Shown here: positions 1 to 37,014 of the stretch, in pieces
How the letters are laid out: each line of letters begins with the position of its first letter
How positions within the stretch are numbered: the stretch's first letter is position 1
Assembly (NCBI GenBank): GCA_044369355.1
Contig: JBIPMB010000001.1
Coordinates: 1 to 37,014 of the forward strand
Length of the DNA: 37,014 nucleotides
DNA from: Gammaproteobacteria bacterium
GTDB taxonomy: Bacteria > Pseudomonadota > Gammaproteobacteria > UBA1113
Direction: 5' to 3'
Position numbers and translations under genes: made by a program
Notes under the pieces: generated by a model
Seen by the model: the letters and a program-made list of their open reading frames with translations, nothing else
What the model was told of the DNA's origin: nothing
Databases searched by the model: none

Positions 1-2398
1 AGAACAATTCGACGATATCCCCTTAAAAACAGTCAATGGTGCAGTTGTACGTATAAAGGACATAGGCTACGCCACCTTGGGCGCCTTAAATTACAACAGT
101 TCTGCATATTTTAACGGTAAACCCATGACGGTCATGGCCATATTCCCTACTTCTGACGCCAATCCCTTAGCCGTATCGAAGGAAATTAAGGCGATACTAC
201 CCTCGCTGCAAACCAAGATGCCTCCGGGTTTAAACGTAAATACAGTTTACGATTCTTCTATCTTTATTCAAGAATCCATTACCGAGGTGGATAAAACGAT
301 CGTCGAAGCCGTTATTTTCGTGATCTTCGTTATCTTCTTATTCTTGGGCAATTTCCGTGCTGTGTTGATCCCTATCATAACGATTCCCTTATCTCTCATT
401 GGTGTTTGCGTGATCATGATGGCCTTGGGCTATAGCTTAAATACCTTAACGCTATTAGCGTGGGTATTGGCCATTGGTTTGGTGGTGGATGATGCCATCG
501 TCGTGTTAGAAAATATCCATAGGCATATGGAAAATGGCATGAAACCCATTCCCGCGGCCATTATAGGCGCGCGCGAAATTGGTTTTGCTATCATCGCCAT
601 GACCATTACCTTAGCCGCGGTGTATGCCCCCATTGGTTTCTCCGGCGGTATTACCGGTATTTTGTTTTCTGAATTTGCGTTTACGCTCGCGGCAGCTGTT
701 GTTGTATCGGGCTTTATCGCTTTAACCCTATCACCGATGATGTGTTCACGTCTCCTCAAGGTAGAACACGATCCTAACAGCAAAAGTATTGCTCATAAAA
801 TTGACGCTATTTTTACAAAGATTATGGCAAAGTATCGTGCTCGATTACAAAAAGTACTTAACAAAAAGCACTATGTAGTTATTTTTACCGTGCTCATGTG
901 GCTCGCTTGTTATTTTATCTATACCACCACACGTGAAACCTTAACGCCCCTAGAAGATCAAGGTGTTATAGTCACTTCATTCAACGCCCCTGCAGGCAAT
1001 AATGTTAACTATACAGAAAAGTTTAGTACTGCTCTCAATGCTATCTACGAAAAACAAACCGAGGTTCAGCACCTAGGCGTTATCAATGGCACCACCAGTG
1101 ATAATGTGGGTATTGCCTTTGCCCCCTTAGTGAATTGGAACGAACGCAAACGCTCGCAGTTTGATATTATGGCTGCAGTACAACCCGCCTTAAATGCCAT
1201 TCCCGGTTTACAAGCCTATGCCGTGCCTTACCCGTCTATTCCTCTGCCAGGCGGTTCATTCGGAATTTATTTTGCCATTTCTAGCCCGGACGGTATAAAC
1301 ACCTTGTTGCCCGCTATCAATGGTTTGCAAGAAGCCGTAGCCAATAATCCCGGTTTTAGACCTGGAGCACAAATTGATCTAAAGGTTGACCAACCGCAAA
1401 TTAACATCACCATAGATCGTCTGAAAGGCAGCGATCTGGGCGTCAGCGAAAGTTCTATAAGCAACTCACTAGCAGCTATGTTTGCTTCACCGCAAAATTT
1501 GCAGTTTTCTTATAATAACCGTAGCTATTATGTGGTACCGGAATTTATCAAGAACTTCAACTTTGAAGCCTCTCCCGATGACTTACAAAATATATACGTG
1601 AGAAGCACTACCACTCAGCAGCTGATCCCTTTATCCAATCTTGCAAAGATAGAAAACACGGTGCAACCGGAAAGTATCAACCATTTCCAACAAATTCCCT
1701 CGGCCACTCTGCAAGCTAACTTATTGGGTAACTACAGTACCAGTCAAGCTGTCAGCTTTTTAAGCGATTATATGACTAAAAATTTCCCTAAGATTAGTTT
1801 TAACTATGGTGGACAAACCCGTTATTACATAGCATCACAAGGTGAAATGACGCAAGTGATGTTATTCGCTATTATTATTATCTTCTTGGTGTTAGCGGCA
1901 CAGTTTGAAAGCTTTAGAGATCCGTTGATCATCCTCATCGTTGTACCTATCACCATCGCCACTGCTATTGCTGTCCTGCGCTTATTCGGCGGTAATTTAA
2001 ATATTTACAGTAAGATTGGTATAACCACGCTGATAGGCTTAATTGCCAAACACGGTATTTTGATCGTGGAATTTGCTAACCAGCTACAAGAAAAAGGTAT
2101 GTCTAAACTGGATGCAGTGATCGAATCTGCTACCCTGAGATTAAGACCCATATTAATGACCACCGGTGCTATGGTGTTAGGTGCCCTGCCCTTGGCCTTT
2201 GCTAGCGGCGCAGGTGCAAACTCGCGTATGCAAATCGGTATCATCATCGTTGCCGGTATGACCTTTGGTACGCTGTGTTCCTTATTCGTAGTACCGGCTT
2301 GGTATTTGTTGTTAGCAAATACTAAAGAAACCAATCCGCAGATGGAACGCGACATTGAAGACGCTATAGAGAAAATGAAGACGCTGGATGGTGAATAA
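1..2398 (+). CDS. RND (AcrB/HAE1-type) efflux pump inner-membrane permease, 5' end outside window
   Basis: The reading frame is open from base 2, so the listed ORF 77..2398 begins at an internal TTG. It has multiple TM segments with large soluble loops. The motif LAIGLVVDDAIVVLENI is typical of RND permeases. Confidence 0.9.
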   Translation, partial: EQFDDIPLKTVNGAVVRIKDIGYATLGALNYNSSAYFNGKPMTVMAIFPTSDANPLAVSKEIKAILPSLQTKMPPGLNVNTVYDSSIFIQESITEVDKTIVEAVIFVIFVIFLFLGNFRAVLIPIITIPLSLIGVCVIMMALGYSLNTLTLLAWVLAIGLVVDDAIVVLENIHRHMENGMKPIPAAIIGAREIGFAIIAMTITLAAVYAPIGFSGGITGILFSEFAFTLAAAVVVSGFIALTLSPMMCSRLLKVEHDPNSKSIAHKIDAIFTKIMAKYRARLQKVLNKKHYVVIFTVLMWLACYFIYTTTRETLTPLEDQGVIVTSFNAPAGNNVNYTEKFSTALNAIYEKQTEVQHLGVINGTTSDNVGIAFAPLVNWNERKRSQFDIMAAVQPALNAIPGLQAYAVPYPSIPLPGGSFGIYFAISSPDGINTLLPAINGLQEAVANNPGFRPGAQIDLKVDQPQINITIDRLKGSDLGVSESSISNSLAAMFASPQNLQFSYNNRSYYVVPEFIKNFNFEASPDDLQNIYVRSTTTQQLIPLSNLAKIENTVQPESINHFQQIPSATLQANLLGNYSTSQAVSFLSDYMTKNFPKISFNYGGQTRYYIASQGEMTQVMLFAIIIIFLVLAAQFESFRDPLIILIVVPITIATAIAVLRLFGGNLNIYSKIGITTLIGLIAKHGILIVEFANQLQEKGMSKLDAVIESATLRLRPILMTTGAMVLGALPLAFASGAGANSRMQIGIIIVAGMTFGTLCSLFVVPAWYLLLANTKETNPQMERDIEDAIEKMKTLDGE

Positions 2399-2400
2399 AA

Positions 2401-2424
2401 TAGAGGGCGGTTTATCGCCCTCTA
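2401..2424 (+). terminator. GC-rich hairpin directly after the RND stop codon
   Basis: TAGAGGGCG / CGCCCTCTA form a 9-bp perfect stem with a 6-nt loop, starting 3 nt after the TAA. No clear U-tract follows. Confidence 0.5.
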
Positions 2425-2699
2425 TGGCTAAACTTCAAAAGCGTAGAGCTACTCGCTTGTTCGCAATTGTACGTGAGAACTATGTTATAAATTGGGATAT
2501 GAGGAGAGCCGTTAGCAACTGTCTTGAACTGGGTAAATTTCACTCTGTTTTTAGAGTTTTTTATTACCCCCTCAAGTCGCGCCCTGCAAGATTATTACCC
2601 TTACCTTGCTCCGTGAGGGGCGCGATGCTGCCAACTCGCACAACGTCTCTAACGAGACACTGTGCTCGCTGGCCAGCTGAACTTTATCCTTGTATCCGC

Positions 2700-2930
2700 T
2701 TAACTTTCACAGGATACAATTGCTCCTGTCTTTGTGTTTATGGTTTCTAAATATCTCTTTTCTTTCTTCTCATCCCATAGGCTATTGCTTTTTACCATAG
2801 CATTGAGTATCAATAATAACTTATGCATTGCTGCCGTTACAGCTACCATTTTTGCTTTGCCTGCTGCTAATAACCGTTGATAAAATGCTCTTATATACCC
2901 ATCGCCAATGAAGATGCGAGAACGATGCAC
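2700..2930 (-). pseudogene. IS110/IS1111-family transposase, C-terminal fragment only
   Basis: The translation ...YIRAFYQRLLAAGKAKMVAVTAAMHKLLLILNAMVKSNSLW matches the conserved C-terminal signature of IS110-family transposases as I recall it (FYxRLxxxGKxxKVAxxAxxRKLLxILNAM). The N-terminal catalytic domain is absent. Confidence 0.55.
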
Positions 2931-3086
2931 TATCTCTTATTGAGAGCTCAGAATACTGGCCCAAAGCCATCGTTGCCGTTGTGTCAAACATGCCGTCAAT
3001 ACATCCTTGTAGGCTCGGTCGCGACATCCTGTCGCTCACGGTTTGCCACAACTTTGCAAAGGTGACTTTGAGCCTAAGTTCTGCGG
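2905..3086. repeat. Left arm of long inverted repeat
   Basis: Contains 29-bp (2962..2990) and 47-bp (3013..3059) blocks whose exact reverse complements occur at 4359..4387 and 4290..4336. Confidence 0.85.
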
Positions 3087-3115
3087 TTTTTATCTAGAAA
3101 AGAAGAAAACTCTAT

Positions 3116-3143
3116 TTGACAAAATGGCAAAGATTGTTAATAC
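3116..3143 (+). promoter_or_regulatory. Sigma70-like promoter upstream of the IS630 transposase
   Basis: TTGACA, 16-nt spacer, TAATAC, about 40 nt upstream of the ATG at 3183. Motif match only. Confidence 0.35.
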
Positions 3144-3182
3144 CCTATTGCAAAGCTGAAATAGATGTGATCAAATAAGGAT

Positions 3183-4211
3183 ATGAACCAAAAACTTAGC
3201 AAAAAAGAACGTGAAAATTTGTTGCAATCGCATCGTCAAGAGCGAGATAAGCGCGTGTGCGACCGAATAAAAGCAGTGCTAGCGTATGATGATGGTTACA
3301 GTTATGCAGAAATTGCAAAAATTCTCCTGTTAGATGACGAAACGATACGCCGTCATGTAGAAGATTATTTCTGTAAGGTGAAGCTAAAGCCGGAGAATGG
3401 AGGCAGCAGTAGTCATTTAAGCGTAAAGGAAAGCTTGTGGGTGAAAGCTCATCTAGAAGAAAATACTTATTTGTACGTTAAAGATATTTGTGCTTATGTA
3501 AAAGATAGATTTAACAAAAGATATAGTATAAGTGGTATGACAAAATGGCTGCATCAGCAAGGGTTTTGTTACAAGAAGCCCCACGGTGTACCGGCAAAAG
3601 CGGACAAGAAAGAGCAGGAAAAGTTTATAAAACGATATGCGCAATTAATAGATAAAACCCGAGGAAAAGAGCCTATTTACTTCGTAGACAGCGTGCATCC
3701 ACATCATCAAACAAGACTGACTTATGGATGGATATTAAAGGGAGTACGCAAAGATATTGCAATGACGGGTAGACAATATAAAGTCAACATCATTGGTGGA
3801 ATAAATCTAGATGGGCACAAACTAATATACAATCCAGTAGATAAAGTAGATGGTGAAGCGATCGGGGGATTTTTATTAGACTTGCGCAAACGGCATCCTG
3901 AAAAATGTAAGCTTCACATTATTTGGGATAACGCAGGATACCATCGGGATAAAGAAATAATAGAGCTAGCAAAGAAGTTAGCTATTGAATTACATTATTT
4001 ACCGCCGTATTCGCCGAACCTTAATCCTATAGAGCGCTTATGGAAGATAATGCATGAATGGGTAACTAATAATAGATATTATGAAACATTTTTAGAGTTT
4101 AGCGAAGCCATCATGAATTTTTTTAAGCTGATAGGCAGACATAAGAATATTTTACGGGCACGAATCACTGATAATTTTAGAGCGATACAATCACCGTTAT
4201 TCTCGCCTTAA
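3183..4211 (+). CDS. IS630/Tc1-mariner-family DDE transposase, apparently intact (342 aa)
   Basis: It has an N-terminal HTH region (YSYAEIAKILLLDDETIRRHV). The DDE signature reads YFVDSVHP ... IIWDNAGYHR ... LPPYSPNLNPIERLW, and PYSPxLNPIE is the classic IS630 motif. Confidence 0.9.
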   Translation: MNQKLSKKERENLLQSHRQERDKRVCDRIKAVLAYDDGYSYAEIAKILLLDDETIRRHVEDYFCKVKLKPENGGSSSHLSVKESLWVKAHLEENTYLYVKDICAYVKDRFNKRYSISGMTKWLHQQGFCYKKPHGVPAKADKKEQEKFIKRYAQLIDKTRGKEPIYFVDSVHPHHQTRLTYGWILKGVRKDIAMTGRQYKVNIIGGINLDGHKLIYNPVDKVDGEAIGGFLLDLRKRHPEKCKLHIIWDNAGYHRDKEIIELAKKLAIELHYLPPYSPNLNPIERLWKIMHEWVTNNRYYETFLEFSEAIMNFFKLIGRHKNILRARITDNFRAIQSPLFSP

Positions 4212-4262
4212 GAAAATAAGATAAGTATTTTAATGGGATTTTCTACATTTTCATGTAACGAA

Positions 4263-4429
4263 GCGCGGAACTTAAGTTCAAAGCCATCGTTGCAAAGTTG
4301 TGGCAAACCGTGAGCGACAGGATGTCGCGACCGAGCCCCCATGGATGGGTTTACGGCGTGTTTGACACAACGGCAACGATGGCTTTGAACGAGTAACCTG
4401 TGAGTTTGAGAATCTCGCATCTTGAAGTG
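4263..4429. repeat. Right arm of long inverted repeat; itself a long hairpin
   Basis: It is the reverse complement of the left arm. Internally, 4279..4293 CAAAGCCATCGTTGC pairs perfectly with 4373..4387 GCAACGATGGCTTTG. Confidence 0.85.
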
Positions 4430-4942
4430 GAATGGGTAAAGAAGGGAGTTTCTTTAAAAAAATTAAAGAAGACAGTCAAAGAGCTACTTTCAATAACCGG
4501 GGGGTCTTCATTATCTGTAGCAGCAACTGTGCCATAATGACTATCTGGTTTGTCATTCAGTAAGGAAATATTTGTAACGCTGTTTTCTTCTGGAGGTTGG
4601 CTCTCAAAATCAGTTTGTATTTGCATGGCATCTTCATAAGTTATACGCATTTTTTTAAAAGCCTATTTTGATTTCTCAATAGCAACATTATACCATTATC
4701 ATGAATATGTTCTCTTGCGAAAAGGGCCTTTATGTGAATAAACTATTATCCTTTCTGATGATGTACGCATTATAATGGTGAGGGGTAAACGCAATTAAAT
4801 TTGTTTTGAGGTTAAAATTCCAAAAAATATTGATGTACATTATAAAAAGAAAGGGAATATGCATTGAAAATTGAAATAGATGATAACTATAGCTATTATA
4901 TCTGAGGATGTAGTCGTATCAAGAGGATATTGTGTTTCAGAA

Positions 4943-4962
4943 GGGCGGTTTGTTTGCCGCCC
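4943..4962 (-). terminator. Hairpin downstream of rplS
   Basis: GGGCGG / CCGCCC form a 6-bp stem with an 8-nt loop, about 20 nt past the rplS stop. The U-tract is weak. Confidence 0.35.
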
Positions 4963-4983
4963 TATAGATTAACGCCAGAAGAT

Positions 4984-5358
4984 CTATTCTTCAGCTTTCT
5001 TCTTCTTAGGCATTAGCTTTTCTTTAATACGTGCTGCACGACCTGTTAAGCCACGTAGATAATATAATTTAGAACGGCGCACATCACCGCGACGGATTAC
5101 TTCGATGCTGGCCAAGGCAGGGCTGTATGTTAAGAAAACGCGTTCTACGCCTTCACCATGAGAAATTTTTCTTACTGTAAATGCGGAATTTAAGCCACGA
5201 TTACGCTTAGCAATAATGACGCCTTCAAAAGCCTGTATACGTTCGTTGGTGCCTTCTTTGACTTTAACGTTGACAATGACCGTATCACCAGGATTAAATT
5301 CTGGAATTTTCTTGCCTTCCATTTGTTGCGCTTCGATCTGTTGAATTAATTTACTCAT
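4984..5358 (-). CDS. rplS: 50S ribosomal protein L19
   Basis: The translation ...[46 protein letters not shown]... is a typical L19. An AGGAG RBS lies upstream. Confidence 0.97.
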
Positions 5359-5382
5359 TATAATCTCCTCTAGTTACTTCTT

Positions 5383-5513
5383 TATACTCTTCGCATTTGA
5401 CCTTTAGGCTTTGTTGCCTTCGCCCATCTCGCATCCAGTATATGACATAAGTACGTCAATCCTTTTGCTCGAGAGCTAGGCGCCTCGCCTAAAAATCAAC
5501 TGCTGTGAGTAAG
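5383..5513. repeat. 131-bp MITE-like dispersed element, copy A (trmD/rplS junction)
   Basis: About 115/131 positions are identical to 9596..9726 by manual alignment, in the same orientation. The terminal inverted repeats are imperfect (~27 bp). Confidence 0.85.
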
Positions 5514-6236
5514 CTCAGCTAATATCTTCTTTTCCTCGGCGCTTAATTGCGCTGATTCTAATAAATCGGGTCGTTTTGCCAGTGTACGCTGTAAAGCCAT
5601 GCGGCTACGCCAGCGAGCAATCGCTTGATGATCTCCCGACAACAATACTTCGGGCACCCTAGCCCCTTCATCATTTTCTGGTCGCGTGTAATGTGGATAT
5701 TCCAACAAACCGCGGCTAAATGAATCTTCATCGGCCGAGGTGTTATCTCCCAAGGCCCCCGGTAGCAATCTTACCATGGCATCGATCACTGCCATGGCAG
5801 CAAACTCGCCACCGCTTAATACATAATCGCCTATAGAACATTCTTCATCCACTAGGCTCTCAATGAGTCGCTCGTCTATGCCTTCATAGCGACCACACAA
5901 TAAAACCAAATTATGCGTGGTTAATTTTTCTTTTAACCGTACTACGCCAGATTGTTTCAACAACGCACCCTGCGGGCTTAAATATACCACCCACAGAGGC
6001 TTATCACGCTCAGCCTGAATATGAAGTATGGCTTTACGCAAAGGTTTTGCCATCATCACCATTCCCGGGCCACCGCCATAAGGTTTATCATCCACCGTGC
6101 GATGTTTATCCTCGCTGTAATAGCGCACATCCCAGCAGGTGATATGCAACAGACCGTTTTTTACAGCGCGGCCTAAGACCCCATACTGCAGCGCTTGAAA
6201 CATCTCAGGTATAACACTGATGATATCAATATTCAC
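5496..6236 (-). CDS. trmD: tRNA (guanine37-N1)-methyltransferase
   Basis: The full-length translation has the TrmD hallmarks (DDKPYGGGPGMVM, GRYEGIDERL). The last 5 codons and the stop lie inside repeat copy A. Confidence 0.97.
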   Translation of the reverse strand: MNIDIISVIPEMFQALQYGVLGRAVKNGLLHITCWDVRYYSEDKHRTVDDKPYGGGPGMVMMAKPLRKAILHIQAERDKPLWVVYLSPQGALLKQSGVVRLKEKLTTHNLVLLCGRYEGIDERLIESLVDEECSIGDYVLSGGEFAAMAVIDAMVRLLPGALGDNTSADEDSFSRGLLEYPHYTRPENDEGARVPEVLLSGDHQAIARWRSRMALQRTLAKRPDLLESAQLSAEEKKILAELTHSS

Positions 6237-6758
6237 TTAAAAATCCGCATCCCAATCAACAATTATTTGTTGTAGCGTTTTGTCTACCGATTTTAAAAAG
6301 CGATCTTTAATCAGCGGGATTAAATATTCTTTTTCACCCGCGATCACTAATAATTCATGGGCGCCGCTATCTATAAACCCTGTTACTTTGCCTAGTTGTA
6401 CGCCTGCTACATTGATGGCGCTAAAGCCGACAATATCGTTTATATAAAATTCATCTTCTGCCAATGGCGGAAAATCGCTACGCGCTATGGCTATATCAAC
6501 GCTGGTCAAAAAACGCACTGCTTCGGGGCTGTCATAGCCCACTAAATGTACGACCCAACCCTTGCCATGTCTAGCGTGGTCATCATGCTTAATGAGTGAC
6601 CAACTGTCGCGCTCTGGACTATACCAATTGGTATAAGCCAGTAAATTTTCTTCTGGCTCGGTAAAGGACTGTACTTTAATCCAACCCTTGACGCCAAAAG
6701 GCGAACCAAAGCGGCCAATGACTATTTTTTGTTCTGTATCCGCTTTGCTCATGGTCAT
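6237..6758 (-). CDS. rimM: 16S rRNA processing protein RimM
   Basis: The N-terminus IVIGRFGSPFGVKGWIKV is typical of RimM. It occupies the conserved rpsP-rimM-trmD-rplS position. Confidence 0.95.
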   Translation of the reverse strand: MTMSKADTEQKIVIGRFGSPFGVKGWIKVQSFTEPEENLLAYTNWYSPERDSWSLIKHDDHARHGKGWVVHLVGYDSPEAVRFLTSVDIAIARSDFPPLAEDEFYINDIVGFSAINVAGVQLGKVTGFIDSGAHELLVIAGEKEYLIPLIKDRFLKSVDKTLQQIIVDWDADF

Positions 6759-6760
6759 TA

Positions 6761-7039
6761 TTAGGCAGCAACAGCAGCCTTAATCTCTTGGTTATTGTTT
6801 TTAGCATATTCTTTAACCAATGATTTGACGCGATCGCTCATTTGTGCACCAGTAGCCAGCCATTTTGCTAAAATAGCGGGATCTAGGCGCAAACGGACTT
6901 CTTGCCCGCGGGCTATTGGGTTAAAAATGCCCACTCTTTCGATAAGGCGACCATCACGCGGACAACGGCTGTCAGCAACAACGATGTGATAAAAAGGGCG
7001 TTTTTTAGCGCCACCTCTGGACAAACGGATAACAACCAT
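6761..7039 (-). CDS. rpsP: 30S ribosomal protein S16
   Basis: The translation begins [25 protein letters not shown]..., which is characteristic of S16. Confidence 0.97.
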
Positions 7040-7057
7040 ACTGTTAAAAACCTCTAT

Positions 7058-7085
7058 AGTATAAAATAGTGGGGTATTCTAGCAA
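7058..7085 (-). promoter_or_regulatory. Sigma70-like promoter for the rpsP operon
   Basis: On the minus strand: TTGCTA (7085..7080), 16-nt spacer, TATACT (7063..7058). It overlaps the stop codon of the upstream 470-aa ORF. Motif match only. Confidence 0.4.
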
Positions 7086-17300: not shown

Positions 17301-17782
17301 TGGCTGCAATCCGTGGTGATCTTAAACTTGTGAAACTGCTATTAGAAAACGACGCGGATCCTGCTATAGCGAATGATGCTGGAAAGAAATTTCATCAACT
17401 ACAACAGGCTAATGGAGACACAGTACTGCATTTGGCTGCACGTCGTGGTGATCTTAAGTTTGTACAACTGCTATTAGAAAAGGGCGCGGATCCTACTATA
17501 GCGAATAATGATAGAAGAAAATTTCATGAACTAAAACAGGCTAATGGCGGTACAGCGCTAAGTTTGGCGATGTCTAAACACATTGATGATGTTAAGTTGA
17601 TAAGTACTTTGATGCGAAATGGTGCTAAGCTTGATGTAAAAGATGGTAAACAGAGTGCTGAGAGAAAGGAATTATCTTTTGCCACACGGCTATATAGATT
17701 CTTTAGTTCTTCTTCAGAAAAGGAAGTAGTTCCCGCCGCACTTATCAGCAGACGTTTTGTCAAGCTCCCCCCCGCCGCTTAA
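14327..17782 (+). CDS. Kinase-fold / ankyrin-repeat protein (~1151 aa), candidate eukaryote-targeting effector
   Basis: The N-terminal third carries ordered kinase landmarks (LGEGNDSAVY, LAIKIE, RINLNQSNFLV, DFV, APE). The rest is about 20 ANK repeats (xTPLHLAAxxGxxxxVxLLLxxGAxxN). I prefer the ATG at 14327 (GAAGG 7 nt upstream) over the GTG at 14312. Confidence 0.85.
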   Translation: MSAKLPTVKVDEKTYSLLIVKTGSTPKQRYFLLDEKLGEGNDSAVYVAYEATKRGVGKFRYELNEKAAKPLAIKIEKNYSSKDRPQIMKQREVESKIPPNPNTDIYPIGDHGIAKVRLKVPGKPLNDLINTKEFKKLTLSQRLELAKTYAEFHQKQGEQGRKYNNDKMGANRINLNQSNFLVDIRYAAGDKKHEHPIFECNKIDFVDLSVRTPLTTAPECMHGEEIGCPLDNALEMETYSLTAMIALILGETDVFKDKKNNEDVKGKFNLDNMQKYLEKESKESKFEIEIKAVIDMVQSMQNDNPALRPSAPAIVKVLDRAQLAVLGKEHDESDDAKDIEKFFAAIKAGDLEYINENSNPNMLAQLDIEGLTPLGVAIKHGQNEIAKKLFEQYNSEEKKAAVRQTDSNGRTLLHLAILAKNAVLVNSLLENGAEANKKDADNRTPLHCALSMRCGLEIVKDLLDKRADVEEKDNHGRYPEEMAIANKCDVAIVKLLLERTATYKDYEKDIKLRIKLLFLAIKSGSKELVEYFLNGDIIKKQHLFLVSPLHFAASVGHVEVAEFLITKGFSPVLPDREGNTPLHYAAMKGQLEMAILLLVKGANLGHQTNAANQKFHEVTDSKGNTLLHIAIREGNVGFAKKLIASGANVNTKDGKGFTPLHLAIIKGDIRLVELLIASGANVNAKNSEGMTPLHLAASYRKLELVQLLLQKNPNLNIEDKNGQKFHEVTDSKGNTLLHIAIDEGKIDLAKMLIGIGANVNVTNSEGKTPLYLAISNRELGLIQLLLEQGADPNREYGRDKKKFHEITDSDENTLLHIAIDEGKANLAKRLIDMGANVNAQNKQGQTPLHLAAIYGELGPIQLLLRHNADTELKDGSGRKFHEVTDSKRNTLLHIAIHEGKIDLAKKLIEMGADLDAQNSHRETPLHLAAIHDGLWLVQLLERNGNPELKDDNKNTLLHIAIHKGQIDLARKLIKIGTDVNAQNSQGNTPLHLAAIRGDLKLVKLLLENDADPAIANDAGKKFHQLQQANGDTVLHLAARRGDLKFVQLLLEKGADPTIANNDRRKFHELKQANGGTALSLAMSKHIDDVKLISTLMRNGAKLDVKDGKQSAERKELSFATRLYRFFSSSSEKEVVPAALISRRFVKLPPAA
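16163..17560 (+). repeat. Intragenic tandem modules encoding 2-3 ANK repeats each
   Basis: The 24-mer AATACTTTACTACATATCGCTATT occurs exactly five times, starting at 16196, 16526, 16760, 16991 and 17186. The 68 nt at 16163 and 16493 differ at only 3 positions. Confidence 0.9.
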
Positions 17783-17802
17783 GAAAATGAGGTCGAAAGT
17801 CC

Positions 17803-17827
17803 AGGCTGCTTTATCTCAAAGCAGCCT
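17803..17827. terminator. Hairpin between convergent genes (possible bidirectional terminator)
   Basis: AGGCTGCTTT / AAAGCAGCCT form a 10-bp perfect stem with a 5-nt loop. It touches the stop codon of the minus-strand gene. There is no clear U-tract. Confidence 0.55.
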
Positions 17828-18240
17828 TAAGCCACTGCAAGATGGAAAGTAGCACCCGTAAAAGGGTCTAAGTTAGTCTTCTGGCCGTTAAAGTGACATG
17901 AACTACTGCTGGTGCTGGTGATGGATATCTTCAAAGCTGAACTGACCTTAGCTGTAAAAGAGCAGACCTGGGTGTTGTTTGAAAAAACATTAAAATTCAT
18001 GGCGATACCGCTTAAGTCTTGTGCGTTGGCAAAAAGCGGTAAGTGCCCGGAAATATGTGTGTTATTATTGCTTTGTGTAACCGTTACAAAAGAAGGCAGC
18101 GATTGGCTAGGCACAATCTTAATAGCTGCAGGCTTGCTGGTGCTGGTTAAGAAAGTAACACTAGGATCACTACCATTGTCGGCTAAAGCCGTAGCACATA
18201 AAGCAGTTAAAGCCAGTAAACCCATTAAACGTTTAGACAT
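17827..18240 (-). CDS. Small secreted protein of unknown function (137 aa)
   Basis: The N-terminus MSKRLMGLLALTALCATALA/DN looks like a Sec signal peptide. The mature part is Ser/Thr/Asn-rich. Confidence 0.6.
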   Translation of the reverse strand: MSKRLMGLLALTALCATALADNGSDPSVTFLTSTSKPAAIKIVPSQSLPSFVTVTQSNNNTHISGHLPLFANAQDLSGIAMNFNVFSNNTQVCSFTAKVSSALKISITSTSSSSCHFNGQKTNLDPFTGATFHLAVA

Positions 18241-18401
18241 TGCAAGACCTCATAAGTTAGTTAAGCAGCAAAAGTGTACATATTTTAACCTACAATGAGG
18301 TGCAAAAGCAAGTCTTTTTGTCCTTTTATTGAGCATTATTTTATTTTTGTACATAAATCAATGAGTTAACCTTAATTAAAATGGCAATAAATCCAATTTA
18401 C

Positions 18402-18430
18402 TTGACTTTAAGACCTATCTACCTTAATGT
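18402..18430 (+). promoter_or_regulatory. Sigma70-like promoter for the DUF47-PiT pair
   Basis: TTGACT, 17-nt spacer, TAATGT, about 37 nt upstream of the GTG start. Motif match only. Confidence 0.4.
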
Positions 18431-18467
18431 TCACCCTGAATAATCTGGCCCTATAGGAGATGTCGTA

Positions 18468-19109
18468 GTGTCTTTAGAACAATGGCTTAAAAAATTACTG
18501 CCCAAGCAGGAGCGGTTTTTTGCTATTTTGAGCGAGCAAGTCCGTGTTTTGCGGCGTATGACCCAATATCTGCAAAAATTCTCCGAACCAGGCTCTGTGA
18601 ATAATGAAGAATTTTATATTCATTGCCATGAAATAGAACAGCAAGGGGATGAATTGGTTAAAGAAATGGCCGGAACTCTGGCCAAAACCTTTGTGACACC
18701 CCTAGATAGAGAAGACCTATATCATTTATCAGTGTTGACCGAAAATGCGCTGGATGCGTGTGATGAAGCGGCGCGACAATTTAAATTATTACCTGCAAAA
18801 GAAAAACATGACAATATTACGGTGTTTTTAAATGTACTAGATGAAACGGCGCAATATTTAGTGGGCAGCATGGATGCCTTGGCCAGTAGAAAATTTTCTG
18901 TTATCGTTACCAACGACGAACAAGTCAAGCGTTTAGAAAAAACAGCCGATGGCTATTATCGCGAGCAAATTACTGAGTTATTCAATAATTGTCACGACAT
19001 GAAATTGTTGTTTATTGAAAAAGAAATTATTGAAAAGTTGGAAGAAGCCAGCGATCAAATGGCACACTTAAGTACCTTTTTAACGAATTTAGCGGTTAAG
19101 CATGGTTAG
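18468..19109 (+). CDS. DUF47 (PhoU-like) family protein, partner of the PiT transporter
   Basis: Its size, helical character and 8-nt overlap with the downstream PiT gene match the conserved DUF47/PiT gene pair. It uses a GTG start. Confidence 0.8.
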   Translation: MSLEQWLKKLLPKQERFFAILSEQVRVLRRMTQYLQKFSEPGSVNNEEFYIHCHEIEQQGDELVKEMAGTLAKTFVTPLDREDLYHLSVLTENALDACDEAARQFKLLPAKEKHDNITVFLNVLDETAQYLVGSMDALASRKFSVIVTNDEQVKRLEKTADGYYREQITELFNNCHDMKLLFIEKEIIEKLEEASDQMAHLSTFLTNLAVKHG

Positions 19110-20121
19110 TGTTTTATTTTTTGTTATTGCCGCAGCGCTGATTTTTGATTTTATCAATGGCTTTCATGATACAGCCAATGCTATCGCCACGGTTGTATCC
19201 ACGCAAGTATTAAGCTTGCGCCGCGCGGTAATGATGGCGTCATTCTTTAATTTTGTAGGTGCTTTATCGGGAACGGCCGTAGCAACCTTAATTGCCACTG
19301 GGCTTGCCGATCCCGCTGCTGTCACACAGCTTGTGATTTTGTGTGCGTTGTTGGCGGCATGTTTGTGGAATTTAATTACTTGGCGTTTAGGGTTACCTTC
19401 CAGTTCTTCACACGCTTTAATCGGCGCCTTAGCGGGCGCAGTCGTAGCGCACGCAGGATGGGCCGCTTTTTACTGGCATACTCTGTATAAAAAAGTATTG
19501 TTGCCTTTAGTATTATCACCCACGCTAGGCTTTGTATTAGGTTTCTTACTGATGGTGATTCTTTTATGGTTGTTTTTGCCCTTTAGTGCACGTGTAGGCA
19601 CGACAGTTTCCAAACGGTTGCAATTGTTATCTTCTGCGGCCATGGCTTTTTCACATGGTTCCAACGATGCACAAAAATCCATGGGTATTATTGCTTTGGC
19701 CTTGGCTATATTTAGTCAGACACATTATTTACCGGCGTGGCTTATTGCACCTGAGCACATTATTCCCAAGGCAGTTATCATTGCTTGTGCTACCGCCATG
19801 GCTTTGGGTACTTTAGCGGGTGGCAAGCGTATCATTAAAACAATGGGGCAGCGCATTATTAAAATTACCCCGTTGCAAGGCGTTGCTGCCGAAACTTCTG
19901 CCGCTATTACTATTTTTGGCGCTAGTCTATTGGGGATCCCGGTTTCCACTACGCATTGTATTAATGCCAGTATTATGGGTGTAGGCGCAACTAAGCGTTT
20001 ATCGGCAGTGCGTTGGGGTGTGGCTGGAAATATAGTCGTTGCGTGGATCTTAACTCTGCCGTGCAGTGCACTATTGGCATTTTTGCTCTATAAATTGGTA
20101 GAACACGTACTATCAACATAG
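19102..20121 (+). CDS. PiT-family inorganic phosphate transporter
   Basis: The signature FDFINGFHDTANAIATVVST is present and repeated in the second half (SHGSNDAQKSMGII). It is a polytopic membrane protein. Confidence 0.93.
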   Translation: MVSVLFFVIAAALIFDFINGFHDTANAIATVVSTQVLSLRRAVMMASFFNFVGALSGTAVATLIATGLADPAAVTQLVILCALLAACLWNLITWRLGLPSSSSHALIGALAGAVVAHAGWAAFYWHTLYKKVLLPLVLSPTLGFVLGFLLMVILLWLFLPFSARVGTTVSKRLQLLSSAAMAFSHGSNDAQKSMGIIALALAIFSQTHYLPAWLIAPEHIIPKAVIIACATAMALGTLAGGKRIIKTMGQRIIKITPLQGVAAETSAAITIFGASLLGIPVSTTHCINASIMGVGATKRLSAVRWGVAGNIVVAWILTLPCSALLAFLLYKLVEHVLST

Positions 20122-20124
20122 GGA

Positions 20125-20289
20125 ATGGTACACGCAAACACTCCTTGTGGTATTCTGCTCCCCAGTTTAGGCATAATATTTTGTATTTACTTAATGATAA
20201 GTTTACCCTGGATTACTTGGATGCGATTTATAGTTTGGTTTGTACTGGGTTTAATTTTCTATTGGGTGAATGTTTCCCGTAGAAAGTAA
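20125..20289 (+). pseudogene. C-terminal remnant of an APC-family amino-acid permease (54 codons)
   Basis: The translation MVHANTPCGILLPSLGIIFCIYLMISLPWITWMRFIVWFVLGLIFYWVNVSRRK resembles the last two TM helices of cationic amino-acid permeases (...P..P.L.I..C.YLM..L...TW.RF..W...G..IY). No upstream part is present. Confidence 0.5.
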
Positions 20290-20293
20290 GTCA

Positions 20294-21466
20294 CTAATCT
20301 ACCACTGCCTGCTGAAAACAACGTAATGCTTCTTCTTTGTCGCCTAATTGTAAGGATAATGCGCCTAATACCGCGTAGGTTTTCGGCAAAGGGCGCACTT
20401 GTAAGCTATGGGTTAAATAACTGCTGGCTTGCGATAACGCGCCGTCGGCCATAGCCAGTTGCCCTAAGCACAATAAAATATGCGGTTCCTGGCCTTGTTG
20501 TTTCAATAAAGACAAAGCAAAATCGATTTGTTTATTGAGGCGTTGGCTGTGAATTTGACCGTAGAGTGCAATTAGCTCCGGATCAAACTGTGCTTTTAAA
20601 GTATCGCGTACCAATTCTTCAGCCAGATCGGGCATATGGCTGTCCAATAAAAAATGAGCGCAGGGCAAGACCCATTCTTTACGGCGTTGTAAAGGCTTAG
20701 GTAATTTTTGCCAGTAGAGTTCAATCTTTTGTTGATCTCCTTGTTTTAATTGCAACAATAATAATTCTAAATACGCTTTTTCGCTTAACTGCTGCAGCTG
20801 CGCGCTATCTATTATTTTTTGTTTTTTCAATAAGGGTAATAGATCTAATAGATGAGACCAATCAGCCAAGCGATAATAAACTTGTTTGAGTAGCTTTAAC
20901 ATATATTTATGTTGCGGTGCTTCTTGCTGAACATGGCGCAAGGTGGCTAGACAATGCTCCCATTGTTCATCGTGATATTGCAATTCAGCTTGCGTTAAGC
21001 CCACAGCAATTTTAGCCCCGGGGGTGGAATCCAGCGCGTAATGTAAGTATTGATCGCGTCTGTCATAAGCTTCTAAGGCTTGCGCCGCTTTAGCTGCTGC
21101 TAAATAATTGACTAAAGGTATTTCATTGAACTTTACCGATTTTATCAACAAACTTTCTGCCTTATCCCAATCGCCTTCGGCCAATGCCAATAAGCCTTGC
21201 AAGGTATGACGATGACTGCTTTCATAACGGTGTTCATGGCGCCATTTTTTAAAAACACGTAATATTAAACCAGGGCCATTTAACAAACGCAGTAAAATAT
21301 ATAAAGCAATGAAGGCCGCGATAACGGCAGTAATGCCAAACCACAACGGCATTTCAATAGACCAATGCCCGTAGGTGATGGCCATATAGCCGGGTGCGGC
21401 GCTGAGCATCAACGCGCTCCAGGCTAGGAATAAAACGATAACTATAGAGCTTAACCAACGTAACAT
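20294..21466 (-). CDS. hemY: HemY-type heme-biosynthesis-associated TPR membrane protein
   Basis: It has two N-terminal TM segments followed by TPR-like repeats, and follows hemD and hemX. Confidence 0.85.
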   Translation of the reverse strand: MLRWLSSIVIVLFLAWSALMLSAAPGYMAITYGHWSIEMPLWFGITAVIAAFIALYILLRLLNGPGLILRVFKKWRHEHRYESSHRHTLQGLLALAEGDWDKAESLLIKSVKFNEIPLVNYLAAAKAAQALEAYDRRDQYLHYALDSTPGAKIAVGLTQAELQYHDEQWEHCLATLRHVQQEAPQHKYMLKLLKQVYYRLADWSHLLDLLPLLKKQKIIDSAQLQQLSEKAYLELLLLQLKQGDQQKIELYWQKLPKPLQRRKEWVLPCAHFLLDSHMPDLAEELVRDTLKAQFDPELIALYGQIHSQRLNKQIDFALSLLKQQGQEPHILLCLGQLAMADGALSQASSYLTHSLQVRPLPKTYAVLGALSLQLGDKEEALRCFQQAVVD

Positions 21467-21481
21467 GAAATACTTCCTTTT

Positions 21482-22483
21482 TTATTTGCCATTGCTGAGC
21501 AACGCTTGCTGAATGCGATTGATGAGCGGCGATAACTCAGGGAAATTGGGCTGCAAATTAGTATTTTCTAATAGTTTTAATTGTTGCAGAATGTTTTGTG
21601 CCGTAGCATTATTGGTATCGTAATGTGCATGTAACCAGCGCTCAGCATCTTGAATGCTACTTTGAAACAATGCTGTGTTGTGTGCTATGGCTGCCCATTG
21701 TGCTTGAGCTAGGTATAAGGACAGACGAGCATTGAGATAAGCGCGTTCATCGGGAGTAATAAAATGTGGGGCTTCGGCGCCATAATGTTTGACCGTAATA
21801 ACTTTTTGTAACCCTTGCCAGGCATTATTCCCTAATTTATTCCAAAAAGAACGCTGTGTATCTTGTGTTTTAGCATTATCTTTAGGTTCAGTTTGTGTTA
21901 AAGGTAAAGCATTAATGGTGTCTTGCACTGCTGATAATTGGCTGACAATTTTCGCAATGTTTAATGCCGGCACGGTCTTTAAGGTAGCCAGCGTTTGTTG
22001 CAATGAACCGTCTAAGGCTTGTAATTCGGCATCCGTACTTTGTGTGAGCTCATTGTGCGCTGCTTGTAAATAAATAGAAGCTTTGTTGGCATCAAATTGA
22101 TATAATAGTGCATCTTGTGCCAATTGCGCTAGATAGAGTACGTGCGCTAAGGGCAGGGCAGATAATTGTGCGTGTAACGTAGTCACTTGGGTTTGTAATT
22201 GTGTCAAGGCTTGCTGATTATTTTTATTGTCAGCTGTTAAATTTTGTATAGTTCCATTTAGAGCTGTGATGGATTTTTTATTTTGTTTTAGAGTATGTTG
22301 CATACCCGATAGTTCTTGTGCGCTGGCAGAGAAAGAAGCTTGCCAGGCACTGGCGTGATAGTAAAAATAAATGGCCACACTAAGAGATAAGCCTAGCGCA
22401 ATCAATCCTACGAGCAGCGTGAGCCATATCCAGGGGGCGGTGCGTTTGTTTGCAATGGGAGTTGTTGCGGGTGTATCAGTCAT
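21482..22483 (-). CDS. hemX: HemX-type membrane protein (uroporphyrinogen-III methyltransferase-like)
   Basis: It has a single N-terminal TM segment and a Gln/Leu/Ala-rich coiled region, and sits in the hemD-hemX-hemY order. Confidence 0.8.
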   Translation of the reverse strand: MTDTPATTPIANKRTAPWIWLTLLVGLIALGLSLSVAIYFYYHASAWQASFSASAQELSGMQHTLKQNKKSITALNGTIQNLTADNKNNQQALTQLQTQVTTLHAQLSALPLAHVLYLAQLAQDALLYQFDANKASIYLQAAHNELTQSTDAELQALDGSLQQTLATLKTVPALNIAKIVSQLSAVQDTINALPLTQTEPKDNAKTQDTQRSFWNKLGNNAWQGLQKVITVKHYGAEAPHFITPDERAYLNARLSLYLAQAQWAAIAHNTALFQSSIQDAERWLHAHYDTNNATAQNILQQLKLLENTNLQPNFPELSPLINRIQQALLSNGK

Positions 22484-22510
22484 AAAATCTCATCCTAATT
22501 AATCATTCAA

Positions 22511-22635
22511 CATACTCTTCGGCCAATGAAGATGCGAGAATGTGCGTAGGGGCAGGCCTCCGTGCCTGTCCTAAAGGGGCAACCACAGGGGGTTGCCCCT
22601 ACGCACCGAGCCGCATCTTGAAGTGCTTGAGTATG
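22511..22635. mobile_element. 125-bp palindromic MITE-like element at the hemD/hemX junction
   Basis: Its ends CATACTCTTCGGCCAATGAAGATGCGAGA and CGCATCTTGAAGTGCTTGAGTATG match the ends of the 2894..4440 element. The internal inverted repeat GTGCGTAGGGGCA / TGCCCCTACGCAC is 13 bp and perfect. Confidence 0.75.
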
Positions 22636-23372
22636 GCCTCGTCGCTGGCGTTATCTGCCACAGTAATGCTTCCTTTATGGCCCAATTTGCGCGCTAATGA
22701 GCACATTTTATCACTAATGAGCAAGAGATGACAGTCGCGCCAATCGGGTTTGTTCATTGGTTGTGCAAAATGTAATAAAAGCGCTAAATTTTGCAACCCC
22801 TCACTACTGGTGACGATGAATAAGCTGCTTTTGGGAGTATGTATCTGTTTTTCTAAGTCTAGGGAGGGCGTAGGGCAGTGACGTTCATAGCAATCAAAAA
22901 TTGTAACTATGGCGCCTTGTTGTTGTAAACTGGGCGCTAATAAGCCGCGGCCGCCTTTACCCTTAAAAATAGCGATTTTTTGTCCTTTTACATTTTTTAA
23001 AACTGCCAAATTCAATAAACCCTCGCTGGAATACTCTTTTTCGGGTGTGATTATATTATGAAAGCCATAGTGTATCAGCGCTTTTGCCGTTCCAGGGCCT
23101 TGCGCGACGAATTGTGTAGTAGGCCAAATTTTTGGACTTAATGCACATAATTTCATGGCGTGATGCACGGCGGTAGGGCTGACAAACAAGGCGCTATTAA
23201 AAAGTGTATTTCTAAAATTGTGAAAATAAGGGATCACGTCAGAATTTTCTGCAATTTCTAATGTAGGAAAGAGTAAGGGTTGAAAGCCCAATGTTTGTAA
23301 ACGCTGTAGCAACGATGAGGCCGTGGTAATAGGTTTAGTAATGACTATATGTTCGATGTGATTGACATTCAT
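22599..23372 (-). CDS. hemD: Uroporphyrinogen-III synthase
   Basis: Its size and position upstream of hemX-hemY fit HemD, and the fold pattern is HemD-like. The last 11 codons and the stop lie inside the 125-bp element. Confidence 0.85.
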   Translation of the reverse strand: MNVNHIEHIVITKPITTASSLLQRLQTLGFQPLLFPTLEIAENSDVIPYFHNFRNTLFNSALFVSPTAVHHAMKLCALSPKIWPTTQFVAQGPGTAKALIHYGFHNIITPEKEYSSEGLLNLAVLKNVKGQKIAIFKGKGGRGLLAPSLQQQGAIVTIFDCYERHCPTPSLDLEKQIHTPKSSLFIVTSSEGLQNLALLLHFAQPMNKPDWRDCHLLLISDKMCSLARKLGHKGSITVADNASDEAILKHFKMRLGA

Positions 23373-23458
23373 CGGGCTAGAAACTCATTTTTAAAATGAT
23401 AATATCATTAATATACCATATTTTTTATAAAAATATCGTGAACAATAGGCGATTTCGC

Positions 23459-23487
23459 TTGCAAAGCATTAATAACTATTGCACAAT
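23459..23487 (+). promoter_or_regulatory. Possible sigma70 promoter of the histone-like gene
   Basis: TTGCAA, 17-nt spacer, CACAAT. Motif match only, and the -10 is weak. Confidence 0.3.
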
Positions 23488-23497
23488 ACATCTTCTT

Positions 23498-23522
23498 TTT
23501 ACAATAGTGTGACTATTGTAAA
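23498..23522. promoter_or_regulatory. Perfect 11-bp inverted repeat (candidate operator)
   Basis: TTTACAATAGT gtg ACTATTGTAAA lies between the putative -10 and the RBS of the histone-like gene. Confidence 0.4.
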
Positions 23523-23561
23523 GTATTTTAAAACTGTTTTTTTAATTTTGGAGAAGATATC

Positions 23562-24161
23562 ATGCCAAAGAAAGCAACGAAGCATGCCGCTCATAGTGGT
23601 ATTCACAGTTTGCAAAGCGAATGCAAAGCTATTTTGCAAAAATTAACTGCAGCGCATCAAGATTGGGTGAAAAGCACCGAGAAAGCGGCTGCTAAAATCA
23701 AAGCACAATGGGCCAAAGCGGATCAAATAGTGAAAAAAGCTAAAGCTCAAAAGGCAGCTCTCAAGGGTAAAGGCGCTGGTAAAAAAACGGCTACGCACAA
23801 AAAGCAAGCCGATAAAGTAACAATGGCTTTTGTTCAAGCTAAAACCTTAGCACAAAGCTTAAAGAAAGAATTATCTGCTGTATTGCCAGAATTGAAGACA
23901 GCAAAAGCGGCATTAAAACGCCATATAGCAGTAGAAAAAGTGGCAGCTAAAAAAATAGTTGCAGCTAAAGTCAAAGCAGCTCCAGCTAAGGCCAAGAAAG
24001 CAGCCCCAGCTAAGGCCAAGAAAGCAGCTCCAGCTAAGGCCAAGAAAGCAGCTCCAGCTAAGGCCAAGAAAGCAGCTCCAGCTAAGGCCAAGAAAGCTGC
24101 AGGCAAAAGCACACGTGGCCATAAGGCAAAGCCGGTAGTGGTGGCTGCGGAACAAGCCTAG
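23562..24161 (+). CDS. Lys/Ala-rich histone-H1-like / AlgP-like basic protein (199 aa)
   Basis: The whole sequence is Lys/Ala-rich and the C-terminus carries (AAPAKAKK)x5. A GGAGAAG RBS is present. Confidence 0.8.
   Translation: MPKKATKHAAHSGIHSLQSECKAILQKLTAAHQDWVKSTEKAAAKIKAQWAKADQIVKKAKAQKAALKGKGAGKKTATHKKQADKVTMAFVQAKTLAQSLKKELSAVLPELKTAKAALKRHIAVEKVAAKKIVAAKVKAAPAKAKKAAPAKAKKAAPAKAKKAAPAKAKKAAPAKAKKAAGKSTRGHKAKPVVVAAEQA
23977..24096 (+). repeat. Five tandem 24-bp coding repeats
   Basis: GCAGCTCCAGCTAAGGCCAAGAAA is repeated five times with a single substitution, in unit 2. Confidence 0.95.
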
Positions 24162-24173
24162 AGATTGTCAGTT

Positions 24174-24290
24174 CGCTTGTAGGGGCGGCTCGCGAGCCGC
24201 CCAGAATCAACGCGTATGACCATGGATTTGCGTGTAGTCATTGTCATGTGCTGTGTTAGCAGGGCGCCTCGCGAGGCGCCCCTACAAGCG
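24174..24290. repeat. 117-bp element bounded by inverted GTAGGGGC-type hairpin units
   Basis: CGCTTGTAGGGGCGGCTCGCGAGCCGCCC sits at the left and its near-exact reverse complement at the right. Each end contains a perfect GC palindrome. Confidence 0.8.
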
Positions 24291-24307
24291 AGCACCCGTT
24301 TACATCC

Positions 24308-24333
24308 CCTAAGAATCAAATGCGAAGAGTATA
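24308..24333. repeat. 26-bp fragment identical to the left terminus of the 131-bp element (inverted)
   Basis: CCTAAGAATCAAATGCGAAGAGTATA is the exact reverse complement of 9596..9621. Confidence 0.8.
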
Positions 24334-24334
24334 C

Positions 24335-24565
24335 TTACTTATCACAGCCATAGGCGCTGTACAGTCCCACCAGCCTTTGACGCTCTGGCGTAGTCCCTAC
24401 CTCAGGTTCTAGAACATTATCGCCACTGGCGCCCAATTGTGCTAGAATATGGTTGCATTCCTTTTGTCGTGTAGCGTTTCCACTGTAGTCCATAGCATTG
24501 GGATCAGCTTGGCAAGCGCATAATACCAGGGTCATTAAGGCTATGGGTAAGCTGTGTTTTAACAT
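24335..24565 (-). CDS. Small putative lipoprotein (76 aa)
   Basis: The N-terminus MLKHSLPIALMTLVLCAC is a signal peptide with a lipobox-like LCAC. An AAAGGA RBS precedes the ATG at 24565, so the longer listed ORF start is unlikely. Confidence 0.55.
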   Translation of the reverse strand: MLKHSLPIALMTLVLCACQADPNAMDYSGNATRQKECNHILAQLGASGDNVLEPEVGTTPERQRLVGLYSAYGCDK

Positions 24566-24633
24566 GTTGAGATCCTTTTTAGGTTGAGACAATAAGGAAC
24601 CTATTATATTAGACATAATCTATCGGAGTCAAA

Positions 24634-26925
24634 GTGAGTCGTAAATTTAGCAAAAAGGACCCCCAACAAACCCATGATGCTGCGGGACAGTACCCTTTCC
24701 CCATCCCCAGCCGGGAATATATCCTTAAATACCTCGAAGATGTGGGGACACCTCTGCAACGCGAGCGTTTGGAAAAAGCCTTCGATATGCAAACGCCAGA
24801 AGAACAAGAGGCATTGCGCCGTCGATTGCGCGCTATGCTGCGTGATGGTCAGCTATTGCTAAACCGTAAAGAAGAATACGCTATGGTCGATAAATTATCA
24901 TTATTAAAAGGTCAAGTAGTTGCACATCGCGATGGTTTTGGCTTTGTGGTGGTTGACAAAAGTATGCCGGATTTGTTTTTGTCAGAACGAGAAATGCGTA
25001 ATATTTTTCATGGCGATAAAGTATTGGTACGTGTTATAGGAGAAGATAGGCGCGGTCGTAAAATGGCGAGCGTGGTTGAAGTCTTAGAACGCAATGCTGC
25101 GCAGATTGTAGGTCAATATTTGGTTGAAAATGGCGTAGGCTTTGTGGTGCCAGAAAATCGCACTATTTATCAAGATATTCTGATTTTGCCGGAAGACAAG
25201 GGTGAGGCAAAACCAGGTGAAATTGTCACGGTGGAAGTGATTACTCCTATCAATAGACGTACTGCGCCCGTAGGACGTATTAAAAATATTTTAGGTGAGG
25301 CGATGTCTTCGGGCATGGAAATCGAAATTGCCACGCGTGCACACGGCTTATCCTTTACCTGGCCTGAGGGCGTAGAGGCGGCAGCCAAAAGTTTAGGTAA
25401 AAGCGTACACATTAGAGACAAAGAATCGCGCACAGATCTGCGCCATCTAAATTTTGTCACTATAGATGGTGAAGATGCCAAGGATTTTGATGATGCTGTA
25501 TTTTGTAAACAAAAGAGCGATGGTTGGGCACTTTATGTGGCCATTGCCGATGTAGCCCATTATGTTAAACCGGGCAAACCTTTAGATGACGAAGCAGCTA
25601 AACGTGGCAATTCAGTCTATTTCCCCAGTAAAGTTATTCCGATGTTGCCCGAGGGCTTATCCAATGGTTTATGTTCGTTAAAACCAAAGGTTGATCGCTT
25701 GTGCCTGGTATGCGATATACGCTTGGATGGAAATGGTGAAATTCTACGCTATCGTTTTTATGAAGCAGTGATCCATTCTCAGGCAAGACTAACTTATACT
25801 GAAGTCGCCAGTATTTTAGTGGATAAAGATCCTGTGCTCCGAAAAACATATAAATCGTCGATACCTTCCTTAGAAAACTTATATGCGGCCTATCATAAAC
25901 TCTATAAGAATCGTCAGAAACGTGGTGCTATTGATTTTGAAATGCCGGAGCCATGTATTATTTTTAATGAACAAGGTAAAATAGATAAGATCATCGCCAA
26001 ATATCGCAATGATGCACATAAGTTGATTGAAGAATGCATGTTGGCAGCTAATGTATGCGCGGCAGATTTTCTATTAAAAAATAAAATGCCGGGGTTGTTT
26101 CGTGTGCATGAAGGGCCTAATCCTGAAAAACTGGAAGCCTTGCGCAAATTATTAAGTGAAAAAGGCCTGGCGTTATCCGGAGGCGAGAAACCTAAACCCA
26201 AAGATTACGCTAAATTAATGAAGCAAATTGAAGGCCGCGCCGATAGCAATGTGCTACAAACCTTATTACTGCGTTCCTTAAGTCAAGCGGTGTATCAAGG
26301 CGATAATTGTGGGCACTTTGGTTTGGCTTATGATGCTTATACCCATTTTACTTCACCTATACGTCGTTATCCCGATCTATTAGTACATAGGGCCATACGC
26401 CATATTTTAGAAAAAAAACGTCCTAGTACTTTCCGTTATTCTAAGGCGGAATTACAAACTTTGGCCGAGCATTGTTCTGCTACCGAAAGACGTGCCGATG
26501 AAGCGACGCGCGATGTAGTCGATTGGTTAAAATGCGAATATATGTCTAGCCGTTTAGGACAAGAGTACGATGGCAAAGTCACTAGTGTGACTTCATTCGG
26601 TTTGTTTGTAGCATTGAACGACGAGTTTATTGAAGGTTTGGTGCATGTAACCTCGCTTAAAAATGATTATTATCGCTACGATGCTATACGTCATCAATTA
26701 ATCGGTGAAGCGACGAAATCCAGCTACAGCTTAGGTGATAAAGTACGCATACGTGTGATAAGAGTCGATTTAAATCAGCGCAAAATAGATTTTGATTTAT
26801 TACAAACAGAAGCTGATCGTCCTAAAAAGAAAAAAGCTAAAGCAGCTATAAAAGAAGCCCCTAAAAAAGATGCTAAGAAGGAGCCTAAAAAGCGTTTCTG
26901 GCAAAAGTCAAAGGCAAAGAAATGA
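24634..26925 (+). CDS. rnr: Ribonuclease R
   Basis: It has the RNB catalytic region (TIDGEDAKDFDDAV), a C-terminal S1 domain and a Lys-rich tail. It uses a GTG start with GGAG upstream. Confidence 0.95.
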   Translation: MSRKFSKKDPQQTHDAAGQYPFPIPSREYILKYLEDVGTPLQRERLEKAFDMQTPEEQEALRRRLRAMLRDGQLLLNRKEEYAMVDKLSLLKGQVVAHRDGFGFVVVDKSMPDLFLSEREMRNIFHGDKVLVRVIGEDRRGRKMASVVEVLERNAAQIVGQYLVENGVGFVVPENRTIYQDILILPEDKGEAKPGEIVTVEVITPINRRTAPVGRIKNILGEAMSSGMEIEIATRAHGLSFTWPEGVEAAAKSLGKSVHIRDKESRTDLRHLNFVTIDGEDAKDFDDAVFCKQKSDGWALYVAIADVAHYVKPGKPLDDEAAKRGNSVYFPSKVIPMLPEGLSNGLCSLKPKVDRLCLVCDIRLDGNGEILRYRFYEAVIHSQARLTYTEVASILVDKDPVLRKTYKSSIPSLENLYAAYHKLYKNRQKRGAIDFEMPEPCIIFNEQGKIDKIIAKYRNDAHKLIEECMLAANVCAADFLLKNKMPGLFRVHEGPNPEKLEALRKLLSEKGLALSGGEKPKPKDYAKLMKQIEGRADSNVLQTLLLRSLSQAVYQGDNCGHFGLAYDAYTHFTSPIRRYPDLLVHRAIRHILEKKRPSTFRYSKAELQTLAEHCSATERRADEATRDVVDWLKCEYMSSRLGQEYDGKVTSVTSFGLFVALNDEFIEGLVHVTSLKNDYYRYDAIRHQLIGEATKSSYSLGDKVRIRVIRVDLNQRKIDFDLLQTEADRPKKKKAKAAIKEAPKKDAKKEPKKRFWQKSKAKK

Positions 26926-27650
26926 ATGTGATCTATGGTCAGCACAGTGTCAAGGCAGCCCTCAGCGAAGGACGTTTACCACAAACACTCTACACGCATA
27001 AAGCAAAGGCCGCTGCCGTGCGTCAATTTTTATTAGATCTAGACTGTAAAGTCCCGGTTAAGATTGTAGAGCCCAGTGTTTTAGATGAAATGACGACGGA
27101 TGCTAATCATCAAGGCTGGGTGGCTGTATATGCTAAAGCGGTGAAAATGTATCATGAAGATAAATTAACGGAGCTTTTGGCTGAACAGACAAAACCTTTA
27201 TTTCTGGTTTTAGATGGCGTACAAGATCCACATAATTTAGGCGCGTGCTTACGCAGTGCCGATGCTGCGGGCGTTACCGCGGTTATTATTCCTAAGGATA
27301 ATGCAGTAGGATTAACGCCTACGGTGCAAAAGGTAGCGAGTGGTGCTGCGGAAAGTGTGATCCTCATTCAAGTCACCAATCTGGCGCGTAGCTTACAAGA
27401 ATTAAAACAAGCTGGAGTGTGGTTATATGGCTTAAGCGATGATGCGACCACTTCATTGTATAAGATCAACTTAACGGGTTCTGTTGCTTTAATATTAGGC
27501 GCCGAAGATAAAGGTTTGCGTCGCTTAACCCGCGAAGCCGCCGATGCTTTAGTGTTCTTACCTATGTTAGGCCAAGTTTCCAGTCTTAATGTTTCCGTCG
27601 CAACCGGTGTTTGTTTGTATGAAGCATTGCGGCAACGGGGATTGGCGTAG
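26922..27650 (+). CDS. rlmB: 23S rRNA (guanosine-2'-O)-methyltransferase RlmB (SpoU/TrmH family)
   Basis: SpoU motifs are present (LDGVQDPHNLGACLRSA, GAEDKGLR, SLNVSVA). It overlaps rnr by ATGA, and the rnr-rlmB order is conserved. Confidence 0.9.
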   Translation: MNVIYGQHSVKAALSEGRLPQTLYTHKAKAAAVRQFLLDLDCKVPVKIVEPSVLDEMTTDANHQGWVAVYAKAVKMYHEDKLTELLAEQTKPLFLVLDGVQDPHNLGACLRSADAAGVTAVIIPKDNAVGLTPTVQKVASGAAESVILIQVTNLARSLQELKQAGVWLYGLSDDATTSLYKINLTGSVALILGAEDKGLRRLTREAADALVFLPMLGQVSSLNVSVATGVCLYEALRQRGLA

Positions 27651-27677
27651 AAATTTTGATTGGCTTGACCGCAGATC

Positions 27678-27705
27678 TGTTGTAGGGGCGGCTCGCGAGC
27701 CGCCC
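27678..27705. repeat. GTAGGGGC-type REP-like hairpin between convergent genes
   Basis: TTGTAGGGGCGGCTCGCGAGCCGCCC is identical over 26 nt to 24177..24202. It contains the 20-nt perfect palindrome GGGCGGCTCGCGAGCCGCCC. Confidence 0.8.
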
Positions 27706-27743
27706 GAATAGCCCTGTGAATTATAAATTCTTAATATCTTTTA

Positions 27744-28976
27744 TTACTCCACAACCGCCTGCATAGGTTCTTCCGCGCGTATAGCCCAGGTGTAAAAACT
27801 AAAGCCAATGAATATAAAAGCAGCGCAAGCTGTAGCAATCGATGTAGCGCTTTGAACATTGATCAAACTCATCAGAAAACCAGAAAATGTGGCTATACAT
27901 AGATAGATTAGGCTCGCAATGGCTGCGGCGCTGCCCGCCATTTCCCTAAATAGACTCATCGTTGCGCCCATGCACGTGGGGTACAGTATGCCGTTAGAAA
28001 AATACAAAACCGCTGTAGGAATCAGTATTGCCCATACATTGTTGCTGTAATAATGAGTTATTAAAACGCCCAGTAAAGCGCATATTAAAGCCATCGGCAG
28101 ACCTATAGACAATATTTTCTGTGATGTAAAACGTTTAATTAAGGCTCTACAAAAGAATGTGCCACATAAAGCGATGATTCCCAAACAAAAAGCAGCATGA
28201 CCAAAAAAGATAGGGGTATACCCTAATTTCTTTTCAATGAAAAAAGGCCCTAGGCTATTAAAGACTACAAGAAAAGAAAAAAGACAGCCCATTAATACAC
28301 CGATGCTCATGAAAACCTTGTGGCGCAACAGTAGTGAAAAATTATTTTTAACGCGTTTAAAACTCAAAGCAGTACGTTTATGATGAGTTTCTGGTAACCA
28401 CAACAAACAAGCGATTAGGCTGATGAAACCGTAAACGGCAAAAAATAAGAAATTAGCCTGCCAACCTATGTAGACTTGTAAGTAGCTGCCGATAACAGGC
28501 CCAATGATAGGGCCTAGAGCCCACATCGTCGCCAACCATGCAGCGGTACGCAACAAGGCGGGCCCAGTCAATAAATCCACTGCGACTGAACGCATGAGTA
28601 CGCCAAAGGTGCCTATGGCAACTCCCTGCAATAGCCGCGATAATAATAAAATAGAAGGATAGGGCCATAATGCGGGTAATATGCTGACAATAACCAATAG
28701 AATAAAACCGCTTAATATTAAAGGACGGCGACCCCAGGTTTCAGATAATATTCCACTGAAAAAAGTACTGATTGCACCGCCTATGATAAAAAAAGTGATG
28801 AGATCTTTAGCAACCATGGGGGACGTGTGTAAAGCATGATTGATAGCGGGAAGCGATGGCGCAATTAAATCTATACCCATGCCCATCAATGGCATAAAAC
28901 ACATGAGCATGGCGATAATGCCACGTTTTCTGGCTTCTGAAAGGGGCGGGTGAGTGCTGTTATATTCTATAGCCAT
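27744..28976 (-). CDS. MFS transporter (DHA1/Bcr-CflA-like), paralog 1
   Basis: It has 12 predicted TM segments and the loop motif SETWGRRPL. By eye it is roughly two-thirds identical to 30141..31367. Confidence 0.9.
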   Translation of the reverse strand: MAIEYNSTHPPLSEARKRGIIAMLMCFMPLMGMGIDLIAPSLPAINHALHTSPMVAKDLITFFIIGGAISTFFSGILSETWGRRPLILSGFILLVIVSILPALWPYPSILLLSRLLQGVAIGTFGVLMRSVAVDLLTGPALLRTAAWLATMWALGPIIGPVIGSYLQVYIGWQANFLFFAVYGFISLIACLLWLPETHHKRTALSFKRVKNNFSLLLRHKVFMSIGVLMGCLFSFLVVFNSLGPFFIEKKLGYTPIFFGHAAFCLGIIALCGTFFCRALIKRFTSQKILSIGLPMALICALLGVLITHYYSNNVWAILIPTAVLYFSNGILYPTCMGATMSLFREMAGSAAAIASLIYLCIATFSGFLMSLINVQSATSIATACAAFIFIGFSFYTWAIRAEEPMQAVVE

Positions 28977-29009
28977 AATCTTTAACTCTGATCAATAAAC
29001 TTATAAAGA

Positions 29010-29038
29010 ATAATTACATGTTATATAAGGTATGTCAA
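29010..29038 (-). promoter_or_regulatory. Sigma70-like promoter for MFS paralog 1
   Basis: On the minus strand: TTGACA, 17-nt spacer, AATTAT, about 34 nt upstream of the ATG. Motif match only. Confidence 0.35.
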
Positions 29039-29274
29039 TTTAACATAAATGCTGCACGTAATACCCACAAAAAAGTATTTTAAAAAAAGTTAAAAAAACT
29101 ATTGACAAGTATTGAAACGAGGGTCTAGTATGTATCTGTGACTCGAGATTTTTCGAGCCATCCTTATCCAGGTTTTTTAATTCTAACTCTATGCCACATA
29201 GAACAACGCTTCTAAAAATTGCAAAGGCTTTAGACTTGGATGCTGTTCCTGTATCGACTCGATGGGCGAAATGA

Positions 29275-30096
29275 CTATGGATCTATTGTAGGCCTATTTT
29301 GACTTCTTAAATCAGCAATTACTTCTTGTTTCAAAAAAGCGGCTATCCATGGTTCTTCTCTATCTGCCCATATCTTAACATAATGTCCTTGTCCATCATG
29401 ATAATTTTCGCACGGTTTCTTTACTTCCCCTATCTTGATCAACCCTACGCTGAAACGATCTTCTGAAACAGGCATAGTTATTTCTTGAGCATCTTGATTA
29501 GAATGATAATAGGTCAGTTCTAAGTGACAATCTATTTTTCCTGTAGACAAAATGATACCATCAAACCCAGCATGATTTTCAAACGCTGCAATTTTCTTAA
29601 ACTTAAGTTCAGTTTCAAAATAAAATTGTGCTTTATTCAAAGAGTGAGAGGGCATAGCGATTCTAGCGTTATATCTAGAATATGCATTCTTACAGAGTAC
29701 AATCCTAAATTGATCTGGTAACAAAAAAGTAGTGCCATATAAATCCCAATAAGGATTAAACGCAGCAACTTTTTCAGCACCACAAAAATATAACTTTCCA
29801 CAAAGTGTATGAAACTTTTCTTCATCATTTAAATAAAATACTAATAGATGTTCTTCCGATAAAGGCTCTTTATGACTATCACTTTGGGTCAGAAAAAGCA
29901 GTAAATCTTTGCTCAATGTGGGATTATGCAAAATGTGAGAGAGCCCATCTTCCGCCTGCCAAATACAGTTAAAACCTAAAGATGTAGATAACATTTTGGA
30001 TAAATTGCTGACATTACTAGTTGAAAAATTTAATATAATTGCTTTAGTCTCATCTATTTTAGTTGGTTGAAACATAGGTGTAGATACTGTAAACAT
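29275..30096 (-). CDS. Hypothetical 273-aa protein, possibly two tandem VOC (glyoxalase/bleomycin-resistance fold) domains
   Basis: It is a clean ORF that looks visibly AT-richer than its neighbours. The segments HLLVFYLNDEE...NPYWDLYGTTFLLPDQFRIVL and FENHAGFDGIILS...HLELTYY resemble VOC-family patterns as I recall them. The domain call is tentative. Confidence 0.55.
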   Translation of the reverse strand: MFTVSTPMFQPTKIDETKAIILNFSTSNVSNLSKMLSTSLGFNCIWQAEDGLSHILHNPTLSKDLLLFLTQSDSHKEPLSEEHLLVFYLNDEEKFHTLCGKLYFCGAEKVAAFNPYWDLYGTTFLLPDQFRIVLCKNAYSRYNARIAMPSHSLNKAQFYFETELKFKKIAAFENHAGFDGIILSTGKIDCHLELTYYHSNQDAQEITMPVSEDRFSVGLIKIGEVKKPCENYHDGQGHYVKIWADREEPWIAAFLKQEVIADLRSQNRPTIDP

Positions 30097-30140
30097 AGCT
30101 GCCTCCTAATTTTTACTTAAGCAGTGCTGCGAGAGAAATT

Positions 30141-31367
30141 TTATTCCGCCACCACTTGTTCAGCCCTCTTACTCCGCATTGCCCAGGCATACAACACAAA
30201 ACCAACGAATATAAAGGCGGCGCTGGTGTAGGCAATTGGTCTAGAACTTTGAACGCTGATCATGCTGGCCAGAAAACCAGAACCCATAGTTACACCTAAA
30301 TTGATTAAGGTAGTAACACCGCCGGCACTGCCCGCCAGTTCTTTAAACATGCTCATTGTTATACCCATACAAGTGGGATACAGTACGCCGTTAGAAAAGA
30401 ACAAGAAAGCAGTGGGAATGAGTATTGCCCACACATTATGACTAAAAGAAGTCATTACAACACCGACCAAGGAAAATATTAAAACTATGGGCGTACCTGT
30501 AGACAATATTTTTTTCGGGTCTACATATTTGACCAAAACGCGACAACAAAATGTTCCAGACAAGAAGACGAGTCCCAAACAAAAAGCGGCGTGACCAAAA
30601 AATATAGGGGAATGACCTAACTTTTTCTCAATGAAAAAAGGCCCTAAAGTGTTAAAAATGATAAGAGTAGAATAAAGGCAACCCATTAACACACTGACGC
30701 TTACGAAAATTTTATCGCGTAACAGAATGGCAAAGTTATTTTTAATGCGCGTTACACTTAATGCCGGGCGTTTATGTTTATGGTGTGTTTCAGGCAACCA
30801 TAGAAAACAGGCTACAGCCCCTACAAGGCCATAAACCGCAAAAAATAAAAAACAAGCCTGCCAGCCTATATACACTTGTAAATAACCGCCAATGATGGGT
30901 CCAATGATAGGGCCGATACCCCACATCGTTGCTACCCATGAAGCGGTACGCAATAAAGTCGTTCCAGTTAGTAAGTCGGCTATGACGGAACGCATTAACA
31001 CACTAAAAGTGCCTATCGCTAAACCTTGTAACAAGCGAGATAATAATAAAATAGAGGGGTAAGGATAAAGTGGTGGTATTACACTGACAATAACCAATAA
31101 AGTAAAACCGATTAACATAAGACGGCGACGTCCCCAGGTATCCGATAATATGCCGCTCAAAAAAGTGCCGCTCATCAAACCCATTAAATAAATAGCGATG
31201 AGATCTTTGGCGACCATGGGAGAGATGTGTAAAGTCTGATTGATGGCGGGCAGTGAAGGCGCAATTAAATCAATACCCATCCCTACTAACGGTAGAAAAC
31301 ACAATAACATCCTAACGATGGCGCGTGTTTTGGCTTCTGAAAGGGGTAGTTCATGGGATGAGGTCAC
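30141..31367 (-). CDS. MFS transporter (DHA1/Bcr-CflA-like), paralog 2
   Basis: It has 12 predicted TM segments and the loop motif SDTWGRRRL, and is a paralog of 27744..28976. Confidence 0.9.
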   Translation of the reverse strand: MTSSHELPLSEAKTRAIVRMLLCFLPLVGMGIDLIAPSLPAINQTLHISPMVAKDLIAIYLMGLMSGTFLSGILSDTWGRRRLMLIGFTLLVIVSVIPPLYPYPSILLLSRLLQGLAIGTFSVLMRSVIADLLTGTTLLRTASWVATMWGIGPIIGPIIGGYLQVYIGWQACFLFFAVYGLVGAVACFLWLPETHHKHKRPALSVTRIKNNFAILLRDKIFVSVSVLMGCLYSTLIIFNTLGPFFIEKKLGHSPIFFGHAAFCLGLVFLSGTFCCRVLVKYVDPKKILSTGTPIVLIFSLVGVVMTSFSHNVWAILIPTAFLFFSNGVLYPTCMGITMSMFKELAGSAGGVTTLINLGVTMGSGFLASMISVQSSRPIAYTSAAFIFVGFVLYAWAMRSKRAEQVVAE

Positions 31368-31456
31368 TTTTCAACCTTTATTAGAATAATTCCTTGAGTA
31401 ATAATCTCATTTTGAGGGGGCTTTGTCAAGACTATAAGCAGCCTTAGCCCAGCACT

Positions 31457-31485
31457 TTGACAGTCGCTATAAAACCAGGTAAAAT
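31457..31485 (+). promoter_or_regulatory. Sigma70-like promoter for rpmF-plsX-fab
   Basis: TTGACA, 17-nt spacer, TAAAAT, about 35 nt upstream of rpmF. Motif match only. Confidence 0.5.
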
Positions 31486-31520
31486 CGCCTCAATTTTAAA
31501 GCATAATCGGGAGTAAACCA

Positions 31521-31718
31521 ATGGCTGTACAACAAACGCGCAAATCGCACTCTAAAACGGGTATGCGTCGCGCCCACGATTTCTTAACAGGCCCAACTTT
31601 ATCCAGTGATCCGACCACAGGTGAATTGCACCGTCGTCACCACATCACGAAAGAAGGCTATTATCGTGGTAAAAAAGTCTTAGAAAACAAAGCTTTAGAT
31701 ATTTCAGACGAAGACTAG
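31521..31718 (+). CDS. rpmF: 50S ribosomal protein L32
   Basis: The translation begins [20 protein letters not shown]..., which is characteristic of L32. Confidence 0.97.
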
Positions 31719-31737
31719 GTTAAGACAACTAAAAATT

Positions 31738-32763
31738 ATGTCTACTACTATCACTGTAGCGCTGGATGCCATGGGCGGCGACCACGGACCACCGGTCATC
31801 GTGCCCGCAGCATTAAGCGCTCTGGACTATTATCCGCAATTATCCCTCATTCTAGTAGGGGATGAGACCGTATTAAAATCATTACTCATCAAAAAACGCT
31901 ACGATACCAGCCGCTTGCGCGTACATCATGCCAGTGAACAAGTGGCTATGGATGAAGCGCCAGCGCAAGCCTTGCGTTACAAAAAAGATTCTTCTATGCG
32001 CGTGGCGCTCAATCTAGTTAAAGAGGGAATAGCCAGCGCTTGTGTGAGCGCGGGTAATACCGGTGCCTTATTAGCGACGGCGCGGTTTGTGTTAAAAATG
32101 TTACCGGGTATAGATCGCCCGGCACTCATTGGTTTGATGCCTACCACGGTCGGTAACACTATGGTACGAGTATTGGATTTAGGTGCAAACATCGACTCTA
32201 CCGCTACACACTTATTACAATTTGCTGCAATGGGACACATAGTCTCGCATGCCATCGATGGCGTGGATAAACCGCGCATCGCTTTACTGAATATAGGTGA
32301 AGAAGAAATTAAAGGCAATGAAGTCATTAAACAAGCATCGCAATTATTTGCAGCGCAATCCTCTCTAAATTACATAGGTTTTGTGGAAGCCAACGATTTA
32401 TTTACCGGTAAAGCAGATGTCATAGTGTGCGATGGTTTTATAGGTAATATTGCTTTAAAGGCTTGCGAAGGTACGGCGCGGATGTTGTTACAAATTTTTA
32501 AAGCAGCTATACAAAAAAGTATTTTAGCGCGTTTAGCGATTCCTTTTTTATTGCCCGTATTAAACAAAACAAAAAAACAGTTTGACCCAGCGCGTTATAA
32601 TGGCGCTTCTTTTTTAGGATTAAATGGCGTTGTTGTAAAAAGTCATGGTAATGCTAAAGAAGTTGCTTTTCGTATGGCGATTTATCAGGCCTTAAGACAA
32701 GCCGAGCAAGCAGTACCGCAACAAATCGCCAGCCGGGTAGAAATAACTTTAGCGAATACATAA
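31738..32763 (+). CDS. plsX: Phosphate acyltransferase PlsX
   Basis: ALDAMGGDHGP near the N-terminus and the full-length match identify PlsX, and the rpmF-plsX-fabH order is conserved. Confidence 0.97.
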   Translation: MSTTITVALDAMGGDHGPPVIVPAALSALDYYPQLSLILVGDETVLKSLLIKKRYDTSRLRVHHASEQVAMDEAPAQALRYKKDSSMRVALNLVKEGIASACVSAGNTGALLATARFVLKMLPGIDRPALIGLMPTTVGNTMVRVLDLGANIDSTATHLLQFAAMGHIVSHAIDGVDKPRIALLNIGEEEIKGNEVIKQASQLFAAQSSLNYIGFVEANDLFTGKADVIVCDGFIGNIALKACEGTARMLLQIFKAAIQKSILARLAIPFLLPVLNKTKKQFDPARYNGASFLGLNGVVVKSHGNAKEVAFRMAIYQALRQAEQAVPQQIASRVEITLANT

Positions 32764-32770
32764 AAAAGAA

Positions 32771-32810
32771 CGTAGGGGCAGGCCCCTGTGCCTGCTCAAT
32801 AGGGTAAGCA
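32771..32810. repeat. GTAGGGGC-type REP-like half element (plsX/fabH spacer)
   Basis: CGTAGGGGCAGGCCCCTGTGCCTGCTCAATAGGG closely resembles 22545..22578 (CGTAGGGGCAGGCCTCCGTGCCTGTCCTAAAGGG). Confidence 0.55.
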
Positions 32811-32853
32811 CAGGCTGTTTCTGTGCACTGACGCATCCCGTGAGGAGTAAATA

Positions 32854-33816
32854 ATGAAATACAGCCGCATAGCAGGAACCGGTAGTTATCTGCCGAAAAA
32901 AATTGTTACCAACGAAGAACTCGCTCAAAAAGTAGATACTACCGATGAATGGATCGTTTCACGCACCGGTATTCGTGCGCGTCACGTGTCTAGTCCAGAA
33001 GAAACTTCTTCCTATATGGGCTATCATGCGGGTTTACGTGCTTTGGAAGCCGCGGGGCTCAGTGCGAATGATCTGGATATGATCATCGTTGCTACGACTA
33101 CTCCAGACAAAGGTTTACCTAACACCGCGTGTTTGTTGCAAGACCGTTTAGGCATCACCAACATTCCTGCATTTGATATTACGGTCGCTTGCGCGGGCTT
33201 TGTTTATGCACTATCGGTTGCCGATCAATACCTACGCGGCGGCATGATGAAAACCATATTAGTAGTAGGGGTCGATGTATTAACCGCGGTCACCAATTGG
33301 GACGATCGCAGTACATGCGTGCTATTTGGCGATGGTGCGGGTGCGGTTATCCTACAAGCCACAGATAAACCAGGTATTTTATCGACGCATCTACATGCGG
33401 ATGGTCGTCAAAAAGACAGCTTATACATTCCTACCTGGTTACCAGGGCAGAGCAAAGAAGATGAATTATCTTACATACATATGGATGGCCGAGAAGTATT
33501 TCGTTTTGCGGTAAAAGCTTTAGGCCAAGTGGTGGAAGAAGCGTTGGCCGCTAATCACATGTCACAAACAGACATAGATTGGTTTATTCCACATCAAGCC
33601 AATTTACGCATCATTACTGCTTTGGCCGAAAAATTAAAACTATCACTGGATAAAGTGGTGATAACGGTAGATCGTCATGCCAACACTTCAGCTGCTTCTG
33701 TACCTTTAGCTCTAGATGAAGCAGTGCGTGATGGACGCATACAACGCGGTCAAACTTTATTATTGGAAGCCATAGGCGGCGGTTTTGTGTGGGGCGCTGC
33801 GTTAATTATTTATTAA
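32854..33816 (+). CDS. fabH: 3-oxoacyl-ACP synthase III
   Basis: The active-site context ACAGFVYAL and the HQAN and GGGF motifs are present. Confidence 0.97.
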   Translation: MKYSRIAGTGSYLPKKIVTNEELAQKVDTTDEWIVSRTGIRARHVSSPEETSSYMGYHAGLRALEAAGLSANDLDMIIVATTTPDKGLPNTACLLQDRLGITNIPAFDITVACAGFVYALSVADQYLRGGMMKTILVVGVDVLTAVTNWDDRSTCVLFGDGAGAVILQATDKPGILSTHLHADGRQKDSLYIPTWLPGQSKEDELSYIHMDGREVFRFAVKALGQVVEEALAANHMSQTDIDWFIPHQANLRIITALAEKLKLSLDKVVITVDRHANTSAASVPLALDEAVRDGRIQRGQTLLLEAIGGGFVWGAALIIY

Positions 33817-33837
33817 AAAAAGGTGCAAATAATTACT

Positions 33838-37014: not shown

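What the first reader, a model, noticed from the sequence alone, without database searches (positions are those of the whole stretch)
2894..4440. Intact IS630 transposase inside a ~1.5-kb palindrome whose ends match the 125-bp element: possible autonomous/MITE pair
The transposase ORF is flanked by ~170-bp inverted arms that include exact 47-bp and 29-bp blocks. The outermost left 30 nt (TATACCCATCGCCAATGAAGATGCGAGAAC) match the left end of the hemD/hemX element at about 26/30. Both right ends share CGCATCTTGAAGTG. There are two readings. In the first, this is an IS630-family element with unusually long structured terminal repeats, and the 125-bp element is its non-autonomous derivative. In the second, an IS630 landed in the loop of a pre-existing larger palindromic repeat of the same family. 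I could not find a clean TA duplication or short IS630-type TIRs just outside the ORF; there is only a weak TAGAAAA match at about 3095 and 4239. That leaves the question open.
Basis: partly seen in the sequence, partly recalled or inferred. Interest (0 to 1): 0.7.

Follow-up and report, generated by a model that had tools for sequence, protein, structure and literature searches.

The report
IS630 insertion sequence with hairpin arms
This is an active IS630-type jumping gene that has fused with a small palindromic repeat and now moves with about 210 bp of hairpin-forming DNA on each side; a 125-bp repeat elsewhere in the window carries the same kind of ends, so it is an interesting structural variant of a well-known kind of element.

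Summary
Window 2896-4438 is a 1,543-bp IS630-family insertion sequence with an intact 342-aa DD34E transposase.

- **Ends.** Its true ends are the outermost 26-27 bp. They match the asymmetric left- and right-type terminal repeats, flanked by TA, of every compact 1,117-bp relative (47-73% aa identity).
- **Arms.** The extra ~210 bp on each side are mutually inverted. Each arm holds a ~133-nt hairpin kept by compensatory changes. All 15 or so close copies (85-100% nt) found at 7 or more different sites carry the arms, so the whole palindrome is the mobile unit.
- **Origin (inferred).** A compact ancestor inserted into a palindromic MITE with the same ends. The ORF still ends in a degenerate inner right repeat.
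- **This copy.** It is a recombinant of two subtypes, with the crossover at 3012-3025. That explains its weak left hairpin and the missing right-hand TA.
- **The 125-bp hemD/hemX element.** It has the same left- and right-type ends (profile E 5e-4 and 3e-3) but an unrelated REP-doublet core. It is a MITE of this IS clade, not a deletion copy of this IS.

This is a new structural variant of a known kind, of modest interest.

The parts
2894..2895 (.). TA next to the left end (target-site duplication candidate). The matching right-hand dinucleotide, 4439-4440, is AA in this copy.
   Evidence: TA lies on both sides in sister copies L066, L068, L070, L004 and L001, and in all 8 compact copies in one MAG.
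2896..2922 (+). Left terminal inverted repeat, L-type: TACCCATCGCCAATGAAGATGCGAGAA.
   Evidence: It is the best hit in the whole window (2894-2919, E 5.4e-8) to a profile built only from left ends of compact relatives. Sequence shared with the independent locus L001 starts exactly here.
2923..3112 (+). Left arm. It contains a ~133-nt hairpin at 2950-3082, with outer stems at 2959-2976 and 3056-3073.
   Evidence: It is inverted relative to the right arm. The hairpin is present in all close copies. In this copy the fold is weak (z -2.9) because the two stem halves come from different subtypes.
3012..3025 (.). Crossover interval of the recombinant copy.
   Evidence: The left flank and 2919-3011 match the P0123/L070 subtype at all 19 in-element informative sites. 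Positions 3026-4430 match the L001 subtype at every informative site, about 100 in all.
3110..3141 (+). Candidate relic of the ancestral inner left TIR. It is the most variable segment among the subtypes.
   Evidence: It sits where compact relatives have their left TIR. A local alignment to the L062 left end gives p=0.01; there is no signal in the L004 and P0123 types, and no nhmmer hit among the 22 best hits listed. The evidence is weak.
3146..3176 (+). Conserved 5' motif TATTGCAAA..N..TGATCAAAT, which contains a GATC, just upstream of the RBS and ATG. It is possibly the transposase promoter.
   Evidence: It is conserved from this IS to relatives at 47-73% identity. The consensus promoter scan did not call it. 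The promoter reading is inference only.
3183..4211 (+). IS630-family DDE transposase, 342 aa, with DD34E triad D169, D249 and E284.
   Evidence: The triad is invariant in 122 aligned homologues. The identical protein occurs on other contigs.
4200..4239 (+). Degenerate inner right TIR (TTCTCGCCTTAAG...TAATGGGAT) that overlaps the stop codon.
   Evidence: In all compact relatives the right TIR overlaps the last codons and the stop. The ORF-end half aligns to compact right TIRs with p 0-0.012 (best query, L005); the terminal half is not significant.
4240..4412 (+). Right arm. It contains a ~133-nt hairpin at 4267-4399, with outer stems at 4276-4293 and 4373-4390.
   Evidence: Folded as single-stranded DNA it gives -42.5 kcal/mol, z -8.4. 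Covariation is seen across 9 hairpin variants.
4413..4438 (+). Right terminal inverted repeat, R-type: TCTCGCATCTTGAAGTGGAATGGGTA.
   Evidence: It is the best hit in the window (E 3.3e-7) to the profile of right ends of compact relatives. Sequence shared with L001 and L064-L075 ends here.
22513..22633 (+). The 125-bp hemD/hemX element. It is a MITE with an L-type left end (22513-22540) and an R-type right end (22612-22633), and a core made of two inverted GTAGGGGC REP-like hairpins.
   Evidence: It is the second-best hit in the window to both end profiles, E 5e-4 (left) and 3.2e-3 (right). The fold gives z -6.05. The flanking genes are HemX and HemD.
2700..2893 (-). Context only: a C-terminal remnant of an IS110-family transposase that is cut off exactly at the left end of the IS.
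   Evidence: NCBIfam transpos_IS110, E 2.2e-5, model positions 308-341 of 343. The same flank occurs in L070, with a different right flank.

Best explanation
Window 2896-4438 is one copy of a 1,543-bp insertion sequence of the IS630 family (IS630/Tc1/mariner superfamily).

**How it moves.** Its 342-aa DD34E transposase is expected to bind the outermost 26-27-bp terminal repeats and move the whole unit by cut-and-paste into a TA dinucleotide, which is duplicated. This mechanism is inferred from family knowledge. The end sequences and the TA flanks are shown here.

**Structure.** Between each terminal repeat and the transposase module lie about 210 bp that compact relatives (1,117 bp) lack. The two arms are inverted copies of each other. 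Each contains a ~133-nt hairpin whose pairing has been kept through compensatory substitutions.

**Origin (inferred).** A compact ancestor inserted near the AT-rich centre of a palindromic MITE that carried the same family of terminal repeats. The inner repeats then decayed. The right one survives only where it encodes the last transposase codons. The outer MITE ends took over, so the fusion now transposes as a unit.

**This copy.** It is a homologous recombinant between two co-existing subtypes. That broke its left hairpin and removed the matching right-hand TA.

**The 125-bp element.** The element between hemD and hemX is a separate MITE. It has the same clade-specific left-type and right-type ends around an unrelated REP-doublet core. 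It could therefore be moved in trans by this or a sister transposase.
For: **Family and intactness.**

**True ends.**
- Eight copies of a 63%-identical relative in one MAG define a 1,117-bp IS: TA|TAGCACTCGCCATTGAAGATGCGAA...TTCGCATCTTGAAGTGAAATTGCTA|TA.
- The same asymmetric ends sit 40-75 nt before the ATG and across the stop codon in about 20 other relatives.
- Profiles built only from those relatives pick 2894-2919 (E 5e-8) and 4438-4415 (E 3e-7) as the best hits in the 37-kb window.
- The left/right typing holds at every paired end scanned except the left end of L063.

**The whole palindrome is the mobile unit.**
- L001, L004, L064-L076 and P0121 carry the arms at 7 or more different flanks. 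Homology starts and stops exactly at TATACCC / GGGTATA.
- The arms persist down to 85% nt identity (L074) and in an internally deleted derivative (L076).
- TA lies on both sides in 5 of the 6 copies for which both flanks are known.

**Hairpins.**
- Fold z-scores are -6 to -8.4.
- Across 9 variants, 44 pairs are 97.7% paired. Ten pairs show changes on both sides, against 3.9±1.3 in shuffles (0 of 500 reached 10) and 0-2 in slid controls.

**Fusion origin.**
- The ORF end is homologous to the inner half of the right TIR (p 0-0.012), yet a complete right TIR lies 205 nt downstream.
- MITEs with these ends and palindromic cores exist elsewhere: L041 (about 215 bp) and L042 (about 235 bp, with TA on both sides).
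- Abutting ends of the form GGGTA-TA-TACCC in L001, L015 and L063 show that these elements often land on one another.

**Recombinant copy.** The same chimera appears in an independent sample, L002.

**The 125-bp element.**
Against: - No transposase-free copy of the ~417-bp palindrome was found, so the host MITE is hypothetical.
- The inner left relic is weak. One alignment gives p=0.01, the two other subtypes give nothing, and it is absent from the 22 best nhmmer hits listed.
- The terminal half of the inner right relic is not significant.
- The insertion would have to lie almost exactly at the centre of symmetry of the palindrome.
- Compensatory changes in a DNA palindrome can arise from templated (quasi-palindrome) correction without any selection, so a function for the hairpins is not shown.
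- This copy lacks TA on its right side.
- Only one copy of the 125-bp element was seen. Its outermost 7 nt differ from the IS, and it is flanked by CA and TG unless its terminal TAs are counted as the duplication.
- Transposition itself was not observed. It is inferred from multiple sites and identical copies.
Confidence: 0.75

Rival explanations
1. The arms did not come from a host MITE. Hairpin DNA (a small mobile palindrome) inserted inside one or both non-coding ends of a compact IS. Conversion between the ends then made the arms alike.
For: - The hairpin behaves as a separable module. Most of it is missing from the left arm of L004 while the rest of that arm remains.
- The two arms of one subtype share subtype-specific variants, which indicates exchange between arms.
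- The inner left relic is statistically weak.
Against: - A simple insertion does not explain two copies of the inner half of the right TIR, one at the ORF end and one in the outer TIR.
- The L004 gap retains the 3' part of the hairpin, so it is a deletion and not an empty site.
- Arm similarity extends about 30-50 nt beyond the hairpin on its inner side.
Confidence: 0.2
2. A conventional short-ended IS630 simply sits in the loop of a static palindromic repeat. The arms are not part of the mobile unit.
For: There is no recognisable TIR next to the ORF, and this one copy has no matched TA.
Against: - Every close copy at 7 or more different flanks carries both arms, and homology ends exactly at the outer TIRs.
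- The outer ends are the clade's TIRs.
Confidence: 0.02
3. The long arms are functional IR/DR-type ends, as in Tc3 or Sleeping Beauty. On this reading the transposase binds both an outer and an inner site in each arm.
For: Each arm has an outer TIR and, about 210 nt inside, a segment at the position of an ancestral TIR. Arm length is constant (-273 to -276 and +205 to +208) across 85-100% nt variants.
Against: - The inner left segment is the least conserved part of the element among the subtypes.
- The end profiles did not list either inner site among their 22 best hits.
- The conserved AAGATGCG core is disrupted in the inner right copy.
Confidence: 0.05
4. The chimeric structure of the window copy is a metagenome assembly artefact (two IS variants joined in silico), not a real recombinant.
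For: The IS is a multi-copy repeat, and two subtypes occur in the same sample: L001 and L067 are both from sample 3300034096.
Against: - An independently assembled contig from another sample (L002) is an exact substring of window 2835-4478 and spans both flanks.
- The interval free of informative sites around the crossover is short: the exact block is 48 nt. That is shorter than the large k-mers commonly used by metagenome assemblers (my own knowledge).
Confidence: 0.1

Closest known systems
IS630 family insertion sequences (IS630/Tc1/mariner superfamily). Compact relatives are found here in Legionellales, Coxiellaceae and Chlamydiae MAGs and in Legionella yabuuchiae.
   Same: They share the DDE_3 transposase with HTH domains and a DD34E triad. 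They share the same asymmetric 26-27-bp terminal repeats and TA flanks. The ORF is about 342 aa throughout.
   Different: This element is 1,543 bp instead of 1,117 bp. About 210 bp of mutually inverted, hairpin-forming DNA lies between each TIR and the transposase module. The right TIR no longer overlaps the stop codon. The nearest annotated plasmid-borne relatives are only about 45% identical.
RUP / IS630-Spn1 of Streptococcus pneumoniae (a MITE proposed to be mobilised by an IS630-family transposase)
   Same: A small non-coding element shares terminal repeats with an IS630-family IS and is associated with TA. RUP also tends to land in other IS elements (PMC2229807). Here the 125-bp element, L041 and L042 share the IS ends.
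   Different: Here the IS itself appears to have fused with such a MITE and carries its arms. The 125-bp element was seen only once, and its TA duplication is ambiguous.
Long-IR Tc1/mariner elements of eukaryotes (Tc3; IR/DR elements such as Sleeping Beauty). This comparison rests on my own knowledge.
   Same: The transposase superfamily and the TA target are the same. Inverted repeats of about 200 bp or more flank the gene.
   Different: In IR/DR elements the inner binding sites are conserved and needed. Here the inner sites are degenerate and variable. The arms are dominated by a self-pairing hairpin.
REP/REPIN elements mobilised by RAYT transposases. This comparison rests on my own knowledge.
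   Same: The core of the 125-bp element is two inverted GTAG-headed GC-rich hairpins. Similar units occur at 24173-24202, 24262-24291, 27680-27705 and 32771-32804.
   Different: The arms of the IS are not similar to those REPs in sequence. The outer ends of the 125-bp element are IS630-type TIRs, which REPINs lack.

Membership tests
IS630 family (IS) | DDE_3-type transposase with N-terminal HTH domains and a DD34E/D catalytic triad | tested here: met
   NCBIfam transpos_IS630 E 1.8e-60 over model positions 2-297 of 299. Pfam DDE_3 E 4e-34, plus HTH_33 and HTH_29. D169, D249 and E284 are invariant in 122 homologues, with 34 residues between the second D and the E.
IS630 family (IS) | Short terminal inverted repeats at the ends of the mobile unit | tested here: met
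   The outer 26-27 bp (2896-2922 and 4413-4438) match profiles of relatives' ends at E 5e-8 and 3e-7. Homology between independent loci stops there.
IS630 family (IS) | Insertion at TA with TA duplication | tested here: inconclusive
   The feature is met in 8 of 8 compact copies and in L001, L004, L066, L068 and L070. It is not met in the window copy itself: TA on the left, AA on the right. Recombination between copies explains that. No empty site was available.
IS630 family (IS) | Compact size (about 1.0-1.4 kb by my own knowledge of the family) with little non-coding DNA | tested here: not met
   This element is 1,543 bp, against 1,117 bp for L008 and L062. The excess is the two arms. Size is a typical feature of the family, not a defining one.
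MITE of the same IS clade (the 125-bp element) | Small, non-coding, with terminal repeats matching those of an autonomous IS | tested here: met
   The element is about 121-125 bp. Its left end scores E 5e-4 to the left-end profile and its right end E 3.2e-3 to the right-end profile, the second-best hits in the window after the IS itself.
MITE of the same IS clade (the 125-bp element) | Target-site duplication like that of the IS (TA) | tested here: inconclusive
   The flanks read CA|TACTC...GAGTA|TG. There is a TA duplication only if the terminal TAs are counted as the duplication rather than as part of the element.
MITE of the same IS clade (the 125-bp element) | Multiple dispersed copies | tested here: not met
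   There is one copy in the window. No further copy appeared in the metagenome scan with the shared 18-mer. The source genome as a whole could not be searched.
IR/DR-type Tc1/mariner element | Conserved inner transposase-binding repeat in each long IR | tested here: not met
   The inner sites do not appear among the 22 best hits listed for either end profile. Positions 3110-3141 are the most variable segment between subtypes. Actual binding is not testable here.
Structured hairpin module (arms) | Base pairing maintained by compensatory change | tested here: met
   Across 44 pairs, 97.7% of cells are paired. Ten pairs show changes on both sides, against 3.9±1.3 in shuffles (0 of 500) and 0-2 in slid controls. 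This shows that the pairing is maintained. It does not show whether selection or templated correction is the cause.
Known RNA families (Rfam 15) | Match at gathering score | tested here: not met
   There are no gathering-level hits in the window. In 2300-4700 there are only two sub-threshold hits, E 0.049 and 0.9, neither of them on the hairpins.

The most novel reading that the evidence does not exclude
The hairpin arms are not passive baggage. On this reading they are a selected structural module of the transposon, for example DNA cruciforms or RNA hairpins that help end pairing, insulate the transposase gene from outside transcription, or limit transposition. That would make this a bacterial counterpart of the long-IR Tc1/mariner elements. 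It would also show a concrete route, capture of a MITE by its own IS, by which long structured terminal repeats arise.
Probability: 0.25. Interest if true: 0.55.

Novelty: new variant of a known kind. Interest (0 to 1): 0.35.

Why it matters
- **Defined ends for an unnamed clade.** The work defines the ends (asymmetric left- and right-type 26-27-bp TIRs with TA flanks) of an unnamed IS630 clade that is widespread in Legionellales-like bacteria. It links that clade to small hairpin-core MITEs, which helps annotate such genomes. One such MITE here supplies the last 11 codons and the stop of hemD.
- **An apparent IS-MITE fusion.** It documents what looks like an IS-MITE fusion that stayed mobile and kept about 210-bp hairpin arms through at least 15% sequence divergence, with clear compensatory changes. 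Long structured terminal repeats are familiar in eukaryotic Tc1/mariner elements but, to my knowledge, are not typical of bacterial IS630 members.
- **What it would take to matter more.** If the hairpins prove functional, this would be a tractable bacterial model for the role of long IRs. If not, it is simply a well-resolved example of nesting, decay of inner ends and IS-mediated recombination.

Tried and rejected
- **Metagenome scan with the shared 18-mer GCCAATGAAGATGCGAGA.** It gave 31 loci, mostly chance matches in unrelated contigs. Only L037, L041, L042, L051 and L054 were relevant. The contigs that hold the close copies are not in that collection, so solo palindromes could not be searched for there.
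- **Viral-contig scan with a 22-nt hairpin pattern.** Nothing found.
- **Using a spurious 70-aa ORF across the right arm as a protein query to fish for more arm copies.** It gave one hit, P0121. This is a further insertion site judged from its sequence, but its DNA could not be fetched.
- **Rfam at gathering and at E up to 1.** Nothing on the arms.
- **Consensus promoter and terminator scan of 2600-4700.** No terminator-like site. Promoter-like sites were fewer than in shuffles. So there is no support for the hairpins as intrinsic terminators.
- **nhmmer search for inner TIR relics.** No inner site appeared among the 22 best hits listed.
- **First shuffle test of the relics.** The end-gap settings were wrong and I discarded it. 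The local-alignment version replaces it.
- **'Two MITE copies abutting the IS in tandem' as the origin of the arms.** Rejected, because the arms are inverted and not direct, including their asymmetric hairpin loops and inner spacers.
- **IS1111-type targeting of the IS end by the neighbouring IS110 remnant.** Rejected, because the remnant is cut in mid-gene at the junction rather than ending there.
- **The TATACCCATTTTACTTCA match at 26338.** This is a chance match inside a gene; no AAGATGCG follows it.
- **Plasmid tblastn for a named relative.** It returned only generic 'IS630 family transposase' annotations at about 45% identity.
Full report
**1. What is in the sequence**

- Window 3183-4211(+) encodes a 342-aa protein. 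It matches NCBIfam 'IS630 family transposase' over almost the whole model (E 1.8e-60). It also matches Pfam DDE_3, HTH_33 and HTH_29.
- In an alignment with 121 homologues, D169, D249 and E284 are invariant, which gives a DD34E triad.
- The ORF is flanked by inverted DNA. A 153-nt core at 2949-3101 / 4248-4400 is 84% complementary, and an outer 39-nt pair reaches 2883 / 4451.
- A global alignment of the two sides gives exact runs of 48 and 29 nt. Similarity runs from the very ends in to about 3112 / 4236.
- The 125-bp element between HemX (21482-22483) and HemD (22599-23372) shares AAGATGCGAGA on its left and CGCATCTTGAAGTG on its right with the IS.

**2. Where the real ends are**

- A scan of one genome per species found 27 loci that encode relatives.
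- Eight copies of a 63%-identical relative in one long-read MAG align perfectly over 1,117 bp and diverge abruptly outside it. The element reads TA|TAGCACTCGCCATTGAAGATGCGAA ... TTCGCATCTTGAAGTGAAATTGCTA|TA, with TA on both sides in all eight.
- About twenty other relatives (47-73% aa identity; Legionellales, Coxiellaceae and Chlamydiae MAGs, Legionella yabuuchiae, metagenome contigs) have the same architecture.
  - The left repeat, TATACCnnTCGCyAwTGAAGwTGCGAA, lies 40-75 nt before the ATG.
  - The right repeat, TTCGCATCTTGAAGTGnAATGGGTATA, overlaps the last codons and the stop (...F-A-S-stop).
- The two ends are not simple mirror images. The 8 nt between the terminal TACCCAT and the AAGATGCG core differ between the left type (CGCyAwTG) and the right type (reverse complement of GAAGTG-).
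- I built profile HMMs only from these compact relatives and searched the whole 37-kb window.
  - With the left-end profile the best hit is 2894-2919 (E 5.4e-8).
  - With the right-end profile the best hit is 4438-4415 (E 3.3e-7).
- The same left/right typing holds at every paired end scanned except the left end of L063, which scores as right-type.
- So the outermost ~27 bp of the '1.5-kb palindrome' are the genuine IS630-type terminal repeats. In this lineage they lie 274 nt before the ATG and 205 nt after the stop, instead of hugging the gene.

**3. The whole palindrome moves**

- The identical protein occurs on three other contigs.
  - L002 is the same locus from another sample.
  - L001 has a different left flank. 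It shares sequence beginning exactly at TATACCC, and after GGGTA-TA it runs straight into a second, tandem copy.
- The 90% cluster of this protein has 27 members. I fetched the contigs of four of them.
  - The P0123 type (96.5% aa identity) is on L064-L073.
  - L075 is 92% identical at the nucleotide level.
  - L074 is 85% identical at the nucleotide level.
  - L076 is an internally deleted derivative.
- In all of these the left repeat is at -273 to -276 and the right repeat at +205 to +208. Both arms are present.
- L004, the 90% relative in a MAG, keeps the right arm. Its left arm has lost most of the hairpin but retains the hairpin's 3' part, so this is a deletion and not an empty site.
- There are at least seven different flanks in all. 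TA lies on both sides in L001, L004, L066, L068 and L070.
- Element lengths are 1,543-1,544 bp, with L004 at 1,428 bp.
They do not.

**4. The arms and their hairpins**

- Each arm contains a ~133-nt hairpin. Outer 18-bp stems, for example 4276-4293 / 4373-4390, enclose a second stem and two small apical hairpins.
- Folded as single-stranded DNA, the right arm gives -42.5 kcal/mol (z -8.4). The corresponding hairpins of L001 and L004 give z -6.0 and -7.5.
- Different subtypes have different but internally matching stems:
  - P0123 type: GCCCAAAGCCATCGTTGC / GCAACGATGGCTTTGGGC
  - L001 type: GCTCAAAGTCACCATTGC / GCAAAGGTGACTTTGAGC
  - L074: GCTCAAAGCCCCCATTGC / GCAATGGGGGCTTTGAGC
- On nine distinct hairpins, 44 pairs are 97.7% paired. 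Ten pairs show changes on both sides. That compares with 3.9±1.3 in column shuffles (0 of 500 reached 10) and 0-2 when the partners are slid by 1-3 columns.
- The pairing is therefore actively maintained. Two causes are possible and cannot be separated here: selection on a structure, or the templated correction that quasi-palindromes undergo (the latter is my own knowledge).
- No Rfam family matches the arms. No terminator-like site is found. The arm sequence occurs nowhere else in the window or in the other fetched loci.

**5. Why this copy looks odd**

- I compared the window with the two subtypes site by site.
  - The left flank and positions 2919-3011 agree with the P0123/L070 type at all 19 informative sites inside the element.
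  - Positions 3026-4430 agree with the L001 type at all of about 100 informative sites.
- L070 is a P0123-type copy with the same left flank (the IS110 remnant) but a different right flank that begins with TA.
- The window copy is therefore a recombinant between two copies at different loci, with the crossover at 3012-3025.
- This explains three things:
  - the mismatched stem halves and weak fold of its left hairpin (z -2.9);
  - the absence of a matching TA on the right;
  - the fact that the right flank does not continue the IS110 gene cut at the left flank.
- L002, assembled independently from another sample, is an exact substring of window 2835-4478. That argues against an assembly artefact, although only reads could settle it.

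**6. How the arms arose (inference)**

- In compact relatives the last codons and the stop lie inside the right repeat.
- The window ORF ends with TTC TCG CCT TAA. This aligns to that inner half (p 0-0.012 against shuffles, best query L005), yet a complete right repeat lies 205 nt further out. Part of the right repeat is thus present twice.
- A simple insertion of foreign DNA into an IS end does not predict that. Nesting of a compact IS inside an element with the same ends does.
- On the left, the segment at the position of the ancestral repeat (3110-3141) shows only one marginal alignment (p=0.01 to L062). It is the most variable part of the element among subtypes. That fits a decaying relic but does not prove one.
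- The arms are truly inverted, including their asymmetric loops and the ~30-50 nt inside the hairpins. That excludes two tandem MITEs flanking the IS.
- Suitable hosts exist. MITEs of about 215 and 235 bp with these ends, palindromic cores and AT-rich centres occur in other metagenomes (L041, L042).
- Elements of this clade often land on each other. Abutting ends of the form GGGTA-TA-TACCC occur in L001, L015 and L063.
- Relatives at 71-73% aa identity are still compact, and every lineage at or above 85% nt identity has the arms. The fusion therefore happened between those two depths.
- I put the fusion origin at roughly 55-60%. Its main rival is internal insertion of hairpin DNA followed by conversion between the ends, at about 20%.

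**7. The 125-bp element**

- Its ends read TACTCTTCGGCCAATGAAGATGCGAGAA ... CGCATCTTGAAGTGCTTGAGTA.
- They are the second-best hits in the window to the left-end and right-end profiles (E 5e-4 and 3.2e-3), in the correct left/right arrangement.
- Its core is unrelated to the IS. It consists of two inverted GTAG-headed GC-rich hairpins of a REP type that also occurs alone elsewhere in the window.
- Its right end is closer to the right end of L062 than to that of this IS.
- Only one copy was seen, and a TA duplication exists only if its terminal TAs are counted as the duplication.
- It is best described as a MITE of this IS630 clade that could be mobilised in trans. This is the kind of relation proposed for RUP and IS630-Spn1 (PMC2229807). 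It is not a deletion derivative of this IS.

**8. Verdict**

- The finding is real, and the open question can be answered. The long arms belong to the mobile unit, and its ends are conventional for the clade. The most likely history is an IS-MITE fusion.
- Everything fits the known IS630/MITE framework. The unusual feature is the conserved, covarying ~133-nt hairpin in each arm.
- I rate it a new structural variant of a known kind, with modest interest.

Noticed in passing
window 2399-2893 (minus strand): A C-terminal remnant of an IS110-family transposase lies at 2700-2893 (NCBIfam E 2.2e-5). About 300 nt of non-coding DNA follow it, up to the end of the AcrB-like gene at 2398. This could be the 3' non-coding end of an IS1111-type element. 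The remnant is cut off exactly at the left end of the IS630 element.
   Followed up: partly
window 5383-5513, 9596-9726, and a partial copy at 24308-24334: A second small repeat family of 131 bp; the two full copies are 89% identical. Its ends, TATACTCTTCGCATTTGA ... TCAACTGCTGTGAGTAAG, have the same layout as the IS630-type ends (terminal TACTC/GAGTA, an asymmetric spacer, an inverted core) but a different core. It may be a MITE of a sister IS.
   Followed up: partly
window 24173-24202, 24262-24291, 27680-27705, 32771-32804, and the core of 22542-22606: GTAG-headed GC-rich hairpins (GTAGGGGCGGCTCGCGAGCCGCCC and GTAGGGGCAGGCC...). They occur singly downstream of genes and as inverted doublets, so they look REP/REPIN-like. 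No RAYT gene was looked for.
   Followed up: no
window 22599-22633 (minus strand): The last 11 codons and the stop of hemD (...ILKHFKMRLGA*) are encoded inside the right end of the 125-bp element. The stop codon is the TAG of a GTAG REP head. The insertion therefore appears to have replaced the native C-terminus of HemD.
   Followed up: partly
L001 4229-4262; L015 about 1908-1945; L063 about 1423-1470: The right end of one element abuts the left end of another with only TA between them (GGGTA-TA-TACCC). In L001 the two partners are different subtypes. This points to a preference for inserting at the TA beside an existing end (a TATA context).
   Followed up: partly
L076 2212-3387; L064 about 1700; L069 1-20; L054 570-615: Decay products of the family were seen. 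L076 is an internal deletion (element positions 981-1341) that keeps both arms. L064 has a truncated right TIR and L069 a truncated left TIR. L054 holds a ~44-bp mini-element made of a left TIR plus the last 8 nt of a right TIR.
   Followed up: no
window 3146-3176, and the same position in L004-L024, L062 and L063: The motif TGATCAAAT (which contains a Dam site, GATC) is conserved 6-9 nt before the ATG in most of the clade members examined. In the closer relatives TATTGCAAA lies about 13 nt upstream of it. This may be a -35/-10 pair giving a very short leader. The consensus promoter scan did not call it.
   Followed up: no
window 14312-17782; 23562-24161; 27744-28976 and 30141-31367: Three gene-level observations. 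There is a 1,156-aa protein with many ankyrin repeats. There is a 199-aa protein with 24-nt tandem repeats encoding Lys/Ala-rich units and no Pfam match. There is also a pair of paralogous genes about 75% identical at the DNA level. Together with the IS relatives, these suggest a Legionellales-like, host-associated bacterium.
   Followed up: no

Follow-up and report, generated by a model that had tools for sequence, protein, structure and literature searches.

Genes and repeats at the trmD/rplS junction

The window, by which we mean the whole stretch of 37,014 nucleotides that was analysed, carries on its minus strand, in this order, gidA, gidB, parA, parB, an ORF of 470 amino acids, rpsP, rimM, trmD and rplS (Table 1). 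An identification of the 470-residue ORF as ffh proved wrong, there being no Pfam match. The spacer between trmD and rplS is occupied by copy A of a repeat whose left end stands 24 nt from the rplS ATG (position 5358), as the first-pass annotation had described, and a second copy, B, lies between parA and parB. A longer parB ORF reaching up to 9672 is an artefact, its start falling inside copy B.

Copies A and B are identical at 117 of 131 positions (89%), on the same strand and without gaps, where about 115/131 had been estimated earlier; both have the same orientation relative to transcription, and the longer variant of the central loop is common to them. Direct reading of the termini of copy A agrees with their earlier description as imperfect inverted repeats, with 19 of 27 positions matching between 5383-5409 and the reverse complement of 5487-5513, and the terminal motifs of the repeat, which turned up in 0 of 100 shuffles, each occur two or three times in the window. 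A partial third copy lies 1 nt past the stop of a 93-aa ORF and consists of a solitary left terminal inverted repeat (TIR), with a GC-rich palindrome in place of the remainder; around it, at 24233-24333, the covariance model described below gives a weak full-model match (19.8 bits). The GTAG-type REP-like palindromes found elsewhere in the window are repeats separate from the 127-nt element. Searches against Rfam returned nothing at gathering score across the window, and only chance-level matches at 5300-5600.

The first-pass annotation had credited the element with the last five codons of trmD and its stop. The protein ends in ...AELTHSS, and of this tail T-H-S-S-stop is indeed element-derived, but the leucine is not a fifth donated codon: the CTT at 5511-5513 is a hybrid in which CT is ancestral, the relatives having CTA for Leu. 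Copy B gives ParA the same T-H-S-S-stop as copy A gives TrmD.

Table 1. Positions of genes, repeats and repeat substructures in the window.
Feature	Position	Strand	Remarks
IS630-family insertion sequence	2894..4438	+	ends TA followed by TACCCATCGCCAATGAAGATGCGAG... and ...GGAATGGGTA
IS630-family transposase ORF, 342 aa	3183-4211		NCBIfam NF033545, 204.9 bits; Pfam DDE_3, HTH_33
rplS	4984..5358	-	native Shine-Dalgarno GAGGAG and 24-nt leader kept downstream of copy A
Copy A, ERIC-type MITE	5383..5513	+	canonical orientation, TATACTCTTCGC... end at 5383; 125 bits, covariance model, - strand
Copy A, left TA	5383-5384		
Copy A, left TIR	5383..5409	+	TATACTCTTCGCATTTGACCTTTAGGC
Copy A, element proper	5385-5511		TACTC...GAGTA
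Copy A, right TIR	5487..5513	+	- strand: CTT ACT CAC AGC AGT TGA = L-T-H-S-S-stop
Copy A, gene-side flank	5512-5513		AG (family: TA)
trmD, tRNA m1G37 methyltransferase	5496..6236	-	Pfam PF01746, E = 6e-56
trmD stop codon	5496..5498	-	TGA, element-supplied
rimM	6237-6758	-	
rpsP	6761-7039	-	
470-aa ORF	7079-8491	-	no Pfam match
parB	8683..9567	-	real start is the ATG at 9567
Copy B, same MITE	9596..9726	+	between parA and parB; 138 bits, covariance model
parA, Soj-type ATPase	9709..10512	-	tail ...NKLTHSS-stop runs into copy B; stop 9709-9711
PhzF-family ORF	10673-11467	+	between gidB and parA
gidB	11630-12268	-	
gidA	12240-14138	-	
Second MITE	22513-22636		ends ATACTCTTCGGCCAATGAAGATGCGAG, intermediate between the IS630-family IS and the window MITE
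Solitary left TIR, partial third copy	24307..24333	-	26/27 match

Distribution of the repeat and empty sites

We scanned a species-representative genome collection with the exact left-end 18-mer of the repeat (TATACTCTTCGCATTTGA). At least 90 loci match it, and the repeat is thus not unique to the two loci in the window. A profile search of these loci gave at least 72 full-length copies at at least 66 independent sites (independence being judged from the flanking sequence) in more than 10 related MAGs; the element ranges from 127 to 131 nt, with a modal length of 127 nt in 30 of 72 copies among the matches listed. The related MAGs carry dozens of copies of the repeat, and since all the relatives are MAGs, for which binning errors are possible, the copy numbers per genome are lower bounds. 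The repeat is present in MAGs with the prefixes JAJXVU, JAJYCX, JAJXUV, VFJV, VFJT and JAJNBM, as well as others. Most carriers are labelled only Proteobacteria or Gammaproteobacteria (BP5.bin43, BP9.bin76, BP5.bin118, Bin_72_2, Bin_72_12, C_No_T20_B_bin.126), and further carrier bins are labelled Legionellales, Coxiellaceae, Legionellaceae, Rickettsiella or Aquirickettsiella. The window DNA itself is 90-95% identical to contigs of BP5.bin43 and BP9.bin76; the best named relatives of its TrmD reach only about 58-60% identity, and a lookup by the exact TrmD sequence matched no contig. A scan of metagenomes yielded 20 loci that contained few true copies.

Copy A is absent from the trmD/rplS junction in L085 (BP5.bin43), L091 (an ENA contig), L115/L117 (GCA_027456025.1 and its kin) and L119 (a JGI contig), and close relatives at 94-97% TrmD identity are among those with an empty junction. 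The native spacer measures 15-18 nt in L085, L091 and L115/L117; L119 has no spacer, and its trmD, which is without its stop, reads into rplS. In L085 the flanks of the site are about 95% identical to the window at the nucleotide level. The LTHSS tail is not ancestral, in keeping with what had been proposed: the TrmD proteins of repeat-free relatives end in ELIKE, ELREE, ELTKE or ELKK (ELIKE, ELREE and ELTKE in L085, L091 and L115/L117), and the tail occurs in 0 of the 14 TrmD homologues inspected. Copy B is present in L085 but not in L091, in which 10 nt separate parA from parB and ParA has the tail ...KSKTTNA; copy B is therefore older than copy A.

The repeat is short (<300 bp) and non-coding, occurs in many dispersed copies, has TIRs and a target-site duplication, and is variably present at orthologous sites, all of which are generic characteristics of MITEs. 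As the first-pass annotation had suggested, the 131-bp repeat is a mobile MITE: it is multi-copy in relatives, its orthologous sites are found both filled and empty, and its end supplies the TrmD tail and stop.

Ends of the element and changes at its junctions

Among the matches listed, the family termini TATACTC...GAGTATA are present in 65/72 (left) and 57/72 (right) copies. In a clean filled/empty pair, the empty site (L041) has a single TA and the filled one (L054) a TA on either side, and together with the termini this defines the element proper as TACTC...GAGTA, accompanied by duplication of TA. The earlier remark that no target-site duplication could be seen holds for the two window copies, but not family-wide, since the family duplicates TA. 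Copies A and B both have a normal TA on the rplS/parB side, and on the side where the gene enters they read CT/TACTC, not TA/TACTC; they are atypical because one base is missing at the gene-side junction. The simplest reading is that the element inserted at a CTA Leu codon and that one base was lost later.

With this base gone, trmD and parA are read in the frame whose stop follows four codons of the element; an intact TA junction would predict a 12-residue tail (YSQQLIFRRGA). We infer that the loss at the gene-side junctions was a compensatory change after insertion. The idea of frame-fixing changes at junctions is supported by a parallel case in L091 and L115, where another copy lies at the rimM/trmD junction, in trmD codons 2 and 3. 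Two bases are wanting at that junction, and an ATG of the element is in frame, giving a 14-residue N-terminus (MSAANKAYNQSAKS) in the called proteins P0002 and P0003. The essential rpsP operon has been hit repeatedly, at both ends of trmD in different lineages.

The position of stop codons relative to the element differs between its two ends. For genes of at least 100 aa that read toward the left end (TATACTCTTCGC...), the stop touches the element without gap or overlap at 11 of 20 independent sites, with TAA, TGA and TAG all seen; at the right end it abuts at 3 of 26 and overlaps at 7 (left versus right, Fisher p = 0.003). A TA immediately follows the stop in only 8.4% of the genes in these loci, and the expected share of random intergenic TA dinucleotides lying right after a stop is about 1-2%. 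One convergent-gene site carries the element in one orientation in the MAG of L041 and in the reverse orientation in that of L054. Several mechanistic causes of the left-end abutment were considered (insertion at TAA/TAG TA, a longer duplication, a sequence preference), and none fits the flanks.

A hairpin probably constrained on one strand

In the sense of the transcript, the element folds into one long hairpin: copy A reaches -53.3 kcal/mol (z = -5.3) and copy B -55.0 (z = -7.6), and the non-transcribed strand of copy A reaches -37.7 kcal/mol. The mRNA carries the better-folding strand, because the rpsP-rimM-trmD-rplS genes are transcribed from the minus strand. A covariance model (R1) was built from 71 copies of the window family, and across these copies 94.7% of the cells of the hairpin are paired (>95% in the TIR helices), with compensatory double changes at 17 of 28 pairs; 0 of 500 shuffles gave covariation values as high, and slid controls collapse. 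On the strand that is transcribed in the window there are 190 G·U against 35 A·C cells, and in 68 of 72 copies among the matches listed this strand folds more stably than the other, by 10.7 kcal/mol on average. In the E. coli element ERIC, to which we return below, the homologous strand is likewise the better folder (-60.0 vs -49.3). These observations indicate that only one of the strands is constrained, most simply as RNA.

Where the flanking genes are co-directional, the folding strand is the transcribed strand at 21 sites vs 8 (p = 0.024), a modest bias among sites that are not fully independent phylogenetically; the operon-internal copies, at trmD/rplS, at parA/parB and at rimM/trmD in L091 and L115, share one orientation in four cases out of four. 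The asymmetry of the fold is present in every orientation class relative to transcription (-7 to -12 kcal/mol) and is therefore not evidence of selection at each site; it may have been inherited from master copies rather than arisen by site-by-site selection. A consensus scan found no promoter-like or intrinsic-terminator-like site inside copy A or copy B. Two secondary sources, which cite De Gregorio 2005, describe ERIC as altering the stability of co-transcribed mRNA in an orientation-dependent manner (PMC2229807, PMC10969869), and by analogy the window element probably alters local mRNA processing or stability, with an effect that may be close to neutral.

Relationship to ERIC and to other repeat families

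As a reference for ERIC in E. coli we took a real copy, L114:301-427, located between yeiL and psuT; an ERIC consensus has matches in 5,426 of 5,426 E. coli genomes, at a median of 11 places in each. The consensus of the window family, read on one strand, is identical to this copy at 82 of 127 positions, with a global alignment score of 99 against 42 +/- 8 for shuffles. The match of model R1 to it spans model positions 1-127 and scores 52.3 bits (E about 2e-9), compared with 14.8 bits on the other strand. A narrow nhmmer profile of the window family did not detect E. coli ERIC, and we regard the kinship as distant because this profile fails where the covariance model and the global alignment succeed. 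Given the alignment and the end-to-end match to R1, the window element is, judged by sequence and predicted structure, a distant homologue of ERIC/IRU/MITEEc1. The first-pass annotation had found it reminiscent of the Rickettsia palindromic elements (RPE) and the Neisseria Correia elements; sequence-plus-structure homology places it instead with ERIC/IRU (MITEEc1).

The likeness extends to many details. ERIC/IRU/RU-1 (ISfinder MITEEc1, with MITEPlu5 in Photorhabdus and MITEYpe1 in Yersinia) has, like the window family, a 127-bp consensus forming a single long hairpin, and it is described as a MITE that duplicates TA, lies in transcribed spacers and is sometimes fused to the ends of ORFs (PMC2229807, PMC2759123, PMC10969869); the window family shares both the occurrence in transcribed spacers at gene ends and the ability to fuse to ORF ends. 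Shared as well are the TATACTC...GAGTATA termini with their TA duplication, the centre CCAGGAG...GACTGG, and the block AGGCGGCAAGC, and the E. coli copy at L114:301-427 has the same length and the same ends as the window family. It is the same strand that folds better in both, and the TIRs of both are related to those of an IS630-type subgroup (PMC6267812). The Erwinia tdh product has a tail, YTRHTSS..., that comes from fusion with ERIC and is the direct counterpart of the YTHSS and LTHSS tails, each followed by the stop, in the window family (PMC2759123).

The window family differs from ERIC in that the two are only about 65% identical, in having its own TIR (TATACTCTTCGCATTTGA) and two alternative hairpin-tip variants, and in its hosts, which are uncultured gammaproteobacterial MAGs, including some bins labelled Legionellales, Coxiellaceae or Rickettsiella. 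ERIC has been described as confined to Enterobacteriaceae and Vibrionaceae (PMC10969869); the hosts found here lie outside that range, which records where ERIC has been found and is not a structural criterion. What lies at the trmD/rplS junction is an ERIC-type MITE in a new host lineage, and its effect at gene ends is an event of a known kind.

Other repeat systems resemble the element in part. RUP of Streptococcus pneumoniae has a TA target, a length of about 100-130 bp and stop codons in the frames of the element, and RUP and other IS630-derived MITEs, like the window family, have TIRs resembling those of a resident IS630-family IS (PMC2229807); RUP differs in being Gram-positive and 107 bp long, and no sequence relationship is expected. 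The Correia/NEMIS elements of Neisseria share the TA duplication, the TATA-type termini, the hairpin RNA, co-transcription with flanking genes and an occasional overlap with ORF ends (PMC2229807), and differ in their TIRs, an IHF site, outward promoters and processing by RNase III, the promoter scan of the window copies being negative. RPE are palindromic repeats inside coding sequence, as here, but are in frame and translated over their whole length within proteins, whereas the window element contributes four codons and then a stop in its TIR; and TA duplication, found in the window family, is not established for RPE (PMC2229807, Table 1). The QMITE1 and QMITE2 elements of Coxiella burnetii, suspected on account of IS, ankyrin repeats and REPs, are Legionellales MITEs that give long palindromic RNAs overlapping ORF ends; QMITE1 has 300-400 bp and variable 2-4-bp direct repeats, and QMITE2 has 150-190 bp, 7-11-nt direct repeats and a GTAG REP (PMC5896051), sizes and repeats that do not fit a 127-bp element bounded by TA. 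A REP/RAYT-type palindrome (20-40 nt, with a GTAG/CGTC head and neither TIR nor target-site duplication) was likewise rejected for an element of 127 nt with TIRs and a TA duplication.

Mobilisation of the element

An IS630-family IS resides in the window itself. Its ends and the TIRs of the MITE have TATACyCwTCGC..TGA in common, but only 15 of 27 positions agree in an ungapped comparison; against the right end of E. coli ERIC the IS ends agree at 18 of 27. No full-length IS with exactly the TIRs of this MITE (TACTCTTCGCATTTGA ends) was present in the loci examined, no autonomous parent was found in 14 loci with solitary left ends, and a tblastn search for the window transposase gave no other copy in the loci examined. 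The TA target duplication of the window family is a mark of the IS630/Tc1-mariner group. In Photorhabdus, the TIRs of the ERIC-type MITEPlu5 are similar to those of "CCC-type" IS630 elements (PMC6267812), and it is this published similarity, together with the related IS TIRs in the window, that connects the family with IS630. Mobilisation in trans by an IS630-type enzyme is accordingly the best-supported mechanism on these sequence comparisons; the enzyme itself is putative, since an IS with the exact TIRs was not found and the co-resident one agrees at only 15/27.

Origin of the insertions

We consider it very probable that the element belongs to the ERIC/IRU/MITEEc1 family of non-autonomous DNA transposons (MITEs) and occurs here in a lineage from which that family had not been reported before; it is multi-copy in close relatives, present or absent at orthologous sites, bounded by TA...TA and homologous to E. 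coli ERIC. An IS630/Tc1-mariner-type DDE transposase acting in trans, for which the IS with related ends 1 kb from copy A is a candidate source, would bind the TIRs and paste the element into a TA dinucleotide. In the lineage of the window, copy A inserted at a TA that lay two or three codons ahead of the trmD stop, and it did so later than the divergence from relatives of about 95% identity. Each TIR presents stop codons within a short distance of its end in two or more of the three frames. TrmD therefore lost only two or three variable residues and gained T-H-S-S-stop, and the ribosome-binding site of rplS was left intact. The older insertion, copy B, did likewise to parA. At both gene-side junctions one base of the TA is missing, which puts the gene into the frame with the shortest tail, and copy A would be co-transcribed within the operon in the orientation that gives the long RNA hairpin (about -53 kcal/mol).

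The same ERIC-type MITE might be kept at operon junctions as a selected cis-regulatory hairpin RNA, serving as an entry site for RNase E or RNase III or as a stabiliser and uncoupling rplS from trmD and parB from parA, as has been proposed for ERIC in Yersinia. The covariation and the G·U strand asymmetry, conserved in E. coli ERIC, are what such selection would leave, and the 21 vs 8 bias toward the transcribed strand, the common orientation of all four operon-internal copies and the orientation-dependent effect of ERIC on mRNA stability, as the sources cited above describe it, tend the same way. Yet copy A is absent in relatives with the same operon and 94-97% TrmD identity, so that the operon works without it; the fold asymmetry extends to all orientation classes, and the bias is modest over sites of incomplete phylogenetic independence. 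We therefore hold site-specific retention to be rather unlikely, though it is the strongest of the alternatives. An origin of copies A and B in local duplication, or in gene conversion from one operon junction to the other, instead of in independent transposition, would account for their common CT/TACTC junction and LTHSS tail, and both also have the longer central-loop variant. Conversion between copies is implied elsewhere, since two pairs of orthologous copies, copy B of the window with its counterpart in L085 and the rimM/trmD copies of L091 and L115, differ by whole central blocks while their flanks are identical. This origin of the two window copies is nevertheless very unlikely: A and B are only 89% identical, yet A is younger than a split at about 95% identity, the flank shared outside the element is CT only, the junctions on the rplS/parB side have the normal TA, and the mobility of the family is independently shown.

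An element that is no transposon of this type, being a structured ncRNA gene or a REP-type palindrome spread by RAYT/Y1 or IS200/IS605-type single-strand transposition, with the strand-specific hairpin as the substrate, is the least credible reading and extremely improbable. The whole element is indeed one long imperfect palindrome with a strand-specific fold, the difference between left and right ends at stops (11/20 vs 3/26) recalls the end-specific targeting of IS200/IS605, and these genomes also carry GTAG-type REP-like palindromes. This reading conflicts with the TA...TA boundary, TA being present once at the empty site, with 27-nt TIRs that have relatives at the ends of the IS630-family IS of the window, and with homology to ERIC, which duplicates TA (PMC2759123); moreover, the sequence 5' of the left end contains no constant tetra- or pentanucleotide, a GTAG head is absent, and no Rfam family matches.

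Implications

The ERIC-type MITE at the trmD/rplS junction offers a natural example of how a MITE rewrites the end of an essential universal gene with the operon unharmed, and its filled and empty sites can be compared between relatives at 94-97% identity. The family also gives trmD a new start codon and a 14-residue N-terminus in sister lineages. For annotation this means that the termini of trmD, parA and hemD and the start of parB are element-derived or mis-called in these genomes, for which repeat-aware gene calling is needed.

De Gregorio et al., in J Bacteriol in 2005, are said to have found that Yersinia ERICs beside stop codons prefer one orientation, and reportedly proposed that an RNase E site is unmasked in a ribosome-dependent way; secondary sources confirm only the importance of orientation. 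The Enterobacterales and the MAGs studied here have the strand-specific fold in common. With this, with one end meeting the upstream stop exactly at 11 of 20 sites where about 2% would be expected, and with a convergent-gene site filled in both orientations, ERIC-type hairpins might be an ancient, RNA-constrained module whose placement is functionally coupled to translation termination, and so more than a tolerated parasite; this is a speculative view to which we give little weight. If it were true, the element at operon junctions such as trmD/rplS would be a ribosome-sensitive switch for mRNA processing.

ERIC, on which ERIC-PCR typing is based, is one of the bacterial repeats that have been known longest, and the family is now extended. 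Its new hosts are uncultured gammaproteobacteria of a distant and probably host-associated lineage, and the hairpin structure and the strand features have been conserved across that distance.

Position of the element relative to genes

Among the full-length copies in the listed matches of L001-L090, the loci matched by an 18-mer from the left end of the ERIC-type MITE, this end exactly abuts the upstream stop codon at 11 of 20 independent sites, with TAA, TAG and TGA all represented, and the right end exactly abuts a stop codon at 3 of 26 sites; the expected rate of such abutment is ~2%. A single spacer between convergent genes holds the MITE in opposite orientations in two MAGs (2764-2895 in L041, 1021-1148 in L054), and in both the neighbouring stop codons are in contact with the MITE ends or very close to them. 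A copy in locus L083 (about 2283-2438) immediately follows the 3' end of an apparent tRNA gene (...GGTTCGAGTCCGGCTTTCGGCACCA followed by TATACTC).

In two sister lineages, L091 and L115, a copy lies within codons 2-3 of trmD, so that this gene is capped by the MITE family at its other end too; the called TrmD proteins of these lineages (P0003 and P0002, respectively) have their start ATG inside the MITE and carry the N-terminal extension MSAANKAYNQSAKS. In another close relative, L119, trmD is without its stop codon owing to a small alteration that does not involve the MITE (1100-1165), and the reading frame continues past this point to overlap the start of rplS. As this stop-less trmD shows, the tail of TrmD can vary freely.

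Features of the window and of related contigs, with their locations
Feature	Sequence	Coordinates	Location or structure
MITE copy of the ERIC-type family	L091	5916-6044	rimM/trmD junction
MITE copy of the ERIC-type family	L115	about 2415-2545	rimM/trmD junction
IS630-family insertion sequence	window	2894-4438	transposase ORF flanked by internal inverted repeats
470-aa ORF	window	7079-8491	between parB and rpsP
1156-aa protein, dense in ankyrin repeats	window	14312-17782	
Second MITE, ~124 nt	window	22513-22636	between hemD and hemX
199-aa ORF with tandem 24-nt repeats	window	23562-24161	
GC-rich REP-like palindromes, GTAG head (e.g. TGTAGGGGCGGCTCGCGAGCCGCCCC)	window	24169-24291, 27672-27705, 22545-22578, 32771-32804	intergenic spacers
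Two paralogous genes, ~410 aa each	window	27744-28976 and 30141-31367	2.4 kb apart

Other elements and variable regions

The second MITE has ends (ATACTCTTCGGCCAATGAAGATGCGAG...) that almost match those of the IS630-family insertion sequence, and its core is a GC-rich palindrome of the GTAG type. HemD owes its final 12 residues and its stop codon to this MITE (ILKHFKMRLGA and stop), whose RNA fold reaches -66.5 kcal/mol (z = -5.7). Short elements resembling it also occur in loci L090, L025, L010 and L084. Within the insertion sequence, inverted repeats of unusual length (153 nt each, complementary at 84%, 2949-3101 and 4248-4400) lie on either side of the transposase ORF, and the right junction of the insertion sequence, GGGTA/AA, is without the T of the expected TA; this one-base-short junction is common to the insertion sequence and both ERIC-type copies of the window.

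No Pfam match was found for the 470-aa ORF; the segment from about 7109 to 8672 is missing from L085 and L091, both otherwise collinear, and L115 has a different ORF of 491 aa at this position, without a recorded Pfam hit. At the junction 32763-32841, where the window has one of its REP-like palindromes, the relative BP9.bin76 (L031) carries a different one. The tandem repeats of the 199-aa ORF, read by eye, encode a lysine/alanine-rich, AAKKAAPAKA-like tract, and no family match was found for this ORF. The paralogues share roughly 75% DNA identity, and the one tested (27744-28976) encodes a transporter of the major-facilitator type. The ankyrin-repeat protein points to a host-associated lifestyle.

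Implied exchange between dispersed copies

The parA/parB copy of the window (9596-9726) and its counterpart in BP5.bin43 (L085, 2155-2281) have identical flanks and odd junctions, whereas their centres differ by whole blocks; the same holds for the rimM/trmD copy when L091 is compared with L115. The differing blocks are the hairpin tip (GACGTACTTATGTCATATA versus GTAGTACTCTACATGA) and GAAGAC versus GGCGCC. Block-wise differences of this kind between identical flanks imply that dispersed MITE copies exchange sequence by gene conversion.

Follow-up and report, generated by a model that had tools for sequence, protein, structure and literature searches.

Small palindromic repeats that recode proteins or put hairpins into polycistronic mRNAs are known, such as the Rickettsia palindromic elements (RPEs) and the Correia/ERIC-type MITEs. 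IS630-related bacterial MITEs have been described as well, including the repeat unit of pneumococcus (RUP), for which mobilisation in trans was proposed (PMC3049150). A further class comprises the GTAG REPs, in which it is common for a GTAG head to supply the TAG stop of a flanking open reading frame (PMC3733652, a work that also mentions the RPEs). We follow the published naming and use head-to-head heterodimer of GTAG REPs (Di Nocera et al. 2013, PMC3733652) and REPIN (Bertels and Rainey 2011, PMC3116915) for the core of the element reported here. IS630-related MITEs, GTAG REP dimers that donate stops or are enclosed in palindromes, and protein-recoding palindromes are all established already, and the element located at the junction between hemD and hemX adds one well-resolved member.

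We analyzed a stretch of 37,014 nt of gammaproteobacterial DNA (hereafter the window), whose features are collected in Table 1 together with loci (L numbers) and proteins (P numbers) used for comparison. Like RUP and other IS630-related MITEs (PMC3049150), the hemD/hemX element falls in the range of ~100-130 bp, has no ORF, carries terminal repeats resembling an IS630-family IS of the same genome, forms a strong RNA hairpin and is located at gene ends. Unlike RUP, with which it shares no sequence similarity, it has a GC-rich REP dimer as interior instead of AT-rich filler, is seen in one copy, and is flanked by CA/TG without a readable TA duplication. With GTAG REPs and REPINs (PMC3733652, PMC3116915) the core shares a GTAG head with a GC-rich imperfect palindrome, arranged as an inverted pair with heads outward and a short spacer, and, as in GTAG REP dimers (PMC3733652), the units differ in stem sequence and a GTAG head gives a TAG stop. 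Some GTAG REP dimer families also lie inside a longer palindrome (PMC3733652), but here the enclosing palindrome can be recognised as a pair of IS630-type terminal repeats. REPIN populations in the literature are described as specific to a lineage, unlike the hemD/hemX dimer, whose sequence is found in many phyla. The element resembles RPEs and Correia/ERIC-type elements in being a small palindromic repeat that inserts in or at the ends of coding regions, without any sequence relationship to them; RPE insertions keep the frame and are read through, whereas the hemD/hemX element ends the ORF after 10 codons.

Table 1. Coordinates of the hemD/hemX element, of the surrounding genes and of related sequences (window positions unless a locus is named).
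Feature	Position	Strand	Remarks
Insertion sequence, IS630 family, ~1.54 kb	2896-4438	+	Candidate autonomous partner
Transposase ORF of the IS	3183-4211		NCBIfam NF033545, 204.9 bits (cut-off 100); Pfam DDE_3 and HTH_33
MITE of second family (B), 127 bp	5385-5511, 9598-9724; L004 251-378		TACTCTTCGCATTTGAyyyTTAGGC...GCCTAAAAATCAACTGCTrTGAGTA
Lone end of a family B MITE	24308-24334		
hemY	20294-21466	-	Pfam HemY_N
hemX	21482-22483	-	Pfam HemX
Relic of the ancestral hemD 3' end	22484-22510	-	Homologous to ...IESLLRIVL and stop; alignment to L159, L126, L124, L002, L004
hemD (uroporphyrinogen-III synthase), 257 aa	22599-23372	-	Pfam HEM4
hemD stop codon TAG	22599-22601	-	TAG of the GTAG head of REP unit B
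Whole element, limits of the earlier note	22511-22635		DNA inserted relative to empty sites: 22511-22633 (123 nt)
Element body, TACTC...GAGTA	22513-22633		
Left terminal repeat, TACTCTTCGGCCAATGAAGATGCGAGAAT	22513-22541	+	Matches left end of the IS630-family IS, 2896-2923
REP head-to-head heterodimer core (REPIN-like)	22542-22606		13-bp outer stem 22542-22554/22594-22606
REP unit A, GTAGGGGCAGGCCTCCGTGCCTGTCC	22546-22571	+	
REP unit B, GTAGGGGCAACCCCCTGTGGTTGCCCC	22576-22602	-	
Right terminal repeat, ...CGAGCCGCATCTTGAAGTGCTTGAGTA	22607-22633	+	Matches right end of the IS, 4411-4438
Decayed second copy of the REP dimer, no terminal repeats	32771-32830	+	plsX/fabH junction
REP heterodimer, loci besides the window	L018, L019, L024, L025, L029, L031, L034, L036, L066, L067, L076, L085, L087, L088, L103, L108, L114, L115		

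The interval between hemD and hemX had been described in an earlier note as a single palindromic unit. All of the palindromes listed there were recovered, namely an outer 7-bp inverted repeat CATACTC/GAGTATG (22511-22517 and 22629-22635), the perfect 13-bp inverted repeat GTGCGTAGGGGCA/TGCCCCTACGCAC that forms the outer stem of the core, and further hairpins within the latter, of which two were found; the description as one unit did not hold, the element being a composite of IS630-type terminal repeats around a GTAG-REP dimer. The terminal arms read TACTC...AAGATGCG and the termini can also be written TACTCTTCGGCCAATGAAGATGCGAGAA...CGCATCTTGAAGTGCTTGAGTA. Between them, REP units A and B lie in inverted orientation with their GTAG heads outward, each with a GC-rich imperfect palindrome, separated by a 4-nt spacer, and an inner hairpin inside the 13-bp repeat has a perfect 10-bp stem (22575-22584/22591-22600). 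The sequence GTAGGGGC has 7 occurrences in the window against 0.55 expected, and a search for the 13-bp inverted repeat allowing up to 2 mismatches gave 3 matches against 0.41 expected. Folding of the transcribed strand yielded -70.3 kcal/mol (z = -4.7; none of 200 shuffles was equally stable), and the 65-nt core alone (22542-22606, dimer plus 13-bp outer stem) yielded -42.8 kcal/mol (z = -6.3); the base of the mRNA hairpin begins at the hemD stop codon. At 121-125 bp the element has no transposase ORF, and its long open frames are REP-derived read-throughs only. A 63-aa ORF (MCVGAGLRACPKGATTGGCPY..., 22540-22731, plus strand) results from reading through the REP dimer along the non-coding strand and would be a spurious gene call.

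The IS630-family IS whose ends resemble those of the element is located 18 kb away in the same window, and independent copies of it with other flanks were found in L156 and L162. Aligned left to left, element and IS agree in 25 of 29 columns, including an exact run of 19 nt (22523-22541 = 2904-2922) for which the chance expectation is ~3e-7 in 37 kb; aligned right to right, they agree in 21 of 30 columns with an exact run of 14 nt (22612-22625 = 4416-4429). Pairing element ends with the opposite IS ends was poorer (21/30 and 18/30, the latter for the right end of the element against the left end of the IS). MITEs typically show just such an end-by-end likeness to an autonomous IS of their genome. 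Within the IS, we also observed 153-nt subterminal inverted repeats (2949-3101 and 4248-4400) that are 84% complementary, each with a perfect 18-bp hairpin; the IS copy of L162, 90% identical, lacks the left repeat, which therefore looks like a further palindromic insert nested in the IS. At L156 3194-3323, a right IS end abuts a left end across TATA (GGGTA-TA-TACCC), which points to either a tandem IS or the assembly of a circle junction.

To define what was inserted, nine orthologous hemD loci were compared at the DNA level. Three of them (L126, L127 and L159, with 77-78% hemD DNA identity) have no spacer, and their hemD overlaps hemX by 4-8 nt. Their junctions read GAGGCCA/TTGAATCACTACTGAGGATTGTTTTATGA (L126 and L127) and GAGGCTA/TCGAATCATTAATTAGGGTACTGCTTTATGACTGA (L159), against GAGGCCA(TACTC...GAGTATG)TTGAATGATTAATTAGGATGAGATTTTATGACTGA in the window, where 22511-22633 is inserted and the sequence 3' of the element aligns to the hemD tail and hemX start of the empty sites. 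IS630/Tc1-type elements require a TA target, and in L159 a TA (GC/TA/TC) stands precisely where the insertion would fall. The element body starts with TA and ends with TA; dinucleotides 22511-22512 and 22634-22635 occupy the positions expected for a TA target duplication, the flanks now reading CA/TG in the window and TA/CG in L002 and L004, and a clean TA target duplication is not visible at the element flanks in these three loci. The CA...TG of the outer CATACTC/GAGTATG, which had been counted as part of the element, is probably host or target-duplication sequence, although the repeat itself is present. We also considered this outer repeat as a purely native flank, as ATACTC and GAGTAYG occur in L002 and L004 too, and rejected this: those loci hold related MITEs, and the empty sites of L126 and L159 lack both motifs.

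The earlier note had further stated that the hemD frame extends 37 nt into the interval, which was borne out (the ORF ends ...DEAILKHFKMRLGA and stop inside the element), and that the last 11 residues and the stop are encoded by the element. The stop is indeed the TAG of a REP head; since the insertion measures 123 nt against the empty sites, the isoleucine codon is a host/element hybrid (ATT/ATC to A+TA, the Ile being kept) and 10 residues rather than 11 are new (LKHFKMRLGA). Nine of these 10 come from the right terminal repeat, whose minus strand codes for L-K-H-F-K-M-R-L-G. Comparison with HemD orthologues showed conservation through ...NASDEAI(L) and divergence after it, and relatives without the repeat do not share the 11 C-terminal residues, ending instead in ...AIESLLRIVL (L126 and L127, P0007) or ...AIESLIRVLLYD (L159, P0008) before the stop. 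From ancestral tails of the form (I)ESLLRIVL or (I)ESLIRVLLYD, 8-10 residues were cut off, and the coding sequence of such a tail is recognisable in the window directly downstream of the element, out of use; this relic is untranslated today, contains an in-frame TGA and still holds the hemX Shine-Dalgarno AGGA. Because the tails at empty sites differ and the relic survives downstream, the sequence comparison shows that the element did replace the HemD C-terminus. The insertion point coincides with the end of the Pfam HEM4 match (residue 247), and some orthologues (P0057) stop just ~4 residues past it, which makes this a permissive position; the insertion may have been tolerated because the replaced tail would lie beyond the conserved fold. 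For the operon, the consequence is that the ancestral hemD/hemX overlap seen in empty-site relatives, which would allow translational coupling, has been exchanged for a spacer that places the hemX start 115 nt 3' of the hemD stop. Downstream of the element, hemX and hemY have intact ORFs and a Shine-Dalgarno sequence is present, and the hemX/hemY junction of the window is only 15 nt long and empty.

The history of the site was followed in the other relatives. In a neighbor-joining tree of hemD DNA, the window and L003 are sisters (92.1% identity), and L003 carries the orthologous composite element with an earlier TGA, its HemD ending ...ILKHFKM. Different elements are located at the identical junction in L004, L002 and L161 (83-91% hemD DNA identity), with ends TACTCAyAGCGnTTGG..TTTAGGCGA that resemble the second MITE family of the window (family B). 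In L124, a 12-nt remnant corresponding to the first 12 nt of such an element is fused in frame to the ancestral tail (ILTA+IESHFRITFYD), and in the outgroup L160 (68% hemD DNA identity) the site is filled with another variant at the same TA. The presence of filled, remnant and empty states among relatives makes the site a hotspot of repeated insertion and/or loss. Family B itself is represented in the window by two full copies, 89% identical to each other, at the trmD/rplS and parA/parB junctions, with ends related both to those of the hemD element and to those of the IS; fragments of the family occur in L126 and L127. At both junctions its copies encode the C-terminal residues (..THSS) of the upstream gene, trmD or parA, together with its stop, which agrees with the earlier description of hemD as the third case in the window of a small repeat recoding the tail of the upstream gene. 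With three or more full copies at separate loci, family B shows that miniature derivatives with such ends do move in this lineage.

The best explanation of these observations, to which we assign a probability of about three in four, is a composite non-autonomous element, in which IS630-derived terminal inverted repeats of 27-29 bp (a MITE) enclose a GTAG-REP dimer, inserted in hemD. Insertion would have occurred at a TA dinucleotide within the last hemD codons, presumably by the IS630 transposase acting in trans; the REP dimer may have been carried inside the MITE or added later by a REP-associated transposase. By analogy with REP/BIME and intergenic MITE hairpins elsewhere, the hairpin of the element, if active, might act as a barrier to 3'-5' decay or as a processing site and alter the hemD:hemX ratio, and it could possibly also be a brake on termination at the hemD stop. 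The element with exactly these terminal repeats and this REP core was found in one copy in the 37-kb window, plus its orthologue in L003. Scanning metagenomes for the 18-nt terminal-repeat motif CCAATGAAGATGCGAGAA gave 28 matches, all attributable to chance and none with related context, and when the open frame running across the element was searched against a protein database, no further copies emerged as ORFs or tails. With a single copy apart from the L003 orthologue, the unit is regarded as putatively mobile.

Copy number is accordingly the weakest point of the composite reading, and it keeps alive a different account, which we regard as fairly unlikely: a full IS630-family IS in the 3' end of hemD would have lost its interior in situ and received the REP dimer later, so that the 123-nt unit never transposed. 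The single copy would fit this account, as would the independent existence of the REP dimer without terminal repeats, the fact that related ends at this site enclose different cores in L002 and L004, and the deletions that occur at the site, as shown by L124. It is opposed by the sister family B, with at least three full copies at different loci in addition to the L126 and L127 fragments, and by the outgroup L160, where filling of the same TA with another variant suggests repeated insertion. Much less probable is a plain REPIN/BIME insertion moved by a RAYT, in which the likeness to the IS ends would be fortuitous or a matter of target preference. In its favour, the core is a canonical head-to-head dimer of GTAG REPs, and REP dimers within longer palindromes are known from Anabaena variabilis and Halothiobacillus neapolitanus (PMC3733652), but such an insertion leaves unexplained the exact 19-nt match to the IS end (~3e-7 by chance), the 14-nt match at the other end in the correct orientation, and the fact that the DNA inserted relative to empty sites extends beyond the REP dimer to include the terminal repeats.

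We consider it highly improbable that the hairpin is a native, selected regulatory signal (attenuator or processing signal) of the hemDXY operon. Its stability (z = -4.7) and its position between two genes of one operon would suit such a signal, but L126, L127 and L159 lack it altogether, their overlapping genes meeting at an unstructured junction (z = -0.7), and it is therefore not a conserved native signal. Moreover, close relatives at 91% hemD DNA identity have different sequences at the site, and the same structure with compensatory changes was not seen across the clade. Searching the element against Rfam 15 covariance models gave no match at gathering score, and at permissive thresholds only generic miRNA-precursor hairpin models were hit, with 17.7-25.4 bits against cut-offs of 70-100. 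A Rho-independent terminator ending hemD transcription can be dismissed, for although a GC-rich stem-loop directly follows the stop codon, no T/U run follows the stem (...GAAGAGTATGTTGAATGATTAATTAGG; direct reading of 22484-22512), the terminator and promoter scan found nothing in the element, including no terminator on the hemD strand (overall counts being at shuffle level), and hemX and hemY follow with intact ORFs and a Shine-Dalgarno sequence.

The REP dimer was also traced at other loci. Free-standing dimers lacking the terminal repeats in L036, L031, L019, L087 and L034 share ~90% identity with the core over ~60 nt, and among related gammaproteobacterial MAGs dimers without IS-type ends are present in L031 (twice), in L036 (sufS/sufU junction) and in the hemX/hemY spacer of L124. 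In that spacer (L124 4275-4417), the sequence after the dimer, CAGATCTTGAGGTGTAATAGGTGTATA, is similar to the right IS end. As this spacer is filled in L124 and empty in the window, operon junctions gain or lose such elements independently in the lineage. To survey the motif more widely, we scanned genome contigs (2 x 596 Gb) using a REP pattern with 15 fixed and 2 two-fold positions, for which ~280 matches are expected by chance; most single matches were near chance level, so that the scan is informative for dimers only. Among the matches listed, the heterodimer GTAGGGGCAGGCC..GTGCCTGCCC + GGGCAACC..GGTTGCCCCTAC, with heads outward as at 22546-22602 of the window, recurs nearly unchanged, free of the terminal repeats, in at least 19 loci from at least 8 phyla, in MAGs labelled Thermodesulfovibrionales, Phycisphaerae, Pirellulales, Latescibacterota, Deltaproteobacteria, Thermodesulfobacteriota, Chloroflexaceae and Gammaproteobacteria. 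Since the scan pattern demanded only one of the two units, their pairing is not a selection artefact. A literature search for the REP sequences returned no match except unrelated primers, and no RAYT (Y1 HUH transposase) gene was found among the scanned window ORFs or near the dimers of L031 and L036.

A second REP class (GTAGGGGCGGCTCGCGAGCCGCCC) was observed in the window as a head-to-head dimer with a 59-nt spacer (24173-24291), directly beside the lone end of a family B MITE, and as a single unit (27680-27705) after a SpoU-methylase gene, as well as in relatives (L004 487-518; L001 and L002 2181-2212). Close by, a 24-nt tandem repeat (23973-24100) encodes five to six AAPAKAKK units of a lysine/alanine-rich, histone-H1-like protein (23562-24161) that is divergent from hemD and has no match in Pfam. 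At the start of the window, an AcrB-family ORF (77-2398) matches only profile positions 264-1020; the gene encodes 1036 aa in another assembly, so that the ORF as listed is N-terminally short.

It is conceivable, if rather unlikely, that an IS630 (DDE) MITE has taken up the REP dimer as cargo, so that the dimer can move, and cross species on IS630-bearing DNA, without a RAYT of its own. If true, this would help to explain the nearly unchanged heterodimer in at least 8 phyla, and it would explain the occurrence of REP dimers beside IS630-type ends at three places, namely at hemD/hemX, at 24173-24334 and at the hemX/hemY spacer of L124. The cross-phylum spread of the core heterodimer may be of wider interest. 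For annotation, the C-terminus of HemD, the spurious 63-aa reading frame of the other strand and contig breaks at the repeat are to be read as artefacts of the element. The locus provides a natural example of a miniature transposon that rewrites the end of an enzyme of an essential pathway and uncouples two overlapping operon genes, with the unoccupied site, the disused ancestral tail, a remnant left by deletion and several other fillings all preserved among relatives, and it offers a test case for whether REP/MITE hairpins inside operons shift relative expression.
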